Shown here: one piece after another, positions 1 to 64,000 of the stretch
Position numbering within the stretch: position 1 is the stretch's first letter
Layout: each line of letters begins with the position of its first letter
Translations under genes and position numbers: made by a program
Source: Candidatus Aenigmatarchaeota archaeon
GTDB lineage: Archaea; Aenigmatarchaeota; Aenigmatarchaeia; QMZP01
Reading direction: 5' to 3'
DNA: 64,000 nucleotides
Assembly: GCA_043824495.1 (NCBI GenBank)
Contig: JBDRSV010000010.1
Location: forward strand, 32,001 to 96,000
Notes under the pieces: model-generated
Seen by the model: only the letters and a program-made list of their open reading frames with translations
Told to the model about the DNA's origin: nothing
The model's database searches: none

Positions 1-438
1 GTTGCAGTTTCATCTGTTTTGAGATATGACCTTAATCAATCAGGATTATCTTGTGGAGAAGATTGTCCCCATGAAGGTCAAGTAGAGTTCTTACTAAATA
101 TAATACCTCTTCTAGTAGGATTCGGAATAATGGCCGGAGCAGGCACGTATTATTTGATGTCACAAAGACTTGAAGTAAAAGAAGATTTACTAAAAAGAAA
201 TTCTCAAGTACTTATGAAATTTCTCACACCAGCAGAAAGAAAGGTTGTAGACATGTTAATAGAGGGTCATGGAAAAATTTTACAAGCAGAAATTACACGT
301 CTTCCAGGAATGACTAAAGTTAGTTCTCATAGAACAATAAAGAGATTGATGGAAAAGGGTGTGATAGAATCTGGTCATTTTGGAAAAACAAATATAGTAA
401 AATTAACAAAAGAAGTAAAAGAAGGTCTTTTGTTATAA
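1..438 (+). CDS. Membrane-anchored protein with C-terminal winged-HTH (MarR-like); 5' end outside window
   Basis: Frame 1 is open from base 1. A TM segment is followed by LTPAERKVVDMLIE...QAEITR...SSHRTIKRLMEKGVI (wHTH pattern). Confidence 0.6.
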   Translation, partial: VAVSSVLRYDLNQSGLSCGEDCPHEGQVEFLLNIIPLLVGFGIMAGAGTYYLMSQRLEVKEDLLKRNSQVLMKFLTPAERKVVDMLIEGHGKILQAEITRLPGMTKVSSHRTIKRLMEKGVIESGHFGKTNIVKLTKEVKEGLLL

Positions 439-876
439 CTTCTTCTTGGTCTTAAATCCACCATTCATGTGAATTGAAAACAACATTAATGCGATGCTTA
501 ACAACAAGAATATAGGTCCGTAGATTGCCAGAGTTGAAACAACTCCTATTGGTAACAATAATCCAGCGAATCCTATACAACCAGGACAAACGCCAACTAT
601 AAATGCAAATGCAGCTCCAATTCCGCCTCCGCTAGTACTCTTAATATCACAAACTTTAGGTCCTCTGTATCTGTATATAATGAATGAGACAAACGCACCA
701 AAAAGTGCTACGAACACTACGAATAGCGCTAATTGAATCGGTGGTATTATTTGATACCACAGATCAGTTTGTAATCCAAGTGTTTGCACATAAGGCAGGA
801 AAAAGAACATAAACACGGCAGCAACTACTGCTATTGTAAAGTATGTTCTCTGTCTAAGTGCAATAATAATTTCCAT
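433..876 (-). CDS. Hypothetical membrane protein with C-x-G-C motif
   Basis: 147 aa ORF, four hydrophobic segments, GVCPGCIG. Confidence 0.55.
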   Translation of the reverse strand: MEIIIALRQRTYFTIAVVAAVFMFFFLPYVQTLGLQTDLWYQIIPPIQLALFVVFVALFGAFVSFIIYRYRGPKVCDIKSTSGGGIGAAFAFIVGVCPGCIGFAGLLLPIGVVSTLAIYGPIFLLLSIALMLFSIHMNGGFKTKKKL

Positions 877-1015
877 GGTATACCTTTCTGCTCATTAAAT
901 AATACAGTGCTGTAGCGCTATTAATATAATGACTTTAAGCCCTAAAATATGCTTTAATTAATTGTTTTAATATTCAAGTATAATCTTTATTATAAACCAG
1001 GAGAATTATCTTATT

Positions 1016-1708
1016 ATGACAAAAATAGCATTGGTTACGGGAGCAAACAAGGGAATAGGATTCGAAATAGTCAAACAGCTAGCAGAAAAAGAAATAACAG
1101 TAATTCTCACGGCTAGAGACGAAACAAAAGGAAAGAAAGCTATAGAAAAACTAAAAAAGAAAAATATAATCTTTTGTCAACTTGACGTAAATGATCAAAA
1201 GAGTATAGACAAGGCTTTTGAATTTGTAGAAAAGAAATTTGGAAGATTGGACATTCTTGTTAATAACGCCGGTGTTTATCTTGATGAGAAAAAGACTCCT
1301 CTTAATGTGGATAGAGAGACTGTAAGAAAAACACTAGAAACAAATACAGTCGGTCCCCTATTCATGAGTCAAAAATTCATTCCTCTAATGAAGAAAAACA
1401 AATATGGCAGAATTGTTAATATCTCGAGTGGTGCAGGACAATTATCAAGTATGGATGATTACTATTCGGCTTATGCTATATCCAAAACCGCACTAAATGC
1501 TATCACACGAATGTTAGCAGCAGCAACAAAGGGGACAGATATACTAGTCAATTCTGTGTGTCCTGGATGGGTTAGAACAGACATGGGTGGGTCAGATGCA
1601 GAGAGAGACGTAGAAAAAGGAGCAGAAACTCCTGTATGGCTTGCAACACTTCCAGTTAATGGTCCTACTGGAAAATTCTTCAGAGATAAAGAAGAAATAG
1701 AGTGGTAA
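1016..1708 (+). CDS. SDR family oxidoreductase (carbonyl reductase-like)
   Basis: TGANKGIG, NNAG, YAISK (YxxxK) and CPGWVRTDMGG motifs. Confidence 0.9.
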   Translation: MTKIALVTGANKGIGFEIVKQLAEKEITVILTARDETKGKKAIEKLKKKNIIFCQLDVNDQKSIDKAFEFVEKKFGRLDILVNNAGVYLDEKKTPLNVDRETVRKTLETNTVGPLFMSQKFIPLMKKNKYGRIVNISSGAGQLSSMDDYYSAYAISKTALNAITRMLAAATKGTDILVNSVCPGWVRTDMGGSDAERDVEKGAETPVWLATLPVNGPTGKFFRDKEEIEW

Positions 1709-1712
1709 TTAA

Positions 1713-2852
1713 ATGCTCTTCGAAGCTTTTCTCATTTGGACAGTTTTTGTGTATTTAGTTGAGATAGTCAATTTCAGAAACGTCTTTGGTTTTGTAAGAA
1801 ATCTGGAAGAAATAACAGAACAAAAATACAAATCATATAATCCTCTAGTAAGTGTAATAATACCATTCAAAGGTTTAGATTATGAATTAGAGAAAAACAT
1901 AAAATCTATTCTAAGCCAAAATTATAAAAAAAGAGAATTCATTTTTGTTTATGATGGCGTAAAAGATCCTGTATATAAAATACTCAGGAAATTTAAGGGA
2001 AAAGCCAAACTAATAAAATCGAAACATATCAAGACATGCTCAGGAAAAGTTGCAGCTTTGATTAGTGGAGTAGAAAAATCCAAAGGGTCTGTTTTAGTTT
2101 TCGGAGATTCTGACATAAGACCAACAAAGAATTGGTTGGCAGAACTTATAAAACCCTTGAGCGACAAATCAATAGGCGTCACCACCTCATATAGATTGTA
2201 TTTTCCAATAAAAAACAAATTCATTTCAGCTTTGAAATATACTTGGGATGCAAGTCACATTGGTCTTATGATTAGTAAATATAGATTTGTGTGGGGAGGA
2301 AGCTTTGCTCTCACAAGACAAAACTTTGACAAATTAAAAATAATAAGTCAGTGGAAGACGTCTATAAGCGATGATATAGTTATCACGAAAAATATGAGAA
2401 AATCTGGTTTAGATATAAGATTCTCGCCAAAATCCATAGTTGCTACATATGAAGACACAAATTGGGAAGAATTAAAAGAATGGTCTAACAGACAAATGTT
2501 CTTTGTAAAAAATTATGACAAAAAAACATGGAAATCTGCTTTTTATATATATGGTTATTTCAATTTAGTCTGGTTGATAGGAATTGTTTCTATGGTGATA
2601 GGGATATTCACTCCAATTTATCTAGTATTTGCTTCCTTCTTGTTGTTCACTCTAGTGCTGATAATGATAAGAGATTCTATGCGTGAATCAGCGATACAGA
2701 AGGTATTGCCAGAGTACAGAGAAGAGTTCGGGAAATACAAAACTAAGAAAATATTATCTAGCATTCTCACAAAACCACTAACCATGTACAACATTTTCAA
2801 AGTGAGAAAATTAGATGAGATATCCTGGAGAGGAAGAAAATACTCTGTCTAG
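1713..2852 (+). CDS. GT2 glycosyltransferase (ceramide glucosyltransferase/HpnI-like), membrane-bound
   Basis: VSVIIP, GKVAAL, DSD, WGGS, DD and C-terminal WRGRKY motifs. Confidence 0.8.
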   Translation: MLFEAFLIWTVFVYLVEIVNFRNVFGFVRNLEEITEQKYKSYNPLVSVIIPFKGLDYELEKNIKSILSQNYKKREFIFVYDGVKDPVYKILRKFKGKAKLIKSKHIKTCSGKVAALISGVEKSKGSVLVFGDSDIRPTKNWLAELIKPLSDKSIGVTTSYRLYFPIKNKFISALKYTWDASHIGLMISKYRFVWGGSFALTRQNFDKLKIISQWKTSISDDIVITKNMRKSGLDIRFSPKSIVATYEDTNWEELKEWSNRQMFFVKNYDKKTWKSAFYIYGYFNLVWLIGIVSMVIGIFTPIYLVFASFLLFTLVLIMIRDSMRESAIQKVLPEYREEFGKYKTKKILSSILTKPLTMYNIFKVRKLDEISWRGRKYSV

Positions 2853-2853
2853 T

Positions 2854-2878
2854 TTATTGGCATACTGGCACGGTCCTA
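2854..2878 (+). repeat. 25-nt dispersed motif TTATTGGCATACTGGCACGGTCCTA, copy 1
   Basis: The same motif occurs at 25608-25640 with an extra 8-nt unit. Confidence 0.75.
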
Positions 2879-2933
2879 CCCTCAGAGTTTTAAACAAAGC
2901 ATACTATTTTAATCTAAGTGCTAACAAGAATCT

Positions 2934-4139
2934 ATGATATACTCACACTCTCGTTTGAAATGTTTTGAACAGTGTCCATACAAGTTTAAGTTGAAGTATA
3001 TAGAAAAAATAAAACCCAAACTTGAGCAAAGTATAGAATCTTTCCTTGGTTCTAGAGTTCATGATACATTAGAAAAGCTTTACAATGACTTGAAATTTAA
3101 GAAATTTAATTCTCTAGAGGAATTGCTAATACATTTCAATGATGAATGGAAAAGAAATTGGAATTCAGAGATATTGATTGTTAGAAAGGATTATGTACCA
3201 GAGAATTATAGGAAGATGGGAGAACAATTCATAACAGATTACTACAAAAGATATTATCCTTTCAGGGATGGAAAAATTATTGGTTTAGAAAAAAGAATTA
3301 TGATCAATCTAGATTCAGAAGGAAAATATAAACTCCAAGGTTTCATAGACAGATTAATGACGACGGGTGACGGAAAATATGAGATTCATGATTACAAAAC
3401 CAATGCAGATCTTCCTCTAGAAGAATATATGAAAGAAGATAGACAACTAGCTTTGTATGCTCTTGCTGTCTTACATGGATATCAAGATGCAAATAAAATA
3501 AAATTGATTTGGCACTTCTTAGCTACAGATAAAGAGATTGTAGTAGAGAAAACAAAAGAAGAATTAGATAAGCTAAGAAAAGATACTATTGAATTAATAC
3601 AGAAAATAGAAAATGAAAGAGAGCATAAGACTCGAGTTTCTAAATTATGTGATTGGTGTGAGTTTAGAGAGCAGTGTCCTGAGTGGAGTCACATAGTTAA
3701 AACAGAAAATCTAGAACCAAATAAATTCTTGGATGAGCCTGGAATCAAGCTAGTGAATAGGTACGCGGAACTACAAAATGAAAAAACTAAACACTGTGAA
3801 AAGATTGATAAAGAAATGGATCAAGTAAAAGAAGCACTGATAAAAGTTTCAGAAAAAGAGAATGCTTCTGTAATCAATGGATCAGACCACATTGCAAAAA
3901 TATGGATAAAAGAGTGTTCGAAACTTCCTGGAAAAAATGATCCGACACGTGATGATCTTGAAAAAATACTAAAAGCTTTTGGTGAGTGGAATAGTGTTGC
4001 ACAGTTGGATACTTTCAAATTATCCAGAATGATTGATGATGAGCAAGTACCTCCAGACGTAATGAAAGAGATAGAGAAGTTCATAGAAAAAACAAAAGTA
4101 GAAAGGATTTACTTGAGAAAGAAGAATGAAAAAGTCTAA
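2934..4139 (+). CDS. PD-(D/E)XK RecB/Cas4-like nuclease with Fe-S cysteines
   Basis: SHSRLKCFEQCP, GFIDRL...IHDYKT, LCDWCEFREQC. No CRISPR array in the window. Confidence 0.8.
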   Translation: MIYSHSRLKCFEQCPYKFKLKYIEKIKPKLEQSIESFLGSRVHDTLEKLYNDLKFKKFNSLEELLIHFNDEWKRNWNSEILIVRKDYVPENYRKMGEQFITDYYKRYYPFRDGKIIGLEKRIMINLDSEGKYKLQGFIDRLMTTGDGKYEIHDYKTNADLPLEEYMKEDRQLALYALAVLHGYQDANKIKLIWHFLATDKEIVVEKTKEELDKLRKDTIELIQKIENEREHKTRVSKLCDWCEFREQCPEWSHIVKTENLEPNKFLDEPGIKLVNRYAELQNEKTKHCEKIDKEMDQVKEALIKVSEKENASVINGSDHIAKIWIKECSKLPGKNDPTRDDLEKILKAFGEWNSVAQLDTFKLSRMIDDEQVPPDVMKEIEKFIEKTKVERIYLRKKNEKV

Positions 4140-4190
4140 TGATGTTGGATGCATCTGTGGAATAACATTTATTTTTGGTAGAATATAATC

Positions 4191-4514
4191 CTAAGAGAAA
4201 ACGCCTGTAAATGTTTTACAGAATTGTGCTTTAGCAATCTTGAGATGTCTCTTTCCATCTTCTGTTAAAGTGTAAGTGATTGTTTTGCCCTCTTTTTTTT
4301 CATTTAGGAGCCCATACATTTTCAAGCCCTTAAGAGCTGGATAGATAGTTCCAGGACTAGGCTTTTCGCCCTTTCTTTTTTCAATCTCTTTAGCTATTTC
4401 TTGACCATTCATTGCTTTCTTAGAAAGCAAGAAGAGTATAAGAAAAGAAAGCATGCCTCTCATATCACAGTAACAACCGTGTTTCTCTCTTTCATGACCT
4501 TTCGTACTATCCAT
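4191..4514 (-). CDS. PadR family transcriptional regulator (N-terminal CxC)
   Basis: SPGTIYPALKGL...YTLTEDG motif. Confidence 0.85.
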   Translation of the reverse strand: MDSTKGHEREKHGCYCDMRGMLSFLILFLLSKKAMNGQEIAKEIEKRKGEKPSPGTIYPALKGLKMYGLLNEKKEGKTITYTLTEDGKRHLKIAKAQFCKTFTGVFS

Positions 4515-4520
4515 ATTATA

Positions 4521-4549
4521 TATTGGATATACGATACATTTAAATGTAT
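4521..4549 (+). promoter_or_regulatory. Putative operator TATTG-N6-CGATA abutting TATA box TTTAAAT
   Basis: Matches the palindromes at 5165-5180 and 5206-5221. CGATACATTTAAAT is identical to 5176-5189. Confidence 0.5.
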
Positions 4550-4568
4550 TGTTATCCTAGATTATCGT

Positions 4569-5162
4569 ATGCCTCGAGGATTTCCTAATTGGGACGATGT
4601 GTACAAGAATGAAGACCCAGAAAAAATGCCCTGGTTTAGCAGAGAGTTGGATTCTGATTTAGATGAGACCATTAAAAAAATGAATATAAATTCTGGTAGT
4701 TTTCTCGACTTAGGAACAGGACCTGGTTCACAAGCAATTAGATTATCCGAGAAGGGTTTCGAAGTAACTGGTTCTGATATATCAGAACATGCAATAGAGA
4801 AAGCCAAAAAGCTCGAATCTAAAATCAATTTTGTTGTAGATGACATACTAGATACAAAACTTCCAAAAGAATCTTATGATTACATATTTGATAGAGGATG
4901 CTTTCATGTTCTAGAACCTGAACAAAGAGAAAAATATATAGAAAATGTTTTGAGTATACTGAAAACTGGTGGAATATTATTCCTAAAACTGTTCAGTAAA
5001 AGGGAACCCGAGATACAAGGACCTCAAAAATTCGATCCAGATGAGATAAAAATCATGTTTGAAAAATATTTCGAGATAGAAAGTATAGAAGAAATCGAGT
5101 ATCAGAGCGATACTCTAACAGAGAAACCTAAAGCCTTATTTTGTATATTAAAGAAGAAATGA
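4569..5162 (+). CDS. Class I SAM-dependent methyltransferase (TPMT/TehB-like)
   Basis: Start reassigned to MPRGF at 4569. PW, LDLGTGPG and FDRGCFH motifs. Confidence 0.8.
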   Translation: MPRGFPNWDDVYKNEDPEKMPWFSRELDSDLDETIKKMNINSGSFLDLGTGPGSQAIRLSEKGFEVTGSDISEHAIEKAKKLESKINFVVDDILDTKLPKESYDYIFDRGCFHVLEPEQREKYIENVLSILKTGGILFLKLFSKREPEIQGPQKFDPDEIKIMFEKYFEIESIEEIEYQSDTLTEKPKALFCILKKK

Positions 5163-5164
5163 TA

Positions 5165-5221
5165 TATCGGGTAACCGATACATTTAAATACCTACTAAAC
5201 TAATATATCGTATACCCGATA
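5165..5221 (+). promoter_or_regulatory. Two TATCG-N6-CGATA palindromes flanking a TATA box
   Basis: tatcg-ggtaac-cgata (5165-5180), tttaaata, tatcg-tatacc-cgata (5206-5221). Confidence 0.6.
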
Positions 5222-5244
5222 TAAAATTCACAGGAGGTGAAAAT

Positions 5245-5406
5245 ATGAACGGAAAATGTGGTAGTAATGGTAGTTGTGGTTGTGGAACCGAAAGAAGCTT
5301 CGTAACAAAAGCAGAAAAAATAGAAATGTTAGAAGAATACAAAAAGAGTTTAGAAAATGAAGCTAAAGGTGTCGCTGAAAGGATTCAAGAGCTCAAGAAG
5401 AATTAA
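5245..5406 (+). CDS. Small Cys/Gly-rich coiled-coil protein (DUF5320-like), 53 aa; not in ORF track
   Basis: SD GGAGGTGA. MNGKCGSNGSCGCGTERSFVTKAEKIEMLEEYKKSLENEAKGVAERIQELKKN. Confidence 0.75.
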   Translation: MNGKCGSNGSCGCGTERSFVTKAEKIEMLEEYKKSLENEAKGVAERIQELKKN

Positions 5407-5467
5407 TCCTTTCTTCTTTTTCTTTTCCCTGAAGGGAATTTATTATATTTATGATTAGAAGAAAGAG

Positions 5468-5588
5468 TGCGCCAGCCGGGAGTGTCGGTCTCCACCCGTT
5501 GATATAATATGTATTCATTCGGGAAGAGTCATTCGAACCCGGATCTCCACCGTGGCAGGGTGACGTCCTACCATTAGACTACTAGCGC
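5468..5588 (-). tRNA. tRNA-Gly(GCC) with 50-nt intron at 59/60 (intron 5482-5531); CCA not encoded
   Basis: Acceptor GCGCTAG/CTGGCGC, anticodon arm TCACC-CTGCCAC-GGTGG, T arm CCGGG-TTCGAA|T-CCCGG after removing the intron. BHB with bulges AAT and ACT. Confidence 0.92.
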
Positions 5589-5623
5589 ATTATTGAATGA
5601 TATTATTATTGGTGATTTAAATG

Positions 5624-6445
5624 TTATTCCTCTAATCCTAGTTGAAAAAACGGTCTCATAAATTCAGTCAAAGCGTATTTTTTTTCATTCGCATCGACAA
5701 CGAAAAGAGACCCATAATCATCAGAGTATAATCTATCCCAAGGCTCTGTGCATCTCCTCATCATAACTTTTGCTATTGCATAATATGCTAAATCGAGAAC
5801 ATCAGCTCCTTTAGAGTTGTATTCGGTTTTTAATTCTTGCTGAAGAGCAATTTCATCATCCATTTCTCCATCAATCGAGTATATGAAAGAATTGACACCT
5901 TTACGCCAAACAGAAAGAACGTCTTTTTTATCAAATTCATAAAGAGCTTCTAGGAGCGCGGATTCATATTCCCCTACCAACTGTCTCACGCGATGATTTT
6001 TCATCCAACCATCTTGAAGAATTTCAGCTACATCTGGCCTTTCTGTATAAAAAGTTCCAGCAGAATTTAGATCTATTATAAGTCCCTCGCTCATTACTAC
6101 AGGGGTTACTAAAGTAGAAGGACTAGTATCTATCAAAGAAATTGAACCTCTTGCAATTTCTCTGGCTCCTTGTAGAAATGCTAAATGCATCATCGTTTCT
6201 TTTCTAAGCCATGTTGGTCCTAATACACCCATCATGGTTTGTGGATCGTCTCCGTCAAAATAACAACCATCATTTAGAAGTACTCTTCTAAGAAATTCGC
6301 TCTTAGGAAAATTATCGAGTATCCATTCTACTCTTTCATCCATAGCTACAACTTTGTCCATTAAAGCTTCAGCTACGTCGTCGGTTGTACCTCCTGGTAG
6401 ATCTAGCATAATTGGATACTTAGCTAAAAACTTATCTCTGTCCAT
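5624..6445 (-). CDS. Hypothetical protein
   Basis: 273 aa acidic ORF, no motif recognised. Confidence 0.55.
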   Translation of the reverse strand: MDRDKFLAKYPIMLDLPGGTTDDVAEALMDKVVAMDERVEWILDNFPKSEFLRRVLLNDGCYFDGDDPQTMMGVLGPTWLRKETMMHLAFLQGAREIARGSISLIDTSPSTLVTPVVMSEGLIIDLNSAGTFYTERPDVAEILQDGWMKNHRVRQLVGEYESALLEALYEFDKKDVLSVWRKGVNSFIYSIDGEMDDEIALQQELKTEYNSKGADVLDLAYYAIAKVMMRRCTEPWDRLYSDDYGSLFVVDANEKKYALTEFMRPFFQLGLEE

Positions 6446-6477
6446 ATCAGAAAATTAAAACTAACTTTTATAAACGC

Positions 6478-6597
6478 TTATTCCTTCTTGATTTTCTTAA
6501 CATTTATACTTCTACAATTAGGACAAAGTCGTGTAGCTGGTTCCATGAATAATGGTTTTCCAGTCCATCCACAACTTTCACATTCATATTTAGCCAT
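6478..6597 (-). CDS. Small zinc-ribbon protein (39 aa); not in ORF track
   Basis: MAKYECESCGWTGKPLFMEPATRLCPNCRSINVKKIKKE, two CxxC pairs. Confidence 0.65.
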   Translation of the reverse strand: MAKYECESCGWTGKPLFMEPATRLCPNCRSINVKKIKKE

Positions 6598-6626
6598 ATA
6601 TATCACTAGATTGTAATTTTTATAAA

Positions 6627-7952
6627 TCAACCACTCATACCGAATTGTTTAGCAATGTTTGCAAGAGGTCCACGCTTCAAGCCTTTTCCACCCTTTGTCA
6701 TCTTCATAATTTTCTTAGATTGCTTGTAGTGCTTTAGGAGATCGCGAACTTCAGATTCTGATATTCCTGATCCCTTTGCTATTCTTTGTATTCTCTGTGC
6801 CTTGATTAAATCAGGCTCTCTTTTCTCTTTAGGAGTCATTGATTGTATAGCAAATTCCCATTTCTTCATTTTTTCTTCTTGAACATCAAGCATACCCTTT
6901 GGTATCTTCATCTTGCTTGCGCCTGGGATCATTTCCATGATACCGGATAAAGAGCCCATTTTCTTAACAGATTTGATCTGATCAAAGAATTCCTCTAAAG
7001 TGAACTCTCCTTCAAGCATTTTCTTTGCAGTTTCGCTATCAACACCAAGTTCCTTTGCTTTATCAAGCAATCCCTGTATATCTCCATAACCAATAAGCTT
7101 GGATACGAATCTCTTAGGATCATATACCTGGAAATCATCGGTTTTCTCTCCTAGACCAATAAACTTGATCTTAGCTCCTGAAACAGATGTAGCTACTAGA
7201 GCTCCACCACCTTTAGCTGTACCATCGAGCTTGCTAACGATTACACCTGTAATACCTACAAGTTTTGTGAATTCTTCGCTCTGTCTCCTAGCTGCTTGAC
7301 CTATATCAGCTGGTATAACTAGGATGACCTCGTCTGGCTTGATTATATCGCTCAGATTCTTGAGTTCTTTGGCTAGATCTTTGTCTAGAGCGTCTCTACC
7401 TGCAGAATCAAAGATGATTACATCGTCCTTACTCTTCTCCAGGGCTTTCTTGGCTATATCCTCGGGCTTTTTACCCTCTCTATAAACAGGGACTTCGAGT
7501 TTATCTCCCAATTGGTTGAGCTGGTCTTGAGCAGCTGCTCTGTGTGTATCACAAGCAACCAAACCCGGTTTCAAACCTCTAACCTTAAACCACTTGGCTA
7601 GCTTGCCTATGGTTGTGGTTTTTCCTGAACCGAAAAGGCCAATAACAAGGATTTTCTGTTTTTTGAGCTCTATTTCACCTTTTTCTTCACCTAAAAAGCT
7701 AACAAGCTCGTCATATAAAATTTTGACAAAATGCTCTTTCAGAGTCATTCCTACTGGAGGTTTCTCATCTAGAACTTTCTTCTTAATTTTTGTAGATAAT
7801 TCAGAAACTAGGGCTACGTCTACGTCTGCTAGTAGTAATGCTCTTTGTAAATCCTTAACAATTTCCTCTACAGCAGCCTTATCCACGATACCTAAGCCTG
7901 TGATTCTCTTGAGTGTGCCTTTCAAAGATGAACCTAGATTTTCTAAGACCAT
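6627..7952 (-). CDS. srp54: Signal recognition particle protein SRP54
   Basis: GLFGSGKTTT, DSAGR, SKLDGTAKGGGAL, Met-rich M domain. Confidence 0.97.
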   Translation of the reverse strand: MVLENLGSSLKGTLKRITGLGIVDKAAVEEIVKDLQRALLLADVDVALVSELSTKIKKKVLDEKPPVGMTLKEHFVKILYDELVSFLGEEKGEIELKKQKILVIGLFGSGKTTTIGKLAKWFKVRGLKPGLVACDTHRAAAQDQLNQLGDKLEVPVYREGKKPEDIAKKALEKSKDDVIIFDSAGRDALDKDLAKELKNLSDIIKPDEVILVIPADIGQAARRQSEEFTKLVGITGVIVSKLDGTAKGGGALVATSVSGAKIKFIGLGEKTDDFQVYDPKRFVSKLIGYGDIQGLLDKAKELGVDSETAKKMLEGEFTLEEFFDQIKSVKKMGSLSGIMEMIPGASKMKIPKGMLDVQEEKMKKWEFAIQSMTPKEKREPDLIKAQRIQRIAKGSGISESEVRDLLKHYKQSKKIMKMTKGGKGLKRGPLANIAKQFGMSG

Positions 7953-8001
7953 ATATAATCCTGTCTATGCTTATTTAAAAAGGCTAAAATAAGAGTAAAA
8001 G

Positions 8002-8760
8002 CTATTCAGCGAGCTCGAAGCTTGCTTCTCCGCCGTTCTTGTTAATATCTCTTACTATGTTCTTGCTAACTTCTGTTACTTTGGCTTCAATTTCTTTGTA
8101 GTTTCCACCAGTTCCCTGAAGAGTGTACCTAGGAGCTGATACATACTTGATCGTCAATTCATCATCTTTGATTTTAGATAAAACATCCTTGATTATGTTT
8201 ATGCCATTTGGTTTGTAACAGACTATATTCAAAATAGATGTAACTATGTAGGTTTTACTTCCTCTGTTCTTTTTAGCTACTTCCTCTATGAATGATAACC
8301 ATTCACTCTTAATTTTTTTAGTCTTCAAAAGATCAGGATTTTTCACAGCCATTTCAAAAGCTTTTGTGAGAGAACCAAATCCGTCCTGTAGATCATAACC
8401 AATTTCATCATATGCTTGATCCAATGTTTTATTCATTTTCTTTGCAATAATCTCAAGCATTTTCTCTGCTTTTCTTTCTCTTTTGAATTCATTCAGCTTG
8501 CTGTTTACCTGTTCTTTATGAACCCTCTTAATAGATAGGTTTATACCGTCTTTATCAACTCCCATTACCTTACAAACAACATACTGATTTTCTTTTAAGA
8601 AATCTCTAATGTTTCTTACCCATTTGCTTGCAACTTCAGAAACCTGGATCAATCCAGTTTTATTATACTCTACGAGATTTGCTATAGCAGAATTAGGATG
8701 GATTTTTAATATTTTACAGACTACAATTTCGTTGAATTGTGGACTTCCACTCTTCTTCAT
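8002..8760 (-). CDS. eif2a: Translation initiation factor aIF2 alpha
   Basis: S1 domain, [15 protein letters not shown]; conserved position after rps27e. Confidence 0.93.
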
Positions 8761-8921
8761 TTAGCTTCTCCTAGTACCGTGGCTAAGATTTTAGCTTTAC
8801 CGCCTGTTGGTTCTGCAAGTGTCTTACCACAAACCAAACACTTCACTTCTGAAGATGGTTTTTCAAATATCACTTGTTCATTTTTGCATTCACACTTAAC
8901 CTTCAAAAATTTACCTGTCAT
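8757..8921 (-). CDS. rps27e: 30S ribosomal protein S27e (54 aa); not in ORF track
   Basis: [19 protein letters not shown]...[20 protein letters not shown]; its stop overlaps the aIF2a ATG. Confidence 0.95.
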
Positions 8922-8923
8922 AA

Positions 8924-9319
8924 TTATCCTTCCCCTTTTACGTAATTACTATAATTTCCGATCTCACCATCCACAAATGAATGATGAGGTAGGGTGTCTC
9001 CGTCATTCCCATATATGAAATGACCGAAGTCCATATCTCTAAATTTCATCACTCTGTTTTCAGGTCCTAATTCAGTCTGCAATATCTTGTAATCATGAAT
9101 TTCGGAATCTAATATTCTCAATGATTCGTTTTCCCCATCCAAAACGGATATGACACCGTTGCCATACCCTGAGACCATATAAATTTCTGGGAACATATTA
9201 ACCCCGTCCCAGTTTCTAATACGGGAAGTTGGTATTATCAAAGCTCCTATTCGAATATTATCCATGGATAGCATTTCTAATTCTTTGCCCCTGACCTGAT
9301 ATCCTGCAAACATAATCAC
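8924..9319 (-). CDS. Hypothetical protein inserted between rpl44e and rps27e
   Basis: 131 aa ORF exactly filling the gap between the two ribosomal genes. Confidence 0.55.
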
Positions 9320-9607
9320 CTACGTTAATTCTAACTTTTTTACTCTGAAACCCTTCTTGGTGTGCATTTTCTTACATTCATTACACTTGAATCTTAAATC
9401 AACCTTTTGTGTAGGTTTTTTAGCTACAGCAGGTTTTGAATATTTACCATGACCACCATATCCCCTCTTGATTCTGTCTTTTCTTTTGTTGCTTTGTGAG
9501 TTAGGGTGAGCAGTTCCTCTACCTCTTTGCTTTCCCTGTTTCACTACGTGTTCTGTGTGTTTCTTGCACTTTGGGCAATATGTGTTTACATTCTTTGGAT
9601 ACTTCAT
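9320..9607 (-). CDS. rpl44e: 50S ribosomal protein L44e
   Basis: MKYPKNVNTYCPKCKKHTEH...GYGGHG...CNECKK. Confidence 0.97.
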   Translation of the reverse strand: MKYPKNVNTYCPKCKKHTEHVVKQGKQRGRGTAHPNSQSNKRKDRIKRGYGGHGKYSKPAVAKKPTQKVDLRFKCNECKKMHTKKGFRVKKLELT

Positions 9608-9668
9608 ACTATCACTTCTAATATCTGTTATTAAGAGATATTTATATATAAAAAGATATGTGCAGGGC

Positions 9669-10178
9669 CTAAATATCCATTTTTCTGGCTATTTTCTTAT
9701 CTATTAATAGATTTGCATTCTCTTCAGGTATGTTAGCAACATCCCCTTTCCTGAATGGGCCATAATTCTCCATATCTATACCAACAAATTCGGGTAAATC
9801 ATCAAGTAATGCTATAGATCCTAATTTTCTAGGTTCTCCCTCTGTCGATACCTTTCTCTTTTTCTGAAAATCTTTTATATTTTTCACAACAATTTCGAAG
9901 AACTCTTGTTCTTCTGATGTCATATTATCTGAAATTACACCAGATCTTATGAAAGATAAGCTAAGAGAAAGAAGCTTTCTCTCCCTCACTTCCAATAAAT
10001 CTTGAACTATTCTTTTTATAGATTCAAGCTCCCACACTTCTTCTTTTCCTGAGATTTTAGATTTATTTTCTATATAACTCTTTACATCAGTAAAGAAGCC
10101 TTCTGGAAGACTTGTTAGGCTTTTTGCAGCCTTTTCATCATTTACGATTTTCATTATTGTTTCGTACGTTAGAAGCAT
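9669..10178 (-). CDS. GINS subunit (Gins15/51-type)
   Basis: Helical A domain plus C-terminal B domain (VGIDMENYGPFRKGDVANIP); position between primase and rpl44e. Confidence 0.8.
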   Translation of the reverse strand: MLLTYETIMKIVNDEKAAKSLTSLPEGFFTDVKSYIENKSKISGKEEVWELESIKRIVQDLLEVRERKLLSLSLSFIRSGVISDNMTSEEQEFFEIVVKNIKDFQKKRKVSTEGEPRKLGSIALLDDLPEFVGIDMENYGPFRKGDVANIPEENANLLIDKKIARKMDI

Positions 10179-11451
10179 ATTTTCTCCTCTTTTTAATTGG
10201 CGTTGCTTTTTTAATAGAGTAATTTACAGGATTTTTAATTGTTTTCTTGTGGCCTCCACATTGCGAATCTGGTTTACATACCCCAAAGTCAGTGTACCAT
10301 CCCTTATATTCACAGTTTGGTGGAAGTAATATCTTATTTCTGTTTTTATGCCATCTTACCTGCATTCTTATGTAATTCTCATTGATTGGTGGATTATTCT
10401 TTGTGTTCCACTCAAAAATCTTAGCTTCTATTTCTTCCCAGCTCCACTTCAGCGAAGAGAAGAAATTTATCAGTGTGAAAACAGATCGCTTTTTCCCATC
10501 AGATAAACCATTCAGAATATTATGAATGCATGGTGGAGCAAAGTCCAAAGGAATTTTTTTAGTTATCTGAGCTCTTTGTACTAGCTCTTTTGTTTTTTGT
10601 TTTTCATATTTAGAGCTCCAATCAATTGCCTCTGCGACTAAAACTTGGGCTTCGTTTTCTTTTTTATGAATTAGAAAGTTTTCTTTTACTTTTATTTTAG
10701 CTGGATCAGCTGTTTCTCTTTTGAATCCTGGAAGATCATGAACTGAGAGTGGTAAAGAAAAGAATCCGCTTGTTTTGTGTAGAGAATATGGCATGCGAAC
10801 TAAATGTCTAGGTGAAATCATTACAGGATCAACGTCAACTATTTCATATGGTTTCAGTTCCTCGCCATCCAATATTTCTTCTTTACTTTTTCCTGTTTTT
10901 TCTACGAGTTCTTCTATAGAAAAACTCTTTAAAATAGCGTCTCTAAGAATGTCTTTTGTAAAATCTTTCAAATAAGAAACTATGCTTCTAGGCAAATCTG
11001 GATACATTTCAACTGTTGGTTTGTAGTCTATTTTATCAGGAATTGCTTCCCATGGAATACCCAGATGAAATCCTTTATTTCCAGAGAATTTAATAGAAGG
11101 AATGATACCATGTTTTTTCAATACTTGAACAAAAACTAAAGCGCCTATTTTTCCATGCTCAAAGTCCTTACAATCGAGATCAAGTAATAGGTCCCATCCA
11201 GATCTCATTTTTGAATAATTGTCAGTTTTTAGAGCCATTGGATTTGACCATCTTTCAATAGAATAGTGAAATTCAACTACACCCGATCTAGCCATGGATA
11301 CAATATCTTTTGGGTATCTGATTGTGTTGGGTCTTGTTCCAAATCCCCCATTCCTGAAAACACCCACAACTTCTCTGCCTTCAGCTGATTTCAGCATAGC
11401 TTGTTGTACATCATCTCTAGAATAGTATTCATAGATCTTTCCAAGATTCAT
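10138..11451 (-). CDS. Fused DNA primase PriS-PriL (DPANN-type)
   Basis: N-terminal AEP motifs (WDLLLDLD, FSGNKGFHL, RMPYSLH) plus PriL Fe-S domain (PPCI...PPNC...VCKPD..C..KNPVNY). Confidence 0.9.
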   Translation of the reverse strand: MNLGKIYEYYSRDDVQQAMLKSAEGREVVGVFRNGGFGTRPNTIRYPKDIVSMARSGVVEFHYSIERWSNPMALKTDNYSKMRSGWDLLLDLDCKDFEHGKIGALVFVQVLKKHGIIPSIKFSGNKGFHLGIPWEAIPDKIDYKPTVEMYPDLPRSIVSYLKDFTKDILRDAILKSFSIEELVEKTGKSKEEILDGEELKPYEIVDVDPVMISPRHLVRMPYSLHKTSGFFSLPLSVHDLPGFKRETADPAKIKVKENFLIHKKENEAQVLVAEAIDWSSKYEKQKTKELVQRAQITKKIPLDFAPPCIHNILNGLSDGKKRSVFTLINFFSSLKWSWEEIEAKIFEWNTKNNPPINENYIRMQVRWHKNRNKILLPPNCEYKGWYTDFGVCKPDSQCGGHKKTIKNPVNYSIKKATPIKKRRKYASNVRNNNENRK

Positions 11452-11483
11452 GTAGAAAAATTGTAATAAAGAAATAAAAGAGC

Positions 11484-12647
11484 TTATTTTCTGAAAATCA
11501 TGAAGACAAGTCCAGATATTACAATAAAGGTTATAATTGCATATACGTACATGCTTTGCACTCCAATCAAATCTGCAGTTATACCAAATACAAATAGTAG
11601 AGCAGCTAGTAAAGGCTGCTTTGTGAAACTAGATATTGATAAAATAGTGGTTCTGTTATTTGATTTTATATTCTTATTTATCTCGTCCTCGAGAACTATT
11701 CTATTAAATCCTTCAGCAAATCTAGTTATAATCACAGCTATGATAATTATTAATCCAAATCCAAATGCCTGGCCTAAGAAGCTGAGTAGAATCAAACCAA
11801 AGCCCAAAAATAAGAGGCCCTTGAATCCGATATGTTTTTCTAATCTGTGAATTGTCTCTCCGCCTAATCCCATAACTACTCGCATAATAGCGTATATAAC
11901 ACCGAAATAAATAACACTTAGGCCTGAGATTAGAAGTAATGGTTGTGTAAATGTAGCACTCATGAAAATGAAAGAAGCTACAATCGTATTCACCAATAAA
12001 GCAAATAATAATTTTTTATTTGAACCAATTTCTTTGAAAGATTCGAGTAATTTCTTATTGTAAAGGGAAAGAGTATCTTTCTGTTTCTTCAGTTTTGTAG
12101 GTTCAACAAAAAGTGATGCAGATATGAAAGATCCTACAAAAAAGAAAATTCCTATCAAGAAAGGAAGTTTAGTATCAATCACATAAATTACAGGAATGGT
12201 AAGCAGAACAAGCGCATTTATGACATGAGAATATAGCACAACCCGTCCATTGAATTTCTTAAATTCTGATGTTCTTTTCAGTTTAACTAGAGTGTCATAA
12301 AGTAGAGCATTCCTGGTTCCTGTTACAAAGGCTCCTGCAATGCCATATGCGAGGGCTGCTAGCAAGAAATAAGCAAAAGAATCTCCTATGAAATAGAGAA
12401 ACATTGTTAATGCACCGAAAACTGAATGAAGAAGAAGGGATTTTTTCTTTCCATGTAAATCAGCGAAAACTCCTCCATGAAGTTCTGTGCTTAGAACAAC
12501 AACAGCTGTAACAGCTAATAATATTCCTATTTGTGTATAGTTCAGGTTGTTTAATAAAAAATATATAATAATTATAGGCATCGAGACTCTTTTTATCAAA
12601 GCGCTGTATACGTAGAGTAACGGTATATTCCTATAATAATTAACCAT
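11484..12647 (-). CDS. MFS transporter
   Basis: About 12 TM segments; GVFADLHGKKKSL MFS motif A. Confidence 0.85.
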   Translation of the reverse strand: MVNYYRNIPLLYVYSALIKRVSMPIIIIYFLLNNLNYTQIGILLAVTAVVVLSTELHGGVFADLHGKKKSLLLHSVFGALTMFLYFIGDSFAYFLLAALAYGIAGAFVTGTRNALLYDTLVKLKRTSEFKKFNGRVVLYSHVINALVLLTIPVIYVIDTKLPFLIGIFFFVGSFISASLFVEPTKLKKQKDTLSLYNKKLLESFKEIGSNKKLLFALLVNTIVASFIFMSATFTQPLLLISGLSVIYFGVIYAIMRVVMGLGGETIHRLEKHIGFKGLLFLGFGLILLSFLGQAFGFGLIIIIAVIITRFAEGFNRIVLEDEINKNIKSNNRTTILSISSFTKQPLLAALLFVFGITADLIGVQSMYVYAIITFIVISGLVFMIFRK

Positions 12648-12677
12648 AACATAGGTTTGGTTCTCTGAAAATAAAAA

Positions 12678-12995
12678 CTACTTGTGAGCTAATCCAAATA
12701 GTATGGAGTAAACCCCTTTCAGTATTACAATTATTCCGATGTATAGGAAGAAGTGGAAATGCATGCCTGTGAATACTAAATACAAGAATATTCCTGCAAC
12801 AAGATCAAACACTCCTAGAAGATCAAAGTAGAATCCAGCGCCTGCTGCTGTTAATATTGAATATACTCCTTTCAAAATAGCTATGATGAATAAGAAGAAT
12901 ATGAGAGAATTTCCAGTGAAATCAATAATTCCACTAAGGGCTAACGTGAATCCTAACAATAAGTCCAATAATCCTAGTATCATCAGTACAGCCAT
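12678..12995 (-). CDS. Small membrane protein
   Basis: Four hydrophobic helices with an internal repeat (ILKGVYSIL twice). Confidence 0.6.
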   Translation of the reverse strand: MAVLMILGLLDLLLGFTLALSGIIDFTGNSLIFFLFIIAILKGVYSILTAAGAGFYFDLLGVFDLVAGIFLYLVFTGMHFHFFLYIGIIVILKGVYSILFGLAHK

Positions 12996-13025
12996 AACTG
13001 TGTTTTAACAGAAGTATTAATAAGT

Positions 13026-13703
13026 TTACCTGTGATTGTAAGCATCAACAAGTGCTATACTCTGAGTAACACGAGATCCTAGTCTTTTATGTAAAGGAAC
13101 AGGAAAATCATCATCTCCGAATGCGTGATACATGCCGCCTGTGTGGAATTGGGAATCAACTCGAATAATTTCACTAGCTTGAATGTTTTCTCTCTCTTCT
13201 TGGAAAGCTGGATCATCTAGAGGATTGTCACCGATAATTTCAGGTCTTAACATTTCATCAAACCAAGCTGCAATTTCAGGATTTGTATAACTAGCGTCAG
13301 CAAGACTGACAAATAGAGCTCTGAAAGTTTTATAGTCTAGTCTTTCACCTATCGAATTTGAAAGATCAGGAATATTGAAAACAGGAAGAGGTAACTTTGG
13401 ATGATCTACGAAATGAACTTCTGCTCCAGTACTTCTCGCATAATCTATGGCTGCTATAACTTCGTATCCTCCATTACGTTCAATGTCTAGAACCATTTTC
13501 TCATAACCAGGATCGAGTCCATAACTTCTAATTTGTCTTGCTTTCTGATCTCTGATATTCATTATTGTCTCTCTGGCCTGTTCAGGAGAATCTCCTTTAG
13601 GAAATTCAACAGATATAACTTTAGGGCTGTATACACCTAAGAGATAACTAATTCTATTGTATCCTTCTAAGTCAATCTTATGATGTGTTCCTACTATTAT
13701 CAT
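13026..13703 (-). CDS. Hypothetical protein, weak TraB/GumN-like pattern
   Basis: IVGTHH...VISVEF...GYE..AA..YA...GA.V.FVD. Confidence 0.4.
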   Translation of the reverse strand: MIIVGTHHKIDLEGYNRISYLLGVYSPKVISVEFPKGDSPEQARETIMNIRDQKARQIRSYGLDPGYEKMVLDIERNGGYEVIAAIDYARSTGAEVHFVDHPKLPLPVFNIPDLSNSIGERLDYKTFRALFVSLADASYTNPEIAAWFDEMLRPEIIGDNPLDDPAFQEERENIQASEIIRVDSQFHTGGMYHAFGDDDFPVPLHKRLGSRVTQSIALVDAYNHR

Positions 13704-13740
13704 GTGTAGCGGTACACGCGCTTACTTTTAAAGTTTATAC

Positions 13741-14259
13741 TTAATTCTTCAGAACTTTGTAATGAAGCTGAAATTCATCTTCAGAAATAATCTTAGTTTC
13801 TAGTAACTTCATTTTAATTTCAAAATCCTCATCTGCTGATATCTTAATACCATTTCCTATTAAGACAGGTTCAACATCAAAATATACTTCATCTACAAGA
13901 TTCTCCTTCAAGAAAGATGCATTTATTTTTCCTCCGCCTCCAACAAATGCGATTTTAAATCTCTTTTCTTCAAGAAGCTTCAAAACCTCTTTTGGAGATT
14001 TGTCAGTGAAAATAACATTGTCTCCCCATTTATTTTTTATTTTTTTATTTGTCATAACTACATTAAGGCGATCAGGATACGGAAAATTACCATCCTTAAC
14101 ATCACGATCAAATGTTCTTTTCCCTACAATTATATTACCTGCTTTTCTAGTCATTTCATCAAAACATTTCCAAGCGTTCTCAGAAATAAAGCTTGTATCA
14201 TCGTTCTTTGTTGCAATCATGCCATTGGCACTAATTTCCATATATAGTATTACTTTCAT
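13741..14259 (-). CDS. Dihydrofolate reductase/RibD C-terminal domain protein
   Basis: [26 protein letters not shown]...VEPVLIGNG. Confidence 0.85.
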
Positions 14260-16910
14260 ACAACCTCTATACCAGGTTTCCCTGGCTCGGCTCTTAATGC
14301 TTTTAGGGCGCGAGATTCATAACCATGATGAACTTCTATTTTACATTTGAATTCTTTCTCGAGCAATCCTTTTGATTCATCTAAAGCAGTGAATTCTTCA
14401 TTTTCTGATAGAATTTCCTTCATCTTTCCTAAATCTTTTGTGAGGGTTTGAGCAAATCTTAGTGTATCCTTTCCATATTTATTGAATTTAGGATTCTTCA
14501 TTATTGTTGAAACAATTTCTTTAGGATCTTTAGATTCTAGAATTTCTTTGTGAACTTCATATTTCCATGTTGGGCTTACGTATATGATTATTTTTTCATG
14601 TTTCTTATTGACAATTTTTAGTATGTCGTATATGTCTGATTTTGTTTGTTTTACTAAATCTTCCATTTTCATTATTCTATTGTCTATGAGTTTTACATCA
14701 GCTTTAGGCCATGATTCTTGTGAAACAAATCCCTTTCCTATTTTCTCCCAAGATTCTTCCATCATGTGAGGAGCAAATGGAGAAAGTAGTATCACAAAAT
14801 TTTTCAATGCGTAACCAAGTACATTTTTATCCCCGTCAAATTTTTGTAAATCTCCAAAGAATCCCATCAAGCTTCCAACAGCTAGATTGAACTTGAAATT
14901 ATCCATGTAATCTGAAATGTCTTGTATCAGCTTGTTGGTTTTGCTTAATAATATCTTCTCTTTATTTCCAATTTTATTTACATCAAATTTACCAAATGAA
15001 AAATTATTGTCCTGTACGTAGCCATATACACGCATCAAGAATCTATAAGATCCTGCAACACCTTCATCGTTCCATTCTAGTTCTTTTTCTGGAGAAGCTA
15101 AAAAGAGCAAGAAGATGCGAGCAGTATCTATTCCATATTTTTTAGAAATATCTTCTTGACTAACAACATTACCAAATGATTTACTCATCTTCTTACCGTC
15201 TTTTATCACCATGCCCTGAGTGAATAATCTTTTGAAAGGCTCATCAACTTTAGATAAACCAAGTTCTTGGAGAACCTTTGTAATGAATCTAGCATACATA
15301 AGATGTAATATGGCGTGTTCTATTCCGCCTATATATTGATCTACTGGCATCCAATATTTTGCTTTCTCTTTGTCAAACATCGCGTTCTTAGTTGCGCCTG
15401 TATATCTAAAGAAATACCAAGAAGAATCAACGAATGTGTCCATAGTATCTGTTTCTCTTTTTGCTTTTCCACTACATTTTGGACACTTCACATCAGCAAA
15501 AGAAGCAGAAGTTTCTAAAGGGTTTCCTTTGCCAGTGAATTTAACATCTTCTGGAAGCATCACAGGAAGCTGGTTTTCAGGTACAGGAACGATTCCGCAT
15601 TTATCACAATATATGATTGGTATTGGTGTTCCCCAATATCTTTGTCTTGAAATCAGCCAATCTCGAAGCTTGTATTGAGTTGTTTTAGCTCCGAATTTCC
15701 TATCTTCCAACCAGTCAGCCATTTCAGGCAAAGCTTTCCTGTTATTCATTCCGCTGAAATGACCAGAGTCAAATAATATTCCATCGTCTGTGAATGCGTC
15801 TTTGTAATCCTTAGGGTCAATTGATTTACCTTCAGGACTGATAACAAACTTTAATGGAATTTTGTATTTCCTTGCAAATCTGAAATCTCTTTTATCGTGA
15901 GCATCACACATGACTATACCAGAACCATACATGAGAGCAAAGTTTGCAATGTAAATAGGAACTCTTTCTCCATTCACAGGATTAATTGCATATCTGCCTG
16001 TAAAGAACCCTTCTTTCTCTTTTTCTTCATTTACTCTATCTTCAACTTTCTGTTTCAACATTTTCTTTACAAACTCTTTTGCACTCTTTTCATACTTAGT
16101 TCCACCCACAAGATTTTCTATTAAAGGATGTTCAGGAGCTATTCCAAGAAATGTAACACTGTATATAGTGTCACATCTGGTTGTAAACGTAGGTAAAACA
16201 ATCTTGGAATTCTCGAGTTTGAAATGAATATCAATCCCACGACTTCTACCAATCCAGTTTCTTTGCATTGTTTTGACGTTCTCAGGCCAATCTAGCTTAT
16301 CTAAATCGTCTAAAAGTTGATCTGCATATCGGGTTGTTTTGAAGAACCACTGGCTGAGGATTTTCAACTTAACTTTGCTTTTACATCTCCAACATTTTCC
16401 TTGTTCAACTTGCTCATTAGCTAGTACAGTTTTACAATGATTACACCAATTCACTGGAGCTTCTTTTTTGTAAGCTAGTTCTTTCTTATACATCTGTAAA
16501 AATAACCACTGATTCCATTTGTAGTATTGAGGATCACATGTGGATACTTCTCTTGTCCAATCATAACTTAATCCAAGAGCCTTTTGTTGTGCTCTTATAT
16601 TGTCAATTGCTTGCAGAGTGTATTTTTTTGGGTGAGAATTGTTCTTAATTGCAGCATTCTCTGCTGGTAAACCGAGAGCATCATATCCCATTGGATATAA
16701 CACATTAAATCCTTGCATTCTCTTGAATCGAGCAAAACAATCTCCCATTGCATAATTTCTTACGTGACCCATGTGTAATCCGCTTCCAGATGGATACGGA
16801 AACATCTCAAGAACATAATATTTCTTTTTCTTAGAATCTTCTTTCACTTGAAAAATATTAGCTTTCTCCCACTTGTCTTGCCATTTCTTCTCAAGTTTTT
16901 TGAAGTCCAT
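14256..16910 (-). CDS. leuS: Leucyl-tRNA synthetase, bacterial-type core
   Basis: [28 protein letters not shown]. Confidence 0.97.
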
Positions 16911-16983
16911 GTAAATCCTGTTATTATATTGTGTTTAGTATAATATTACTGCTTCTCCTGAGGATTTATACAATTTATATTGG

Positions 16984-17131
16984 AAAAAACACAAATAAAA
17001 TTATGGAGAAAGCACAATCAACTAATAGTATGGTCTGGTTCGCTATAATATTCATAATAGCAGCTGCAATTGTTATCAGCTTTCAAATGGCAGATCCTGT
17101 TGGTTCTTTTCTAGCATTTCTAGGAATTTAG
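16984..17131 (+). CDS. Small membrane protein with possible class III (pilin-like) signal
   Basis: Likely start MEKAQSTNSMVWFAIIFIIAAAIVISF. Confidence 0.45.
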
Positions 17132-17173
17132 CATGATATTTATTCTTTCAATGCAAATCGTTTAAAGGGTAAA

Positions 17174-19135
17174 ATGAGTTTTAAAGATCAGAGTCAGGCT
17201 TCAACAATAGTTATCTTCATAATTCTGATAATTGTGGCTACATTCTTCACTTTATTTCAAGCTTCATCCCCTTCTGGATATTTTAGGTCAGTTTTAGAAC
17301 CTATTGATAGCGGTACAGTAAATAAGCAAATTCAGTCCATTGAATCATGGGATATGAGAATGGTAGACGGTTTCCCAAAAACCCTATCGGGTGGAGAGAT
17401 TGTATACTCTGGAATCCCAGAACAAAAAGCTGAAGTTTTTGTTACTGAACATTCTTCTCTTTTTGGAATTGGGTATGTAGAAAATGTTTTAGAACAAAAT
17501 ATTCCGGGAGGAAATAAGATCACTTTTAGACAGATGGAAAACAACCTCCCTGTTATAGATTCTTATATTGGTGTTATTGTCTCGGGTGAGGGCGTGGTAT
17601 ATGCTGTCTCGTCCACAAAAGAAATTCCGAGAGTAAGCCCCTTTCCTAGCATAACTCCTGAGCAATCTTTAGAATTTGCCCTTGCAGATATTGGAGCAAG
17701 CGAAGTTTTAGGAAAAAAAGTAACACTCTCTATATTCCCATCAGATCCACCTAGACTATCTTATGAAATATTCTTATCAGTTGACAACGGGTACATAGAA
17801 CCCTGGAGATTTGTTGTAGATGCACATGACGGTTCCATATTATTAAAGAGTAAATTGGTGCTAGAAGTTGATGGTCAAGTGTTTGATCCAAATCCGATCG
17901 TAAAATTAAATGATGATGATTTAAGGGACACTGATCCTGATGAAGATTTTGAGAATGCTTATTTTGTGAGAGAACTAAAAAATTTAGATCCACCAGTTGG
18001 GGGGTTGTACAGTCTGACAGGAAAATATGTGAATATGACGAATATGATGATTCCAACCAATTATCCACCAACGTCTCCAGACAATTTCATATTTCCTAGA
18101 AGTGATAAAGGTTTTGAAGAAGTGATGGGTTACTATCACATTAATAGAAATCAAGAGTATATACAGAGCCTGGGTTTTGAGATATTAAATATGCCAATAA
18201 GAGTAGATGCTCATGGCCTTTTTAATATGGATAGTTCTTCTTACTTCGGAGAACCTTTTGGGGCAGGATACATTGCCCTAGGAGATGGAGGAGTGGACGA
18301 TGCAGAGGACGCTGATATAATTATTCATGAATATGGGCATGCTATACAAGACAATCAGACAGTTGGTATTTATTTTGGTCGTAATAATAATGGATATGGT
18401 GATGAAACAGGAGCAATGTCCGAGGGGTTTGGTGATTACTGGGCCTTTAGTGTTGGTTATGAAAAATCTCAAGGAACAACATTTGAGACATATATAGGAG
18501 AGTGGGATGCCAAGGGATACACTGATCCGGACACAGATGAACTAACACCCGGAGATTATTTGAGAAGAGTAAATGAAAATAAATACTATCCAAGTAGTAT
18601 GGTTGGTAAAAAACATAATGATAGTGAAATATGGTCTAGATCATTATATGATATATTCACTCAGATAGGAAAAGAAAAAACTGACAGAATTGTTTTATAT
18701 TCACATTATCTTGTTCCAACAAATCCTGATTTTGAGGACGGCGCATTTGCAATAGTTGATGCAAATGAGATATTATATCCTGCATTTGAGCTTGATGGAA
18801 GTGTAATAGGACTGCATCATAATGAAATATGTATTTCTTTTGTTGCAAGAGGAATTCTAACCTCCACCGAGTGTCCTAATATTGATGATATTTCATTATG
18901 CTATGCTGATGAAGTAGGATGTACTGATACTAGTGGATTGCCTTATGATCATTTTTGTAGTGGTCATTCAAGTAAGATATGGGCATGTTCTGCAGAAGAA
19001 ACATGTGTTGTGACAGATGGAGAGTTCTGTGAGCATGGATGTATAGATGGAGTATGTCAAGAAACATCTACTGAAGGAGAGATAGAACAAGACTGTGTAT
19101 ATGATAAGAGACTAGGTATTTGGATCTGCCATTAA
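17174..19135 (+). CDS. Secreted M36 (fungalysin)/M4-like metallopeptidase with FTP/PepSY prodomain and Cys-rich tail
   Basis: N-terminal TM, VDAHDG (PepSY), IIIHEYGH zincin motif, MSEGFGDY, Cys-rich C-terminus. Confidence 0.85.
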   Translation: MSFKDQSQASTIVIFIILIIVATFFTLFQASSPSGYFRSVLEPIDSGTVNKQIQSIESWDMRMVDGFPKTLSGGEIVYSGIPEQKAEVFVTEHSSLFGIGYVENVLEQNIPGGNKITFRQMENNLPVIDSYIGVIVSGEGVVYAVSSTKEIPRVSPFPSITPEQSLEFALADIGASEVLGKKVTLSIFPSDPPRLSYEIFLSVDNGYIEPWRFVVDAHDGSILLKSKLVLEVDGQVFDPNPIVKLNDDDLRDTDPDEDFENAYFVRELKNLDPPVGGLYSLTGKYVNMTNMMIPTNYPPTSPDNFIFPRSDKGFEEVMGYYHINRNQEYIQSLGFEILNMPIRVDAHGLFNMDSSSYFGEPFGAGYIALGDGGVDDAEDADIIIHEYGHAIQDNQTVGIYFGRNNNGYGDETGAMSEGFGDYWAFSVGYEKSQGTTFETYIGEWDAKGYTDPDTDELTPGDYLRRVNENKYYPSSMVGKKHNDSEIWSRSLYDIFTQIGKEKTDRIVLYSHYLVPTNPDFEDGAFAIVDANEILYPAFELDGSVIGLHHNEICISFVARGILTSTECPNIDDISLCYADEVGCTDTSGLPYDHFCSGHSSKIWACSAEETCVVTDGEFCEHGCIDGVCQETSTEGEIEQDCVYDKRLGIWICH

Positions 19136-19411
19136 TTATCTTCCTCTGATTTCAAAATTAGTGAATTCTCCTCTGTATGGGCTCTCTTTTGTTTCAACAG
19201 CTTTTACTAATGCTCCATTAGGACCAATTCTACAAAAATCGAGAAGTTCTGTTATTACGTCATCGTCGCCTTCAAAAACAACCTCTACACCTTCTGGTAT
19301 GTTCTTAACCCAGCCACGTACGCCCATAAGATTAGCTTTGCTCAGGATGCCCATTCTGAAGAAAACACCCTTTACATCACCTTTTATTAGAGCTTGAACT
19401 CGAGTTTTCAT
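19136..19411 (-). CDS. acyP: Acylphosphatase
   Basis: GDVKGVFFR, GWVKN, V.FEG, GP. Confidence 0.9.
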   Translation of the reverse strand: MKTRVQALIKGDVKGVFFRMGILSKANLMGVRGWVKNIPEGVEVVFEGDDDVITELLDFCRIGPNGALVKAVETKESPYRGEFTNFEIRGR

Positions 19412-19459
19412 ACCTTTATCTTTATAATAGTAAATTTTAAATTATTGTTATGAGTTTTC

Positions 19460-21610
19460 ATGGATCCTGTCAATAAAGTTCTAGAACTTTCTGGTTATGA
19501 AAAATTGAATCCCGCACAAGAACTAGCTGTTAAAATGGGTTTAGTTGGAGATAAAAATTTAGTAGTGGCGGCTCCAACAGCTTCTGGTAAAACTCTGATG
19601 GCTGAAATAGCTGCTTTAGATACAATACAAAAAGGTGGAAAGGTTATTTACATTGTTCCTTTGAAAGCTCTGGCAAGTGAAAAATATGAAGATTTCAAAA
19701 AGAAATATGAACCTCTAGGAACAATGGTTGGAATGAGTATAGGAGATTCAGATTCTTCAGATACTTGGTTAGCTAAATATGATCTAATAATTGTTACAAG
19801 TGAGAAACTAGATTCTTTACTAAGACATGGAATTTCTTGGTTAGATCAGGTAAAGCTAGTTGTAGTAGATGAAGTTCATCTACTAAATGATCCATCAAGA
19901 GGTCCAACACTAGAAATGGTTTTGACAAGATTGAGAAAATTTATAAACCCGCGTATATTGGCCCTGTCTGCAACAATAAATAATTACAAAGAGTTAGCAG
20001 ATTGGTTAGATGCTGAAACAGTCAAGTCAGATTATAGACCTGTCCAGTTGTATAGAGGTATCTCTTTTGAGAAGAAAATTACTTTTATTCCTCAAAGAGT
20101 TGTTGAGATCACAGCTAAAAATGATTTAGAATTCATAGTTGAAGATACTCTAAAAAAGAAGAAACAAGTTCTGTTCTTCGTTTCAACTAGAAGAAGTACA
20201 GAAGCTCTAGCAGAAAACTTAGGAAAATTTTTACAACCTAAAATTAAACCAGATGAATTAGAAAAACTATCGGAAATTGCAAATAAAGTTTTGAAAGCAG
20301 TGGAGAGTCACACAAAACAATGTGATCGTCTTGCAAGATGTATAGTAACGGGAACAGCTTTTCATCATGCAGGTTTAGTTAGTAAACAAAGAAAATTAAT
20401 TGAAGAAGCATTCAAAACAGGTCTGATAAAAGTTCTAACAGCTACACCAACTTTAGCAGCTGGAATAAACTTACCAGCTTATAGAGTTGTAATTCGCGAT
20501 CTCAAAAGATTTAATTCAATTAGGGGAACTGATTACTTACCAAACTTAGAAGTTGAACAAATGGGTGGACGTGCAGGAAGACCAGCTTATGATACAGAAG
20601 GAGAAGCCATTATTATAGCAAAAAATATGGCAGATGCTCAATATGCTTGGGAGAATTACATAAATGGGGAACCAGAGAAAATCTACTCAAAACTTGGAGT
20701 AGAACCAGTACTCCGCACACATGTTTTAGCTTTGATAGCTTCTGGTACAACTCCATCTAAACCAGCATTATTCGATTTCTTTTCCAAAACTTTCTATGCT
20801 CATCAGTATCAAGATTTGACACAACTAAACTTCAACTTAGAAAAAGTTCTAACTATGTTAGAGAAGTTCAAGTTCATAGAAATGACAAATTCTGTATCAG
20901 ATACGATGCCTAACAGTGAGTTCAAACCAGCTAGTCTAATAGACGATGACATAAAACTTAATGCAACAAAAATTGGAAGAAGAGTTTCTGAATTATATAT
21001 AGATCCAATAACTGCAAATAATATAACATCTTCTTTGACTAAGATGACTCCTACTCACATAGCTATCCTACAAACCATATGCGATTGTCTAGAAATGAAA
21101 CCTTTACTAAATATGAGAAAAGGTGATGCAGAAGAAATAAACGAATTCTTGATAGAGCATCAGGATGATTTTGTAAAGAAACCACCAAATGAATGGGAAA
21201 TAGAATATGATGAATATTTCAGATTAGCTAAAACTGTTTCCATGTTTAAATCCTGGACAGAAGAAGATGGAGAAAATAAACTTCTAGATAAATTCAACAT
21301 AGCTCCTGGAGAGCTGCGTGTTAGACTAGAAAACGCAGACTGGCTTCTTTATTCAACACAAGAACTAGCTCTACTCATGGGTTTAATGGACACGATTAAA
21401 TATATAAGAAAAACAAGATTGAGAGTAAAACACGGCATAAGAGAAGAACTTTTGCCACTCATAAAAATCAAAGGTATAGGACGAAAAAGAGCAAGAAAAT
21501 TATACGGCTCTCAAATCAAATCAGTTTTAGATCTTAGAAAAGTCCCGCTAGAAACTCTATCGCGCCTAGTCGGTCCAAAAACAGCGAGTGAAATAAAGAG
21601 ACAAGTTTAA
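19460..21610 (+). CDS. hel308: Ski2-like SF2 helicase Hel308
   Basis: APTASGKT, DEVH, SAT, FHHAGL, QMGGRAGRP, C-terminal HhH. Confidence 0.95.
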   Translation: MDPVNKVLELSGYEKLNPAQELAVKMGLVGDKNLVVAAPTASGKTLMAEIAALDTIQKGGKVIYIVPLKALASEKYEDFKKKYEPLGTMVGMSIGDSDSSDTWLAKYDLIIVTSEKLDSLLRHGISWLDQVKLVVVDEVHLLNDPSRGPTLEMVLTRLRKFINPRILALSATINNYKELADWLDAETVKSDYRPVQLYRGISFEKKITFIPQRVVEITAKNDLEFIVEDTLKKKKQVLFFVSTRRSTEALAENLGKFLQPKIKPDELEKLSEIANKVLKAVESHTKQCDRLARCIVTGTAFHHAGLVSKQRKLIEEAFKTGLIKVLTATPTLAAGINLPAYRVVIRDLKRFNSIRGTDYLPNLEVEQMGGRAGRPAYDTEGEAIIIAKNMADAQYAWENYINGEPEKIYSKLGVEPVLRTHVLALIASGTTPSKPALFDFFSKTFYAHQYQDLTQLNFNLEKVLTMLEKFKFIEMTNSVSDTMPNSEFKPASLIDDDIKLNATKIGRRVSELYIDPITANNITSSLTKMTPTHIAILQTICDCLEMKPLLNMRKGDAEEINEFLIEHQDDFVKKPPNEWEIEYDEYFRLAKTVSMFKSWTEEDGENKLLDKFNIAPGELRVRLENADWLLYSTQELALLMGLMDTIKYIRKTRLRVKHGIREELLPLIKIKGIGRKRARKLYGSQIKSVLDLRKVPLETLSRLVGPKTASEIKRQV

Positions 21611-22293
21611 TTTATTTTCCTGTGTTTTTCGCTCCACTGCGTATATTTTTTCCAGAACCCTGCAGCTTGTCCTGTTACACTGACTTTTCCTATTTTTCCA
21701 TATTTTGCATAAGATGTTATTAAGCCACGAAGTCTTGTCTGAGTCGCTTCAAATTGTGCGTTAGCTCCCCTTCTAGCTTCAGTCCCTTTGGGATTTCCTT
21801 TTATTTCATTATAATCATGTTCAAGTTGCATAAAAGCATCTTCTATTTCTTTTCGCATATCTTTCTGATCGTGTGTAAATACTTCAGTTAATTGGCCCTT
21901 TGCAAATTGACCAATTGCCCCTCCACCTACGCCAGGCATACCACCAGAGGATCTACCTCCTCCCATAAATTTTTTGAAGAAGACGTATGTACCGAATATT
22001 ATGATTACTGCTATATACCAGAATTGGCTTATCGTTAGTATAATTGAATACCAATTTGAAAGAACAATGAACATGTAGAAAGCTATTGCTAAAATGAGTC
22101 TGATTCCTTTGTTTGTGAAGCTTCCTATGGCATCGCTCAGTATGAATATGAAAAGTATAATGAAAACTGTGGGAAAGAAGAAGAAAAAGAATAACTGATA
22201 CAACTCATTTGGTTGTTGTTGTATAAACTGAGTACACGTAGAAACTGTGTTCCCTTGGCATAATAGGTTAACAAGTACATCAATTATAGCCAT
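21607..22293 (-). CDS. Hypothetical membrane protein with Gly-rich linker and coiled-coil tail
   Basis: Three TM segments then GGGRSSGGMPGVGGG. Confidence 0.6.
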   Translation of the reverse strand: MAIIDVLVNLLCQGNTVSTCTQFIQQQPNELYQLFFFFFFPTVFIILFIFILSDAIGSFTNKGIRLILAIAFYMFIVLSNWYSIILTISQFWYIAVIIIFGTYVFFKKFMGGGRSSGGMPGVGGGAIGQFAKGQLTEVFTHDQKDMRKEIEDAFMQLEHDYNEIKGNPKGTEARRGANAQFEATQTRLRGLITSYAKYGKIGKVSVTGQAAGFWKKYTQWSEKHRKIN

Positions 22294-22336
22294 ATAATAG
22301 TTTTGGTTAAGAACGCTTATATTTGGATTATGAAAC

Positions 22337-23254
22337 TCAAGCTGCTTGGCTTGCAGGAGTAATATCTATTGTTTCTGCTTCTTGAGTTCTATATCCTCTC
22401 AGTTCTGTTAAGTCGAATGTAAGTGGTGTTGATGTTCTAGGGTTAAACAAGCTCCTTCTAATACCCGCAATCATTTTATATTCTTCCTTTGTCAAATATT
22501 GCCTGAATGCAGGAGGCGACTTAGCTATTAATTGTTCTTGTATTGTATCGAAAGGTGCGTCTATAATATCGTATATCTTGTCACCGATAGCCCAGTACCA
22601 GAAAGAGTTCCATTTATCTGGTAAACTATATTCTCTTACAGTAAAGTCACCACCTTCAGCAGAAACTTTTCTCTCTTTCATTTCTCCGTATTGTTGCATT
22701 CTCCACATATCATCTTTTATAAACCATCCTCTAAATCTAAGAGGCTCAGGGAAAAGTTTTTCATTTTCAATATCACCTCTTGTAAATTTAGGAGCAGCAA
22801 CAGCACCAAATTCTGAATCATAGAAATTCTCTACTTTAGCTCTTTGATCATAAGGAGATACATCAGTATCTCTTACAACCTTAATGTTATCTGCAAGCAT
22901 GCTATCAGTTGGTCTTGGATCATTTGAATCTCTGAGATAAATAGGAAGTTCATGACCTTTATGAACCACAGTATACATGGTCTCTAAATTTGTCGGATTG
23001 TTAAAAAATCCTCTATAAGCACTGAGTTTAGGGAAGGTTTTGTTAAATCCTGTAAGTGCTCTCTGAAAATATTGTTCTTCAATCCAGTCTAGACCAGCAT
23101 GAAGAGCCTTATCAAATTTGCTTATTCTTTCTTCTGGAGGCTTGGAAAAACCTTTCGCTGCTATATGAATAGCATAATGGAACGGAACTTGCCAACCGCC
23201 ATCATCAAATAATTCTTTTGTATCAACCAAAGGATATTTTTTTAGTTCTATCAT
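22337..23254 (-). CDS. Hypothetical protein
   Basis: Start reassigned to MIELKK (23254) to remove the overlap with the upstream gene. Confidence 0.6.
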   Translation of the reverse strand: MIELKKYPLVDTKELFDDGGWQVPFHYAIHIAAKGFSKPPEERISKFDKALHAGLDWIEEQYFQRALTGFNKTFPKLSAYRGFFNNPTNLETMYTVVHKGHELPIYLRDSNDPRPTDSMLADNIKVVRDTDVSPYDQRAKVENFYDSEFGAVAAPKFTRGDIENEKLFPEPLRFRGWFIKDDMWRMQQYGEMKERKVSAEGGDFTVREYSLPDKWNSFWYWAIGDKIYDIIDAPFDTIQEQLIAKSPPAFRQYLTKEEYKMIAGIRRSLFNPRTSTPLTFDLTELRGYRTQEAETIDITPASQAA

Positions 23255-23255
23255 T

Positions 23256-23813
23256 TTAATCAACCTCCGCAAAAGCATAAGCATGATCAGGTATATCATC
23301 TTCGAGTATTGATTTTGCATAATTTTTGATGTCATTCCATAGTGTACCATATTTCTTTGCTGCGTCTCTTACGTTGTCCTTTATTTTGAAATATCCATCA
23401 ACTGCTTTACTGAAACCACCACCGTTTCCATATCTCATGTCATGTAAAGCTAGTCCTGTGAGATAACTCATTAAGCTATCACCTTCTATTCCTCTATCTG
23501 CATTATACTTCAATTCTTTCATATATGCCGCTTCTAAAGGAATTTCTGCTTTGTCTGTTTCTGGTCTTCCATACCATTCAACTTGAAGCTCATGACCAAG
23601 TAAATATGATTGTATACCTTTAGCTACACTTGCTAGGAATGTATCTCCGCTGTTTTTAGCAGTTTGATAAGCTCCTGAAAAATCTGGTATCTTAATTACA
23701 CCATCGTTGAATCTAGCTTCAGCTAGTCTGTCTTTGTTTATCCTGTTCCCCGAAACCATTTGAATTTCAGGCTCTTCGTATAGTTCATTTTGTCTGCTCA
23801 TATCACTCGCCAT
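23256..23813 (-). CDS. Hypothetical protein
   Basis: 185 aa ORF tandem with the downstream ORF. Confidence 0.6.
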   Translation of the reverse strand: MASDMSRQNELYEEPEIQMVSGNRINKDRLAEARFNDGVIKIPDFSGAYQTAKNSGDTFLASVAKGIQSYLLGHELQVEWYGRPETDKAEIPLEAAYMKELKYNADRGIEGDSLMSYLTGLALHDMRYGNGGGFSKAVDGYFKIKDNVRDAAKKYGTLWNDIKNYAKSILEDDIPDHAYAFAEVD

Positions 23814-23953
23814 AATTTCCGCTTAACTTGTAGTTTTTAATAGTCTAAGTGCTGCAATTAGTTGTCACTGATAAATAGTTACAATAAGGGTATTTAAAGC
23901 TTTCTGATGGTCTATATATAGCGCTTTTGGACCAAAAATAGCTCATTTTTGGC

Positions 23954-24523
23954 TTATTTTTGCCTTTTTTTCACATGTTTCCAAATAAAGAAGGTAATTA
24001 AGAATCCTAGAGCAGAACCAGCAACAACGTCGCTTATTGTGTGAACTCCTAATATAACTCTAGACGCAGCTACTAGCGCTGGTATTATGAATAGAGGAAT
24101 TAGCTTCTTTCTCCTAGAAGCTAGTATTACAGAAGTGAATATGACAAAAGCTATTGTAGAATGTCCTGAAGGGAACGAGTAATCCTCAGTACAGAAAGGA
24201 TTACATGCGCTTATAGTTTCTGTTAAACATGGAGTGCATGGTCTTGGAATCTCAGTTATGGCCTTAATACCACCCACAGCAATATACGCGATGAGGAGAC
24301 TTGCTACTAAAACTATTACAAATTTCTTGAAATTCTTCTTTCTTTTCTGTAGTTTCTGGTTCTTGAATACAGTGTCCAGAGAGATCAAAAAGAAGAATAT
24401 GAATACCCCTATCAATACGGTCCATATATAGGGATCTCCTATCAATGTAATAATATACCATGGATTACCAATCATAATTATACTTCCTTTGGGAACAATA
24501 AAAATTAAGCATTTGCTTACCAA
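23954..24523 (-). CDS. PAP2 family phosphatase
   Basis: K...RP, SFPSGH, SRVILGVH..DV..G motifs. Confidence 0.9.
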   Translation of the reverse strand: MVSKCLIFIVPKGSIIMIGNPWYIITLIGDPYIWTVLIGVFIFFFLISLDTVFKNQKLQKRKKNFKKFVIVLVASLLIAYIAVGGIKAITEIPRPCTPCLTETISACNPFCTEDYSFPSGHSTIAFVIFTSVILASRRKKLIPLFIIPALVAASRVILGVHTISDVVAGSALGFLITFFIWKHVKKRQK

Positions 24524-24532
24524 TAGAATGTT

Positions 24533-25567
24533 ATGTATGAAGATAAGCCAATAATCAAGAATTCAGAAGTCTTTACAGACGAATTTCTCCCAAACACAAT
24601 TAACCATAGAGATGGGCAAATGAAAGCAGTGAGAGATGATCTAAATCCACTTCTAAATAATAAACCAGGAAGAAGCGTGTTCATTTTCGGTGCTCCAGGG
24701 ACAGGAAAGACTTCAACATCTAAATACATAATAAATGAGCTAGCTTCACAGTCTGTTTTTACAAGTTACATAAATTGTTGGAATACGAGTTCAAGATTCA
24801 AAATATTATACACAATTCTTCAGAATTTTGGAGAATCTCTGTCTATACACACAAAAGGAACTCCAACGCATGATCTTTTAGAATTACTTAAGAAAAAAGT
24901 CCAAGAAAAACAAGCAGTGATAATCTTAGATGAAGTGGATCAATTAGAAGATGATAAAATTTTGTATGATTTAATTATGATAGCAAATGTTAGTGTAATT
25001 CTAATAGCTAATTCAGAAACAGCATTACATGACAATGATCCTAGAATAAGAAGTAGATTAGCGTCTGCAGATACAATAGAATTTCCTAAATACAAGTCAG
25101 ATGAAATAACAGAGATACTCAAAGAAAGAGCAGAACTAGGTCTAGTTCCTGGTGTTGTGAAAAATGCACAACTAGAGAAAATAGCAGAGAGATCTTTAGG
25201 TGATTCTAGAATTGCAATTAATATTCTTAAAATAGCTTCGGAAGAAGCTGAGAAAAAAGATGAAGGAAAAATAACCGATGATGACGTAGAGAAAGCTTCT
25301 CCAAAAGCGATAGAACAAGGAAAGAAAAAGAGTATAGAAACATTGAATGATCACCAGAAATTGATATACTCTGTAATTAGTATGGGTGTCAAAACAGAAC
25401 CTTCTGAACTATACACAAAATATCAAGAAGAGTGTAAAAGAAAAGATATAGAACCTGTGAAAGACAGAACAATCAGAAAATATTTAGACAAAATGATACA
25501 ATATAAGTTAATTCTAGCTGAAGGCGAAGCTCGTTGGAGAACTTATTCTATCCAGAAAGCGCAATAA
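24533..25567 (+). CDS. cdc6: Orc1/Cdc6 AAA+ replication initiator
   Basis: GAPGTGKT, ILDEVD, GDSR.AI, C-terminal WH domain. Confidence 0.93.
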   Translation: MYEDKPIIKNSEVFTDEFLPNTINHRDGQMKAVRDDLNPLLNNKPGRSVFIFGAPGTGKTSTSKYIINELASQSVFTSYINCWNTSSRFKILYTILQNFGESLSIHTKGTPTHDLLELLKKKVQEKQAVIILDEVDQLEDDKILYDLIMIANVSVILIANSETALHDNDPRIRSRLASADTIEFPKYKSDEITEILKERAELGLVPGVVKNAQLEKIAERSLGDSRIAINILKIASEEAEKKDEGKITDDDVEKASPKAIEQGKKKSIETLNDHQKLIYSVISMGVKTEPSELYTKYQEECKRKDIEPVKDRTIRKYLDKMIQYKLILAEGEARWRTYSIQKAQ

Positions 25568-25607
25568 ACTCTTATTGGCACGAGTATCTAAACCACATCA
25601 ATAGAGC

Positions 25608-25640
25608 TTATTGGCATACTGGCATACTGGCACGGTCCTA
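25608..25640 (+). repeat. Dispersed motif copy 2 with tandem TGGCATAC units
   Basis: TTATTGGCATACTGGCATACTGGCACGGTCCTA; partial copy TTATTGGCAC at 25572-25581. Confidence 0.75.
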
Positions 25641-25658
25641 GGATCCAGTTTATATCTG

Positions 25659-26423
25659 ATGAAAATCTACTCTAAAGTGATCCCTATGCGTCTAGTACCC
25701 CAACTCTTAGATAAAATCGAACCCTTCGTTGATGAATTTAGGCAGTGGCCTAAAGGAGACATTCCTTCTTCCAAAGAAGGTAAGTGGCTTCAAGTTCAAA
25801 TGTCTCAATTCACACCACCTTTTGTCATTGAGAAGAATTATGAAAATAGTTTCATATCTTCTTCACATGTGGTAGATACAGAATTACTTGATGCTACCTT
25901 GAAGAGAAAAACAAATCTTCTCTCCAAGCAAGAAATAAGAATACTTATTGGTTCAACAAAAAACTTGAAACATAAAATATTATTACAACTATTGTATGGT
26001 TGTGGTCTTCAGATATTCGAAGCTATTGAGCTAAAGATAGATGACATCAACCTGAAAGAGTGTAGAGTCAACGTAGGAACGAGAACAGTTCCTTTATCAA
26101 CAAAAATGGTTCCACAACTGGAATTCTTGTTTAGATACACACAAAAACCAGATAATAATCACCTGTTTCCCAACTGGAACGGAGGTCACGTAACACCAGA
26201 AGATGCAGAACAGATCGTGAAATATGCATTCGCTGCTGCTGGGTTGAGACCAGTTTCCCCACACGCTCTTAGACACAGCTTTGCTTCACACCTCCTCGAA
26301 TACGGCGTCAGAATAGGAATAATACAAACACTTCTAGGAAATTATGATGCAACAAAAATGAGACACATGAAAATTTCAGAAGAAATGATCAAGAACGTGA
26401 AGAGTCCTCTGGATAAACTTTAA
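25659..26423 (+). CDS. Tyrosine recombinase-like protein lacking catalytic residues
   Basis: YGCGLQ (R to Q), HALRH kept, LLGN (H to N), no Tyr in TKMRHM, ends KSPLD. Confidence 0.8.
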   Translation: MKIYSKVIPMRLVPQLLDKIEPFVDEFRQWPKGDIPSSKEGKWLQVQMSQFTPPFVIEKNYENSFISSSHVVDTELLDATLKRKTNLLSKQEIRILIGSTKNLKHKILLQLLYGCGLQIFEAIELKIDDINLKECRVNVGTRTVPLSTKMVPQLEFLFRYTQKPDNNHLFPNWNGGHVTPEDAEQIVKYAFAAAGLRPVSPHALRHSFASHLLEYGVRIGIIQTLLGNYDATKMRHMKISEEMIKNVKSPLDKL

Positions 26424-26430
26424 TTTTCAT

Positions 26431-26649
26431 ATGAGTCACAAAATCATAAGATATAGCAAACATACCATTAGAAGAAAATTAGAAAGAAACATTTCAGAAG
26501 AAGAGATAGAAGAAACAATCAGAAACCCTAATTATGTTTTATCTTCATTTGAAGAAAGAAAAATAGCTGTTAAACAAATAGCAGAAAGAACTATTCATGT
26601 AATCTACAATGAGGAAAAAACCCATATAAATATAATAACCGTATATTAA
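26431..26649 (+). CDS. DUF4258-like putative toxin
   Basis: YSKH..RR..ERNI...IITVY pattern; paired with the next gene. Confidence 0.7.
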   Translation: MSHKIIRYSKHTIRRKLERNISEEEIEETIRNPNYVLSSFEERKIAVKQIAERTIHVIYNEEKTHINIITVY

Positions 26650-26656
26650 ATGTAAT

Positions 26657-26863
26657 ATGAAAATGACATATGACAAAGAGGTGGATGCAGCATACATTTA
26701 CCTAAAAGACACAATAAAAAAAGGCGAAGTAAAAAGCACACAAACCATGAACGAAAACATCATCCTAGACTTCGACAAAGATAAAAAACTCATCGGAATC
26801 GAAATTCTTTCTGCAAGTAAAGTAATACCCAAAAAGTCAGTAAAAGCACTACAAACAGCCTAG
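26657..26863 (+). CDS. DUF2283-like putative antitoxin
   Basis: YDKEVDAAYIYL...DFDKD.KLIGIEIL.AS. Confidence 0.8.
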   Translation: MKMTYDKEVDAAYIYLKDTIKKGEVKSTQTMNENIILDFDKDKKLIGIEILSASKVIPKKSVKALQTA

Positions 26864-26883
26864 TTTCTTTCTCACACGATAAT

Positions 26884-27720
26884 ATGAAAGAACTCTTAAT
26901 ACGCTTGGAAAATGAACTAAAATCTCGCGGCTTCAGCAGAAAGACCGTAAAATCCTATTTATTTCACGTTTCAACTTTCTTGCGTCACATATCAACAGAT
27001 TCCACACAAGAAGAGATACAAAGATATTTCATACAATTAGCAGAAAACGCAGATCCCAGAACAGTTAATCTGCGCATAAGCGCAGTTAAATTCTTTTACA
27101 AGAACATCCTACACAGAAACCTCTACATAAACTACATGAAGAGACCCAGAAAAATACCTGAAGTTTTAACTGTACAAGAAGTCATGTATATGATATCGTC
27201 CACGACTAACCCAAAACACAGAACTATAATTGAAATGTTATACGGCTGTGGACTCCGGGTATCAGAAATAACTAAAATAAAAAAATCTGACATAAACATT
27301 CCAGAAAGAATAATATTCATAAGACAAGGAAAGGGAATGAAAGACAGAATTGTTCCTCTTCCTCTTACACTAAAAGAGATTGTATATAATTTCAGTGTAG
27401 ACGACTGTCCATATGTTTTCCAATCAGAAAGAGGAGGAAAGCTAACGGAAAAAACAATACAGGTGATAGTGAAAAATGCAGCCAAGAAAGCCGAAATAAA
27501 AAAGCGCGTATCTCCACATACTCTCCGTCACAGCTATGCAACCCATCTCCTCGAATCAGGAACAGATATTCGTATAATTCAACGTCTTCTAGGTCATTCC
27601 TCGGTCAAAACCACAGAACTCTATACTCATGTTTCAAGAGCTCTTCTGAAAAACATAAAAAGTCCTCTAGACTTCGTAAAAACATTCAATATAGAACATT
27701 CTAATCCAAACAATGCGTAG
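26884..27720 (+). CDS. Tyrosine recombinase (Xer/integron-integrase-like) with N-terminal SAM-like domain; no IntI-specific insertion
   Basis: YGCGLR, GKGMKDR, HTLRH, LLGH, TELYTH all intact. Confidence 0.92.
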   Translation: MKELLIRLENELKSRGFSRKTVKSYLFHVSTFLRHISTDSTQEEIQRYFIQLAENADPRTVNLRISAVKFFYKNILHRNLYINYMKRPRKIPEVLTVQEVMYMISSTTNPKHRTIIEMLYGCGLRVSEITKIKKSDINIPERIIFIRQGKGMKDRIVPLPLTLKEIVYNFSVDDCPYVFQSERGGKLTEKTIQVIVKNAAKKAEIKKRVSPHTLRHSYATHLLESGTDIRIIQRLLGHSSVKTTELYTHVSRALLKNIKSPLDFVKTFNIEHSNPNNA

Positions 27721-27736
27721 AAACACTAGTTATAAG
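27713..27736 (+). other. attI-like site at the recombinase 3' end (GTTATAAG core 27729-27736)
   Basis: GTTRRRY-type core followed by the same leader as the cassette starting at 31578. Confidence 0.45.
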
Positions 27737-27792
27737 AAATCGTTGGTCTTGATTGGTTAAAGGAGATCGCCGCCATTTGGCTTCGCCAAAGA
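27729..27792 (+). repeat. Cassette leader repeat, copy 1 (10-nt insertion relative to copy 2)
   Basis: gttataagaaatcgttgg[tcttgattgg]ttaaaggagatcgccgccatttggcttcgccaaaga. Confidence 0.85.
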
Positions 27793-27923
27793 TAGCCTGC
27801 CTTCGGCAGTATATAGAAAGGGTATTCTTTGTTTTCGAGGACATAGGGAAGTAGTACTCATAAATGGGCATAATAAAGATTAAAAATAACACAACACCTA
27901 TATACTACTAAGGGATTGATAAT

Positions 27924-28845
27924 ATGAATCAAATAGAAATTAATAGAGAAAATCTTGAAAAGAGACTTAAGCAAGTAGGGCTTAGTTCAGATATATACAG
28001 CGTCAAACCAAAAAAATTTATTAGAATTAATACGAGACATCCAGTGAAAATAAGAGAATTACAGGAAAGACTTAATAGAAATTATGGAATCGAAGTAGAA
28101 TTTATAGAAACATGTATTGAGGAAATTTATGAATCAACAAACTCGGATATTGGAGGGTGGATTAGTGGTAAAAAGAACGAATTCTTTAATAAAAATTATT
28201 TTATTCAAGATTTAGCAAGCGTTATTTGTGTTAAAGAACTTGATTTAAAAGAGGGTCAATCTCTTCTTGAAACATGTGCAGCGAGAGGTTTCAAGTCTAT
28301 TCTGGCTCATGATTTAACACATGGAAAATTAAGAATAACAGCATTAGATATAGATCCTAAAAAAATATCAAATAATGATGGGATTCTTTAAAAAATTTGG
28401 AATAAATGCAGAAACCCGATTAATGGATTCCACAAAATTTCAAGGTCAAAAATACGATAGAGTACTGGTTGATGCTCCTTGTTCTGGTGAAGGTGTGACT
28501 GTGGTGTATGATGAGAAATTGAGAAGAGATGTTAGTGGATTTGATAATGTTGTGCAATATTCACAAGAAGATGTTGAAAGATTTTCAGAATTACAAGGAA
28601 AACTTTTACAAAGCGGTTTTGACCACTTAAAGAAGAGTGGAATCCTAAATTACGCCACCTGTACCTTGAATAAGATTGAAAATGAAAGCGTAATCCACGA
28701 ATTTCTTCAAAGAAACGGCGATGCTTCAGTTGTTAACTCTAATATTGATAAATATGGTATCAAGCACAAGGTTTCTAATCTAGGGGTAAGAATCTTGCCT
28801 GGAAAAACTAAGGGCTTTTACTTTACAAAAATTATAAGGAGATAA
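27924..28845 (+). pseudogene. RsmB/NOP2-family RNA m5C methyltransferase split by a +1 frameshift in an A7 run (28359-28365)
   Basis: ORF1 has IQDLAS and CAARGFKS; ORF2 has VDAPCSG and YATCTL. An A6 run would give DPKKYQIMMGFF in one frame. Confidence 0.8.
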
Positions 28846-28877
28846 TCTTCAAAAGAAGACAAAGAATCTATCACCGA

Positions 28878-29210
28878 TTACCTTGTCCTAAAACCAAACC
28901 TTTTTTCATAATTCTTGTGGTCTAGCCATTCTAGAATAATTGCGATGACTTCAATCTTGTCCCTTCCAAGAGAGTATAATAATCTCCACCCATTTGGTAA
29001 ATCATACTTCCAGAGATTGTCTATTCCATATTTCTTGATATATTCCTTTGGAATCAGTTTTTGTTTTATATGAATGAAAGCATTCGGATTCTTCTCAATT
29101 TCCTTAAAGGCGTTGCTTATACTATCATATAACCATTTCTCTCCAGGAGAATCCTTAAGATTGTCATACGCCTTCTTCACATTTTCGTCTGCGAAAACTA
29201 ATCGTGTCAT
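28878..29210 (-). CDS. RelE-like toxin
   Basis: LWKYDLPNGWRLLYS pattern; coupled to the upstream small gene. Confidence 0.65.
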   Translation of the reverse strand: MTRLVFADENVKKAYDNLKDSPGEKWLYDSISNAFKEIEKNPNAFIHIKQKLIPKEYIKKYGIDNLWKYDLPNGWRLLYSLGRDKIEVIAIILEWLDHKNYEKRFGFRTR

Positions 29211-29485
29211 TTAATCAACAGATGTGGTTTACTCATGTACTTCTTTACAAGTTCTGGATTCCAAATCCAAACTACATGTCCTTCTTTGTCTGTGACAATC
29301 TTACCTGAATCCATAAGGTAATCGAAAACTACACAGAATGTTTGGTACATCATTTTCTTTGGGAGATGTTCCCAAAGCTGCCTTTTCTTGTACTCTCCAC
29401 TGTTATTTTTGATAAACTTCTCTACCATAAGTACAGTATCCAACTGTGGATAATGCAAAATTCCTTTCTCCATTAATTGTGGCAT
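29207..29485 (-). CDS. Putative antitoxin/wHTH protein
   Basis: 92 aa, 4-nt overlap with the toxin, helix-turn-helix-like spacing. Confidence 0.55.
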   Translation of the reverse strand: MPQLMEKGILHYPQLDTVLMVEKFIKNNSGEYKKRQLWEHLPKKMMYQTFCVVFDYLMDSGKIVTDKEGHVVWIWNPELVKKYMSKPHLLIK

Positions 29486-29578
29486 AAAATCACCTTGTTA
29501 TATATATTTATATAACAAGTATTTATAAAGGTTTCGGTTGAGCCTAAAACATATCATAAGACAAAGAATCTCGTCCGC

Positions 29579-29740
29579 GGCGGCGATCTCCTTTATTAGT
29601 TATGTGCACAACGACTCTGCGGCTGCTTCGCAGCCTTGCCTCGCATGGCGAAACCATTTCAGAATAGGAGAAATCCATGCTCGGTCTTATAACAAGCAGC
29701 TTGGCGGTTCGCTGCTGCTCTCCCAAATTCGATCTTTGCT
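29579..29740. repeat. Degenerate attC-like/hairpin cluster
   Basis: Inverted copy of TAAAGGAGATCGCCGCC (29579-29595), GTTATGTG (29599), CTTATAAC (29686-29693, complement of 27729), GGCTGC-TTC-GCAGCC hairpin. Confidence 0.5.
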
Positions 29741-29795
29741 ATGAAGGCGGTCTCTTAAAACTAAAACATTTATAAACTGGATACAAATTATTGTT

Positions 29796-29993
29796 ATGAG
29801 CGAATTGAAGATGCATGGAAAACACCAAACTCAATGGGTTACTATATCCCTTGATGAATATGAGAGCATGAAGGCTACTCTCGAGATTTTATCTAGCCCT
29901 AAGGCGATGGAGAAAATTAGACGCGGTGAACAGGAAAGACTAGCTGGAAAGGGGCAGAAACTAGAAGATGTGAAGAAAGAACTTGGAATTTAG
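29796..29993 (+). CDS. Phd/YefM-like antitoxin
   Basis: ISLDEYESMKATLEILSSP...LEDVKKELGI. Confidence 0.75.
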   Translation: MSELKMHGKHQTQWVTISLDEYESMKATLEILSSPKAMEKIRRGEQERLAGKGQKLEDVKKELGI

Positions 29994-30244
29994 AAATCAT
30001 CTTTATGTAATATAGTATCTATTTGAACTAATTTCTCTTTTTCAATGATTACGTAGATGATTCTCCATCGCTTTTCAAATCTTAATTCCCACTTTCCCAC
30101 CAGAGGCCATCTTAGTGGCTTACCATAAATATCTGGATATTCCTTTAACTTTTCAATTTTCTTGAAAAATCGTCTTTGCATTTCTGCATCAAATTTCTTC
30201 AGATCCTTCTTGGCCTCTGGCATTATCTCGATATCATAACTCAT
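29990..30244 (-). CDS. RelE/ParE family toxin
   Basis: AKKDLKK...GKPL..PL.G.W.LRF...WRIIY. Confidence 0.85.
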   Translation of the reverse strand: MSYDIEIMPEAKKDLKKFDAEMQRRFFKKIEKLKEYPDIYGKPLRWPLVGKWELRFEKRWRIIYVIIEKEKLVQIDTILHKDDF

Positions 30245-30262
30245 GAAATATAATTAAATTCT

Positions 30263-30323
30263 ATACTAATAAATCGGCCGCCCTTTAAAAGACCGGACTT
30301 TGCCAACCTGCTGATGTTAAATA
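30263..30323 (+). repeat. Degenerate attC-like site ending in R' GTTAAATA (30316-30323)
   Basis: R' is the exact complement of R'' at 30981-30988; the upstream boxes are degenerate. Confidence 0.5.
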
Positions 30324-30328
30324 ACATA

Positions 30329-30883
30329 TTACTCGGCAGACCGCATTTTGAATTCAGAATCTAAAATACTCATTATCAAATCATTGTAAAACTTCCCATC
30401 TATATAGGCGTTGTCTCTGAGAATCCCATCCACCTTGAAGCCGCATTTTTTATAAGCGGCAATTGCTCTTTTATTGAAATCTAAGACAACTAAGCTGATT
30501 TTATGGAGTTTTAATTGTATAAATCCGAATTTTAGAATGCAATTAATTGCATCGGTTCCATATCCCTTTCCGAAATAGTCTTGAAGAATTCCTATTGCTA
30601 ATCTGACATTTTTATCTTGTTTATTGATTTGATGGAGACGACAACTTCCAATATATTTGTTATCTGATTTTTTGATGATAGCAAATGACAATTCCGATTT
30701 CTGAGCAATTGCCTCTTTGAATCTTTCTTTTACTTTATTTAGTGGGGTAGGTTTCCATTTCTTTGAGCCTCCACACATTATAGTGAATTCTTTGCTTTCT
30801 CTTGTCTTTGCAAAATCTTTGAAATCGGATTCATGTAACTGTCTGATATAAACATTATCCCCATTAATTTTTGGAAGTTTCAT
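30329..30883 (-). CDS. GNAT (RimJ/RimL-like) N-acetyltransferase, cassette gene in reverse orientation
   Basis: GKGYGT, LHKI.L.V...N..AI..YKKCGF..DG. Confidence 0.85.
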   Translation of the reverse strand: MKLPKINGDNVYIRQLHESDFKDFAKTRESKEFTIMCGGSKKWKPTPLNKVKERFKEAIAQKSELSFAIIKKSDNKYIGSCRLHQINKQDKNVRLAIGILQDYFGKGYGTDAINCILKFGFIQLKLHKISLVVLDFNKRAIAAYKKCGFKVDGILRDNAYIDGKFYNDLIMSILDSEFKMRSAE

Positions 30884-30980
30884 GTATTTTAGTGGATTTT
30901 AGAGGTTATATGATTAACGGTCTGCCTCCGTCATACGCTTCGTCGCTTCGCTCCTCGGTCTCAAACCAAGGTTTTCGACT

Positions 30981-31065
30981 TATTTAACAGAAGTTTAAAG
31001 GTTCCGCTACGCTGCACCCACATTTTTTCTAAAAGAAAAACGTCTTATAACCCTAACGTTAAGTG
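30981..31065 (+). repeat. attC-like site
   Basis: R'' TATTTAAC, 4-nt spacer, L'' GTTTAAAG, loop with TTTTTCT-AA-AAGAAAAA hairpin, L' CTTATAAC, 6-nt spacer, R' GTTAAGTG. Confidence 0.8.
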
Positions 31066-31087
31066 AAATTGCTACGAGCAAATTTAA

Positions 31088-31522
31088 ATGTCTATTCTCT
31101 TTACATTAATTATGGTTGATTTTATCAGAAAGAAATCCGAAAAGCCCACATTTTCACAGAAAGGGCTTGATGGATATCAATTTCTTTTAGAAAACAAGAA
31201 TGTAGAAGTATATTTCGTGGACGTGAAAATGGGGCATGATAATTACATTATTAGTAAAAAAATTACTCACATCTATTTTGTTATAGAAGGCGAAGGATTT
31301 TTCGATATAAGCGGAACTAAATTTGATGTTAAACTTGGAGATTTCATAGAAGTTCCGCCAAATAAGGAATATTGTTATTCAGGAAAAATGAAATTGTTAC
31401 TTATCATGAACCCGCCGTGGTTTGAAGGAAACGAAGAGATTACTAAGAAAAATCTTCTGTTGAATAGTTTGCCCTCCGCAACTCTCCCTTCGGTCGTCAC
31501 GGATCACTTAACAAAAGATTAA
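31088..31522 (+). CDS. Cupin domain protein (cassette gene)
   Basis: H.YFVIEGEG...GD.IEVPP...Y; the ORF reads into the attC-like site. Confidence 0.75.
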   Translation: MSILFTLIMVDFIRKKSEKPTFSQKGLDGYQFLLENKNVEVYFVDVKMGHDNYIISKKITHIYFVIEGEGFFDISGTKFDVKLGDFIEVPPNKEYCYSGKMKLLLIMNPPWFEGNEEITKKNLLLNSLPSATLPSVVTDHLTKD

Positions 31523-31585
31523 GACACTCACTACGTTCGTCCTAATTTCCTAAAGGAAACTAGTCTTAACCTCGAATGTTATAAG
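31505..31585 (+). repeat. attC-like site
   Basis: R'' CACTTAAC (complement of 31058-31065), L'' GATTAAGAC with one extrahelical base versus L' GTCTTAAC, TTTCCT-AA-AGGAAA hairpin, R' GTTATAAG. Confidence 0.85.
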
Positions 31586-31631
31586 AAATCGTTGGTTAAA
31601 GGAGATCGCCGCCATTTGGCTTCGCCAAAGA
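31578..31631 (+). repeat. Cassette leader repeat, copy 2 (54 nt)
   Basis: Identical to 27729-27792 apart from the 10-nt indel. Confidence 0.85.
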
Positions 31632-31669
31632 GGTTTAATATAAATATGAATTAAAACAAAGTTTAATTT

Positions 31670-32977
31670 ATGAGTTGGAAATACAAAGTGCTTCAGCATA
31701 AGAATTTACTCTCCGTTCTTATGATAGTAGCGGTTGTTGTGATCAGTGGATGTACAACTCAACTCGAACCTACACCAACACCAGAACCAATTCCTACTCC
31801 AGAACCGGCACCTGAACCAGAAATTATAAATCAAAAACAAGTTACTTTAGCAAATGGAGTTATTGAAGCAAATAGCCTATTTGCATCAGATATTTATGAT
31901 AAATACAAATCAGAAGATGGAAATCTATTTTTCTCACCTTATAGTATTTCATCTGCACTGTCAATGACTTATGAGGGAGCAAAAGGACAAACAGCAGAAG
32001 AAATACAGGCGGTCTTACATTTGCCTGATGATAAAAACAAAATACGTACTGATTTTAAGAGTATTAACAATGAACTTAATAAAGCAGACAAAACCTATAA
32101 ACTAACTACCGCAAATGCTTTATGGGCTGAAGAAGACTATGTTTTTGTTGATGAATATTTTAATGTTGTTGATGAATATTATGATGGAGAGGTAAATAAT
32201 CTTGATTTTAAAACAGAAACAGAAAATTCTCGTGTTGCAATTAATGACTGGGTTGAGGATAAAACTAATGATAAGATAAAAGACCTTATTCCAGCAGGAA
32301 CGCTTAATAGTGCTACAAGATTAGTTCTAATAAATGCCATCTACTTTAAAGCTAATTGGTCAAGTCAATTTGATGCAAGAGATACTTGGGACGGAAAATT
32401 TAAATTGAGCTCCGATCAAAGTGTTGATGCTAGAATGATGTATCAAACTAGCAATTATAGCTATGGTGAAACAGATAACCTTCAAATATTGGAAATGGGT
32501 TATCTTGGAAATGATCTTTCGATGTTAATAATTCTCCCAAAAGAAAATAATATAACTCAAATAGAAAATAATTTTAGTATAGAAAAACTTGAAGACTGGA
32601 AGAATGATATGCAAACCGAAAAAGTAAGAGTTGCATTACCAAAATTTAAGTTTGAAACAAAATATTTTTTAACTGAATATTTAAAAGAAATGGGAATGCC
32701 TTCTGCTTTCAAATATCCTGATGCTGATTTTACTGGAATGAGTCCTACTGATGAATTATTTATTAGTCAGGTGATACACCAAACTTTTATAGAAGTTGCT
32801 GAATATGGGACTGAGGCAGCTGCTGCAACATCAGTATTTGTGGGAGCTGGAAGCGCTGGTCCAACAGAAGAACCCAAGTATTTCACAGCAGACCATCCAT
32901 TTATATTTATAATCCAGCAGAAGGATTCCGGGAATATTTTATTCATGGGAAGAATGAGTGATCCAACTCAAGAATAA
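31670..32977 (+). CDS. Serpin with lipoprotein-type signal and Pro-rich linker
   Basis: VVISGC, PEP repeats, FFSPYSIS, hinge EYGTEAAAAT, F.ADHPFIFII...ILFMGR. Confidence 0.93.
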   Translation: MSWKYKVLQHKNLLSVLMIVAVVVISGCTTQLEPTPTPEPIPTPEPAPEPEIINQKQVTLANGVIEANSLFASDIYDKYKSEDGNLFFSPYSISSALSMTYEGAKGQTAEEIQAVLHLPDDKNKIRTDFKSINNELNKADKTYKLTTANALWAEEDYVFVDEYFNVVDEYYDGEVNNLDFKTETENSRVAINDWVEDKTNDKIKDLIPAGTLNSATRLVLINAIYFKANWSSQFDARDTWDGKFKLSSDQSVDARMMYQTSNYSYGETDNLQILEMGYLGNDLSMLIILPKENNITQIENNFSIEKLEDWKNDMQTEKVRVALPKFKFETKYFLTEYLKEMGMPSAFKYPDADFTGMSPTDELFISQVIHQTFIEVAEYGTEAAAATSVFVGAGSAGPTEEPKYFTADHPFIFIIQQKDSGNILFMGRMSDPTQE

Positions 32978-33072
32978 AATTCCCACTTCAAAATATTATT
33001 TTCTTTTTATAAAAAAAGAAATAAGAGAGACTAAGATAAACCCTAAAAAACAAAAATAGTTAGAAAGAATGT

Positions 33073-33390
33073 ATGAACAAAAAAGTCACAGAGTATATAG
33101 ACAAACAAAAATCTCCACAGAAGGAAATATGCAAGAAAGTGAGAAAGATAATTCTTAAGACACTTCCTGGAGTTAAAGAGGAAATGAAGTGGGGAGTTCC
33201 TGTATATGCTAGTGGTAAATATTATATTGGCTCACTTAAGGATCATGTTAATATCGGGGTTGCAATCAAAGGATTATCTAAAGAAGAGATATCTCTTTTT
33301 GAGGGGAATGGAAAAACAATGAGATACATTAAGATTTTTTCTTTGAAAGAATTGAATGAGAAGAAGATTGTGAATCTCTTGAATCTTTAA
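33073..33390 (+). CDS. DUF1801 (YdhG-like) protein
   Basis: EEMKWGVPVY...K.HVN.G...GK.MR.IK. Confidence 0.75.
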   Translation: MNKKVTEYIDKQKSPQKEICKKVRKIILKTLPGVKEEMKWGVPVYASGKYYIGSLKDHVNIGVAIKGLSKEEISLFEGNGKTMRYIKIFSLKELNEKKIVNLLNL

Positions 33391-33403
33391 TTGTTATAAT
33401 AAA

Positions 33404-33952
33404 TCAATCCTTGCTCTGTCCGTGTGTTTCTCTCATTCTTAGTAATATGTTTTTTTCTAGTTTTCTTATTTTCTGAAAGTTCTGAAGAACAATAGCATGA
33501 TGACCTCGGACATCACCAAGATTTATATCGCCTGTCCCACTGAAGTGTTGTGTTATTGACTGTTGAGCTCCTGGAACACCGATTTCAAGATTTCCATAAC
33601 CAAACATTCTTTGTAAAACACTTTGTCTTATATTAACATCTGTGATACTCTTGTAATTAATTCTTGTTGTATTTTTCGAAAAAATTCCTTTGTTGAAAAT
33701 TATATTATATTCTTCTAATTTTATTTTTGTTGATCTCATTCCAACTTCAAGAATAGTTAAACCAAGTAAACCGATAATTATTCCTATTGGGTATAGAATA
33801 GGCAAAAATTCAGAAATGAATGGGACTGGATAATTCGTGATGATAAGAGCTATAGTTCCAAAGAGAATTATTAGAAATAATATGTATTTTGCAATGTAGC
33901 CAATTCTAGATACATGGTAAGAGGTTGATTCTGTTTCTTTAGATTTCCCCAT
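33404..33952 (-). CDS. Membrane protein with bacterial PH (bPH_2) domain
   Basis: Two TM segments; I.Y..ITDV.I.QS.LQRMFGYGNL.I. Confidence 0.7.
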   Translation of the reverse strand: MGKSKETESTSYHVSRIGYIAKYILFLIILFGTIALIITNYPVPFISEFLPILYPIGIIIGLLGLTILEVGMRSTKIKLEEYNIIFNKGIFSKNTTRINYKSITDVNIRQSVLQRMFGYGNLEIGVPGAQQSITQHFSGTGDINLGDVRGHHAIVLQNFQKIRKLEKNILLRMRETHGQSKD

Positions 33953-34060
33953 ACAATTTAATTATATTTTATCCGTTAAATAGTCTTTTACATTAACCAG
34001 CTTGACTGATTTAACTTCTTAGAGTGAAACTAATTAAACGTTTGATAGCAAATCTAAATT

Positions 34061-34453
34061 ATGGGAAGAATTTTGATTGTAGATACGATAATCGAGAAAG
34101 ATGGTAAAATATTGATGCTTAGGAGAAATTTTGAACCTGGTAAAGGTAAGTTAGATTTATTGGGAGGATTTGTAGAAAGTAATGAAACTATCGAAAAAGC
34201 AGCTGTACGAGAAGCAAAAGAGGAATCTGGTTTTGATGTGGAGTTAATCGAAAAGCTAGCAGAACTTAATTATTTTGAAAGAGATGAAAAAACAACTCAT
34301 GCGTTTATAGGAAAAATTATAGGCGGTAAATTAAGAGCGTCGGAAGAAGGCGAACCTTTATGGATAAGTTTTGATGATTTGAAAGCAGAAGACATTGCAT
34401 TTCCTATGATAGGGAAATTGCTTGATATCTATAAGAAATATAGAGAAGCGTGA
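34061..34453 (+). CDS. NUDIX hydrolase
   Basis: GGFVESNETIEKAAVREAKEESG. Confidence 0.9.
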   Translation: MGRILIVDTIIEKDGKILMLRRNFEPGKGKLDLLGGFVESNETIEKAAVREAKEESGFDVELIEKLAELNYFERDEKTTHAFIGKIIGGKLRASEEGEPLWISFDDLKAEDIAFPMIGKLLDIYKKYREA

Positions 34454-34479
34454 AACTTTTTAAGACTTCTTGATGAATT

Positions 34480-35538
34480 ATGTGTATGGAAATTAGAGAT
34501 ATCAAGATCATTGGAGCAGGTCCAGGCGGTCTGATAACTGGACTTAAATTACTAGAAGCTGGGTTCGAACCAACAATAATAGAGAAGCAAGAAGGAATAC
34601 ACACCACTTTGTGTGGTGAAGGTTTGTCAGCTGATACTTTATCTCGTGTACCTTTCAGGGATTGGTCTGAATATGCACCACAAAAATTCGATAAAGCTAC
34701 ATTCTTATTCCCAGGTGGATACAGTGCTTACGTCAATAAAGAGTGCTATACAATGGATAGAGTTTCTTGGTTCAGTGCAATGGCAAAGGAATTTGAAAAA
34801 AGAGGTGGCACACTAGAACTTGGAAGAAAAATAGACAATGTGAAAGACCTAGAGTATGATCTACTTATAGGAGCAGACGGTCCTCTATCAGTTGTTGCTA
34901 GACATGTAGGAAATAAAATGCAACACATTCCTGGTGTTCAGTGTAGAATAAAACATGATTATGAATTTGATGGAATGGAATTCCATTTAGACAAAAGATA
35001 CTCAGAAGAATACGCATGGATTTTTGCTAAAGGTGATGTTTTCAATGTTGGTGTTCTTGGAAGCATGAAGCAGCTCGATGCTTTCATGAAAGATAAGGGA
35101 TTGGATGACGGGGAACTTGTGGATAGACTAGGTTACAATGTTCCTTTCTTTGGAACAAAAATCCAAGAAGGAAATATAATTCTTACAGGAGATGCTGCGG
35201 GCATAACAAATCCATTAACAAAAGGTGGCATGGCTGCTATTGTAAATGTTGCTGATATTATTGTAAAATGTCTGAAAGAAGAAAAAATAAATGAGTATCA
35301 GCAACGAGTTTTCTCACATCCTGTTATGGCTCCTGAATATAAACTAGCTTTGAAATACTTCATGGAACTAGATAACAAAAAATTGGAAATGGCAGGAAAA
35401 ATGATAAATGGAAAGGATCTAGGAAATTTAGATAAAAGAACAAGATTGAAACTAGGCCTCGCCGCTGCAATAATTGCGCCACATAAGCTAAAAGTTCTAA
35501 TGAAAGCAACTAGATACGCACACGAATATTCTTGGTAA
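34480..35538 (+). CDS. Geranylgeranyl reductase-family FAD oxidoreductase
   Basis: IIGAGPGG, CGEG, IGADG, YAWIF.KG...NVG, GDAAG..NP.T..G. Confidence 0.85.
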   Translation: MCMEIRDIKIIGAGPGGLITGLKLLEAGFEPTIIEKQEGIHTTLCGEGLSADTLSRVPFRDWSEYAPQKFDKATFLFPGGYSAYVNKECYTMDRVSWFSAMAKEFEKRGGTLELGRKIDNVKDLEYDLLIGADGPLSVVARHVGNKMQHIPGVQCRIKHDYEFDGMEFHLDKRYSEEYAWIFAKGDVFNVGVLGSMKQLDAFMKDKGLDDGELVDRLGYNVPFFGTKIQEGNIILTGDAAGITNPLTKGGMAAIVNVADIIVKCLKEEKINEYQQRVFSHPVMAPEYKLALKYFMELDNKKLEMAGKMINGKDLGNLDKRTRLKLGLAAAIIAPHKLKVLMKATRYAHEYSW

Positions 35539-35583
35539 TTTGCAATATATAAGCGGGTTAAAACAATATTTAACTAGATAATC

Positions 35584-36006
35584 ATGTATGAGCTAAAAAG
35601 AGTTGGCGTAGTATCTGTGGGTAAAATATTTGCTTTTATAGGTTTAATTTTGGGTATAATTAACGCCGTACTAATAGGTATAATATTAGTGGCTGCGGGA
35701 GAAGCTCTCGGTAGTCTTAGTGCATTATCATTGTTAACTGGAGGATCTGATCCAATATCATTATTCTTAGCAATGGGAATGGGAGCTGTTATAGTAGTGC
35801 CTATACTGTACGCTATCTCAGGTTTTATTGGAGGGGTAATAGTAGCATTTTTTTACAATCTTGCTGCCGGTAAAATCGGCGGAATAGAAATGGATTTACA
35901 AAACGCAGGATCTAATGTACAAAGAGTTCAAAGAGAAGAAAAGTACCAACAGCCTCCACCTCCAGATAGATATCCACAAGATAAGTACCCAAGAAGATAT
36001 TACTGA
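35584..36006 (+). CDS. DUF3566-like membrane protein
   Basis: LKRVGV.S..K...FYNLAAGKIGGIE. Confidence 0.6.
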   Translation: MYELKRVGVVSVGKIFAFIGLILGIINAVLIGIILVAAGEALGSLSALSLLTGGSDPISLFLAMGMGAVIVVPILYAISGFIGGVIVAFFYNLAAGKIGGIEMDLQNAGSNVQRVQREEKYQQPPPPDRYPQDKYPRRYY

Positions 36007-37741
36007 TATTCATCTAGAAGTTCTCTTTCATCTGGTGTTAATTTACTTTCTATTTTCTTTAGTTTTTCTACATCTTCGTGAGAAAGGAAAACATTGAGAA
36101 CATCGCCTTCTATTATTTCTTTACCTATTGTAACTCCTTGCATAGAAACAGCTACTTTGTCTCCCATTTTTACTTTAGAGATATTATCTCCTCTAAGTTG
36201 AAGTTCTTTTATTTCGCCTACAATATCATTTCCTTTTTTGAGTCTATAGGCTGATTTTAGAGTTCCTTTCAAAACTTCAACACCGAAAATAGCGGGCTTG
36301 CTTGCCCTGAAAACATAACCAGGTAGAACTCTTACTCTTCCAGGCCTTGTTATACTTTCTAATATTCTAGCTTCTTTTCTGGCTCTTTCATCCTTTTTCC
36401 ACTTTTCATAATCTTCTACGAGCCTGTAAATGACATCGGAATGGAATACAGATATATTGTTGTCTTGGGCCATTTTCAAAATATTAGAATCAATTTTGAT
36501 ATTGAAACCAAAAATAACAGGATCTTTCAAAACTCTCATTTCCATTATATCAGATTTTGTGATGTTTCCTACAACAGCTTTTCTTATAGGGACATTTTTA
36601 TCTTTCAGTGTTTTAATCAAAGCCTCTAATCCTCCGAGTGTATCAGTTTTCAGAAGAGTTCCTTCATTCTGTGTTTCAATTTCAACCTCTTCGACTTCTG
36701 CCCTTAGTTCTTCAATAGCTTGGTCTATATCGGATTCGTTTGCAACAGCCCTCAAAGGTGAACCAGGTATAACGTCTTCTAAATCAGAAGCGGCTATTTT
36801 TATTCCAGCAGCAGCAGATACGGTATCGACATTAACAAAATTACTATTTTTTAATTCTTTCAAAATCTCAGGTTCTAATAAAGCCTTGACTTTGGTTTTT
36901 ATTATTTTGTTTCCACCAATAATTATACAGTCTCCTCTTTTGATATCTCCGTCATATAGGATAACATCTATTGTTGTTCCCAAACCACGAAAATTTTTTA
37001 CTTCAAGAACAGTTCCTTTACCTTCTCCATTAGTTAAGATAAGTCCTCTTTTTAGAAATTTCTGGGAAATACCACTTAGTGTCATAAGCAGTTCAGGAAG
37101 TCCTTCTCCGGTGTGAGCGCAAATTGGAACAACAGCTATTTGTTTTGAGAAATCTGATATCCTGTCTATTCTCTCAGCTTCAAATCCCCTAACACCCAAC
37201 TGTCCAATTATTTTATATATTTTTTCTTCTAGAGCATCTTGAACTCTTTCTGATTGACAATTGTAAGTAACAGTAAATGGCTTATCTTTTTGTGGCATCC
37301 AACCAGCAATTCTATCAAGTTTTGTGATGGCTACCATGAAAGGAGTTTTGAATTGTTTTAAGTAATTCAGACTCTCTTCAGTTTGTGGTTGAAATCCTTC
37401 CATCACATCAATAACAAGAATGGCCAAATCAGCAATAGCTCCGCCTCTTTTTCTAAGAGTTGTAAAAGCTTCATGTCCTGGTGTGTCAACAAACAATAAG
37501 CCAGGAATGGTTAACTTAATGTTCATCTTCTCCAACAAATTACCAGCAATTTTTTTAATTAGTTCTGTAGGAACTTTAGTTGCTCCTATTGTTTGTGTGA
37601 TGGCTCCTGCCTCCCCTTTTACTACAGAGGTTCCCCTAATTTTATCCAGTAAACTGGTTTTACCGTGATCTACGTTTTCGGTTGAGATAATACTCAATGT
37701 CCGACTACGACCACGATAGGTGATCTGAGTTTTTCAATCAT
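36000..37741 (-). CDS. infB: Translation initiation factor aIF5B/IF2, interrupted by a 23-nt BHB intron (37676-37698)
   Basis: Exon 1 MIEKLRSPIVVVVGH plus exon 2 gives GHVDHGKT after splicing. DTPGHEAF, TKLD and other motifs are present. Confidence 0.93.
37676..37698 (-). other. Archaeal BHB intron in infB pre-mRNA
   Basis: Helix TCGG/CCGA, bulges ACA and AAA, intron stem TTGAG/CTCAA. The unspliced frame hits TGA. Confidence 0.88.
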
Positions 37742-39084
37742 ACTCGTTTTAGACTTTTATAAAAATCAAGTTCCTCCTTTCCTTTATTTGTAAACGAATA
37801 AATTTTTTGTCTATAGTGGTTTTTATCAATTTTAGCTTTTAAATAGTTCTCTTCTTCGAGTCTCGTTAAGAACATTCTTGTGGTTATTTGGGAAAGCCTT
37901 AAAAATTTTGCAGATCCTAAACTTGTATTAAATCCGTTGTTAACAGAATCTAAATATTTGTAAAGATAAACTTTCTTATTATTAAAAATGTTTCTTACTA
38001 ATTTATTTTTCCTTTTCTGATGAGTTATGCAACCTAATTTAAGTAATTTTATAAAATTACTTCTATTTGTTATTCTCACTGACCAATATCCCTTTTTACC
38101 CGTAATATAGTACATTTTACTTGTTCTTATTCCTATAATTTTGCATATATTCTTGAAGAATAATGCATTCTCTCTACTTTCTGTAGAAAAATTTACTTCT
38201 TTATGAGAAACACCAATATCACCTCTTGACAATCCTCTGAAGGTCTCTATTGAAAATTGTTTTGAACTAAGTGTCAAGTTCATACAATATTCCATAATGT
38301 AATAGAAAACCTCAGCCAACGTAGAGTTATGGATATTAAGAATACACACACCGTGTGATGCAGATACTCTAGAGTTCTTAATTATTTTTATATTGTCTTT
38401 TAATAGTCCAAACTCTGACCAATATTCTTCAAGATTTCGAATCGTATTTTGATCTTTTTCAGGAAATAGTATTTGCACTTTCCATAAATCCTTTTTTATA
38501 CCTAAAATAGATTCAGCGGCTTTGACGAACCAAGCTATCTGAGATCCATCTGCATTAGAAAATGAAAATCTATCTAAATGCTTCCCTTTTTTTCTACTCT
38601 TAAAGCCTTCACAAAAATAAGCTCCAAAGAGCTCCAGTAAGCTATAATTCCCTTTTCTAATAGGTATGAGTTTTGGCAATTCAAATGCATTATTCCCCTT
38701 AGAGTAAATCCATAAAAGAAGTCTATTGTTTTCTAATTCAAATTTATGAAGAGGGTATCCTCTGATTGTTTCTCTTGGTATTATATTGAGTAGATTTGCA
38801 TAACCCTCTTTTTTTACGCTGTTTCTCTCTTTTGGAATACTTATTATATTAAAATAGATATTTTGTGGTGTCTTAATATTATTTGCAAGATGAATAGGCA
38901 CTGTAAATCTCACATCTTTTGTTGTTTTTAGCACAGCGGGAAATGTGGCATCTTTAATTTTTATTAGGGCTGGTTGAACATCATTTAATTTAAACTGTCC
39001 TATTGAAGATTTTTTAGTTACAATAATGTAGCTAGATTGATTATGTCTGCCTTTGCTCTGTTCATAAATTCTTCCCTTTAACAT
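37738..39084 (-). CDS. Free-standing LAGLIDADG-like endonuclease with C-terminal wHTH
   Basis: LLELFGAYFCEG...FSFSNAD and TFRGLSRGDIGV helices; its stop overlaps the infB ATG. Confidence 0.65.
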   Translation of the reverse strand: MLKGRIYEQSKGRHNQSSYIIVTKKSSIGQFKLNDVQPALIKIKDATFPAVLKTTKDVRFTVPIHLANNIKTPQNIYFNIISIPKERNSVKKEGYANLLNIIPRETIRGYPLHKFELENNRLLLWIYSKGNNAFELPKLIPIRKGNYSLLELFGAYFCEGFKSRKKGKHLDRFSFSNADGSQIAWFVKAAESILGIKKDLWKVQILFPEKDQNTIRNLEEYWSEFGLLKDNIKIIKNSRVSASHGVCILNIHNSTLAEVFYYIMEYCMNLTLSSKQFSIETFRGLSRGDIGVSHKEVNFSTESRENALFFKNICKIIGIRTSKMYYITGKKGYWSVRITNRSNFIKLLKLGCITHQKRKNKLVRNIFNNKKVYLYKYLDSVNNGFNTSLGSAKFLRLSQITTRMFLTRLEEENYLKAKIDKNHYRQKIYSFTNKGKEELDFYKSLKRV

Positions 39085-39198
39085 TTCTTCAACCTCACTA
39101 TTTTTATTATATTATCGTTCATTAAAAACATCTTTTCTCCATTTAATTTTCCGTTTGTTTGCATATAAACCAAACGGTAGTGGCATGCCAGTATACCA

Positions 39199-39318
39199 CT
39201 ACATAATATACTCCTTGTAGATCCAAAGTTCTCTGTCATCATCCAGTGGCACTTCGTTATCCACCAGCCACTGGACATATTCTATTTCATTTTCGTCTGC
39301 TTCTTGAATACTCAACAT
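39199..39318 (-). CDS. Small acidic protein (39 aa)
   Basis: SD AAGGAGG. MLSIQEADENEIEYVQWLVDNEVPLDDDRELWIYKEYIM. Confidence 0.5.
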   Translation of the reverse strand: MLSIQEADENEIEYVQWLVDNEVPLDDDRELWIYKEYIM

Positions 39319-39341
39319 ACTTATCCTCCTTGAAATCTTAA

Positions 39342-39554
39342 CGACCTGAAAGACAGACGACTTTATTCGATTGTTGAAAGTCGTCAAGCCTCCTCCGGTC
39401 GCCTTTATTCTAATTCGATACCTTTGTTTGGACAGGGTACGGGTCGAGGAAGCGGTAGCTCCCGTTGACCCGCTTCTAAGAAAGCGTGTCCGCAGGACGA
39501 AAACCATTAAGTGTGAGCTGAAGTAACTGAAGCGAGCCTTAAGGTTTTCAGCTT
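39342..39554 (+). ncRNA. Unidentified structured RNA
   Basis: GC-rich nested stems (CGACC/GGTCG, GACGACTTT/AAAGTCGTC, GGACA/TGTCC, GGGTCGA/TTGACCC, AGCTGAA/TTCAGCT). Most G-U wobbles favour the + strand. Confidence 0.5.
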
Positions 39555-39623
39555 CCGTTTAGTTTACCTATTTACTATCAAGTAGCAACAACCGAAAAGT
39601 ATTTAAATATATCTATCTTAATT

Positions 39624-40478
39624 TTGACTATGGTTATAGCAAATGGTGAGCTGAAGGACAATATAAACATACAACCTACCAGCTCAAGCTATATTGATAT
39701 AGGAACATACAAAAGTTTAGGAAATTCTATTGTTTACTCTACTACACTCACAAGAACAAGAAGAAATTATTACGATTCAAAGAACGAGCTACCAGAAGGA
39801 CATAGAATGTCCACGGCAGTAGAAGAACTTGCAATCCAGCTTGGCCTTGAAAGGGCAGGACAAGACCCAAGAAAAGCTGAAGTGCTCAACGATCTTTTCG
39901 GAAGGAAAAACAACGGATGGTATGCATTCCAATGGACAGAAACAGGATTAAGGGTACCTAAAGGATACGATCCAAACAGGACAGAGACAGACGAACAAGG
40001 AAGAAAGTATTTCCAAAGAATTATTCTGATAGGCGACCAGGAAGTAGGTGAAGTGCTTGTCCCGGAAGGAAGCGGAAGAGCTATTATGGAATGGGACGAA
40101 GTGTTTGGGATACCAAGAGTAACCTCAGACAAGGCCGGAGACATGACGCTCGAAAACCACACAACTCATTTTTACTTTGATGCAAATCCAGGACAAGACG
40201 ATAAAAGCGGCGGATATGATGTATCCGTTGCCCGTGGGAGCGACTGGCATCACGCTGATCACGCTAGGTGCCTGGGCGTCTATGCGGCCTGCGAGCGTTG
40301 GTATGCGTACGTCAATGATGGTGTTCGTCCGGTTCAGGGTTCTCTTCCTGAGATCACACCAGAATTTGTGAGAATTGATCCCGGAATAGTGGAAGAAGCA
40401 AAGGCAAGAACGATAACAATAGACGATGATGCTGCAAACCTGACAGCAAGACAGTTTAAAGAAAAATATAGTGTATAA
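39624..40478 (+). CDS. DGR target protein (probable C-type-lectin-fold variable domain)
   Basis: The VR encodes VARGSDW...NDGVRP near the C-terminus. Confidence 0.85.
   Translation: MTMVIANGELKDNINIQPTSSSYIDIGTYKSLGNSIVYSTTLTRTRRNYYDSKNELPEGHRMSTAVEELAIQLGLERAGQDPRKAEVLNDLFGRKNNGWYAFQWTETGLRVPKGYDPNRTETDEQGRKYFQRIILIGDQEVGEVLVPEGSGRAIMEWDEVFGIPRVTSDKAGDMTLENHTTHFYFDANPGQDDKSGGYDVSVARGSDWHHADHARCLGVYAACERWYAYVNDGVRPVQGSLPEITPEFVRIDPGIVEEAKARTITIDDDAANLTARQFKEKYSV
40225..40329 (+). repeat. DGR variable repeat (VR), 105 nt
   Basis: Colinear with the spliced TR; 13 mismatches, 12 at TR adenines. Hairpin TCAGG/CCTGA downstream at 40334-40351. Confidence 0.93.
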
Positions 40479-40797
40479 ATAATTTCTTTTTGAATTAAAT
40501 ACAATGGATACTTCAACTTTTATTTCCTTTGGAACCCCAGAGAGAGATAATTTCTTCTACTAACCCACATAGCCAGAGCGTTCCTGATTCTTTGTATAAT
40601 CCGTCACTCTTTATAGTCCTGGCCAGAACCGGCTCCGTAACAGAACACACAGCCGGAGAACCCTGAACTATACGCCTGTTCATAGACGAAGCCATATAAA
40701 ATATGTGCTGATGACATGAAATTCAGCAGTGACAGCTAGTAAGCAGAGAAGAAAACTGAAACTGTGGTGAAATCTTGAGTGAACAAGCTACTGAACA

Positions 40798-40943
40798 CCG
40801 TTGCCCGTAGGAGCAACTGGCATCACGATGATCATAGCGAAGCGCTATCATAAACGATAGGTGCCTGAACGTCAATGCGAACTACGAGCGTTGGAATGCG
40901 AAATTGCTGACAAGCGACGCAAACGGCAATGATGGTGTTCGTC
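40798..40943 (+). repeat. DGR template repeat (TR), 146 nt including two BHB inserts (40834-40853, 40903-40923)
   Basis: 146 minus 20 minus 21 equals 105 nt, the VR length. Confidence 0.93.
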
Positions 40944-40969
40944 AATAATCCAGTCTGGCCGGGATCTTT

Positions 40970-42051
40970 ATGAAAACTCATGGCAAACTATACAATAATA
41001 TACACTCAATAGAGAACTCTATCTGGCATATAGGAAGGCCAGAAAAGGCAAAAGGAATCGACATTATGTAAAAGAATTTGAATATGATCTACAGAACAAT
41101 ATACTAAGCTTACAAAAAGAACTAACAGAGCTCACATATGGGCCTAATCCCCTGAAAATCTTTGTGATAAGGGATCCAAAAACCCGTGTAATTTCCGCAT
41201 CTGATTTTAGAGATAGAGTTGTGCATCATGCACTATTCAACATCATTGAGCCGATATTTGAAAAAACATTTATCCATGACTCGTATGCAAGCAGGAAGAA
41301 CAAGGGGACCCATAAAGCTATAGAAAGGTTTGACGAGTTCAAGAGAAAGACAGCAAGAAACGGAAAACTTATAAAAAATGCAAAAACAAACAACATAGTC
41401 ATTGGCTATGTATTAAAAGCAGACATAAAGCACTATTTTGATTCAGTTGATCATGAAGTAATGATTAATATAATTAAAAAGAAAATCAGTGATAAGCACG
41501 TATTATGGTTAGTAAAGAAGATTCTGGACAACCATAACACCAAGATGCCATGCAAAGGAATGCCTATTGGAAACCTCACGAGCCAGACATTTGCAAACGT
41601 ATATTTGAATAGCCTTGATTATTTTGTGAAACAAAAACTAAGGGCAAGATATTACATCAGATATCTTGATGACTTTGTCATATTTGACAGAAGCAAAGAG
41701 AAGCTGGAAAAATATAAAAATCAGATAAGCGAGTTTCTCAAAACAATAAAACTGGAGCTTCATCCCAATAAATCCAAGATAATACCCCTGCATAAGGGCA
41801 TTAATTTTCTCGGCTTCAGAATTTTCTACTATCATAAACTTCTCAAGAAGAGTAATATCAGACTGTTCAGGAAAAGAACAATTGAATTAGAAAAGTCTTA
41901 TATATGTGGGGAAACATCCAAAGACAAGTTATGCGAAAAGATCAACGGCTGGCTGGAATATGCAAGGCATGGAGACACATATAAACTGAGGAAACGAATT
42001 CAAGATGAGATTTCTCATTTCTTAATGATTATAAAGAAAAAACCTCAATAA
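40970..42051 (+). pseudogene. DGR reverse transcriptase with a 1-nt deletion/frameshift near codon 16-17
   Basis: MKTHGKLYNNIHSIEN in one frame, LYLAYRKARKGK... in the -1 frame. GMPIGNLTSQ and RYLDD motifs are intact. Confidence 0.8.
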
Positions 42052-42057
42052 ATACAT

Positions 42058-43341
42058 ATGCTGGACATAAAATTGATTCGAGAGACCCCTCAAATTGTGA
42101 AAAAGAATCTTCAGAAAAGAGGAGACAAAGAGAAACTCGAATGGGTAGACGATGTTGTGGAATTAGATAAAAAGTGGAGAAGTGGCCTCAAAAAAATAGA
42201 AGATCTTAGACGTAAAAGAAATGTGGTGACACATGAAATAGCCAAGATTAAAGCAAATGGAAAATCTGCTTCTAAAGAAATCCAAGAAATGAAAGACATT
42301 CCAAACAAAATTAAAGAGTTGGAAGAAAAAAATCAGAAATATAGAGAGAAAATGATGTATTATCTAATGAGAATACCAAACATTCTCCATGATTCCGTTC
42401 CTAAAGGTAAAGATGATGAGGACAATGTAGAAACCAAAAAGTGGGGTAACCCTCCAAAATTTGATTTCAAATCAAAAAATCATTTAGATTTACTTCTTGA
42501 CTTAGGATTGATAGATCAGGAAAGAGCAAACAAAATATCTGGAAATGGTTTTTACTATTATAAAGAAGGGTTGGTCTTACTAGATCGAGCTTTACAATCT
42601 TATACAATTGATTTTCTTAGGAAAAAAGGATATGTTCTAATCAAACCTCCTTATATGATGAGAAAAAAACCGTATGAGGGCGTAACTGATTTCGAGTTCT
42701 TCCAAGATCAAGCTTACAAAATAGAAGAGGAAGATTTATACTTAATTGCTACAAGTGAGCATCCAATGGCTGCAATGTTCATAAACGAAGTTTTAGATAA
42801 AGATAAACTTCCACTAAAACTTGTTGGTATATCTCCTTGCTTCAGGAAAGAAGTGGGAGCGCATGGTAAGTACACGAAAGGATTATTCCGTATGCATCAA
42901 TTTGACAAAATAGAACAATTCATTTTTTGTTTACCTGAACAATCATGGGAGCTTCACGAAGAACTTCAAAAAAACGCAGAAGAACTTTATCAAAACTTAG
43001 GTCTTTCATACAGAGTTGTGAATGTGTGTACAGGTGATATAGGGGACATAGCCGCAAAAAAATATGATATAGAAATTTGGATGGCTGATGGAAAGTATAG
43101 AGAAGTCGGTTCAAATTCTAATTGCACTGATTACCAATCCAGGCGCCTAAACATAAAATACAGAGAAACTGAAGGCAAGCCTCCTGTAGGTTTTATTCAC
43201 ACTTTAAACAATACAGCAATTGCAACAAGCAGGACTATGGTTGCTGTTCTAGAAACTTATCAGAAAGCAGATGGAACAATAGAAATCCCAAAAGTCTTGA
43301 GGCCTTACATGAGTGGGATGAAAGTTCTAGAAAAGAAGTAA
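42058..43341 (+). CDS. serS: Seryl-tRNA synthetase
   Basis: MLDIKLIRE, LIATSE, FRKEVG, EVGSNSNCTDYQSRRL, HTLN.TA. Confidence 0.97.
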   Translation: MLDIKLIRETPQIVKKNLQKRGDKEKLEWVDDVVELDKKWRSGLKKIEDLRRKRNVVTHEIAKIKANGKSASKEIQEMKDIPNKIKELEEKNQKYREKMMYYLMRIPNILHDSVPKGKDDEDNVETKKWGNPPKFDFKSKNHLDLLLDLGLIDQERANKISGNGFYYYKEGLVLLDRALQSYTIDFLRKKGYVLIKPPYMMRKKPYEGVTDFEFFQDQAYKIEEEDLYLIATSEHPMAAMFINEVLDKDKLPLKLVGISPCFRKEVGAHGKYTKGLFRMHQFDKIEQFIFCLPEQSWELHEELQKNAEELYQNLGLSYRVVNVCTGDIGDIAAKKYDIEIWMADGKYREVGSNSNCTDYQSRRLNIKYRETEGKPPVGFIHTLNNTAIATSRTMVAVLETYQKADGTIEIPKVLRPYMSGMKVLEKK

Positions 43342-43342
43342 A

Positions 43343-44848
43343 TTATAATCCAATCAGAGTTGCCTTTTTCTGAAATTCAAATCTGGCTTTGAAATGTCTT
43401 AGTGGAAGGTCTTTACCATAAACAACATTAACAGCTGGAATTTTATCTCTTTGCTCGTACAGAGACTGAAGAGCTTCTGCTACAGAATCTAAATCTTGTT
43501 TTTCATATCTGAGGCGAGGAATAGCAAATCTAACAAAATTAACTTCAGGGAAAGTTTCCTTTCCCGTTTCTTTGTTATATGAACCAAAAGCAAAATTGCC
43601 TAGTTCAATGGCTCTGTGACCATAAGCAGCTAAAAGAACAGCGGTTAAAGCCACTCCACCAAAATCTTCTGGTTTCATATCTGTATCCGCGAAGAATTTA
43701 TTTACATCCAAATAAATTGCATGTCCTCCTGAGGGTGCTAAAACTGGAAGATTTTTTTTGCGTAAATTTCTTCCGAAATCTTGAACTTGGTTTATTCTAT
43801 GTTCTAGATATTTTTCTTTTGTTACAGTGTTTAAACCAACAACAAGAGCCATTATGTTTCTTCCAGAAAGACCACCATAAGTTGGGTGTCCCTCTTTTAG
43901 AATTTGATGGTTTGTTAGAGCGTCTGACATGGAAGGATATTTTTTTACAAAAAGTCCATCATTTCTAAAGAAAAGACCCCCTCCCATGTTCACAAGGCCA
44001 TCTTTTTTGAAACTGATTGTAAATCCATCTACATATGAAAACATTTCTCTGATAATTTCTGGTATATTCTTGTTGCCATAACCACTTTCTTTATTTTTAA
44101 TGAACCAGGAATTTTCTGCAAATCTACATGCATCAAAAAACAAAGGAATGTTGTGTTTATGGGAAATTTCAGAAACTTCTTTTATGTTTTCCATTGATAC
44201 CGGCTGACCTCCGCCGGTGTTGTTGGTTATTGTGAGATAAATCAGAGGAACTTGATTAGCTGATTTTTCTAGAAGGTTTTTGAGTTTTTCTGTGTTCATG
44301 TTGCCCTTAAAGCAACAATCAGAATCAGAATCTTTTAATTCAGATGAAAATAAATTTATGGCTTGTATTTTATTAGCTTCTATGTTAGCTTCTGTTGTGT
44401 CAAAATGACCATTACTAGGAATTATGAGATTAGATCCCAATTTGCCTATAAGACTGAATAGGGCATCTTCGCATGGACGACCCTGATGAAAAATGAACGC
44501 GTTTGGTTTTTCTTCTGGCTGATTGAAAAATTTTTCGCCGAAAACAGTTCTGATCTGTTCTGCTAGTAAAAAATAACCTCTGTTAGATCCATATGCTTCA
44601 TCTCCTTTATGTAATGCGGCCCACTGTTCATTTGTCATTGTAGTTGTTCCAGAATCAGAAAGCATGTCGCATCCGGTTATCATTTCTGATGGAAAAAAGA
44701 AAACGTTCAGTCCAACACGTTCAAGCATTTTAGTTCTTTCTTTTGATGTGTATTGTTTCTTAAGTTCAATGGAGTGATTAAAATAAGGACGTGTTTTCGT
44801 TTGAAGATTATCTTCTTTGAAATTGTGTATAATTTCGTTTAAATCCAT
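43343..44848 (-). CDS. Tryptophanase/tyrosine phenol-lyase family PLP enzyme
   Basis: DMLSDSGT, GDEAYGS, HQGR, HFDTT, SFKKDGLVNMGG, GGHAIYLD, VRFAIPR. Confidence 0.9.
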   Translation of the reverse strand: MDLNEIIHNFKEDNLQTKTRPYFNHSIELKKQYTSKERTKMLERVGLNVFFFPSEMITGCDMLSDSGTTTMTNEQWAALHKGDEAYGSNRGYFLLAEQIRTVFGEKFFNQPEEKPNAFIFHQGRPCEDALFSLIGKLGSNLIIPSNGHFDTTEANIEANKIQAINLFSSELKDSDSDCCFKGNMNTEKLKNLLEKSANQVPLIYLTITNNTGGGQPVSMENIKEVSEISHKHNIPLFFDACRFAENSWFIKNKESGYGNKNIPEIIREMFSYVDGFTISFKKDGLVNMGGGLFFRNDGLFVKKYPSMSDALTNHQILKEGHPTYGGLSGRNIMALVVGLNTVTKEKYLEHRINQVQDFGRNLRKKNLPVLAPSGGHAIYLDVNKFFADTDMKPEDFGGVALTAVLLAAYGHRAIELGNFAFGSYNKETGKETFPEVNFVRFAIPRLRYEKQDLDSVAEALQSLYEQRDKIPAVNVVYGKDLPLRHFKARFEFQKKATLIGL

Positions 44849-44926
44849 GTTCTTAAAATTAATTTAAAAATATTTAAAGTATTATCAAATTGTAACGCTT
44901 ATAATCTTTAAATTTCACAATTTAAT

Positions 44927-45145
44927 ATGGCGAAAGTGCCTTCAGGTTATGTTGTGTATATACACCGAGATTTCTGTAAAGACGTAGAATGTCCTGTACA
45001 AATAGAATTGGACAAAGAGGAAATAGAATCTGAAAAATATAACACAATATGCGAAACGTGCAAGAGAGATTGCAACTTCACTGCAATTGGTTTTCAAAAA
45101 TGGCTAGCTTCTCATGGGTACTTGATAGTCAAAACATCTAAATAA
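44927..45145 (+). CDS. Small Cys-containing hypothetical protein
   Basis: FC...C...C..C...C pattern. Confidence 0.55.
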   Translation: MAKVPSGYVVYIHRDFCKDVECPVQIELDKEEIESEKYNTICETCKRDCNFTAIGFQKWLASHGYLIVKTSK

Positions 45146-45227
45146 AAGAAGTGAAGTATGGTGATTGGCTTAATCATATGTTAAACTTTTTTATACCTTT
45201 TGCTGCAACTGTTTGTTATGTTAGTAG

Positions 45228-46267
45228 GAGATAAGCATTATAGAACTGTTTGGATGGAAGGTAACATAGTTAGAATGATTAATCAAATCAAACTCCCACA
45301 TCAGTTTATTATACAAGATTTTTTGGATTACACACAAACAGCTCTTAGTATAAAAGATATGTACGTAAGAGGAGCTGGAGCTATAGGAGCTACTGCAGGA
45401 TATGGAATTGCACAAGCAGCTCTACAAGCGCCTGATCAGAGATTTCATGAATATGTAAACCTAGCGGCTGAGCACATAAAACAAACAAGACCAACAGCTC
45501 AAAATTTATTTTATGCTGTTAATAGAGTATTGAAAAAAATAGAAAATTTAGAACCAGCAGTAGCAAGACAAGAAGCTGTTAAAGAGGCTCAAGCAATTGC
45601 TGATGACGATGCTAATTCATGTAAAAAAATAGGAGAATTAGGAGCAGATCTGATAAAAGATGGTTACAAAATATCAACACATTGTAATGCTGGTTGGCTG
45701 GCTTTTGTTGACTGGGGATCAGCTTTATCTCCGATATATCAAGCAAAACGACAAGGAAAAAATGTTTTTGTTTTTGTTGATGAAACAAGACCAAGATCAC
45801 AAGGATCTAAATTAACAGCTTGGGAACTAGTAAATGAGAAAATTCCTCATGCAGTTATAGTTGATAATGCTACAGGATATTACATGAAGAAAGGTGAAAT
45901 AGATCTTGTTATTGTCGGTTCTGATAGAATTGCTATAAACGGAGATGTTGCAAACAAGATAGGAACATATTCTTCAGCTGTGGTTGCAAAAGAAAATAAT
46001 ATTTCATTCTATGTGGCAGCACCAACAAGCACGATTGATCCTAATTGCCCTTCAGGTGATCAAATACCAATAGAAGAAAGACATGAAGATGAAGTTCTGG
46101 TTATAGAAGGATTGACTGTAGAGGGTAAAGAAGAGAAAGTTAGAATAGCTCCAAAAGAATCATGTGCTAAAAACCCCAGTTTTGATGTAACACCAGCAAA
46201 ATATATAACAGGTATAATTACAGAAAAAGGCATATTCAAGCCAGAAGAACTAAGAAACTTGTTTTAA
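45228..46267 (+). CDS. mtnA: Methylthioribose-1-phosphate isomerase (eIF2B-like family)
   Basis: VRGAGAIG, RPTA.NL, HCNAG.LA, ETRP..QG..LTAWEL, GDVANKIGTY. Confidence 0.9.
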
Positions 46268-46322
46268 TTATTAAAACCCGAACTTTTATTCCATAAATTC
46301 AAATTAAATTTAAGGTGATTTA

Positions 46323-46631
46323 ATGGGAGAATTTGTTGAAGTTATTAAAAAAGCTGATTTAGAAGAAGGAAAAGGAATGGTAGTCGAAGTTGGAGATAAA
46401 AAAGTAGCTCTTTTTAACGTGGGTGGAGAATTCCATGCAATAGATAATCTATGCCCACATAAACAAGGCCCTCTAGGAGAAGGCATGCTTGATGGTGATA
46501 ACGTGGCTTGTCCTTGGCATGGTTGGGTTTTCAGCGTGAAAAACGGTGTTTCTCCAGTTAATCCAGCAACTAAAGTGGTCAAATATAACGTAAAGATAGA
46601 AGAGGATAACGTTTTAATAGAAAAACAGTAG
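46323..46631 (+). CDS. Rieske 2Fe-2S ferredoxin
   Basis: CPH...CPWHG. Confidence 0.93.
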   Translation: MGEFVEVIKKADLEEGKGMVVEVGDKKVALFNVGGEFHAIDNLCPHKQGPLGEGMLDGDNVACPWHGWVFSVKNGVSPVNPATKVVKYNVKIEEDNVLIEKQ

Positions 46632-46716
46632 ACATCAGGCCTTTAAAAATATTTTAATAAAGCTTTATATATACAGAATATAATAGGTTTAGTATAAATT
46701 GATACAGGAATGCGAT

Positions 46717-47421
46717 ATGGAACAAATACCGCCAAATTATATGGCATATGATAGAACCATTGTTGTTTTCTCTCCTGATGGCAGATTGCTGCAGGTAGAG
46801 TATGCACGACAGATGGTGAAGAGTGGAAGTCCATCAATAGGCATAGTCTTAAAGGACGCTGTTATTTTAGGTGCAGTGAAAATCTCAATGCCACTAGCTA
46901 TAACGGAATCTTACAAAAAGACACATACTATAGATGACCACATAGCCCTTTCAAGCTCTGGGTCTCTCGCAGACACGAGAGAACTTGTAGAAATGGCAAG
47001 GGTAAAGGGACAAGTCAATAAAATTACGTATTCAGAACCTATTTCAGTTAGGTCTTTGACTGAGTACATATGTGATAGAAAGCATATGGTAACCCAATAT
47101 GCGGGTGTTCGACCATATGGTGTAGGACTTCTAATAGGCGGAATTGATTCGAGTGGTCCAGCGTTATACGAAACAGAGCCATCAGGAACCATGATAAAAT
47201 GGAAAGCACAAGCAATTGGAAAAGAAGGAGAAAAGATAAAAACTGTATTGAATAAGAGTTACAAAGATGGTATGGATCTTAAAGCTGGCTTAGCTTTGAT
47301 GACTAAAGCTATATCTGCGGGAGAAAAGAAGAGATTGACCCCAGAAACATTCGAAGTTACGATTATCACAAAAGATGGCGTAAGCAAAATATCAAAAGAA
47401 GAGCTAGCAAAGTTCCTATAA
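46717..47421 (+). CDS. psmA: Proteasome alpha subunit
   Basis: YDRTIVVFSPDGRLLQVEYA, RPYGV.LL.GG. Confidence 0.95.
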   Translation: MEQIPPNYMAYDRTIVVFSPDGRLLQVEYARQMVKSGSPSIGIVLKDAVILGAVKISMPLAITESYKKTHTIDDHIALSSSGSLADTRELVEMARVKGQVNKITYSEPISVRSLTEYICDRKHMVTQYAGVRPYGVGLLIGGIDSSGPALYETEPSGTMIKWKAQAIGKEGEKIKTVLNKSYKDGMDLKAGLALMTKAISAGEKKRLTPETFEVTIITKDGVSKISKEELAKFL

Positions 47422-47466
47422 AATATCGTATTCTAAGTTAGGTTTAATGAGAATTTAGGTGATTTC

Positions 47467-48168
47467 ATGGTTTCTGTTGACAAGGCAGTTATAACAAAAG
47501 TAACTAAGGACCACAAGACATTTGAAATACTTGTAGATCCCGACTTAGCTCTAAAGTTCAAGCATGGAGAAGCTGTATCAGTAGAGAACATGCTTGCTGT
47601 TAGAGAAATTTTTTATGACTCTAGAAAAGGTGAAAGAGCCTCAGCAGAGGATCTACAGAAATTTTTTGGCACATTAGATGTGCTAAAAGTAGCAGAATAT
47701 ATACTAAAACATGGTCAAGTACAATTGACAACCGAACAAAGAAGACAACTTCTGGAAGAAAAAAAGAAGCAGATAGCTGATATTATATGTAAACAGGGAG
47801 TTGATCCTAAAACAAAGATCCCTCATCCTGTAACTAGAATAATGAATGCGATGGATAATGTTCATGTGAATATTGATGCATTCAAGCCTGCTAGAGATCA
47901 AGTGGAAGCAATTCTCATCAAAATACAGGAAATTCTACCAATAAGCGTAGAAAAAATAGAGATTGTAGTGAAAATACCATTGCAGTATGCAGGTAAAGCT
48001 AGCTCACTCATAAGAACCATGGCTTCTGTTAAAAAAGAAGAATGGAAAGCGGATCACTGGTTGGCCCTAATAGAAATACCAGCCGGAATGCAATCTGACA
48101 TATATGAGAAATTAAATGGTCTAACTTCCGGAAATGTTGAAATAAAGGTGCTTAAGGAGCAACGATAG
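47467..48168 (+). CDS. SBDS/Sdo1 ribosome maturation factor
   Basis: FEILVDP, G.VQLT.EQR, PHP..RI. Confidence 0.93.
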   Translation: MVSVDKAVITKVTKDHKTFEILVDPDLALKFKHGEAVSVENMLAVREIFYDSRKGERASAEDLQKFFGTLDVLKVAEYILKHGQVQLTTEQRRQLLEEKKKQIADIICKQGVDPKTKIPHPVTRIMNAMDNVHVNIDAFKPARDQVEAILIKIQEILPISVEKIEIVVKIPLQYAGKASSLIRTMASVKKEEWKADHWLALIEIPAGMQSDIYEKLNGLTSGNVEIKVLKEQR

Positions 48169-48222
48169 CTTTATATTGTATATAAAAAGATTAAGAATAA
48201 TATGATCGAAAGGTGGTAAAAT

Positions 48223-49017
48223 ATGACATTAATGAAAAAAGACAGAGAATTAGCAATACCTGGTGATGAATTGGTTAAATCCATGGATTATTTACCAGGA
48301 AAAAATTGCTTCAGAGAAGGAGAATCTATAATAACAAAAAGATTAGGTTTAGTATCCGTAGACGGAAGAGTTATTTCTATAATTCCTCTTTCAGGTGTAT
48401 ACTTACCAAAATACGGAGACATGGTGATAGGTACTGTAGCAGAGATTCAATCATCCGGATGGATAGTTGATATTAATTCTTTGCATCAAGCATATCTTCC
48501 TTTATCTGGGGTAAAGGAGTTTATAGACACAAAGAGAACCGATTTATCTAAGGTTTATGCAATAGGAGATGTTATCTATTCAAAAATATCTCTTGTAAAT
48601 GGAGATTCTGTGCATCTTTCTATGCAGGATACAAGATCTAGGAAATTCACAAGCGGAAGAGTTATTAAAATGAGTTCAGCTAAGGTTCCTAGACTAATAG
48701 GGAAACAAGGTTCCATGATACGACTAATAAAAGATTCAACTGGATGTCGCATAAATGTAGGACAAAATGGAGCTGTTTGGATAGAAGGAGCAAACGATAA
48801 TACTGTTTTATCTGCAGTTCAACTTATTGAAAAAAATTCACATATAGATGGTTTGACAGACAAGGTTTCAGAATTCCTTGGTAAAACAAAACTAGAAAAA
48901 CCTGTAGAAAAGATTGTAGAAAGACCAAACGAAGTGCAGGAAAAAGAACCTACAAAAGAAATCAAGGAAGCAGAACCTGTTTTAACAAAAGGAGTAGAAC
49001 ATGAAAAGAGAAAATAA
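48223..49017 (+). CDS. rrp4: Exosome subunit Rrp4
   Basis: S1 plus KH domains (VPRLIGKQGSMI), GQNG.VW. Confidence 0.93.
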   Translation: MTLMKKDRELAIPGDELVKSMDYLPGKNCFREGESIITKRLGLVSVDGRVISIIPLSGVYLPKYGDMVIGTVAEIQSSGWIVDINSLHQAYLPLSGVKEFIDTKRTDLSKVYAIGDVIYSKISLVNGDSVHLSMQDTRSRKFTSGRVIKMSSAKVPRLIGKQGSMIRLIKDSTGCRINVGQNGAVWIEGANDNTVLSAVQLIEKNSHIDGLTDKVSEFLGKTKLEKPVEKIVERPNEVQEKEPTKEIKEAEPVLTKGVEHEKRK

Positions 49018-49684
49018 TAGAAAAATTGACGAAACAAGACCCATTTATGTAGAAGCGGGCGTCATACCAAATGCTGATGGTTCAGCAATTTTTAAAATGG
49101 GAAGAACAATAGCAATAGCTGCTGTTTATGGTCCAAGACCATTGCACCCAAAACATATGCAAAATCCTAGCAGATGTCTTTTGCAAGCATATTACAATAT
49201 GCTTCCATTCTCTACAACAGAGAGAGTAAGACCTGGTCCTTCTAGAAGAAGCCAGGAAATTTGTAAGGTTACAAGAGAAGCATTAGAACCTGCTATATTT
49301 TTGGAAGAATTCCCAAAGACTGCAATAAAGGTCTTTATACACATAATCCAAGCAGAAGCAGGAACAAGAACAGCTGGTATTAATGCAGCAAGTGTTGCTC
49401 TTGCAGATGCAGGTATCCCAATGAGGGATCTTGTAGCTTCTTGTGCTGCTGGAAAGATTGAAAATGAATATGTTTTAGATCTTGAAGGTAAAGAAGAAGA
49501 TGCAAGTGTATGTGATCTTCCATTGGCTTACATGCCAAGAACAAAGGAAATCACTTTATTTCAATTAGATGGAGACATAACCAAAAAAGACGTCTCAGAA
49601 GTAGCAAAGCTTGCAATTAAAGGATGCGAAGAAATATACAAAAAACAAAAAGAAGCATTAAAGAAAAAATGGATAGGTGAATAA
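49001..49684 (+). CDS. rrp41: Exosome subunit Rrp41
   Basis: ADGSA, AVYGPR, RRSQEI, AGTRTA. Confidence 0.93.
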   Translation: MKRENNRKIDETRPIYVEAGVIPNADGSAIFKMGRTIAIAAVYGPRPLHPKHMQNPSRCLLQAYYNMLPFSTTERVRPGPSRRSQEICKVTREALEPAIFLEEFPKTAIKVFIHIIQAEAGTRTAGINAASVALADAGIPMRDLVASCAAGKIENEYVLDLEGKEEDASVCDLPLAYMPRTKEITLFQLDGDITKKDVSEVAKLAIKGCEEIYKKQKEALKKKWIGE

Positions 49685-50465
49685 TATGGGACTACAAGAA
49701 AATTATATTTTGACTCTTGCATCTATGAACACAAGAATAGGAAAAAGAGGAGATGAAGAGTTTAGAAAAATAGAAATAGATAAAAATCCAATAGAAAAGG
49801 CAGAAGGTTCTGCTAGAGTTAAAATTGGAAAAACAGACGTTCTGGTTGGAGTAAAACTCGGTGTCGGAGAACCATTCTCAGACAAAGAAGATGAGGGAAT
49901 TCTTATGACTGGTGCAGAATTAAATCCTCTTGCATCACTAGATTTCGAATTAGGTCCTCCAAGAGAAGAAGCAATCGAACTAGCTAGAGTAATTGATCGT
50001 GGAATAAGAGAATCACATGCAGTTGACCTGAAAAAACTCTGTATAAGAAAAGGAGAAAAGGTATGGATGGTATTCATCGATATTAATATTCTCAACCACG
50101 ATGGAAATTTGATGGATGCGGCTGGTCTTGCAGCTATAATAGCTCTATCAAACACAAAAATGCTTGAATATAAAGACGATAAGATAGTCTACGAAAAGAA
50201 AAAAGGCGATCTTCCTTTGAATAACAAACCAATATCAATAACATTTGCTAAAATAAGTAGCCCAAAGAATAATGTAAGTAAAATAATTGTGGATCCTTCT
50301 AGAGACGAAGAGAAAGCGATGACGGGAAGACTAACAGTGACAACAACTGACAAAGGTAACGTATGTGCTATGCAAAAGGGTGGATCAAGCTTTACACTGG
50401 AAGAAATATACAAAGCAGTAGATATTGCAATCAAAAAGGGACAAGAATTAAGAAAGATGATTTGA
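49677..50465 (+). CDS. rrp42: Exosome subunit Rrp42
   Basis: AEGSARV.IG.T, ELARVIDRGIR, HDGNL.DA. Confidence 0.93.
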   Translation: MNNMGLQENYILTLASMNTRIGKRGDEEFRKIEIDKNPIEKAEGSARVKIGKTDVLVGVKLGVGEPFSDKEDEGILMTGAELNPLASLDFELGPPREEAIELARVIDRGIRESHAVDLKKLCIRKGEKVWMVFIDINILNHDGNLMDAAGLAAIIALSNTKMLEYKDDKIVYEKKKGDLPLNNKPISITFAKISSPKNNVSKIIVDPSRDEEKAMTGRLTVTTTDKGNVCAMQKGGSSFTLEEIYKAVDIAIKKGQELRKMI

Positions 50466-50472
50466 GGTTAAT

Positions 50473-50688
50473 ATGGCAAAGACAAAAAAAGTCTTATCAG
50501 CAGGGAAGTATGGTGTTCGATACGGAAGAAAAATGAGACAAAAGATAATAAAGGTAGATGTAGATTTCAAAAAGAAACACGCATGCCCTTCTTGCCTTAA
50601 GACTGTGTTAAAAAGAGAATCAAGCGGTATATGGGCCTGTAAAAAATGCGGACTCAAAATGGCAGGTAAAGCATACAAACCTGCTTAA
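50473..50688 (+). CDS. rpl37ae: 50S ribosomal protein L37ae
   Basis: GKYGVRYG, CP.C...R...GIW.CKKC. Confidence 0.95.
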   Translation: MAKTKKVLSAGKYGVRYGRKMRQKIIKVDVDFKKKHACPSCLKTVLKRESSGIWACKKCGLKMAGKAYKPA

Positions 50689-50730
50689 TGTTTATAAAAA
50701 CACGAACCAAAATAAAAGAAAGGTGATTAT

Positions 50731-50862
50731 ATGTTTAAGTGCTTACATTGTGGAAAGACGATAGAAACTAGTTCTTCTCAGAAGATTCAATGTACTTATT
50801 GCGGTTACAGAGTTTTACTGAGAACTAGACAACCTGTTATAAAAAAGGTTAAATCAAGGTGA
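50731..50862 (+). CDS. rpoP: RNA polymerase subunit P (Rpo12), 43 aa; not in ORF track
   Basis: MFKCLHCGK...IQCTYCGYRVL.R.R; conserved position. Confidence 0.9.
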   Translation: MFKCLHCGKTIETSSSQKIQCTYCGYRVLLRTRQPVIKKVKSR

Positions 50863-50866
50863 ATGA

Positions 50867-51193
50867 ATGTTATCAGAACAAGATCAACAGTTACTGGCTC
50901 AGGCACAGATGTATCAACAACAATTACAAATGTTGGCGTCCCAAAAAGAAAATATAAACATGCAACTAGTAGAAATGAAGAAAGCTCAAGAAGAATTGGA
51001 AAAAAATAAAGAAAATGAATTATTCAAGGTTGTAGGTCCACTTCTTATCAAAACAGATAACGTAAGCATGAGAAAGGAATTAGCTGAGAAAAAGGATGTT
51101 TTAGAGCTAAGATTGAAAACTTTAGACAAAAACGAGAAAAAGCTTCAAATTACTTTCGAGGAGCTTAGAGAGAAATTATCCAAAAAGCTATAA
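50867..51193 (+). CDS. pfdB: Prefoldin beta subunit
   Basis: Coiled coils around FKVVGPLLIK. Confidence 0.9.
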   Translation: MLSEQDQQLLAQAQMYQQQLQMLASQKENINMQLVEMKKAQEELEKNKENELFKVVGPLLIKTDNVSMRKELAEKKDVLELRLKTLDKNEKKLQITFEELREKLSKKL

Positions 51194-51244
51194 GAATCCA
51201 TGAGCCCATATATATAATAGGTTAATTTATGACGGAGGGTTGCC

Positions 51245-51493
51245 ATGGAACAAGCAGAACTAGTTTCCATGCTAGATCAAATTATAAAGGACAGAGGGGT
51301 TCCGAGGAATATAAGAGAGACTCTAGAGGAATCCATCCAGATCTTAAATGGCAGCGAATCCATGTCAGAGAAGGTGTCTTACATCATTTCTCTTCTTGAT
51401 GACGCTTCAAATGACACTAATCTATCTTCTTATACTAGAATCAATATTTGGAATCTCATTTCTACTTTAGAAAATTTTAAAACTGATATCTGA
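51245..51493 (+). CDS. UPF0147 family protein
   Basis: D.GVPRNIR...LDD.SND.NL..YTR..IW. Confidence 0.85.
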   Translation: MEQAELVSMLDQIIKDRGVPRNIRETLEESIQILNGSESMSEKVSYIISLLDDASNDTNLSSYTRINIWNLISTLENFKTDI

Positions 51494-51552
51494 ATGACAG
51501 TTATTTAAATCTTACTTCCAAAAATAATGTAGTTGTATATAGGAGGGGTCAC

Positions 51553-51903
51553 ATGCCATTTGGAAAATTCTTTTCTAGTCGTGAGGAAGAATCATTAGAA
51601 ACCGAAGCAGACAATTATGTTGAAGTAAATGTTATGGATGCAGGAGAAAAAAAAACAGGTAAAATTAGTATACGATTAGAAAAACTTAATGAATTTGGTG
51701 ATACCGAGAGAGTATTAAAAATCGTAAGAGACGGGTCAATTGTTTTCCTAAAAATCAAAGGTTTAAAAGAAAAGGATATGGGAGAACTTAAGAGAGCTGT
51801 TGAGAAAATCAAAAAGACAGTTCTTGCTAACAACGGCGATATTGCTGGTGTTGAAAATGACTGGCTTATTATTTCACCACAGTTCGCAGCTGTAGAACGA
51901 TAA
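51553..51903 (+). CDS. sepF: Cell division protein SepF
   Basis: V..G.IVFL...LKRAVE.IK...GDIAG...LI.P. Confidence 0.85.
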   Translation: MPFGKFFSSREEESLETEADNYVEVNVMDAGEKKTGKISIRLEKLNEFGDTERVLKIVRDGSIVFLKIKGLKEKDMGELKRAVEKIKKTVLANNGDIAGVENDWLIISPQFAAVER

Positions 51904-51956
51904 TTTTAATGTATTATATAAAAAGCCATCTTATACGAGATGGTTTAATATTTTTT

Positions 51957-53837
51957 TTATCTTAATCTAGTTGTTTCTAGATTCTTTGGAGCCACTGTTT
52001 CTATTCTGAATATTTTATGCAGGTCTCTTGCAAGTTCTAAGCATCTTTTATTTTCTCCGTGATTTACAAGAACCTTATCAGGTTTGCTTCTTAATCTACG
52101 GAAGAAGTTGAGTATTTGATTTCTTCCAGCATGACCACTAATACCATGAGCTGTATCGATGTTTAGCTTTAATCCTACGCTCATGTTTCTCCCAGTCTTA
52201 TGATTAAAGACAGGTAAGTCTTTCCATCCTTCTTGTATCCTTCTACCAAGGGTACCTTCTGCCTGATATCCTACGAATAACAATGTATTCTTAGGATCAT
52301 CTGCTAGTCCTTTTACATATTCTAAAATAGGTCCACCCGTCATCATACCTGATGTGGCTATGATTATTCCAGGTTCTCCTGAATCTATCACGTCATTTCT
52401 CTCTTTAGGAGCAACTCTATTGAAAACTTCAGATGTGAATGGATTCTTTCCATATCTTAGTATACTCTTCTGAAGATAATGAGACAAATATTCTGGATAA
52501 GCGGTGTGTATAGCTGTTGCGTCCCACAACATACCTTCCATGTGAACAGGATATTTAAGACCGAACTTGTCTAGAATTACCATTATTTCTTGTGCTCTTC
52601 CAACACCAAAGCTTGGAATAATGACCTTGCCGCCCAGTTTTATTCCCTTCTCAATCTTTTCTACGAAGGATTTCTCTGCATCTTGTCTAGAGGGCATTGT
52701 ATTATGTGCTCCACCATAAGTGGATTCAATTATCATGGTTTCTATTCTCTGGAAGTCTGTATATGCAGGATCCAAAAGACCAGAATTGGCGTAGTTAAGA
52801 TCTCCAGTGTATAACAAGTTATGGAGACCGTCACCAATATGTAAGTGAATCAAAGAACCCCCAAGTAGATGTCCGGATGGCTGTAAAGTTAGTCTTGCAT
52901 CAACTGTGATGTCAGAAACTTCACCATAATCAAGAACTATTGAATGCTTCAAAGCCTTTTCAACTGACTTTTTCTGATATGGTGGCTTCTTACCGTTTTT
53001 TTGCATAACATCAATATAATCAAGACAAAGCATAGCCATCAAATCTCTTGTAGGAGCTGTTGAGTATAATGGTCCAGTAAATCCATTTTCATATAAGTAT
53101 GGGATGTAAGATGAGTGGTCTGTGTGAGCATGACTCAATATAATAGCATCTAGAGTGTCCATATTAAACTCTGGAATATTCAAATACGGTGGATTTCCTG
53201 TTGTTGGGTCAGTTCCACAATCCATGAGTACGTTTGAATTTGATGTTTGAACTAAAATACAGCTTCTTCCTACTTGTCTGAATCCACCCAAAGAAGTAAT
53301 TCTTATCCACTCGTTATTTCTCTCTTCTTCAGTCAAGACTCTAGCGTTTATGTCTTGTCCAACTCTGTTCAAGAACTTTTTCCTGTAAGCTATTTCAGAA
53401 TGCATCAATCCTCTAACAGCTCTTACAACATCAGATTTTATTGCAGGAGCTCTTTCTATTTTAGGTAGCCATAAAGTTTCTGATTTAATTTTCTTAAATG
53501 TCTCACCATCCCTTCCTATAATCAAACCAGGCTTCTGAGCTTCTATAATAACCTTACCCAACTCAGATTCAAAATAAATTTCTTTGATACCAGCACCCTC
53601 AGGGACTATTTCCATTATTTTGTCTCTTGCTTTTTCTGGATCAATTGTTATACTTATGTCTGGTCTTATCTCTACTCTTTTCTTAATCAGACGAACTATA
53701 TCTCTAATTGAAGACTCACTTGTTCTGAAAAAATCCTTACTCTTCGTGTATAATACAAGTTCGGAGCCCTCAAACTTCACCTCGGAGATGTTTGCGTCTG
53801 CTGGTAATCTGTCTCTTAATTCTTTTAGAATTGACAT
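51957..53837 (-). CDS. aCPSF1 KH-domain beta-CASP ribonuclease
   Basis: N-terminal KH domains, SHAHTDH, GHLLG, ESTYG, TSGM..GG, SGH. Confidence 0.95.
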   Translation of the reverse strand: MSILKELRDRLPADANISEVKFEGSELVLYTKSKDFFRTSESSIRDIVRLIKKRVEIRPDISITIDPEKARDKIMEIVPEGAGIKEIYFESELGKVIIEAQKPGLIIGRDGETFKKIKSETLWLPKIERAPAIKSDVVRAVRGLMHSEIAYRKKFLNRVGQDINARVLTEEERNNEWIRITSLGGFRQVGRSCILVQTSNSNVLMDCGTDPTTGNPPYLNIPEFNMDTLDAIILSHAHTDHSSYIPYLYENGFTGPLYSTAPTRDLMAMLCLDYIDVMQKNGKKPPYQKKSVEKALKHSIVLDYGEVSDITVDARLTLQPSGHLLGGSLIHLHIGDGLHNLLYTGDLNYANSGLLDPAYTDFQRIETMIIESTYGGAHNTMPSRQDAEKSFVEKIEKGIKLGGKVIIPSFGVGRAQEIMVILDKFGLKYPVHMEGMLWDATAIHTAYPEYLSHYLQKSILRYGKNPFTSEVFNRVAPKERNDVIDSGEPGIIIATSGMMTGGPILEYVKGLADDPKNTLLFVGYQAEGTLGRRIQEGWKDLPVFNHKTGRNMSVGLKLNIDTAHGISGHAGRNQILNFFRRLRSKPDKVLVNHGENKRCLELARDLHKIFRIETVAPKNLETTRLR

Positions 53838-53875
53838 TACAAATTCCTTATTTGGTAAAACATGAATGTTTTACA

Positions 53876-54514
53876 TCATTTTAAAAATGCCTGAACTTCT
53901 TCATTAGGCACTTTCTTGAGTCCGTTGGAATCTATTACAACAAGATCTATTCCGCTTCCCCCAGATGCTATATCTCTTTGTGTTGCTGAATATATAGCCT
54001 TGGTGATCATTTCTTTTGTAGCCTCAACAGTCATGTTTCTTTTGTATTTTTCTTCTAGAACACCAAAAGCAAATGGTGAACCAGATCCTGTTGAGAAGTA
54101 TTCTTGTTCTTCTGTTATCGAACCTGAAGGATCGAAAGTGAATAATCTTGGAGCGTCGTCAAATCCGCCAACAACAAGTTGTACTATGTATGGATAGAAT
54201 CTTCGTGCATACAAAATGTTTGCTATTAAGGATGCTGCAGCTTTTACGCCAATTCTTTTGTCTTCTTTGAGCTTGTATAGCTTTAGTTCCGCTTTTAAGT
54301 ATCTCTCTAAAGCTTGACCATCTCCTTGCATACCTGCCATTGTCATTGCTATATGTTCGTCTAAAGGCAATATCTTTTGTGTGTGCTTATTTGCAAGTAG
54401 ATAACCCATTGTGGCCTTTCTTTCCGCACCCAAAACAACCGCGTCTCTGGCTATTACGCCCACAGTTGTAGTGCCTGTTTTTAAATTTTCGATTTTATGA
54501 TCCATATTAATCAC
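53876..54514 (-). CDS. psmB: Proteasome beta subunit
   Basis: KTG-TTTVG propeptide junction, TGSGS, RD.ASGG. Confidence 0.95.
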   Translation of the reverse strand: MINMDHKIENLKTGTTTVGVIARDAVVLGAERKATMGYLLANKHTQKILPLDEHIAMTMAGMQGDGQALERYLKAELKLYKLKEDKRIGVKAAASLIANILYARRFYPYIVQLVVGGFDDAPRLFTFDPSGSITEEQEYFSTGSGSPFAFGVLEEKYKRNMTVEATKEMITKAIYSATQRDIASGGSGIDLVVIDSNGLKKVPNEEVQAFLK

Positions 54515-54695
54515 TTAACTCATAAGTAGAATCAATCATATGACTTATCAGTTATAAAGTCTAATTATAAATTATTCTTTATAAGTCTTTAGTGGAATAT
54601 TCTTTATAAATCTTTCTTAAATGTGTTTTTAAATACCTGCGAGCCATAGAGACCAGGTGCATATTTTAGTTTGTACTATTAATATAATAAATACT

Positions 54696-57600
54696 ATGAA
54701 ATATGCCATTTTAGTAGGTATTATACTAACCTTGGTAATTTATGCAATCTCTCCTATAACCATCAATAGTCAAGCTTGTTCTGATGGTCAAATTAAGCCT
54801 TGTGGAAGTAATATAGGTGCTTGTTCTTCTGGTTTCCAGACATGTAGCGCCGGCATATGGGGCACATGCGATGGTGGTATAGGTCCAGGAGCAGAAGTAT
54901 GTGATGGTCTGGATAACAACTGTGATGGTAAGATAGATGAGAAATTCGATAGAGACGGAGATGGTTATACATCGTGTAGTCAGCCGCAGGATTGTGATAA
55001 TGTAAATCCTAAAATAAATCCAGAAGCAAAAGAAACATGCGACGGGGTAGATAACAACTGTAATGGTCTTGTAGATGAAGAATGTCCTTGTGTAGCTGGA
55101 GAAACAAGAGCATGTGGATCTAACATAGGTGCATGTCAATCTGGAGTAAGAATATGTTCAGATGGTCAATGGGGAGCATGCGAGGGTAACATTAAACCAC
55201 AAGAAGAAGCATGTAATAGTATAGATGATGACTGCGACGCAGAAACAGATGAAGATGGTGTATGCATTGCATTGGAATGTCAAGACGGAGAAACAAGATC
55301 ATGTGGATCCAACATAGGAATATGTAAAGCTGGGATAAGAACCTGTGTATCAGGAAGCTGGTCTGATTGTACTGAAGACATAAAGCCTCAAGAAGAGATA
55401 TGTGATAACCTGGATAATGATTGTGATAGTATTGTAGATGAAGGCTGCAAGCAGCCTTCTCAACCAACGAAACCAACAACGCCAACAAAACCAGCTGCAG
55501 ACACGGAAAAAGTTCATCAAGTGGTTTTGGATGAAATATCATCAAAAGCAGAATCCCGGGTGATTGTTAAATTCAAGGAGACACCAAAAAGCCTGAACAT
55601 AAAACAAACAGATTTCAAAAACATAAGAACAGTAGACAAATACCAGTCAGGTGTAGTAAACAAAAATGGCCTGGATTCATTGCTGATAGACCCTGATATA
55701 GCTGAAATACTCCCAGATCAGGAAGTTAATCTTCTACTAACAGAGTCTATACCATTGATACACGCAGACCTGCAAAACTATAATCTCGGTCTTACAGGAT
55801 CAGGTCAGACTGTATGCATTCTGGATACAGGTGTTGATTATAATATAATCACAAATTACAAGAGCGGTTACGATTTCATAAACAATGACGATGATCCAAT
55901 GGATGATCACGGACATGGAACACAAGTTGCATATATAATTCAATCAGTAGCTCCTGGCTCTGAGATAATCGCAGCCAAGGTGATAGACAGCTCAGGAAAT
56001 GGATACGAAAGCGATGTACTACAAGGTCTGCAATACTGCATAGACCAGGGAGCAGACATAATAAGCTTCAGTATAGGATCAGGAGAATACAGCGGCTTAT
56101 GTGATGCAAATCCTGTCGCAGAACTTGTAAACGATGCTGTCAGCCAGGAAATATTCGTAGTAGCTGCAACTGGAAATGATGGCTCAATCAACTTTAAGGC
56201 TCCATCATGCGCTTCTAAAGTTTTGAGTGTTGGTTCAACGAATAAACAAAACATAATTTCTTCATTTTCAAATGTGAGAGAAGATTTGGGAGTGTTTGCT
56301 CCTGGTGTTGATATTGTGACAAAAACAATTGGAGGGGATGATATTAGTTTGTCTGGAACTTCTGCTTCGGTGCCTTTTGTTAGTGGGGCTGCTGCTCTTG
56401 TTTTAGAGAATGAGACTTTAGCCCCTTTGGATTTGAGATATAGGTTTGCAAGTACTGGTTTGCCTATATTGTATAATGAAATTAATATCTCAAGGCTTGA
56501 TGTTTATAATGCAGTGCTTAATATTTCTACAATGATTCCTTATGGGGGGGAGTTGAATCAGAGTAATATTATAGAGGTTAATGAGACGAATTTTACAACT
56601 TTGGCTGTGCCGGTCGTATCTTTAATTCTTCCCGCAGATGAAACTTATTATGGTTCTGCTCTACAGGATGTGCCTTTTCAATGTTATGTTACTGACACTG
56701 CTGAGGGAGGCGTCCCTGCCGGGATAAATCAAATTTCTCTTTATACAAGTTTTGATGGAGGCGCATATTCTCTTAAAGATACAATTATATTGGCTCCATT
56801 GTTGAGTGATTTACCAAATTATGTTAATAATTCTGACGGGACATTTACTACAAATTACCAACCTCCCAATGGAACTTCGGAGAAAGACACTTTTCTTTAT
56901 TGGGCAGGTACCTATGATTTTAGTTCTTCCGATTCTCTTTATGTTGCTGGCGGACAGGCTAAATGGATCTCCCAACCTCTTTTGGAATTTGATTTGAGCG
57001 GCTTTCCTCAGGGAATGGTTGTCCAAAACGCCAACTTGAGAATGGTCAAAAAAAGCGGAACTACTTCGTTTGGTACTCAGATTCGTAGAATTTCAGACTC
57101 CTGGATCAATGGGAATCTTACACAACCATATCCAAGAGATAGTGGTTCTGATTATGCCAGTGGGACGATACCACTTTCAGGAGGAGATGTGGTAATTTAT
57201 GATGTAACTGAATTGGTTCAGGAATGGATTGATGGAACTTATCCTAACTATGGCTTGAAGATCGTGTATACTTATTATACAGGAGTGAGTGCTTATTTAT
57301 ATTCTGCTGAGGAAAGCATTGCAAATCGGAGGCCAAAACTTGAAATTACTTATGATGTTGACCCAACATATACTGCAGATTTTCAACTAGATAATGTTGT
57401 AACAGGGAGCTACAAGTGGTATTGCAGTGCAAAAGATATTGCTGGAGGAAACAGCAATTCGGTTACTCCCTTTGATTTTTATGTTGGGAAATGTGAAAAA
57501 GGAACTGATTGTCCGAGTGGGTTGTGTGTGAATGATAGTCTTGGGGTTGGAAGGTGTGGGGACTCTTGTGATATTTATGACGGGTATGGTTGTAGTGATG

Positions 57601-60600
57601 ATGCAATTCTTCTTTCTAGTGGACTTGGAACATGTAGTAATGATGGGTGTAGGGATATTCCTTTTGTTAGCATGGATTGTGGAACTGGGGATGCTTGTGT
57701 GAAGGGAACAGATACAGCAACTTCTGTTCCTACTACTGGATCTTGTTATGGTAATCCTCAAATAGGTGATTCTTGTGATTCAATTGTTGGAGGAGATTTT
57801 TCCCAAGATGGAATTGTCGCATACGGCTTATCTAATAATCTTTGTTCTTGCGAAACTGAATCAATAAGTAATTGTGTTTATTCTACTGGTTCGTCTGTAA
57901 TACCAGTTGCATCTTGTAATTATGTTGGGGCACCTGAAGGTAGTGTTTGTAATGAACCCCCTTATGTTGGAGATTTTTATTTTGCCTCTACAAAAAAATT
58001 AGATTCTGATGGAACGAAACATTGTGTTGATTGTGGGACTGGAGTAATAGATGATGATGGGTCTGGAACTTGTGAAAGAGCTTGTGATCTTACTATAAGT
58101 AACACCTATTGTGATGAGAAAAATCCTGGTTATAAGTATTGTTCTATTAATAATATTATAGAATCAGAATGTGGTGAGGCTAATTTTTGTACTTATTTAA
58201 CTTCTGGGGGAAGTATTGGTCAGTGTTCATCTGTGCCGCCTCCAAATAGTGATGGTGATTGTAATGCTAATTCAAATTGTGATGGTAAAGAGCCTGGGGG
58301 TTGGTGGTGTAGTCTAGATAGTAAAGTGACTGTAGCGTGTACCTCTGCTTGTCAGGTGGTGGATGCTGATGATATTGGAGAGTGTGAGTCTAATAATTCT
58401 TATAATACTTTTTGTAATGCTGCTCCTGAGTGTGATGAGTTAATTTCTGGAGGTTATTGGTGTGATGCAAATAATTTAATAAGTTCTGGATGTGGATCTA
58501 GTTGTGGGTATACAACTACTGGTACTCCTGGTTCTGGTCTTTGTGAATCTACAAATTCCTATAATACTTGTGCTGCCGATCCCTTATGTGATGGGAATGT
58601 TCCTGGAGAAATAAATAATTGTGGAAACGATCCATTTTTAGATAAATGTTCAAGCACTTGTTTAGCAGAAGATAGGGGGGATAACATTTGTACTTCCAAT
58701 GCCGGGTGGAGTTGTACTGCAGATGCTGGTTGTAATTTAGAATCTCCAGATGCTTGTCCTGATATTGATACTTATTGTACAGACATTTGTGGATATGAAG
58801 ACAGAGATGATTCTCTAACGGCTTGTACTGCTACAGGGGTAGGGTGTGTTGCTGGTTATTCTTGGGAAGTTGGAACTCCTACTAGTCAGTGTTGTGGAGA
58901 TGATGGAATCTCTGATGATTGGGATGCTGATAATTTTACAGGAATTACCAATGCTTGCTATAATGGGAATTTGATTTTTCCAGGCACTCCTGTTGGGACT
59001 TTGTTAGTTGATGATTATGGAAAACTTTATGATTGTGGTGATCAGGTTCCTTTCCTTGAGGATCAAGGGGTTGCAGAAAGTATTGTAATTGATTGTGAAG
59101 GGTATGATAGTGGGGGTAGTACTTTTTATTGTGATACTGATACTTTTGAATGGATTGTGGGCAAATTACCAAGAACTTGTATTTGTACTAATGGGAATCA
59201 GTGTAAATCTACTTATTGTGTTGATAATAATAATAATGGTGTGAATGCAACTTGTCAAAATAGTTGTAATGGTGGTTTTGATGGTTATATGTGTTCTAAT
59301 GATACAAATGATTTTAATACGGTTGGGGGTGGGGTTTGTGCTGTGAATGGTGGTTGGATTTGTGATAAGGGGGAGGTTGCTTTGGGCACAACTGATTATA
59401 AACAAGATTGTTTTTATGCTTTGGGTGGAGATCCAACTTTAACAACACAGTGTGATAGGAATGTTTCAGATACGGGGGAGACTTTGGGTTATGTTGCTGA
59501 GAGTATATGCACTTATTCTACTGGAACACCAGCAGCAAATAATATGGATTGCGATTTAGATAATGAGGTTTGTAGAGATTCTTCAAATAGATACAGAGCT
59601 GATTGTAGTAATTGTGGTAGTACCCTAGAGAATGATTGTGATACTGATGGAGGAACAAGTTATAGTGCTAATGGTGTTTGTGTTTTGGATTCAAATAATT
59701 GTGATTCTTATGAGGTTTGTTTTGATGATTCGTATTATAGAGATGATTGTAATAAGTGTTCTGTTTTAGCAAGTGATGTTGATTCTTGTGATTATGGCTC
59801 TATTAGTGGAGGAAATTATGTTGCTGATGGGTATTGTGTTGCAGGAGGAGGGTGTGCTACGGGAATTGTTCGCGCCTATGGAAATCCTCTAACTCTTGGT
59901 TGGGGTTGTACTGATGGTGGTGGTGAGCAGTGCGATTCGGATGCTAATGGTAATGAAAATAGTAATGATTGGGTCACTAATTCTGCTGAAGGACTTTGTG
60001 TTTATACAGGTCTTGGAGTAGAATTTGGGGATTGTGAGATTGGGGATGTTTGTTTTGATGGGGCGGTTTATCGTGGGGATCTTGTTAATAATTGTGAAGA
60101 TGGTTGGGGCTGTGAGTTTAGGAATTTAGAGAGTACTATTTATTCCAGGGAAGGATATGTTTGTAATTCTGAAAGCTTAGGTTGTGTTGTTGACGGGTCA
60201 AGGACAGAAGCTCAGAGATGTTGCCAGAATGACAATTGTGCTGGTGGTGTTCCTAGCTGTGTTGATAGTGGAATTGTTGATGAAATTTATTACAAAGGAT
60301 GCTGCGCCTTGACAACAGATTGTTCAGGACCAACTCAATGCTATTCTGATACAGAGATTTACTATGGTACTTTGAATAATTATTACTGTTATGTAGGGGC
60401 TTGGATAAATAAAACACAATATAATACCTGCACTCCATCGGGAAGTTTTGTTGATTTAGTTATTGACCAACCAGGGATAATATGTAGCGGAGTAATAATA
60501 GACATTGCTTCTTTAACTGTAAAAAATGAAGGGGAATTAACTTTATTAGACGAATCAGAATTAATCGTAGGAAATGTGACAATCGAGGAAGGTGGGAGTT

Positions 60601-63600
60601 TTTATGTCAAGGACTCGCAGAACACACTCTGGATAAATAGTAATATCACTTTATTCGGGAAAGTTGTCTGGCAAAACACAACAGTCAGGTTCAATGGAAC
60701 TGGAACAGACGGAAGTGTTGGGTTAAAAGTGATTTCTCCGGGAAACCTTACAATAAACCAAAGCTCTAACATCACGAACGGCGTTGATCCAAACTATAAT
60801 TATTTCTTCATTGTGGAGAGTGGAACCAATTTCTCAATGAAAGATTCTCATTTAAGTTATGCTGGGTGGGGTGATTCACAGGGAATAAGAGGACTTGAGT
60901 TACATGTCAATCCAGATAATTTTTCTGGAAATAATTTAACTAATAATTTTTATGGAGTTTCTCTTTATGCAAATAGTAGTTTGGTGCAAGGAAATAACAT
61001 AAGTAATAATTTTAGGGGAATTTATTTGGGGACTTCGCATAATATTATTTCGGATAACATATTAAATTATAATGGGGATGTTGCGATTCTTTCATTTGTA
61101 ATGCATATTGAAAATAACACTATTTCAAATAACATTGTTGATTATAATGGTTTTGGATTGGTTATTTTTGAGGATTTTGATTATGTTATTTTTAATAATA
61201 GTTTTAGTAATAATGTGAATGGAATATATGTTTTTGGGGGATTGGGGGGAGATTTTGTAAGAGACCATATTGTTTCCTATAATGTAATTAATAATAATTC
61301 AGAATTTGGAATTGGTGCTACTAGTAGTAATGCTGGTTTTCTGAATTCTGTGTTTTATAGAAATGTTTTGAAGAATAATTACATTGGAATTGATTCTGGA
61401 AATAGTATGAACAACAATCTTATATGGGATTCAGTTATTGAAAATAGTTCATATTTAGATTTTCGAATGATAGGTGTTTCAAAAGATAATACATTTCTTA
61501 ATACAACTTTTAATAATAGTCATGTTTCTGTTATAGATACGGCTTATATTATAGTCCAATGGTATTTAGATGCGAATGTGATGGACGAGGATTTGCTTTC
61601 TTTGTCTGGGGCTAATGTCTCTGGCCAGAATACAACAAATTCTTTGATATTCTACAATTTAACAAACTCCTCAGGAAGCGTGTATAGGTTCAATGTGACA
61701 GATTTCATAAAAAGAAGCGGAAGTGCTGATAACTGGAACAACTACACAATAAACGTAAGCTTGTATGGTTACATTCCACATTCAGAAGAAATTAACATAT
61801 CTAAAAGCACAGTAATGGACATATTATTATACAGAAAACCACCAGAGGCTGTGTTCGTTCCTCCAACACCAGAAAACGGAACCAGGACAATAGGAAACAT
61901 TGTTAACATAAACGCTACATTAGATGCCTTTGGGCATCAGCTAGATTCTTCTGTACTTGAATGGGACAATGGAACAGGCCCTCAGAATTATACAATGAGT
62001 ATTGATTCTGAAGTCTCTTCTATATCCATGCAAGTGAATGATGGAGTTGAGTATACATATAAAATCTATGCGAATAACACAAACGGAAATACGGGAAACA
62101 ATAGTTTGAGGACGAATATGGAAAATACTCAACCAACACAAACAGATCCAATTATTATTCCTGCAAAACCTTTAACATTTGATAATTTCACATGTTATAA
62201 TCAAAGTACTTCAGATGCAGAATCAGATAACGTGACAAATGTTTATAACTGGAAAGTTGATGAAGAGCCTATAGCTGTTCTGAATATGCCATTCGAAAAT
62301 AGGAGAGATTCTAATTACACATACAGTGATATTGTTACGGATTATTCTGGTTTCGGAAATGACGGAATCATTGGTGGAGGATATTATGGTAACATGTCAA
62401 ATTGGACACAGTTTGGAATAATTGGGGGAGCATACAATTTCACTCATGGTAACATTACTATACCTCAGAATTCTTCTTTGGTTTTCTATGACGGATTTAG
62501 CATTGAAGCTTGGATATATCCAGACACAGTTTCGGGAATAAAATATATTTTTACTAATTATCCTGGAGGAAGTTTGTTTGATGGTTTAGTCGTTCTTAAT
62601 AGAAACGGTGATAACATTAAATTTGGTTTAGACACTTCTTCGTGTACTTACTATAATTTTGATGGTAATTTTGTTTTAACACCTGGAAACTGGTATCATG
62701 TAGTTGCAGTGGTTTACAACGCAGATAATATGAGTCTTTTTGTGAATGGGAATTTTGATAATAGCATATCATTTAATAGTAATAACTGTGCTCCTTACAT
62801 GGATCAGACAAGTAAAAATTACTCTATTGGAAACACGATCGGAATAGGACCAAATAATTTTGATGGTCTTATTGATAATTTTGTGATTTATAATAGAAGT
62901 TTAAGTCCAGAACAAATAGCCTTTAATTACCATCAAGGTATAAGTGAATTCTCAAATTCCACAATTACTTCTAGTGAAATACTTCCAGGACAGAATTGGA
63001 CATGTGAAGTCACACCTGTGGACTCTTATGAAAGTGGTGTTATGCTGAACAATATCACAACAATAAACACCCCTCCATTTATACAGGGTGTTAATCTGAT
63101 ACCAGATGGTGCATTCACAAATGATACAATTACATGCAACTTTAGTGCGAATGACGATCAAGAAGTAGATGATATTTATGTAAATGTTACCTGGTGGAGA
63201 GATGTTGGGAATGGCTTCGAAGAGTGGCACCATGACGATGAAAATAACTTACTTGTTTATAATAGTGAATCGACGAGAGGCGATATGAATATGGACGATG
63301 AAGTGAATCAGACGGACGTTGAAAATCTGACTGCATATCTTTTCGGTGGTGGAGGAGAACCTCAACCTCCAGGCGTTGCAGACCTCGATGGTAGTGGACA
63401 AATTGATGCCTTAGACCTGGGAGCTCTAGTCGACATTATCTACAAAGTGTATACAACAACATCTATTGGTGATATAGAAGATGAGAAGACGTTCCATGAT
63501 CAAATATGGAAATGCTCTGTAACTGCTTATGACGGTGGTGAATGGTCTGGATGGACGAACTCCAGTCCAGTCACAATAATAAACTATACGTCAGCTCTGC

Positions 63601-64000
63601 AAATAGAACATGATTTTGCCCCTTTAATAAATAAAATGGTTTACTTCAGAGCCAACTACTCGAGCTATCAGATAGGAAATATAGGAAGAATTTTATGGAA
63701 TTTAAGCCAATTAAGTAGCGGGCTTAAAGCAGTTTCCCTTATAGACTTGGATAGAGACAAAATCAAAAATGATATTGTTGCCTTTAGCAACATATCGGGT
63801 CAGCAAAGTCATCTATATGGTTATTATTATAACGGCAGTCAGAAATTTGATGTGACATTATGGAGACAGGAGCCTATAGAAATTGAATCTGGTAACATTT
63901 TGGGTAGTATTGAAGATCAGTCTGTGATAGCATTTATTGATGGATCAATAAGTGTGTATGATGGTATTGGTTCGCAGAGATGGACATCTGATGCGCCACT
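54696..64000 (+). CDS. Giant secreted multidomain S8 protease/adhesin (>3100 codons, runs off the window)
   Basis: Signal peptide, CDGLDNNCDG repeats, subtilase triad (LDTG, HGT, GTS), Cys-rich repeats, beta-helix repeats, LamG-like and dockerin-like motifs. Its absence from the ORF track is consistent with no stop before the edge. Confidence 0.85.
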   Translation, partial: MKYAILVGIILTLVIYAISPITINSQACSDGQIKPCGSNIGACSSGFQTCSAGIWGTCDGGIGPGAEVCDGLDNNCDGKIDEKFDRDGDGYTSCSQPQDCDNVNPKINPEAKETCDGVDNNCNGLVDEECPCVAGETRACGSNIGACQSGVRICSDGQWGACEGNIKPQEEACNSIDDDCDAETDEDGVCIALECQDGETRSCGSNIGICKAGIRTCVSGSWSDCTEDIKPQEEICDNLDNDCDSIVDEGCKQPSQPTKPTTPTKPAADTEKVHQVVLDEISSKAESRVIVKFKETPKSLNIKQTDFKNIRTVDKYQSGVVNKNGLDSLLIDPDIAEILPDQEVNLLLTESIPLIHADLQNYNLGLTGSGQTVCILDTGVDYNIITNYKSGYDFINNDDDPMDDHGHGTQVAYIIQSVAPGSEIIAAKVIDSSGNGYESDVLQGLQYCIDQGADIISFSIGSGEYSGLCDANPVAELVNDAVSQEIFVVAATGNDGSINFKAPSCASKVLSVGSTNKQNIISSFSNVREDLGVFAPGVDIVTKTIGGDDISLSGTSASVPFVSGAAALVLENETLAPLDLRYRFASTGLPILYNEINISRLDVYNAVLNISTMIPYGGELNQSNIIEVNETNFTTLAVPVVSLILPADETYYGSALQDVPFQCYVTDTAEGGVPAGINQISLYTSFDGGAYSLKDTIILAPLLSDLPNYVNNSDGTFTTNYQPPNGTSEKDTFLYWAGTYDFSSSDSLYVAGGQAKWISQPLLEFDLSGFPQGMVVQNANLRMVKKSGTTSFGTQIRRISDSWINGNLTQPYPRDSGSDYASGTIPLSGGDVVIYDVTELVQEWIDGTYPNYGLKIVYTYYTGVSAYLYSAEESIANRRPKLEITYDVDPTYTADFQLDNVVTGSYKWYCSAKDIAGGNSNSVTPFDFYVGKCEKGTDCPSGLCVNDSLGVGRCGDSCDIYDGYGCSDDAILLSSGLGTCSNDGCRDIPFVSMDCGTGDACVKGTDTATSVPTTGSCYGNPQIGDSCDSIVGGDFSQDGIVAYGLSNNLCSCETESISNCVYSTGSSVIPVASCNYVGAPEGSVCNEPPYVGDFYFASTKKLDSDGTKHCVDCGTGVIDDDGSGTCERACDLTISNTYCDEKNPGYKYCSINNIIESECGEANFCTYLTSGGSIGQCSSVPPPNSDGDCNANSNCDGKEPGGWWCSLDSKVTVACTSACQVVDADDIGECESNNSYNTFCNAAPECDELISGGYWCDANNLISSGCGSSCGYTTTGTPGSGLCESTNSYNTCAADPLCDGNVPGEINNCGNDPFLDKCSSTCLAEDRGDNICTSNAGWSCTADAGCNLESPDACPDIDTYCTDICGYEDRDDSLTACTATGVGCVAGYSWEVGTPTSQCCGDDGISDDWDADNFTGITNACYNGNLIFPGTPVGTLLVDDYGKLYDCGDQVPFLEDQGVAESIVIDCEGYDSGGSTFYCDTDTFEWIVGKLPRTCICTNGNQCKSTYCVDNNNNGVNATCQNSCNGGFDGYMCSNDTNDFNTVGGGVCAVNGGWICDKGEVALGTTDYKQDCFYALGGDPTLTTQCDRNVSDTGETLGYVAESICTYSTGTPAANNMDCDLDNEVCRDSSNRYRADCSNCGSTLENDCDTDGGTSYSANGVCVLDSNNCDSYEVCFDDSYYRDDCNKCSVLASDVDSCDYGSISGGNYVADGYCVAGGGCATGIVRAYGNPLTLGWGCTDGGGEQCDSDANGNENSNDWVTNSAEGLCVYTGLGVEFGDCEIGDVCFDGAVYRGDLVNNCEDGWGCEFRNLESTIYSREGYVCNSESLGCVVDGSRTEAQRCCQNDNCAGGVPSCVDSGIVDEIYYKGCCALTTDCSGPTQCYSDTEIYYGTLNNYYCYVGAWINKTQYNTCTPSGSFVDLVIDQPGIICSGVIIDIASLTVKNEGELTLLDESELIVGNVTIEEGGSFYVKDSQNTLWINSNITLFGKVVWQNTTVRFNGTGTDGSVGLKVISPGNLTINQSSNITNGVDPNYNYFFIVESGTNFSMKDSHLSYAGWGDSQGIRGLELHVNPDNFSGNNLTNNFYGVSLYANSSLVQGNNISNNFRGIYLGTSHNIISDNILNYNGDVAILSFVMHIENNTISNNIVDYNGFGLVIFEDFDYVIFNNSFSNNVNGIYVFGGLGGDFVRDHIVSYNVINNNSEFGIGATSSNAGFLNSVFYRNVLKNNYIGIDSGNSMNNNLIWDSVIENSSYLDFRMIGVSKDNTFLNTTFNNSHVSVIDTAYIIVQWYLDANVMDEDLLSLSGANVSGQNTTNSLIFYNLTNSSGSVYRFNVTDFIKRSGSADNWNNYTINVSLYGYIPHSEEINISKSTVMDILLYRKPPEAVFVPPTPENGTRTIGNIVNINATLDAFGHQLDSSVLEWDNGTGPQNYTMSIDSEVSSISMQVNDGVEYTYKIYANNTNGNTGNNSLRTNMENTQPTQTDPIIIPAKPLTFDNFTCYNQSTSDAESDNVTNVYNWKVDEEPIAVLNMPFENRRDSNYTYSDIVTDYSGFGNDGIIGGGYYGNMSNWTQFGIIGGAYNFTHGNITIPQNSSLVFYDGFSIEAWIYPDTVSGIKYIFTNYPGGSLFDGLVVLNRNGDNIKFGLDTSSCTYYNFDGNFVLTPGNWYHVVAVVYNADNMSLFVNGNFDNSISFNSNNCAPYMDQTSKNYSIGNTIGIGPNNFDGLIDNFVIYNRSLSPEQIAFNYHQGISEFSNSTITSSEILPGQNWTCEVTPVDSYESGVMLNNITTINTPPFIQGVNLIPDGAFTNDTITCNFSANDDQEVDDIYVNVTWWRDVGNGFEEWHHDDENNLLVYNSESTRGDMNMDDEVNQTDVENLTAYLFGGGGEPQPPGVADLDGSGQIDALDLGALVDIIYKVYTTTSIGDIEDEKTFHDQIWKCSVTAYDGGEWSGWTNSSPVTIINYTSALQIEHDFAPLINKMVYFRANYSSYQIGNIGRILWNLSQLSSGLKAVSLIDLDRDKIKNDIVAFSNISGQQSHLYGYYYNGSQKFDVTLWRQEPIEIESGNILGSIEDQSVIAFIDGSISVYDGIGSQRWTSDAP

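Follow-up and report, generated by a model that had tools for sequence, protein, structure and literature searches.

Introduction

Integrons combine a tyrosine recombinase gene that adjoins the insertion point, promoter-poor cassettes that mostly hold one gene each, and recombination sites with an R''-L''...L'-R' layout, conserved AAC/GTT and crossover at G|TT. The same features recur at a locus of a small groundwater (DPANN-type) archaeon with a genome of 1.01 Mb, the attI-like insertion point being recognisable in its relatives, and the geometry of its sites resembles that of the aadA1 attC. Two things set the locus apart from integrons: the IntI-specific domain near patch III is absent from its recombinase, and the recombinase gene runs in the direction of the array and directly adjoins it.

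Both Ghaly et al. (2022, PMC9668308) and IntegronFinder define IntI by this patch III domain. Archaeal cassette arrays without an integrase have already been published, including from this phylum; the arrays are rich in toxin-antitoxin genes and acetyltransferases, and although 75 archaeal genomes were reported to carry them, only six IntI-type integrases were (Ghaly et al. 2022, PMC9668308). A Xer-type partner for archaeal cassette arrays was not found in the literature searched.

Xer-type enzymes also serve other mobile modules. IMEX elements, such as the CTX phage of Vibrio, use the host Xer on a folded single strand. The archaeal locus would share with them a Xer-type enzyme acting on a hairpin-forming site and a tandem accumulation at one chromosomal point, but it has single-gene cassettes without replication or phage genes, attC architecture, and no dif-like dyad that could be identified by eye. 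The pdif modules of Acinetobacter plasmids, which carry accessory genes including toxin-antitoxin modules, have single 28-bp sites and are served by Xer-type enzymes; here the likeness lies in modules bracketed by inverted recombinase half-sites. The archaeal XerA proteins of known structure (P. abyssi, 4A8E; T. acidophilum, 5HXY) have the size (∼270-280 aa) and the two-domain build of the recombinase described here. The substrate of XerA is one 11-6-11 dif site (review PMC8371274), whereas the genes of the present family are linked to arrays of structured 85-145-nt sites, occur patchily in the order as far as incomplete MAGs can show, and are duplicated in one genome.

Layout of the locus

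The window analysed is a stretch of 64,000 nucleotides from a Candidatus Aenigmatarchaeota archaeon (GCA_043824495.1, JBDRSV010000010.1:32001-96000), and coordinates count from its first letter. An earlier note on this DNA had placed a cassette array at 26884-32977; the array itself stands, but its true extent is shorter, 27729-31586, and excludes the serpin gene at the distal end. It consists of four cassettes with two intact attC-like sites (A and B) and two decayed ones. We read it as a short, partly decayed array of the integron type, with the adjacent Xer-like recombinase as its probable cassette integrase, the recombinase family being found beside a conserved attI-like point and arrays in the order.

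The recombinase gene occupies 26884-27720 (+ strand). As the note had stated, the array begins 8 nt past its stop codon (27718-27720) on the same strand: the opening junction, read from the sequence (27721-27737, +), is an 8-nt gap followed by an R'-type core at 27729. This core fits the R' consensus of relatives, GTTAnnnGMAAT, which has five matches in the whole genome, four of them at junctions. No canonical attI-left is present at the 27721-27737 junction. Nor was the conserved attI-left of relatives seen upstream of the recombinase gene, where only 20 nt remain to the neighbouring gene. The platform is thus rearranged in this genome, with the array set directly against the 3' end of the recombinase gene and without a canonical attI-left. 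Upstream lie, in this order, an Orc1/Cdc6 gene (24533-25567, Pfam), a second tyrosine recombinase with a Pfam match to the catalytic domain only (25611-26423, +), and a DUF4258/DUF2283 pair (26431-26863, Pfam).

Cassette boundaries and crossover logic

The complementarity between the opening core of a cassette and its closing R'' box, as described in the earlier note, is borne out: every motif quoted there lies where it was placed, and all the pairs can be lengthened to perfect inverted 9-mers. The complement of GTTATAAGA (27729) is found at 29685; this 9-mer occurs 27 times in 1.01 Mb, and four of the copies fall within 27.7-31.6 kb. For GTTAAATAA (30316; 14 copies genome-wide) the complement is at 30980, and for GTTAAGTGA (31058; 7 copies genome-wide) it is at 31504. 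An extra inverted 9-mer pair lies within the GNAT module (30335/30918; 3 copies genome-wide). Each module has its own 9-mer, and only the GTTA core is common to all. The R' 9-mer complements the R'' box of the following site and not that of its own, with 9/9 positions in the window (A to B); of 21 pairs of neighbouring sites in relatives, 12 show this next-site match at all 9/9 positions, while own-site pairs average 6.2/9. The integron criterion that a cassette start be complementary to its own R'' at G|TT is met by the three 9/9 pairs of the window.

The array follows integron cassette logic. Each cassette opens on the far portion of an R' core (G|TTA...) and closes with the complementary R'' box, the footprint that cassettes leave when they are inserted one by one through site-specific recombination, with the G|TT of a folded R''-L''...L'-R' site as the crossover position.

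Inverted 9-mers could in principle have another origin, either as chance matches in AT-rich DNA or as the ends of invertible or pdif-type modules. A rough estimate does predict that 8-mer inverted matches within 3 kb are common by chance in DNA of 35% GC, and when the contig is scanned naively for AAC..GTT hairpins, the sites are not conspicuous among the results. We nevertheless regard such an origin as extremely improbable. The 9-mers are rare genome-wide and paired, and the site model finds homologous arrays in other genomes; genome-wide rarity and the comparative data together remove chance. Shufflon or invertible segments are rejected, since each module has its own 9-mer and not one repeat at every border. 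The pdif modules are rejected as well: the two outer junction boxes are 65-100 nt apart around a structured, covarying interior, in place of single 28-bp Xer sites of alternating orientation with boxes 6-8 nt apart.

A family of attC-like sites

Two sites have the full R''-L''-loop-L'-R' layout that had been claimed for them, with 67.6-100.7 bits under two covariance models. Model R1 was built from three sites of the genome itself and found arrays in other genomes; R2 was built from a 10-site alignment (A2). Site A (30976-31070, +; R'' 30980-30988, R' 31058-31066; R1 80.8, R2 67.6 bits) is arranged R''-4-L''...L'-6-R'. Site B, the last of the array (31500-31590, +; R'' 31504-31512, R' 31578-31586), reaches 100.7 bits with R1 and 90.6 with R2. 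The two are 524 nt apart, so that the integron criterion of at least two attC-type sites within 4 kb is met with the family models. A degenerate site at 29681-29806 (+; R'' 29685-29693, R' 29792-29800) closes cassette 1; its match is weak (15.3 bits, E 0.42) but is the third-best R2 match in 13 kb and falls at the predicted place. The remaining junction, before the GNAT cassette, holds a decayed site at 30232-30324 (+) that neither R1 nor R2 detects; it was read from the sequence as a 7/9 R''-like box with an intact R' core at 30316. The sites of the window are 85-125 nt long, and the R' box is apparently longer than in integrons, at ∼12 nt (GTTAnnnGMAAT).

Covariation in the family is strong. 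In A2, 85.9% of cells are paired, against 32-44% with the partners slid; compensatory changes occur in 17 of 21 pairs, and none of 500 shuffles reaches the observed values. These figures come from the same ten sites from which R2 was then built. The internal TTT..AAA hairpin pointed out previously proves to be helix 3 of the site family, a helix that compensatory changes preserve. R2 matches only the three junction sites in the 1.01-Mb genome, and there is therefore no dense calling of sites elsewhere. Folded in isolation as single strands, the sites score weakly (z -0.1 to -1.0), and B is the only one that folds alone as an R/L-box hairpin; a folded single-strand substrate is inferred.

A further element starts at the crossover point itself. 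It is a 107-nt tandem hairpin (27729-27835, +) with a 96% copy at C4:29600-29706, and its homologues, found after attI in genome G016 and after an attC in G058, show compensatory stems and conserved TTC loops. A partial copy lies at the distal end of the array (31578-31631, +; direct repeat D6, blastn, R3 59.1 bits), 55 nt long with a 10-nt deletion. Conserved and riding at G|TT junctions, the element may belong to the platform as an accessory component not described before.

Cassette cargo

Besides the hairpin element, cassette 1 contains a methyltransferase gene in split form and a pair of RelE-like type. The methyltransferase, of RsmB/NOL1/NOP2 type, lies in two overlapping frames (27924-28391 and 28375-28845, +) whose matches fall in the N part and the C part, respectively, of the same NCBIfam and Pfam models, and is probably a pseudogene. 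The pair consists of the ORF of a RelE/ParE-like toxin (28878-29210, -) and that of a 92-aa upstream partner (29207-29485, -) with a 4-nt overlap; a Pfam search of 28878-29485 gave no matches, and the nearest Atlas clusters, RelE/ParE/YoeB (score 0.98, TM 0.97), are a lead only. Cassette 2 holds a Phd-like ORF (29796-29993, +) and a RelE/ParE toxin ORF (29990-30244, -), identified from matches in Pfam, NCBIfam and PHROG; being convergent, the two form no operon. Cassette 3 carries a GNAT acetyltransferase inverted relative to the array (30329-30883, -; Pfam Acetyltransf_3, E 2.5e-20). Cassette 4 carries a cupin (31088-31522, +; Pfam Cupin_2) with a 1-nt deletion near its 3' end, so that the ORF runs on into site B; homologues of 118 aa with 72-79% identity stop ∼26 codons sooner.

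The cargo had been listed earlier as GNAT, cupin, serpin, methyltransferase and toxin-antitoxin pairs. That list holds for the GNAT and cupin genes, for the methyltransferase in its split form, and for the toxin-antitoxin genes with the proviso that Phd and ParE are convergent, but not for the serpin (31670-32977, +; Pfam Serpin, E 1e-122). The latter follows the last attC-like site and has no closing site, neither a downstream complement of the 31578 core nor a further R2 match being found, and is therefore not shown to be cargo. Toxin-antitoxin genes and an acetyltransferase are also what the archaeal cassettes of Ghaly et al. (2022, PMC9668308) carry.

The recombinase

The product of 26884-27720 is a Xer-family tyrosine recombinase of 278 aa with Pfam Phage_integrase and SAM-like N domains. 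Its catalytic residues and ORF are intact, and alignment A4 shows no variation at R125, K150, H212, R215, H238 and Y247. That the IntI insertion is absent, as noted at the outset from the sequence, is confirmed by the IntI model TIGR02249: the alignment falls into two stretches that skip model positions ∼181-236, where the IntI insertion lies, and the score of 208.6 bits is below the cut-off of 265. PRK15417 is likewise not reached (127.6 vs 435). The XerA-type model NF040815 is passed marginally, with 225.8 bits against a cut-off of 220, and the nearest solved structures are XerA 4A8E and 5HXY, followed by IntI4 2A3V in two stretches. No IntI above the TIGR02249 cut-off is found in any of 91 genomes of the same order, and every match skips positions ∼181-236.

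Given the NF040815 score and the XerA structures, the protein could also be the ordinary chromosome-dimer resolvase XerA. On this reading the adjacent conserved site is dif and the cassettes exploit the host Xer, small elements with a folded, dif-mimicking site piling up at dif in the manner of IMEX. Its genome has no other full-length XerA-like gene, and in single-recombinase Xer systems (XerS/difSL) the gene adjoins its site. Two further points count against a cassette integrase: the closest homologues by identity (∼50%) have housekeeping genes downstream, and a score above the cut-off of the XerA equivalog leaves room for a housekeeping role. The XerA label is broad, however, as NF040815 is also the top match for many diverse bacterial proteins. 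No 11-6-11 dyad was recognised by eye at the insertion point or junctions, and the R'/R'' and L''/L' architecture belongs to attC sites. In one genome, G043, the recombinase is present as two paralogues, and beside each of them an attI-like site lies at the end of a contig. When other assemblies were queried with the protein, no member of the family came up in G010 or in two contiguous ones, G032 (1 contig) and G002 (6 contigs), and G056 gave only a partial match; such counts of presence and absence are limited by MAG incompleteness. A XerA/dif origin is a serious but unlikely reading.

The preferred reading remains that of a cassette integrase of the NF040815 Xer-like family, without the IntI extra domain, which would act at the attI-like point and arrays beside which it is encoded in the order. 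That the enzyme catalyses the reaction is inferred. The earlier wording, an array 'driven by' its recombinase, goes beyond what is shown, there being no experimental or read-level evidence of excision or insertion.

Arrays and recombinase genes in related genomes

Covariance-model searches of 91 genomes from the order find attC-like arrays, with strong covariation, in 19. Co-oriented sites number nine in the array of G058:C9, five in G082:C65 and three in G029:C4. Linkage between recombinase and array recurs in at least 11 genomes: homologues of the recombinase adjoin attC-like sites in G058, G028, G025, G019 and G073, and further ones do so in G013, G033, G054, G055 and G011. In the relatives, the recombinase gene is preceded at a distance of 85-90 nt by a conserved attI-like site, and the first cassette starts exactly there. 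The 9-mer that follows it was first predicted from position alone and then matched the R'' of the first cassette, with 9/9 complementarity in five genomes and 8/9 in G058.

The family norm in these relatives is a recombinase divergent from its attI-like site, the canonical integron layout. The same-strand layout is atypical, seen only at the window locus and in one related contig of the same sample, and is thus a peculiarity of the locus and not a trait of the system; the non-divergent orientation previously put forward as a distinguishing feature holds for this locus and that contig alone.

The peculiar layout also raises the question of whether the array is an inactive, integrase-less attC relic brought next to the gene by rearrangement, on which the enzyme no longer acts or never did. 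Apart from the atypical orientation and the missing attI-left, there are only three family sites in the whole genome, and the convergent toxin and antitoxin genes would suit a relic. With two of four junction sites degraded, one cargo gene split and another frameshifted, the locus may be a fossil. Against a relic stand the intact recombinase ORF and catalytic residues and the gene-array linkage in ∼11 genomes with exact first-cassette complementarity. So does an alternative arrangement on a second contig from the same metagenome, which shares both window junctions (27689-27744, with 7 mismatches, and 31536-31593) but has 752 nt of unmatched sequence between them, versus 3791 nt in the window (assembled contigs of one run, probably that of the source). 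An origin as a relic is judged improbable; that the locus is still active is an inference.

Implications

The wider proposal is that integron-type arrays across this DPANN order have as their functional integrase a Xer-type recombinase that lacks the IntI domain. We favour it on balance; it is supported by comparison of sequences and not by experiment. The earlier suggestion of a distinct cassette-capture system that IntI-based screens would miss holds, on that comparative footing, for the system, and as regards detection for the integrase only, as attC screens would still report such arrays, though as clusters without an integrase. To the loci of this kind the window contributes another, unusual in its orientation.

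In practice and in software, IntI is defined by an extra domain that is held necessary for recombination of folded attC sites. If the proposal is true, this domain is not required for attC-type recombination, and many archaeal 'integrase-less' attC clusters would be complete platforms. If a plain Xer-type enzyme serves the arrays, the gap between six integrases and 75 genomes would be explained, and surveys of archaeal integrons would need a second integrase model. The system may then reflect an ancestral, Xer-like stage in the history of integrons, or it may have been reinvented by convergence, and the long-assumed descent of IntI from Xer recombinases would become directly testable with a living intermediate.

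Genomic setting of the array

The source assembly (G000) comprises 1.01 Mb in 29 contigs with a GC content of ∼35%, and the stretch was matched in one sequencing run only, a groundwater metagenome; next to nothing of it was found in run X2. The named relatives of the 278-aa recombinase are Nanoarchaeota and Pacearchaeota MAGs, from which a DPANN archaeon is inferred as the source organism. Around the array, the gene order begins with an Orc1/Cdc6 gene (24533-25567), a tyrosine recombinase with a catalytic-domain match only (25611-26423) and a DUF4258/DUF2283 pair, and reaches the 278-aa recombinase (26884-27720). It is followed by a methyltransferase in two frames, a minus-strand gene pair, convergent Phd-like and ParE/RelE ORFs, a minus-strand GNAT acetyltransferase and a cupin (31088-31522). 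A serpin, then DUF1801, bPH_2, NUDIX and FAD genes and aIF5B lie distal to the cupin.

Catalytic-domain-only tyrosine recombinases frequently form adjacent pairs in the order (for example on G009:C131, G031:C8, G024:C17 and G040:C2, each a genome and contig). In relatives they are mostly ORFs of ∼160-270 aa, the window copy having 270 aa, and these pairs possibly constitute the true housekeeping Xer system of the order. Elsewhere in the window, an RT-16 RNA (Rfam RF03019, 66.6 bits; 40610-40796) lies just 5' of a reverse-transcriptase ORF (Pfam RVT_1; 41164-42051). The two sit at a local GC maximum (0.446), flanked by an unknown ORF and seryl-tRNA synthetase, and have the appearance of an ncRNA unit that is retron-like or RT-associated. 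A 448-aa ORF beside aIF5B (37738-39084) has weak LAGLIDADG-like and PadR-like matches, and an ORF of at least 3114 aa with strongly positive GC skew (54657-63998) continues past the window end.

Complementary cores and the attC-like site family

In integrons the crossover falls between the G and the TT of R', so that the remainder of R' goes with the next cassette and is expected to be complementary to that cassette's R''. The earlier note had described such a relation here, the opening core of each cassette complementing its closing R'' box. The motifs it quoted are all in place and every pair lengthens to a perfect inverted 9-mer, with 9/9 complementarity from site A (30976-31070) to site B (31500-31590) as well as at the openings of cassettes 1 and 3. 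The pair members are inverted and spaced 0.45-2 kb apart, and the three paired 9-mers are rare genome-wide (27, 14 and 7 copies per 1.01 Mb, both strands); an extra inverted 9-mer pair within the GNAT module has only 3 copies in the genome.

By a back-of-envelope estimate, 8-mers alone could arise by chance at this base composition, so the pattern required independent support, and naive folding tests provided none. As single-stranded DNA the four proposed sites fold weakly (z -0.1 to -1.0), and they are absent from the top 40 of a constrained AAC..GTT hairpin scan of the window's contig, C10; naive folding thus detects such sites poorly. Rfam at gathering or E-value thresholds returned nothing relevant, and the exact junction 18-mer, with ≤1 mismatch, was absent from the other 90 genomes of the order.

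Sites A and B can be aligned with each other and with a third, at 29520-29612 of contig C4, all three in the layout R''-spacer-L''...L'-spacer-R'. A search upstream of the C4 site gave no cassette start to match it, and this site is thus a singleton. RNAalifold gave no consensus structure for the three sites, so the structure was entered by hand. A covariance model of the three (R1) found nothing in its own genome beyond them; elsewhere in the order it detected further sites, three of which are spaced ∼550 nt apart in G029. Near 40 recombinase loci R1 had no match; a broader model (R2), built from an alignment of ten sites, alone detected sites there. In this alignment 85.9% of cells pair, vs 32-44% with partners slid, and 17 of the 21 pairs show compensatory changes, values that none of 500 shuffles reached; the alignment was fitted to the model, so the covariation counts are somewhat inflated. 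The R''-L''-loop-L'-R' layout proposed for two window sites is upheld by this covariation and by the shared C4 site.

R2 matches in the source genome are confined to three junction sites. In the window, a weak third match (29681-29806, 15.3 bits) coincides exactly with the site that had been placed after cassette 1, and the junction preceding the GNAT cassette has none. R2 sites occur in 19 of the 91 genomes of the order, with co-oriented arrays of nine (G058:C9), five (G082:C65) and three sites (G029:C4). On 17 loci from beyond the order, candidate-phyla bacteria and Bacteroidota among them, the model had no match, and three cupin homologues likewise had no site nearby.

The arrays give 21 adjacent pairs of sites, and in 12 of them the R' 9-mer of one site complements the R'' of the next at all nine positions; against the R'' of its own site the mean is 6.2/9, four positions being the invariant TAAC/GTTA. 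Pairs that fail the rule are mostly several kb apart, probably because an intervening site was missed. That the rule also holds in the window is the strongest sign of individually inserted units.

A Xer-type recombinase without the IntI insertion

The 278-aa recombinase has a SAM-like N domain and a catalytic domain in which none of R, K, HxxR, H and Y is missing. NF040815 (XerA-type; cut-off 220) is its best family, at 225.8 bits. Against the integron integrase model TIGR02249 (cut-off 265) it reaches 208.6 bits, the alignment falling into two stretches with the insert skipped, in agreement with the earlier description of a recombinase lacking the IntI insertion. The nearest solved structures are two XerA proteins, followed by IntI4 in two stretches. 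None of the 91 genomes of the order holds an IntI above the TIGR02249 cut-off, and matches to that model always cover only positions 1 to ∼180 or ∼237 to 315.

NF040815 is also the top match for many bacterial homologues, so the XerA label leaves function unsettled. None of ten bacterial homologues scanned exceeded the IntI cut-off. Those from an uncultured unclassified bacterium (L110), Spirochaetota (L114), Firmicutes (L100), a clostridial isolate (L121), a betaproteobacterium (L130) and Acidobacteriota (L133) match NF040815 best and the IntI model only partially and below cut-off; a similar insert-less recombinase family may be present in Bacteria. A homologue on a Gracilibacteria contig (L101) has seven in-frame stops under table 11. 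TGA is reported as a sense codon in the Gracilibacteria lineage, and such a code is one possible explanation, the identity of the stop codons being unchecked.

Linkage of recombinase and arrays in relatives

Recombinase homologues in the order are 35-51% identical and very often lie at contig ends, a position explained by the sites and arrays that R2 detects beside them. An attC-like site lies 0.5-0.8 kb upstream of the recombinase, on the opposite strand, in G013, G033, G054, G055 and G011, and attC-like sites or whole arrays flank the gene in G058, G028, G073, G025 and G019. Outward from the start codon, a conserved region of two types, one a covarying palindrome, terminates in a GTTA core at 85-90 nt. 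These attI-like cores were set by position alone before comparison with the first attC-like site, whose R'' the core 9-mer complements at 9/9 in five genomes and at 8/9 in G058. On G058:C9, a divergent 269-aa recombinase, the core and then cassettes each obeying the rule form a textbook integron layout.

A universal Xer/dif pair is the alternative to an accessory platform. A protein query for the family had no match in G010 or in the contiguous assemblies G032 and G002, and only a partial one in G056; G043 carries two copies, each with its own attI-like site. Within the limits set by MAG incompleteness, this patchy occurrence and duplication are more in keeping with an accessory platform than with such a pair.

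Rearrangement and decay at the window locus

As the earlier note had read from the window, the array starts 8 nt after the recombinase stop, on the same strand. Only 20 nt separate the recombinase start from the preceding gene, and the left half of an attI-like site of either type was found nowhere in the source assembly. A second contig of the same metagenome (5587 nt, depth 27 vs ∼34 for the window stretch) matches 27689-27744 with seven mismatches, continues through 752 nt matching nothing here, matches 31536-31593 and then diverges. It shares both junctions, so the same-strand arrangement is not an assembly artefact; a related population thus carries both junction sequences around different intervening sequence.

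A 107-nt tandem-hairpin element begins exactly at the 27729 core, with a 96% identical copy after the C4 site and a truncated one after site B. In G016 homologues lie after the attI core, and in G058:C9 after an attC. Their two short GC stems are maintained by compensatory changes, with TTC kept in both loops, closed by C-G; such hairpins are otherwise nearly missing from the source genome. The role of the element is unknown, the candidates being a leader or terminator, a protein-binding site or an ancestral attI right flank. Its repeat pair was also considered as attL/attR of one integrated 3.85-kb element, a reading set aside because the element starts at crossover points elsewhere and has a third copy on C4. 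The 169-nt stretch 29560-29728 holds an inverted, diverged copy of its left end and the cassette 1 R''. This stretch formed a separate assembly unit in the source run, at about twice the local depth (59 vs 34), and has two other flanks attached, so it is present in another context in the sample.

Site B is the last of the array, with no complement of its R' core downstream, and the serpin is therefore flank, not demonstrated cargo. The rest of the proposed cargo (GNAT, cupin, methyltransferase and TA pairs) does lie in the array. Decay shows at several points: degradation affects two sites, the methyltransferase occupies two frames, a 1-nt deletion carries the cupin ORF into site B, and the antitoxin-like and toxin-like ORFs are convergent. 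The closest homologues of the cupin (72-79% identity) include candidate-phyla bacteria (Woykebacteria), in ordinary non-cassette contexts, which hints at cross-domain gene sharing in groundwater.

Relation to known integrons

Archaeal integrons and integrase-less attC clusters, some in Nanoarchaeota, have already been published, with IntIs carrying the IntI domain in six cases only and cassette cargo rich in toxin-antitoxin and acetyltransferase genes (Ghaly et al. 2022, PMC9668308). Full-text literature searches on XerA and integrons, and on DPANN integrons and tyrosine recombinases, yielded no paper that describes a Xer-type integrase serving such arrays. The cassette-array observation in the window is confirmed. 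The further proposal of a distinct cassette system with a non-IntI recombinase finds its support in comparison with relatives, recombination itself being inferred without bench data. On that comparison, a Xer-type recombinase would be the integrase of these cassette arrays, among which the window locus is small, rearranged and in part decayed.

What the first reader, a model, noticed from the sequence alone, without database searches (positions are those of the whole stretch)
37676..37698. BHB intron in the GTP-binding P-loop codons of an essential mRNA (infB/aIF5B)
Seen: the true start is at 37741 (MIEKLRSPIVVVVG). A 23-nt insert ATTGAGTATTATCTCAACCGAAA introduces TGA and a frameshift. It forms helix TCGG/CCGA, bulges ACA and AAA, stem TTGAG/CTCAA, with outer pairing CGTGGTC/GATCACG. 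Canonical cuts give GGA CAC GTA GAT CAC GGT AAA ACC = GHVDHGKT. Established: aIF5B is a universally conserved factor, and BHB pre-mRNA introns are known from crenarchaeal cbf5 but are rare. Automated annotation would call this gene truncated.
Basis: partly seen in the sequence, partly recalled or inferred. Interest (0 to 1): 0.85.

Follow-up and report, generated by a model that had tools for sequence, protein, structure and literature searches.

The report
tRNA-type intron splitting the aIF5B gene
The only gene for the essential translation-start factor aIF5B in this tiny DPANN archaeon (Aenigmatarchaeota) is broken inside its GTP-binding loop by a 23-base insert shaped exactly like a tRNA intron, and related inserts sit at the same spot in relatives and in two sister GTPase genes, so the mRNA almost certainly has to be cut and rejoined by the tRNA-splicing enzymes before the protein can be made.

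Summary
On the minus strand an ATG at 37741 opens MIEKLRSPIVVVVGH*. A 23-nt insert (37698-37676) follows, then the 558-codon rest of aIF5B in another frame. [quoted passage not shown] Cuts after the second nucleotide of each bulge restore GHVDHGKT.

It is not an oddity of this genome. In 371 species genomes of the class, 16 introns of 23-32 nt sit at this same nucleotide: 8 in aIF5B and 8 in the paralog aIF2-gamma. A second site lies 15 nt downstream in aIF5B (4 genomes) and aEF-2 (1 genome). Over the 16 same-site introns, 90% of cells pair (67.5% shuffled) and 11 of 14 pairs show compensatory changes.

An independent Logan assembly carries the identical insert. Its gene caller reported the truncated ORF.

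G000 has RtcB and at least 8 interrupted tRNA genes. Its EndA gene is not in the 80%-complete assembly, though 29 of 31 related genomes searched have it. No transcript evidence was available.

I found only cbf5 published as a coding-region BHB intron. This scan's earlier notes already describe similar GTPase introns in other archaea. I class it as a new member of a known kind, with a hint of site-specific intron spread.

The parts
37699..37741 (-). aIF5B exon 1: ATG plus 14 codons plus the first base (C) of the P-loop His codon (MIEKLRSPIVVVVG-H)
   Evidence: aligns with the intact N-termini of relatives such as MKNKTRAPVIAIVGHVDHGKT in same-genus G001
37676..37698 (-). 23-nt BHB intron (A UUGAG UAUUAU CUCAA CCGA AA). 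It carries an in-frame UGA straight after the split codon and shifts the frame
   Evidence: identical in Logan contig SRR26275509_33775
36000..37675 (-). aIF5B exon 2: AC of the His codon, then VDHGKTSLLDK... to the stop (557 codons plus stop after the AC of the split His codon)
   Evidence: 52-62% identity to 36 aIF5B genes of relatives over their full length
37701..37704 (-). 5' strand of the central 4-bp helix (UCGG), in exon 1
   Evidence: covariation (columns 24-27 with 56-59)
37698..37700 (-). 5' bulge ACA; predicted cut AC|A between 37699 and 37698
   Evidence: The cut position follows from pre-tRNA BHB geometry as described in PMC4090602: anticodon bases lie in the central helix and the splice site is 37/38
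37682..37697 (-). inner hairpin h' (UUGAG, loop UAUUAU, CUCAA)
   Evidence: all 10 inner-helix columns show compensatory changes across 16 introns
37678..37681 (-). 3' strand of the central helix (CCGA), in the intron
37675..37677 (-). 3' bulge AAA; predicted cut AA|A between 37676 and 37675
   Evidence: AAA is invariant in all 16 same-site introns
37708..37717 (-). 5' strand of the outer helix (UAUCGUGGUC), coding sequence of exon 1
   Evidence: both the MFE and the centroid structure
37661..37670 (-). 3' strand of the outer helix (GAUCACGGUA), coding sequence of exon 2

Best explanation
The 23 nt at 37698-37676 (minus strand) are a bulge-helix-bulge intron in the aIF5B pre-mRNA.

Proposed mechanism. 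The transcript folds so that exon sequence (UCGG) pairs with intron sequence (CCGA). This forms the 4-bp central helix, flanked by the 3-nt bulges ACA and AAA. The archaeal splicing endonuclease EndA cuts after the second nucleotide of each bulge. RtcB then joins the exons, and probably circularises the intron. The joined codons GGA CAC GUA GAU CAC GGU AAA ACC encode the complete G1 motif GHVDHGKT of a 572-aa aIF5B. Unspliced mRNA gives only a 15-residue peptide, because UGA follows the split His codon directly.

Shown here: the structure, the exact frame restoration, conservation with covariation, single-copy status, and reproducibility of the sequence.

Inferred: the cleavage and ligation themselves.

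The intron belongs to a family of related mini-introns. They occupy the same nucleotide of the P-loop in aIF5B and aIF2-gamma, and a second nucleotide 15 nt downstream in aIF5B and aEF-2, across Aenigmatarchaeota.
For: Structure and frame
- The BHB is the minimum-energy fold; z = -3.3 and 0 of 200 shuffles fold as well.
- Canonical cuts restore GHVDHGKT exactly.

Gene status
- G000 has a single aIF5B; the only other hits are EF-1alpha and EF-2.
- Exon 2 is intact over 558 codons and 52-62% identical to relatives.

Same-site introns elsewhere
- The pattern AAACRTNGAYCAYGGNAA hits 17 places in 16 of 371 class genomes; the reversed-pattern control hits 1.
- 16 of these 17 resolve into BHB introns of 23-32 nt whose removal gives GH[VI]DHGK[TS]: 8 in aIF5B and 8 in aIF2-gamma.
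- On their alignment 90% of cells pair, against 67.5% when shuffled (0 of 500 shuffles reach it) and 26-46% when partners are slid.
- 11 of 14 pairs have changes on both sides. This includes a CG/UA switch (9 versus 7) in the central helix.

Second site
- Introns in the Lys codon occur in aIF5B of G004, G016, G172 and G245, and in aEF-2 of G061.

Empty sites
- Intron-less alleles exist in close kin: G001 of the same genus, and G018 in the genus of intron-bearing G044 and G045.

Splicing machinery
- RtcB is present in G000.
- At least 8 of 23 tRNA hits in G000 span 95-181 nt against a 71-position model. The four whose alignments I read carry 36-52-nt inserts in the anticodon loop, so the organism must splice BHB introns.
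- EndA is found in 29 of 31 genomes searched (all but G000 and G009), including same-genus G001 and intron-bearing G004 and G016.

Sequence reliability
- The insert is identical in an independent Logan assembly of SRR26275509.
Against: - No RNA evidence: no spliced junction or circular intron could be looked for.
- The EndA gene was not found in G000 with PF01974 or with relatives' proteins. The assembly is 80% complete.
- The outer helix is not continuous with the core: one G-C pair, then a 3x3 internal loop, then 10 bp. This is a relaxed rather than textbook hBHBh' motif.
- A loose genome-wide BHB scan is no richer than a reversed-sequence null. The motif alone carries little information, so the case rests on context and comparison.
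Confidence: 0.9

Rival explanations
1. The gene is a pseudogene: a 23-nt insertion has inactivated aIF5B, and the BHB-like fold is a coincidence.
For: As it stands the reading frame is broken. No transcript data are available.
Against: - aIF5B is single-copy in G000 and is a universal factor.
- Exon 2 is open over 558 codons with all domains.
- Sixteen independent genomes keep an insert at the same nucleotide with compensatory changes that preserve the fold. Decay does not produce that pattern.
Confidence: 0.02
2. The insert is an assembly or sequencing artefact.
For: The source is a metagenome-assembled genome in 29 contigs.
Against: - The identical sequence appears in a separately built Logan contig of run SRR26275509.
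- Homologous inserts occur in MAGs from many unrelated studies (record titles).
Confidence: 0.01
3. Ribosomes bypass the 23 nt (translational hop as in phage T4 gene 60) or shift frame, with no RNA splicing.
For: A stop codon directly follows the break and lies at the foot of a hairpin, as at the T4 gene 60 take-off site (own knowledge of that system).
Against: - There is no matching take-off and landing codon pair that would restore GHVDHGKT. The next CAC after CAU lies beyond the Val-Asp codons, and the next GGN beyond His (read).
- Many relatives have 30-nt in-frame inserts with stops, which a frameshift cannot rescue.
- The conserved element is precisely the 4-bp helix with two 3-nt bulges.
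Confidence: 0.03
4. Translation restarts at the TTG (37697) or later, and a truncated aIF5B without the first P-loop residues is the functional product. Exon 1 would be an unrelated leader peptide.
For: Gene callers make exactly this call.
Against: - The product would begin MSIISTENVDHGKT and lack the first Gly of GxxxxGK[ST], which established knowledge of P-loop NTPases treats as required.
- Exon 1 encodes the conserved IRSPI-x3-GH N-terminus of relatives.
- The exon 1 frame joins perfectly after the canonical cuts.
Confidence: 0.03

Closest known systems
cbf5 pre-mRNA BHB intron of Crenarchaeota (Watanabe 2002; Yoshinari 2006; Yokobori 2009, PMC2738675)
   Same: It is a short BHB intron inside a protein-coding sequence of an essential RNA or translation-related gene. 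It is removed by the tRNA splicing endonuclease and ligase, is patchily present among relatives (gain and loss), and is missed by annotation.
   Different: - Different gene family (translational GTPases) and different phylum (DPANN, Aenigmatarchaeota).
- The intron splits the catalytic P-loop motif.
- Related introns occupy the homologous nucleotide in paralogous genes.
- Splicing of cbf5 was shown experimentally; here it is inferred.
Canonical archaeal pre-tRNA introns (hBHBh' motif at 37/38; PMC4090602, PMC4033280)
   Same: It has the same core: a 4-bp helix with its 5' strand in the exon, two 3-nt bulges, and cuts after the second bulge nucleotide. Its length (23 nt) lies in the usual 12-25-nt range. 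The same genome has such tRNA introns.
   Different: - The host is an mRNA.
- The outer helix is made of coding sequence and is interrupted by an internal loop.
- An in-frame stop codon sits at the 5' end of the intron.
tRNA intron transposition in Thermoproteales (Fujishima 2010, as reviewed in PMC4090602 and PMC4033280)
   Same: Similar intron sequences are found at several host sites, which implies that BHB introns can move. Targets are thought to be constrained by the need to form a BHB.
   Different: Here the targets are the near-identical P-loop coding sequences of paralogous protein genes, not tRNA genes. Movement is inferred only from sequence likeness and was not tested with a tree.
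Inteins in the P-loop of aIF5B/IF2 and other NTPases
   Same: They use the same highly conserved insertion region. Relatives carry inteins right after the Lys of GHVDHGK in aIF5B (G066, G159) and aIF2-gamma (G124, G271).
   Different: Inteins are removed at the protein level and encode their own splicing and homing domains. The 23-nt intron encodes nothing and depends on host RNA enzymes.
Unconventional cytoplasmic splicing of HAC1/XBP1 mRNA (Ire1 plus tRNA ligase/RtcB; mentioned in PMC4090602)
   Same: It is protein-only, non-spliceosomal mRNA splicing that shifts the reading frame and is sealed by a tRNA ligase.
   Different: The endonuclease (Ire1) and the recognition motif differ, and it is a regulated stress response. 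No regulation is shown here.

Membership tests
Archaeal BHB (splicing-endonuclease) intron | Central helix of 4 bp between exon and intron sequence | tested here: met
   UCGG/CCGA in the MFE and centroid folds. 95% of cells pair across 16 introns, with a CG/UA compensatory switch.
Archaeal BHB (splicing-endonuclease) intron | Two 3-nt bulges on opposite strands flanking that helix | tested here: met
   ACA (37700-37698) and AAA (37677-37675). The spacing is the same in all 16 aligned introns.
Archaeal BHB (splicing-endonuclease) intron | Flanking helices h (outer) and h' (inner) | tested here: inconclusive
   The inner 5-bp helix is present and covaries. The outer side has only one G-C pair next to the core, then a 3x3 loop and a 10-bp helix. 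The outer register differs among relatives. This fits a relaxed motif.
Archaeal BHB (splicing-endonuclease) intron | Cuts after the second nucleotide of each bulge give a functional mature RNA | tested here: met
   In silico removal of 37698-37676 gives VGHVDHGKT in frame with 557 further codons. The same rule works for the 15 other same-site introns and for the 5 introns at the second site.
Archaeal BHB (splicing-endonuclease) intron | Host encodes EndA and an RtcB-type ligase | tested here: inconclusive
   RtcB is present. EndA was not found in the 80%-complete assembly. It is implied by at least 8 interrupted tRNA genes and is present in 29 of 31 genomes searched, i.e. all but G000 and G009.
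Archaeal BHB (splicing-endonuclease) intron | Spliced RNA and excised (circular) intron observed | not testable with these tools
   No transcriptome for this organism was available. The metagenome scan for the junction found only an unrelated intron-less aIF2-gamma.
Intein | In-frame insertion encoding a self-splicing protein domain (N-terminal Cys/Ser ... C-terminal His-Asn) | tested here: not met
   The insert is 23 nt, out of frame, and carries a stop.
Programmed translational bypass (T4 gene 60 type) | Matched take-off and landing codons flanking the skipped stretch, so that the product is restored | tested here: not met
   No codon pair around the insert restores GHVDHGKT (read).

The most novel reading that the evidence does not exclude
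These mini-introns may be one mobile family that homes to the P-loop coding sequence GGN CAY RTN GAY CAY GGN AAR shared by translational GTPases. If so, a protein-free 20-30-nt hairpin spreads site-specifically between paralogous essential genes (aIF5B, aIF2-gamma, aEF-2) and between lineages.

Two features would make this workable. The flanking exon sequence itself supplies half of the splice signal. A conserved in-frame stop at the 5' end of the intron acts as a safeguard against P-loop-disrupted, potentially dominant-negative proteins.

Support:
- Occupancy of the identical nucleotide in two paralogs.
- Look-alike intron arms across genes, for example UUGAUUGUC...GACA(A)UCAA in aIF5B of G307 and aIF2-gamma of G156.
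- Patchy distribution with empty sites in sister species.
- A 23-nt exon junction of G000 aIF5B identical to an uninterrupted aIF2-gamma elsewhere.
- Stops right after the split codon in 12 of 16 introns.

Not tested: a phylogeny of introns against hosts, and any mechanism of movement.
Probability: 0.45. Interest if true: 0.85.

Novelty: new member of a known kind. Interest (0 to 1): 0.74.

Why it matters
Coding-region BHB introns are published, as far as I could find, for one gene only (cbf5 in Crenarchaeota).

- **Dependence on tRNA splicing.** Here an essential, universal translation GTPase cannot be made without the tRNA-splicing machinery. In this class the same is true for two further translation GTPases. 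Start of protein synthesis therefore depends on EndA and RtcB in these reduced genomes.
- **Annotation.** The gene is called as a truncated ORF that begins inside the intron. Marker-gene sets, phylogenies and completeness estimates for DPANN genomes can be affected.
- **Intron spread.** Same-nucleotide occupancy in paralogs, next to intein insertion points, gives a concrete natural system for asking how BHB introns spread. That question is still open for tRNA introns (PMC4090602).

Tried and rejected
- **Genome-wide BHB scan of G000.** A loose motif gave 41,761 hits against 41,610 in reversed sequence. Stricter structure plus ORF-rescue filters gave 39 against 20. Nothing was convincing, and the filters even missed the true intron because of my threshold on upstream extension. 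The scan is uninformative, not negative.
- **EndA in G000.** Searches with PF01974, tblastn with relatives' EndA proteins, and a look at one possibly syntenic spot all failed to find it.
- **aIF2-gamma in G000.** It is not in the assembly, so its intron state is unknown.
- **Second-site DNA pattern across the class.** It gave 16 hits, about as many as the reversed control, so it is unspecific. Only hits I read by eye are counted (G004, G016, G172, G245, G061). Eleven others were not parsed because the script machine was lost.
- **Collaborative-homing idea.** The 448-aa LAGLIDADG-like ORF abuts aIF5B, but no homolog was found in 5 relatives, four of them with the intron. It also shows no similarity to a relative's intein. 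The link is not supported.
- **Metagenome scan for spliced or unspliced junction.** It returned only an intron-less aIF2-gamma of another archaeon.
- **Bacterial hits of the whole-collection pattern scan.** The 12 hits lack GTPase context and contain stops, so they are chance matches.
- **G070.** It has a 2-nt frame break well downstream of the P-loop. This is probably a sequencing error and is not counted as an intron.

Full report
**What is in the sequence**

On the minus strand an ATG at 37741 overlaps the stop of the preceding ORF (ATGA). It opens MIEKLRSPIVVVVGH and then meets TGA.

The long ORF 36000-37697 lies in another frame. It is aIF5B by Pfam: GTP_EFTU, GTP_EFTU_D2, IF-2 and GTP_EFTU_D4. 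As an ORF it starts at a TTG and reads MSIISTENVDHGKT, so it lacks the Gly-His of the G1 motif.

Removing them joins GTC GGA C to AC GTA GAT CAC GGT AAA ACC. That reads VGHVDHGKT and continues into 557 further codons.

**Structure**

An unconstrained fold of 71 nt gives the following as both the minimum-energy and the centroid structure:
- a 4-bp helix UCGG/CCGA;
- a 3-nt bulge ACA;
- a 5-bp stem UUGAG/CUCAA with a 6-nt loop, stacked on the 3' strand of the central helix;
- a 3-nt bulge AAA;
- an outer 10-bp helix UAUCGUGGUC/GAUCACGGUA.

The energy is -21.6 kcal/mol, z = -3.3, and none of 200 shuffles folds as well.

The orientation is that of pre-tRNA. The 5' strand of the central helix lies in the exon, as anticodon bases do in tRNA (PMC4090602). 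Cuts after the second nucleotide of each bulge therefore correspond to the tRNA 37/38 rule, and those cuts restore the frame.

One departure from the textbook motif: a single G-C pair and then a 3x3 internal loop separate the core from the outer helix.

**Is it an accident of this genome?**

G000 is a 1.01-Mb, 29-contig, 80%-complete genome. It has one aIF5B gene; the only other hits are EF-1alpha and EF-2, both uninterrupted.

Record titles of relatives name the group Candidatus Aenigmatarchaeota. One of those records, the 28,956-nt contig, matches same-family G041.

Most relatives have an uninterrupted GHVDHGKT, including G001 of the same genus.

Other genomes carry an insert at the same nucleotide:
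- same family: G041, G044 and G045, each with 30 nt and in-frame stops;
- other families of the class: G156, G219, G223 and G307.

The diagnostic 18-mer AAACRTNGAYCAYGGNAA represents the 3' bulge plus the second exon. It hits 17 places in 16 of 371 species genomes of the class; the reversed control hits 1.

Of the 17 hits, 16 resolve into BHB introns of 23-32 nt whose removal gives GH[VI]DHGK[TS], and one is a chance hit in another ORF. Eight of the 16 are in aIF5B. The other eight are in the paralog aIF2-gamma (...PEVNIG.VGH|VDHGK..HSEE.KRGIT). G156 has both.

A whole-collection pattern scan found such sites only in records named Aenigmatarchaeota or simply 'archaeon'. Its 12 bacterial hits are chance matches.

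**Covariation**

I aligned the 16 same-site introns (A1) and counted the 14 core pairs.
- 90% of cells form standard pairs. The figure is 67.5% in shuffles (0 of 500 reach the observed value) and 26-46% when partners are slid by 1-3 columns.
- 11 of 14 pairs change on both sides.
- All ten inner-helix pairs covary.
- One central-helix pair switches between C-G (9 sequences) and U-A (7).
- The AAA bulge is invariant.

This is the signature of a conserved RNA structure, not of decaying insertions.

**A second site and a third gene**

Fifteen nucleotides downstream, in the Lys codon (A|AG), introns of 18-34 nt interrupt two genes:
- aIF5B of G004, G016, G172 and G245;
- aEF-2 of G061 (..IRNMGIVAHIDHG|KTTLSD..).

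Each has a 4-bp helix such as AUGG/CCAU or ACGG/CCGU and an AAA 3' bulge.

The DNA pattern for this second site is unspecific, so this count is a minimum.

Inteins sit in the same loop right after the Lys in some relatives. In G124 and G271 an intron and an apparent intein lie a few codons apart in aIF2-gamma.

**Machinery**

RtcB is present in G000; the gene itself appears to contain an intein.

EndA was not found in G000. However, at least 8 of the 23 tRNA hits in G000 span 95-181 nt against a 71-position model. The four whose alignments I read carry 36-52-nt inserts in the anticodon loop, and ARAGORN fails on most of those I tested. The organism must therefore splice BHB introns, and the missing EndA is best explained by the incomplete assembly.

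EndA is present in 29 of the 31 genomes searched, that is, in all but G000 and G009. These include same-genus G001 and intron-bearing G004 and G016. One such enzyme is 399 aa, with an N-terminal domain and two catalytic-type stretches.

**Reliability of the sequence, and annotation**

The exact 565-aa truncated product is on record from a Logan assembly of run SRR26275509. That 21.4-kb contig has the same neighbours and the identical 23-nt insert.

This has two consequences. The insert is not an artefact of one assembler.

**Rivals**

- Pseudogene: contradicted by single-copy status, the intact exon 2 and the covariation.
- Translational bypass or frameshift: no take-off and landing pair restores the motif, and the 30-nt in-frame, stop-containing versions cannot be rescued that way.
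- Restart at the TTG: this would give a P-loop without its first glycine, and would leave the conserved exon-1 peptide unexplained.

**Comparison with what is known**

In the searchable literature, coding-region BHB introns are described only for cbf5 of Crenarchaeota (PMC2738675; reference lists in PMC5829648 and PMC12397907). Searches for aIF5B, DPANN or Aenigmarchaeota together with introns found nothing relevant.

This scan's own earlier notes already report similar introns in aIF5B, aIF2-gamma, EF-2 and EF-1alpha of other archaea. The lineages include Asgard, Bathyarchaeia, methanogens, Woesearchaeota and an Aenigmarchaeota-type genome. One note reports two BHB inserts in the DGR template of this very window; I confirmed only their fold.

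The phenomenon is therefore recurrent in the scan but, as far as I can tell, unpublished. I file this case as a new member of a known kind.

**What is inferred beyond the finding**

Four observations suggest that these introns move between near-identical P-loop target sequences:
- occupancy of the identical nucleotide in two paralogs;
- similar intron arms across genes and families;
- empty sites in sister species;
- a 23-nt exon junction of G000 aIF5B identical to an uninterrupted aIF2-gamma in an unrelated metagenome contig.

Transposition has been proposed for tRNA introns of Thermoproteales (PMC4090602). I could not test the idea with trees, because the script machine was lost.

In 12 of 16 introns a stop codon follows the split His codon directly. 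This would keep unspliced mRNA from yielding a full-length protein with a disrupted P-loop. That reading is speculative.

**Verdict**

My confidence that this is a genuine EndA/RtcB-spliced mRNA intron is about 0.9. The missing piece is RNA evidence.

Noticed in passing
window 37738-39084 (-): A 448-aa ORF has its TGA overlapping the aIF5B ATG (ATGA). It has a weak LAGLIDADG_3 match (E 4.8e-4, below cut-off) and a PadR-like winged-helix tail (E 0.008). No homolog was found in 5 relatives, and it shows no similarity to the intein of G124.
   Followed up: partly
window 40610-40796 (+) and about 40828-40850, 40897-40920 (+): There is an Rfam RT-16 RNA hit (66.6 bits) beside a DGR template. Two short stretches in it fold into the same core as the aIF5B intron: AUGA-uca-hairpin-UCAU-aaa and UGCG-aaa-hairpin-CGCA-aac.
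   Followed up: partly
G000 contig C2:319-3141 (+), loci L048/L049: The RtcB gene lies in a 1002-aa open frame with the Pfam match split in two (profile positions 1-52 and 49-426). This suggests an intein inside the RNA ligase itself.
   Followed up: no
L046 (G066), L064 (G159), L090 (G124), L095 (G271): Apparent inteins are inserted right after the Lys of GHVDHGK in aIF5B (G066, G159) and in aIF2-gamma (G124, G271). In G124 and G271 a BHB intron and the intein lie within six codons of each other.
   Followed up: partly
alignment A1 (16 loci): In 12 of 16 same-site introns an in-frame stop (UGA or UAG) follows the split His codon immediately. The other four reach a stop within 2-5 codons, even where the intron length is a multiple of three.
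   Followed up: partly
L121:6805-6827 (-), metagenome contig Ga0081529_114777: An uninterrupted aIF2-gamma of another archaeon carries the 23-mer GTAGTCGGACACGTAGATCACGG. This is identical to the joined exons of G000 aIF5B and shows how alike the target site is between paralogs.
   Followed up: partly
window 5519-5581 (-) and G000 C8:7344-7524: One weak, partial tRNA hit (29.4 bits, model positions 8-63) is not called by ARAGORN. Elsewhere a full-model tRNA hit spans 181 nt. Only 23 tRNA hits were found in the whole assembly, so disrupted or split tRNA genes may remain undetected.
   Followed up: no
L047 (G070:C21:5300-6600): The aIF5B of G070 changes frame about 25 codons after the P-loop, with 17 nt where 15 are expected. 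This is probably a sequencing error, but it was not resolved.
   Followed up: no

Follow-up and report, generated by a model that had tools for sequence, protein, structure and literature searches.

The window analysed here, a 64,000-nucleotide stretch of DNA from a Candidatus Aenigmatarchaeota archaeon, a small inhabitant of groundwater, contains the gene for aIF5B, an essential translation factor, and, close to it, a reverse transcriptase gene with an associated pair of repeats. The aIF5B gene lies on the minus strand in two parts. Exon 1 (37699–37741) encodes MIEKLRSPIVVVVG plus the first base of a His codon, corresponds to the N-termini of relatives and has an ATG that overlaps the stop codon of the upstream ORF (ATGA); exon 2 (36000–37675) encodes a protein with matches to the Pfam families GTP_EFTU, IF-2, GTP_EFTU_D2 and GTP_EFTU_D4. 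An insert of 23 nt (37676–37698, minus strand) separates the two and, if left unspliced, brings in an in-frame TGA, the stop directly following the His codon. Apart from this insert the gene, which is present in single copy, has an intact frame of 556 codons. Directly upstream, on the same strand, is an ORF of 448 aa (37738–39084) with a weak LAGLIDADG_3 match.

Further along, on the plus strand, follow a target gene (39624–40478) for a protein of 284 aa without a Pfam match, the variable region (VR; 40225–40329, 105 nt) near the 3′ end of this gene, an RT-16 RNA (Rfam RF03019; 40610–40796) ending in GCUAC just before the template repeat, the template repeat itself (TR; 40798–40943), and a gene for a reverse transcriptase (RT; 40971–42051; RVT_1, E = 3e-25). 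A PHROGs search yielded nothing for either the target protein or the 448-aa ORF. The TR comprises 146 nt with two inserts, neither of which is present in the VR, and 105 nt when these are spliced out. TR and VR then differ at 13 positions, 12 of which are TR adenines; the remaining mismatch is G-to-T and sits 4 nt past the junction of TR insert 2. With its RT gene and with TR and VR diverging at TR adenines, the locus is a diversity-generating retroelement (DGR). It may be inactive at present because a −1 shift near 41015 places the conserved RT N-terminus (MKTHGKLYNNIHSIEN) out of frame with the RT body; the RT gene in L034, one of the relatives, has the same kind of frame break. Internal stops in the RT genes of relatives were also considered as possible mini-introns and ruled out, as they represent natural ends or small unclear insertions.

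The aIF5B insert, TR insert 1 (40834–40853, plus strand, 20 nt) and TR insert 2 (40903–40923, plus strand, 21 nt) span a total of 3,248 nt. As the original prediction had stated, all three start with AT, possess an inner stem of 5 bp followed by a 4-nt guide, and end with AA. Each of them fits a bulge-helix-bulge (BHB) exactly, with a 4-bp central helix and two 3-nt bulges on opposite strands. The aIF5B insert, which separates the GH codons from those for VDHGKT, reads A, TTGAG, a 6-nt loop, CTCAA, CCGA and AA; its central helix is TCGG/CCGA, its bulges are ACA and AAA, and its inner stem is TTGAG/CTCAA. TR insert 1 (A, TAGCG, AAG, CGCTA, TCAT, AA) has the central helix ATGA/TCAT, bulges TCA and AAA, the stem TAGCG/CGCTA and an outer helix GGCAUC/GGUGCC, and TR insert 2 (A, TTGCT, GACA, AGCGA with one G-U pair, CGCA, AA) has the central helix TGCG/CGCA, bulges AAA and AAC, and the stem TTGCT/AGCGA. 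The predicted pairing of the guide with the exon end is present; it involves exon bases −6 to −3 rather than the very end because two bulge bases intervene. The outer exon-exon helix comprises 6 bp at TR insert 1 and, in strict register, 0–2 bp at the aIF5B insert and TR insert 2, which thus represent relaxed BHBs. Minimum-energy folds reproduced the helix-bulge-stem core of the aIF5B insert and TR insert 2; for TR insert 1, they reproduced the inner stem and the outer helix, the AU-rich central helix being only partly predicted. If each 3-nt bulge is cut after its second base, the aIF5B exons join to give GHVDHGKT, and TR and VR align collinearly, with the 12 A-to-N differences and the single other one remaining. 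Introns of cbf5 have the same register, with cuts between bulge bases 2 and 3 (PMC2738675). A public contig of run X1 is identical over 37400–41200, though this DNA may have been derived from that contig, which hence is not independent support; none of the listed runs contains the locus as RNA, and two metatranscriptomes of the same study, inspected for spliced RNA, contain next to none of the stretch.

The bare BHB pattern occurs at or near chance frequency in this genome. In its generic form (helix 4, bulge 3, stem 5, loop 3–8, stem 5, helix 4′, bulge 3) it had 311 matches in the 1.01-Mb genome, both strands counted, as compared with 268–331 in six dinucleotide shuffles, and with NNA and AAN bulges it had 17 versus 8–13 in shuffles. 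What is not due to chance is the coincidence of the pattern with the three indels: random inserts of the same lengths fit the register, defined as four central pairs plus an inner helix of at least 2 bp, in 0.5% of trials, whereas all three real inserts do so, corresponding to a joint chance of about 1e-7. The idea that splicing might act as a general post-transcriptional gate is not borne out. Of 17 strict-design sites in the genome, the one in aIF5B alone restores a long reading frame, and no internal stop or frameshift was seen in the genes for EF-2, UppS and RtcB, the last of which was matched in two pieces about 1.5 kb apart, both within one open frame. A genome-wide census of mRNA introns based on relaxed BHBs and frame logic was dropped since signal could not be separated from noise (4,898 pattern and 5,705 frame-joining matches).

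Inserts of this kind are common in the DGRs of Aenigmatarchaeota. When alignments were constrained by the BHB, 25 of 26 loci became collinear over 49–123 nt after insert removal, each with one to four TR-only BHB inserts at recurrent sites. Unconstrained alignments yielded 27 TR-only inserts, 19 of them with four central pairs and an inner helix (0.5% in the null); seven others have three pairs and an inner helix of 1–13 bp, which is at least 4 bp long in six. The site of TR intron 1 is also occupied in L035, L036, L037, L038 and L048, and that of TR intron 2 in L036, L038 and L051. No BHB inserts were found in about 45 other archaeal DGRs, nor in three bacterium-titled DGRs with clear TR/VR pairs.

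Because the VR contains neither insert and yet its differences from the TR are nearly confined to TR adenines, the TR inserts appear to be lost before or during copying, and removal at the RNA or cDNA stage is supported at least for these two. In principle, the RT itself might skip TR hairpins by template jumping, in which case no RNA splicing would be involved and the aIF5B insert would be unrelated. Wu et al. 2018 (PMC5758913) explain the unequal lengths of TR and VR seen in 7% of DGRs by slippage adjacent to AAC, and the inserts described here resemble those indels in lengthening the TR relative to the VR and in adjoining AA-rich template codons. We nevertheless regard skipping as improbable. 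Junction microhomology does not exceed 1 nt, which argues against polymerase slippage; insert boundaries match the EndA register in about 96% of clean inserts, compared with 0.5–3% by chance; aIF5B, on which no RT acts, has an insert of the same geometry; and insert-free TRs are associated with similar RTs (44–60% identity) in other archaea and in bacteria. Moreover, unlike the slippage indels, the TR inserts measure 14–58 nt, form exact BHB folds, occupy fixed, recurrent positions and are restricted to a single archaeal clade, features that point to RNA splicing instead.

The aIF5B insert, too, has counterparts elsewhere. Among 30 loci fetched for comparison, aIF5B is uninterrupted in 27 relatives. 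An intron at the same codon is present in three other genomes (L020, L152, L155); L010 has an insert three codons downstream of the shared site. In the intron of L020, a C-G pair of the central helix is replaced by T-A, and those of L152 and L155 show two compensatory changes in the inner stem. In this genome as in L152 and L155, the LAGLIDADG-like ORF adjoins an aIF5B gene that has the intron. A role as an intron-specific homing enzyme is, however, unsupported: its homologues are also neighbours of aIF5B in L153 and L159, two genomes with an uninterrupted GHVDHGKT, and L020 possesses the intron but not the ORF. Homologues are likewise found in L157 and L158, whose aIF5B is called full length (591 and 595 aa), the site itself not having been read.

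These positional orthologues bear on the suggestion that the three inserts belong to one mobile family of minimal introns, arising locally or spread by reverse splicing within the island. Start, end, stem length and layout are indeed common to all three, which lie within 3.3 kb, and an intron-derived segment of 21 nt in the VR of L152 hints at possible transfer into a coding gene by way of RNA. Still, we regard a common origin as very unlikely. Loops and stems are unrelated among the inserts, whose similarity does not go beyond the structural consensus that about 44 TR introns of other Aenigmatarchaeota also follow: bulge 1 is NNA (A-final in 42 of 45 rows), bulge 2 is A, A or T, N (A-initial in 41 of 45), and the inner stem often begins with T. 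Each of the three introns has positional orthologues in other genera, which is at odds with local or de novo generation. Nor is their clustering meaningful, given that two of the three reside in a single 146-nt TR and that the DGR is part of a 4.3-kb block between aIF5B and serS, genes that are adjacent in at least 14 relatives. In relatives, aIF5B and the DGR are distant from each other or on separate contigs, and L020 and L155 have the aIF5B intron but no DGR.

It is very unlikely that the locus is simply decaying, with aIF5B a pseudogene, the DGR dead and the TR filled with junk insertions. The RT frame break and the in-frame TGA would be in keeping with decay; against it stand the single-copy, otherwise intact aIF5B frame, the retention of its insert at the same codon with compensatory changes, and the conservation of TR inserts across genomes whose VRs differ from the TRs at adenines only. 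Ribosomal bypassing of the 23 nt of aIF5B, comparable to the translational hop in gene 60 of phage T4 and involving no RNA splicing, would account for the stop directly after the take-off His codon and for a hairpin in the gap, but is likewise very unlikely since take-off and landing codons are unmatched (CAU, then GUA) and orthologous inserts differ in length (23–30 nt) without any shift of the BHB register.

Taken together, exact register, orthologous sites, compensatory changes and an insert-free VR uphold the assignment of the inserts to the BHB type. We therefore favour as the likely explanation that they are three separate BHB (tRNA-type) introns, each inherited with its host gene or element, and that their design reflects what the processing enzyme accepts. 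By analogy with the mechanism of its family, the archaeal splicing endonuclease would cleave both the aIF5B pre-mRNA and the template RNA of the DGR, in each bulge between the second and third base, whereupon RtcB would ligate the exons. RtcB was found in this assembly. The enzyme expected to do the cutting is an epsilon2-type EndA of broad specificity as carried by relatives, in which EndA occurs as an epsilon2-type form and a short alpha-like form. The former, of roughly 396 aa, matches 4fz2, the epsilon2 enzyme of ARMAN-2, from end to end (E = 7e-100). Overall, EndA genes were detected in 39 of the 41 genomes searched, which comprise this assembly and 40 relatives; as for the enzyme type encoded here, which the original prediction had wished to see identified, neither Pfam and NCBIfam HMMs nor tblastn with the proteins of relatives detected EndA in this 80%-complete assembly. 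The tRNA genes of this genome are intron-rich. According to this model of inherited introns, only spliced aIF5B mRNA would encode the P-loop, and only a spliced template would give a cDNA that matches the VR in frame. The shared design would then be the substrate consensus of the clade's enzyme and not a sign of common descent, and the proximity of the inserts would have come about when the DGR block, with its clade-wide TR introns, came to adjoin aIF5B, whose intron probably predates this gene arrangement.

It is tempting to speculate, although we hold it to be possible rather than likely, that Aenigmatarchaeota DGRs depend on host tRNA splicing and that TR introns are kept since they break the homology between spliced cDNA and master TR, thereby shielding the template from being overwritten by its mutagenised copy; rare unspliced copying might then seed BHB introns into coding genes. 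The arrangement in L152 would fit such template protection. There, the copy in TR position lacks the two introns and retains about half of the template adenines, and the copy in VR position carries a homologue of TR intron 1 (21 nt, in frame and A-mutated). Judged from the copy in VR position, removal of TR introns is apparently not absolute, and L152 hints at an unspliced template having been copied into the VR.

A literature search brought up no description of BHB introns in the template of a DGR, and one on RT-16 returned nothing relevant. To our knowledge, protein-spliced archaeal introns are established in print for tRNA, rRNA and one mRNA, that of cbf5, and DGR hypermutation and tRNA splicing are not known to interact. 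On the reading proposed here the two systems would be linked, as hypermutation would need tRNA-splicing enzymes. Introns in the TR but not in the RNA-rewritten VR across 25 genomes mean that a retroelement supplies genomic evidence of intron removal in uncultivated organisms, and published TR/VR indels gain a new possible reading. Furthermore, a local intron factory gives way to a simpler, testable view, namely the substrate consensus of one enzyme imposed on three unrelated inherited introns.

Several known systems offer parallels. Processed retrocopies of eukaryotic genes record splicing in that the DNA made by reverse transcription no longer contains the template's introns. The VR is a reverse-transcribed copy of this sort, but would arise in an archaeon, in the normal, repeated cycle of a DGR and after splicing by protein enzymes. 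In the 'collaborative homing' of phages a free-standing homing endonuclease is encoded beside an intron, a constellation reminiscent of the LAGLIDADG-like ORF that abuts aIF5B, yet the link of this ORF to the intron is not specific. The BHB intron in cbf5 pre-mRNA of Crenarchaeota (Watanabe 2002; Yokobori 2009, PMC2738675) is likewise short (16–44 bp), protein-spliced, located within a coding region, often a relaxed BHB and patchily distributed among relatives. By contrast, the intron described here resides in the P-loop codons of aIF5B in a DPANN lineage, and an epsilon2 enzyme rather than the heterotetramer is expected to process it. Finally, non-canonical tRNA introns are cut by broad-specificity EndA enzymes such as epsilon2 of ARMAN-2 (PDB 4FZ2; PMC5829648, PMC12397907). 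They share the motif with the inserts studied here, and the same enzyme family is present in relatives, but the substrates in our case would be an mRNA and the template RNA of a retroelement instead of tRNA or rRNA.

Three short inserts in the window share one architecture. The first interrupts the minus-strand aIF5B gene (start at 37741; Pfam domains GTP_EFTU, IF-2, D2 and D4), whose N-terminus reads MIEKLRSPIVVVVG up to a TGA, with VDHGKT resuming 23 nt later in another frame (insert at 37676–37698). The other two lie in the template repeat (TR; 40798–40943, from the TR/VR alignment) of a plus-strand diversity-generating retroelement (DGR). Its further parts are a 284-aa target gene containing the variable region (VR; 40225–40329, located by TR/VR comparison), an RT-16 RNA (Rfam; 40610–40796) and a reverse transcriptase (RT; RVT_1). 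Besides mismatches at 12 TR adenines and one G-to-T, TR and VR differ by two segments of 20 and 21 nt (40834–40853 and 40903–40923) that are found only in TR. Each insert comprises a 4-nt exon strand, a 3-nt bulge, a 5-bp hairpin with a loop of 6 (aIF5B), 3 (TR insert 1) or 4 nt (TR insert 2), 4 nt that pair with the exon strand, and a second 3-nt bulge. A cut following base 2 of either bulge, which is where cbf5 introns are reported to be cut (PMC2738675), takes out exactly 23, 20 and 21 nt; this yields GHVDHGKT in aIF5B and brings TR into the register of VR. The identical bulge-helix-bulge (BHB) layout and exact register of all three confirm the original prediction of a common design.

In minimum-energy folds the BHB core formed in the aIF5B insert and in TR insert 2, whereas TR insert 1 showed its inner stem and outer helix and, only in part, the AU-rich central helix. 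Fold Z-scores were modest (−1.0 to −2.9). The bare pattern was about as frequent genome-wide (311 matches) as in shuffled sequence (268–331), and restriction to NNA/AAN bulges left 17 matches versus 8–13. This chance-level frequency is one half of what the original prediction named as its refutation. Pattern frequency does not set these sites apart, but their register does: random inserts of the same lengths fitted it in 0.5% of trials, whereas all three independent indels fit. The inserts are most likely BHB introns that would be removed at the RNA level. Polymerase slippage, the published account of TR/VR indels (PMC5758913), fits the length differences seen here poorly, given a junction microhomology of at most 1 nt, the agreement of the insert register with that of the splicing endonuclease EndA, the identical geometry in aIF5B, and TRs without inserts next to related RTs outside the clade.

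Across the clade, Aenigmatarchaeota DGRs carry putative TR introns, a more notable result than the local trio. Of 301 genomes of the class searched with the RT, 49 gave DGRs, and TR was longer than VR in every locus whose TR/VR pair fell inside the fetched flanks. Four central pairs plus the inner helix were present in 19 of 27 clean TR inserts from unconstrained alignments; seven more had three pairs and an inner helix of 1–13 bp (at least 4 bp in six). When only BHB-fitting segments could be skipped, TR and VR became collinear over 49–123 nt in 25 of 26 distinct loci, with mismatches almost only of the A-type. This took the removal of one to four inserts of 14–58 nt per locus (about 44 in all), a few of which are doubtful calls (e.g. 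in locus L038 and at the end of L035). Several sites recur (ATGA..TCAT, ACGT..GCGC, TGCG..CGCA, CAGG..CCTG). As a negative control, 80 named DGR loci were collected by RT profile, and only those titled Aenigmatarchaeota (L072, L076, L081) contained such inserts. TR and VR were of equal or nearly equal length, with inserts absent, in about 45 Woese-, Pace-, Nano- and Micrarchaeota loci and three bacterium-titled loci; a fourth bacterium-titled locus, L144, gave an ambiguous alignment with a 126-nt gap. A literature search returned no publication on introns in Aenigmatarchaeota DGR templates.

The RT itself shows a frame break. Its conserved N-terminus MKTHGKLYNNIHSIEN is out of frame with the remainder LYLAYRKARKGKR... 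(40971–41030), requiring a −1 shift. The closest RT, in L034, has a similar break at a different position (about 1300–1420), and those of other relatives are in frame.

The metagenome contig L152 (JGI Ga0247390_1012939), from a close relative, has the layout of our locus (DGR, ORF, aIF5B), with an ORF 75% identical to ours, and carries two minus-strand repeat copies (1112–1235 and 1667–1826). The copy at the TR position, after RT-16, lacks inserts and keeps A at 13 of the 25 varying columns with A in our TR, about half being lost. The copy within the target gene contains, in frame, 21 nt that are homologous to TR intron 1 and carry A-to-G changes, and mismatches between both copies go in both directions. 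One reading of this single case, though not proof, is that VR once received a copy of an unspliced template and that TR was later overwritten by spliced, mutagenised cDNA.

The interpretation in the original prediction was supported in part. It held the trio to be one family, generated de novo or spread by reverse splicing; a family made in this island was not supported. Among 30 aIF5B loci (our own and 29 from relatives), GHVDHGKT was uninterrupted in 27 of the 29. In L020, which belongs to another genus of the family, the same bond is interrupted by 30 nt whose ends match those of our insert, with T-A in place of C-G in the central helix. Inserts of 29 and 30 nt occupy this bond in L152 and a further metagenome contig, L155, where the inner stem shows two compensatory changes. 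L010 (G016:C41) has, around the aIF5B start, another insert of about 34 nt, placed three codons further on, behind GHVDHG; the codons of the P-loop seem to be a repeated landing place. The TR sites likewise recur across DGRs. In 45 TR-intron rows bulge 1 ends with A in 42, bulge 2 begins with A in 41 and the inner stem begins with T in 27; therefore, "starts AT, ends AA" is a clade consensus and no sign of kinship.

Nor does proximity indicate a family. At least 14 relatives have aIF5B and serS side by side in divergent orientation; here 4.3 kb separates the two genes and holds a 448-aa ORF, the DGR and, between them, a conserved spacer of 0.5 kb. Among relatives, aIF5B and DGR lie hundreds of kb apart or on separate contigs, and in L020 and L155 the aIF5B intron is present with no DGR. 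BHB introns also occur in tRNA genes on other contigs: four of ten intron-bearing genes called by ARAGORN fit the same register exactly (bulges e.g. CTA/AAT, TAA/CAA). The three are most likely unrelated inherited introns sharing an enzyme consensus. Splicing as a general mRNA gate was not borne out either, since EF-2, UppS and RtcB of this genome contain neither internal stop nor frameshift.

The spacer between the 448-aa ORF and the DGR target (39085–39623) is partly G+C-rich (about 39330–39560) and has no match in Rfam; in L152 its conservation is 74% over 437 nt. At 5519–5581 (minus strand) Rfam reports a partial tRNA (model positions 8–63, score at the gathering threshold) missed by ARAGORN, which may be an intron-split gene.

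The 448-aa LAGLIDADG_3-like/winged-helix ORF (37738–39084, minus strand) has a stop overlapping the aIF5B start (ATGA) and 22 homologues. It lies directly upstream of intron-bearing aIF5B, on the same strand, in our genome, L152 and L155. Homologues also adjoin aIF5B with contiguous GHVDHGKT (L153, L159) or with aIF5B genes called as full length (L157, L158; 591 and 595 aa), and none occurs in aIF5B loci of family relatives, including the intron-bearing L020. A homing role tied to the aIF5B intron is therefore not supported. The family is small, a recurrent aIF5B neighbour in uncultured archaea with or without the intron, sometimes with Trm1 nearby; in JGI annotation some members are called 'predicted transcriptional regulator'.

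As to the enzymes, the ligase RtcB is present in our assembly (1.01 Mb, 35% G+C, 80% complete). Its gene (G000:C2:319-3141) matches in two pieces (profile positions 1–52 and 49–426) about 1.5 kb apart in one 1002-aa open frame, which suggests an intein-like insertion. EndA was not found there with Pfam, NCBIfam or tblastn with relatives' proteins; we take this as an assembly gap, though it is still a caveat. EndA-type genes were found in 39 of the 41 genomes covered (40 relatives and our own assembly). Most family genomes carry two separate EndA genes, a longer one of about 396 aa and an alpha-like one of about 176 aa, an unusual pairing (e.g. relatives' loci L063:1477-2004 and L070:370-1557). 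The longer protein aligns from end to end with the epsilon2 enzyme of ARMAN-2 (4fz2; E 7e-100), and epsilon2 and heterotetrameric enzymes are the EndA types that cut non-canonical introns (PMC5829648).

Follow-up and report, generated by a model that had tools for sequence, protein, structure and literature searches.

How can a diversity-generating retroelement (DGR), whose template repeat (TR) is broken by two inserts in the genome, give rise to a variable repeat (VR) that carries neither of them? The question is raised by a 64,000-nt stretch of DNA from a Candidatus Aenigmatarchaeota archaeon (assembly GCA_043824495.1, contig JBDRSV010000010.1, positions 32,001 to 96,000), which we refer to as the window. 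To our knowledge, DGRs are the only natural targeted protein hypermutation systems in prokaryotes. So far the template has been regarded as one unbroken DNA repeat, and programs that detect DGRs seek ungapped TR/VR pairs. An earlier note on this DNA had proposed that the TR RNA is spliced before mutagenic reverse transcription, a claim supported by the register of TR and VR, the recurrence of the inserts among relatives, the covariation of their helices, a comparison of TR-to-VR transfer with a second locus (L022) and the introns found elsewhere in the host. We put at about 0.8 the probability that this DGR template is a split gene, spliced by host EndA and RtcB before reverse transcription. 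Cleavage by EndA, ligation by RtcB and the timing of splicing ahead of reverse transcription are all steps that we infer from sequence comparison.

The VR (positions 40225 to 40329; 105 nt) is in frame and uninterrupted, and it lies toward the 3' end of a protein-coding ORF of 284 aa (39624 to 40478), about 50 codons ahead of the stop. Direct-repeat search and alignment resolved the TR, which spans 40798 to 40943, into three blocks colinear with the VR at offsets of 573, 593 and 614. Exon 1 (40798 to 40833, 36 nt) corresponds to VR positions 40225 to 40260 with three A-to-N differences, and exon 2 (40854 to 40902, 49 nt) to 40261 to 40309 with nine. Exon 3 (40924 to 40943, 20 nt), at the end of which TR/VR homology stops, corresponds to 40310 to 40329 and holds the only non-A mismatch, G40926 in the TR against T in the VR. 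The sequences between them, intron A (40834 to 40853, 20 nt) and intron B (40903 to 40923, 21 nt), are TR-only inserts whose positions in the earlier note proved exact to the base; all of these features lie on the plus strand. With both inserts removed, the TR is 105 nt long, the length of the VR, and differs from it at 13 sites, 12 of which are TR adenines (binomial P = 5e-7). This DGR-type adenine pattern appears only once both inserts are taken out.

Variable proteins of DGRs are characterised by a C-type-lectin or Ig-like variable fold. The target protein matched no Pfam family and, with a profile built from 11 homologs, no sequence relative in the PDB; its AF2 model (mean pLDDT 38.9, from a shallow alignment) was too poor for a fold search. 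Homologous VR-bearing ORFs adjoin related reverse transcriptase (RT) genes. The assembly contains no VR for this TR beyond 40225 to 40329. No population variants of the VR were seen in the sole other assembly (Logan, SRR26275509), which is 100% identical over 9284 bp, VR included, and a degenerate pattern over junction 1, with N at each TR adenine, found no match in JGI metagenome contigs. Upstream, between aIF5B and the target gene, lies a free-standing ORF of 448 aa (37738 to 39084, minus strand) with a weak match to LAGLIDADG_3 (E = 5e-4).

In the canonical archaeal bulge-helix-bulge (BHB) motif, a 4-bp helix is flanked by two 3-nt bulges, one on the 3' side of each helix strand, and cleavage follows the second base of each bulge. 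We coded this rule and applied it to the TR gaps. Intron A has a central helix (H) of ATGA/TCAT with 4/4 pairs, bulges TC^A and AA^A (^ marks the predicted cut), a 5-bp inner stem (h') of TAGCG/CGCTA closed by the loop AAG, and a 2-bp outer helix (h) of CG/CG, followed past a small internal loop by six more pairs, GGCATC/GGTGCC. Intron B has H TGCG/CGCA, again with 4/4 pairs, bulges AA^A and AA^C, and a 5-bp h' of TTGCT/AGCGA with the loop GACA; it has no adjacent outer helix (h = 0), and a 5-bp outer helix, CGTTG/CAATG, is set off by an internal loop. The strict form of the motif has h and h' of at least 2 bp each. Intron A is thus of the strict hBHBh' form and intron B of the relaxed HBh' form, which would need an endonuclease of broad specificity. 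The helices, bulges, inner stems and outer pairs described in the earlier note were all recovered by geometry scan and folding. In ViennaRNA predictions, the BHB structure of intron B is the minimum free energy fold, while that of intron A is one of two near-isoenergetic folds, the other being a symmetric hairpin. The fold of the TR as a whole is not special (z = -0.67); only the local intron folds stand out.

Both inserts fit the canonical handedness of the motif and fail the mirror-image geometry. The excised segment is asymmetric about its hairpin: excision leaves behind the 5' strand of the helix along with two bases of the bulge, and takes out the 3' strand plus the next two bases. This asymmetry is predicted by the BHB rule and not by simple skipping of a hairpin, and favours the BHB reading. 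The predicted spliced junctions are GATGATC^ACGATAGG for intron A and GCGAA^CGGCAAT for intron B. Excision by the rule gives an ungapped alignment, so that the 105-nt spliced TR is in register with the VR, as had been claimed. The excision product is read here indirectly, through the VR, and, with some positions masked by A-to-N changes, the junctions can be placed only to within 0-3 nt; microhomology at the junctions is likewise 0-3 nt overall, with 0-1 nt at intron A and a 2-3 nt repeat (GAA) at intron B.

The earlier note had also called for a search of related genomes for gapped TR/VR pairs with covariation that preserves the BHB, and such pairs proved to be common. RT homologs with 52-69% identity were found in 16 further genomes from this archaeal order, labelled as Aenigmatarchaeota, Nanoarchaeota or Woesearchaeota MAGs. 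Within the order, 14 of the 16 DGR loci with a readable TR/VR pair carry one or two TR inserts, of 20-53 nt, that are missing from the VR, and one metagenome contig likewise has inserts in its TR only; the exceptions are L018, with no insert, and L017, with only two 3-nt indels. The inserts are absent from all VRs. In a blind geometry test, 16 of 18 scored TR gaps combined, in the canonical handedness, a 4/4-bp H with an inner stem of 3 bp or more, and the mirror-image geometry was never met at these gaps. The chance rate at random positions in the same loci was 0.2%, or 1.1% when nine placements were allowed, giving P below 1e-26 for the observed count, although the loci are kin and so not independent. 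Excision by the BHB rule gave an ungapped TR/VR alignment in perfect register in this locus and 12 others, and in 13-14 loci the core TR/VR differences fall at TR adenines only, on either side of the junctions. As controls, the same RT was used to fetch about 30 DGR loci from bacteria and other archaea; these have unbroken TR/VR blocks of 81-192 nt and contain no BHB-type inserts.

Intron positions are conserved as well. Orthologs of intron A, with changed stems, occupy the same TR position in L022, L006, L007, L015 and L068. Intron B is found at the homologous position in 14 loci and is kept about 20-30 nt from the TR 3' end across the whole order; in most copies its adjacent outer helix is weak or absent (h of 0-1). 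The closest metagenomic relative, L068 (contig OBEQ011574055.1, RT identity 67%), shares the TR sites of introns A and B and carries a third insert, of 39 nt, in between; in two of its three central helices, one pair is mismatched.

If these inserts are excised by way of the BHB structure, their helices should be maintained as sequences diverge, and this is what we observed. Among the 14 loci, H of intron B varies on both strands together (TGCG/CGCA, CAGG/CCTG, CCCG/CGGG, CTCG/CGAG), the exon-side strand shifting with the intron-side strand, and the h' stems have unrelated sequences and lengths among loci yet remain paired. Given a plain MAFFT alignment of nine intron B copies, RNAalifold returned, unaided, exactly H, the 3-nt bulge and h', with compensatory changes at 5/7 pairs. 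Paired cells amounted to 98.3%, versus 17-36% when partners were slid by 1-3 columns, and the covariation score was 0.73, versus at most 0.09 for slid partners; none of 500 shuffles reached 0.73. Intron A showed the same covarying behaviour in seven loci.

A comparison with L022 bears on whether the VR was made while the introns were in place. This locus belongs to another genus, has an intact RT of 69% identity, and carries both introns, which sit after the same positions of the spliced TR as here (36 and 85) and are recognisably homologous in sequence, so the introns predate the split of the two lineages. Between the two spliced TRs there are eight differences. At seven of these sites each VR has the base of its own TR, and the seven fall in all three exons (spliced coordinates 11 and 35 for exon 1, 41, 50 and 74 for exon 2, and 95 and 104 for exon 3). 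Since the VRs mirror the non-A substitutions of their own TRs, TR sequence was transferred to the VR in both lineages after they separated, at a time when the introns were present, and the introns were not copied. Gene conversion at the DNA level would have brought the introns along. The eighth site is G40926, at which L022 has A, so this TR changed from A to G after its last homing. As judged from these substitutions, homing occurred while introns were present in the TR.

Splicing of this kind would depend on the host. We examined introns and splicing genes in the rest of the genome, an archaeal assembly of 1.01 Mb with 35% GC that is 80% complete. Introns of the same geometry interrupt the tRNA-Ala, Arg, Tyr and Cys genes. 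ARAGORN reported only 20 tRNA genes in the 1.01 Mb, about half of them with introns, some at non-canonical positions; probably many host tRNAs are multi-intron or split and escape detection. The aIF5B/infB gene contains a 23-nt BHB intron (37676 to 37698, minus strand) with H TCGG/CCGA, bulges AC^A and AA^A, and stem TTGAG/CTCAA. It interrupts the P-loop codons: the unspliced frame reaches a stop after MIEKLRSPIVVVVGH, and once the intron is taken out, GHVDHGKT is restored within a long frame that is open from the ATG at 37741. This mRNA intron implies that the cell already splices micro-introns of such size and shape from a transcript other than a tRNA.

The genome encodes the ligase RtcB. 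Its profile match (contig C2:319-3141, L001/L002) is split into positions 1-52 and 49-426 within a single open frame of 1002 aa, which suggests an intein-sized insertion in this RNA ligase gene. EndA was not found in the 80%-complete assembly with Pfam PF01974 at E up to 10, NCBIfam TIGR00324 or an EndA protein query from the same genus, which we read as incompleteness of the assembly rather than true absence. Of 46 genomes from the family, 44 have the gene, the same genus included, and the tRNA and mRNA introns imply that the host possesses the enzyme. In one of these genomes (G022), the DGR of which also has TR introns, EndA (392 aa) matches the ARMAN-2 epsilon2 enzyme 4FZ2 end to end (E = 3e-101). 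Archaeal EndA recognises the BHB motif irrespective of context and not the tRNA body, and the epsilon2 and (alpha-beta)2 enzymes are the only types that cut relaxed motifs (PMC5829648). The broad specificity of an epsilon2 EndA fits the relaxed form of intron B.

The RT gene (40971 to 42051, plus strand; RVT_1, E = 4.5e-25) begins 27 nt downstream of the TR end, and its translation shows IGNLTSQ and YLDD, which are of the DGR forms IGxxxSQ and YxDD. In this copy it is frameshifted, the longest intact ORF being 41164 to 42051. A 1-nt deletion near 41017-41019, after codon 16, falls between the codons for ...SIEN and LYLAYRKARKGK: the gene reads MKTHGKLYNNIHSIEN in one frame and LYLAYRKARKGK in the next, and intact homologs read MKTHKNLYDKLCSYENLYDAFRKARKGK. 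The frameshift site is identical in the independent Logan assembly of SRR26275509, within the 9284 bp of identity. We considered whether the frameshift marks another intron and rejected this, since exactly one base is missing relative to homologs and there is no extra sequence. A related decaying copy, L006, has its RT frameshifted at a different N-terminal site. Judging from the frameshift and the one post-homing TR substitution, the copy studied here may have been inactivated recently. The general conclusion about splicing is unaffected by the frameshifted RT because it rests on intact relatives and on the comparison with L022. A search of the genome for Avd (PF05635), an accessory that is common and not universal, gave no match with E up to 1. 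Two more distant loci, L014 and L018, do have an Avd-like four-helix ORF, placed between TR and RT and sharing the open frame of the RT.

Upstream of the TR, positions 40610 to 40796 on the plus strand match the RT-16 RNA motif (Rfam RF03019) over the full length of the model, at 66.6 bits against a gathering score of 50. The match ends 1 nt before the TR, and in 17 of 20 related archaeal DGR loci RT-16 likewise directly adjoins the TR, whether or not TR introns are present. It is thus a probable 5' structured domain of the DGR RNA in this archaeal class, and the primary transcript likely runs from RT-16 through the split TR to the RT mRNA. Some RT-16 matches are extra long (L068, L023, L006), and further introns may lie there. 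Just 3' of the TR/VR homology (40940 to 40965 in the window), a sequence of about AATAGYTCAGNCTGNCCNGG is conserved in L014, L016, L019, L022 and others. Many relatives also share a fixed difference, AATAG in the TR versus AGTAG in the VR, that is reminiscent of IMH*/IMH. Candidate hairpins 3' of the VR, for target recognition, and 3' of the TR had folding energies no better than those of shuffled sequences.

Taken in order, the proposed pathway would start with transcription of a DGR RNA comprising the RT-16 domain, the TR and the RT mRNA. Each intron, together with flanking exon bases, would fold into a BHB motif, and host EndA, of the epsilon2 type in this family, would cut after the second base of each 3-nt bulge. 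RtcB would then join the TR exons, the DGR RT would copy the spliced 105-nt template with adenine-specific errors, and the cDNA would replace the VR in the target gene.

The same repeats might arise if the RT skipped the two hairpins by template jumping or slippage on an unspliced TR, with no cleavage of RNA. The inserts are stable hairpins, the GAA repeat at the intron B junctions could guide a jump, and Wu et al. (2018, PMC5758913) explained the TR/VR length differences seen in 7% of DGRs by slippage of the RT beside AAC repeats. As in those cases, the TR here is longer than the VR and the indels lie beside AAC-rich sequence; unlike them, the inserts are structured elements of 20-53 nt with BHB geometry and covariation. 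Skipping is also difficult to reconcile with the deleted segment, which differs from the hairpin and follows the BHB rule, or with the scant microhomology at intron A. In the host tRNAs and the aIF5B mRNA, elements of identical architecture have to leave the RNA with no RT involved, archaeal EndA acts on the motif whatever its context (PMC5829648), and the bacterial DGRs examined have no such inserts. We consider skipping very unlikely. Another possibility is that EndA cuts the TR and the exons stay unligated, held by their outer helices, while the RT switches template from exon to exon. RTs of the group II-like kind are known for end-to-end template switching, the helices GGCATC/GGTGCC and CGTTG/CAATG could keep the exons together, and ligated and nicked templates look alike in sequence data. 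However, most intron B copies have little or no adjacent outer helix, switching usually adds or loses junction bases whereas 13 loci are in perfect register, and the encoded RtcB must already join identical cleavage products in the tRNAs and the aIF5B mRNA. Cleavage without ligation is a very unlikely explanation.

It could also be argued that the inserts are late, neutral insertions into an already dead DGR, so that no VR was ever made from an intron-containing template. This would be in keeping with the frameshifted RT of this copy and of the decaying L006, and with the one non-A TR/VR mismatch. Yet the introns are orthologous in L022, L006, L007, L015 and L068 and hence older than these lineages, and L022 combines an intact RT with the same two introns. 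Each VR, moreover, tracks the lineage-specific non-A changes of its own TR across all three exons, and adenine-only divergence extends across the junctions in 13-14 loci. Given these patterns, insertion after inactivation is the least credible of the alternatives and highly improbable. Splicing of the TR RNA before reverse transcription is the reading that we prefer, and it would plausibly place diversification under host control. More tentatively, and in our view doubtfully, the introns may themselves be a working part of the element: they would break homology between TR and cDNA, intron B especially, guard the master template from its own mutagenised cDNA and from TR-VR recombination, and gate diversification on EndA and RtcB.

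In full-text literature searches we found no publication describing introns in a natural TR, in agreement with the earlier note, which knew of none. A natural DGR with a split and putatively host-spliced template is thus new relative to the literature found. Like the DPANN/Nanoarchaeota and BPP-1 DGRs, the element has an RT of the DGR clade (IGxxxSQ, YxDD) adjoining the TR, and a VR near the 3' end of the target ORF with adenine-specific differences. Unlike them, its TR is discontinuous in DNA, with two BHB introns; no Avd gene was found here, and the conserved RNA structure, RT-16, precedes the TR on its 5' side. In the account of the DPANN/Nanoarchaeota DGRs, introns are mentioned only in the context of RT phylogeny (Paul et al., 2015, PMC4372165). 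The closest precedent is an experiment in which an engineered, self-splicing td group I intron placed in the BPP-1 TR was removed before cDNA synthesis (Naorem et al., 2017, PMC5703328). There, as would be the case here, the intron is lost at the RNA level and the cDNA and VR receive ligated exons only, and the experiment offers, by analogy, proof of principle that a DGR can use a spliced template. That intron was artificial and self-splicing, whereas those described here are natural, order-wide, 20-53 nt long and of the protein-dependent BHB type.

Archaeal BHB introns are known from pre-tRNA, pre-rRNA and a few pre-mRNAs (e.g., cbf5), where they are cut by EndA (PMC5829648). The TR introns resemble them in the 4-bp helix, the two 3-nt bulges, the predicted cut after the second bulge base, and the occurrence of strict and relaxed forms. 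They differ in that the host RNA is the template of a retroelement and the splice product is recorded in DNA, as the VR; our literature searches returned no report of a retroelement template as a substrate of BHB splicing. RT-16, for its part, has been listed only as a motif near RT genes. RT motifs were speculated to belong to DGRs, and only RT-10, which lies between the TR and RT of BPP-1, was assigned to one (Weinberg et al., 2017, PMC5737381). In the archaeal DGRs, unlike RT-10 of BPP-1, RT-16 sits 5' of the TR.

These observations have consequences for how archaeal DGRs are found and understood. Elements in which the TR matches the VR only after splicing would be missed or mis-called by ungapped searches, and TR/VR "indels" recorded in archaeal DGRs may be introns rather than the result of RT slippage. 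The locus would parallel, in nature, the td-intron experiment by which the RNA intermediate of DGR homing was established, and it would add a retroelement template to the substrates of archaeal BHB splicing. Information flow in that retroelement would run through the tRNA-splicing endonuclease and ligase, and the VR would provide a DNA read-out of exact in vivo splice junctions in organisms beyond culture. Were the introns indeed a working part, a retroelement would have recruited the tRNA-splicing pathway as a device for directionality and control, and the VR would also serve as a genomic fossil record of archaeal RNA splicing.
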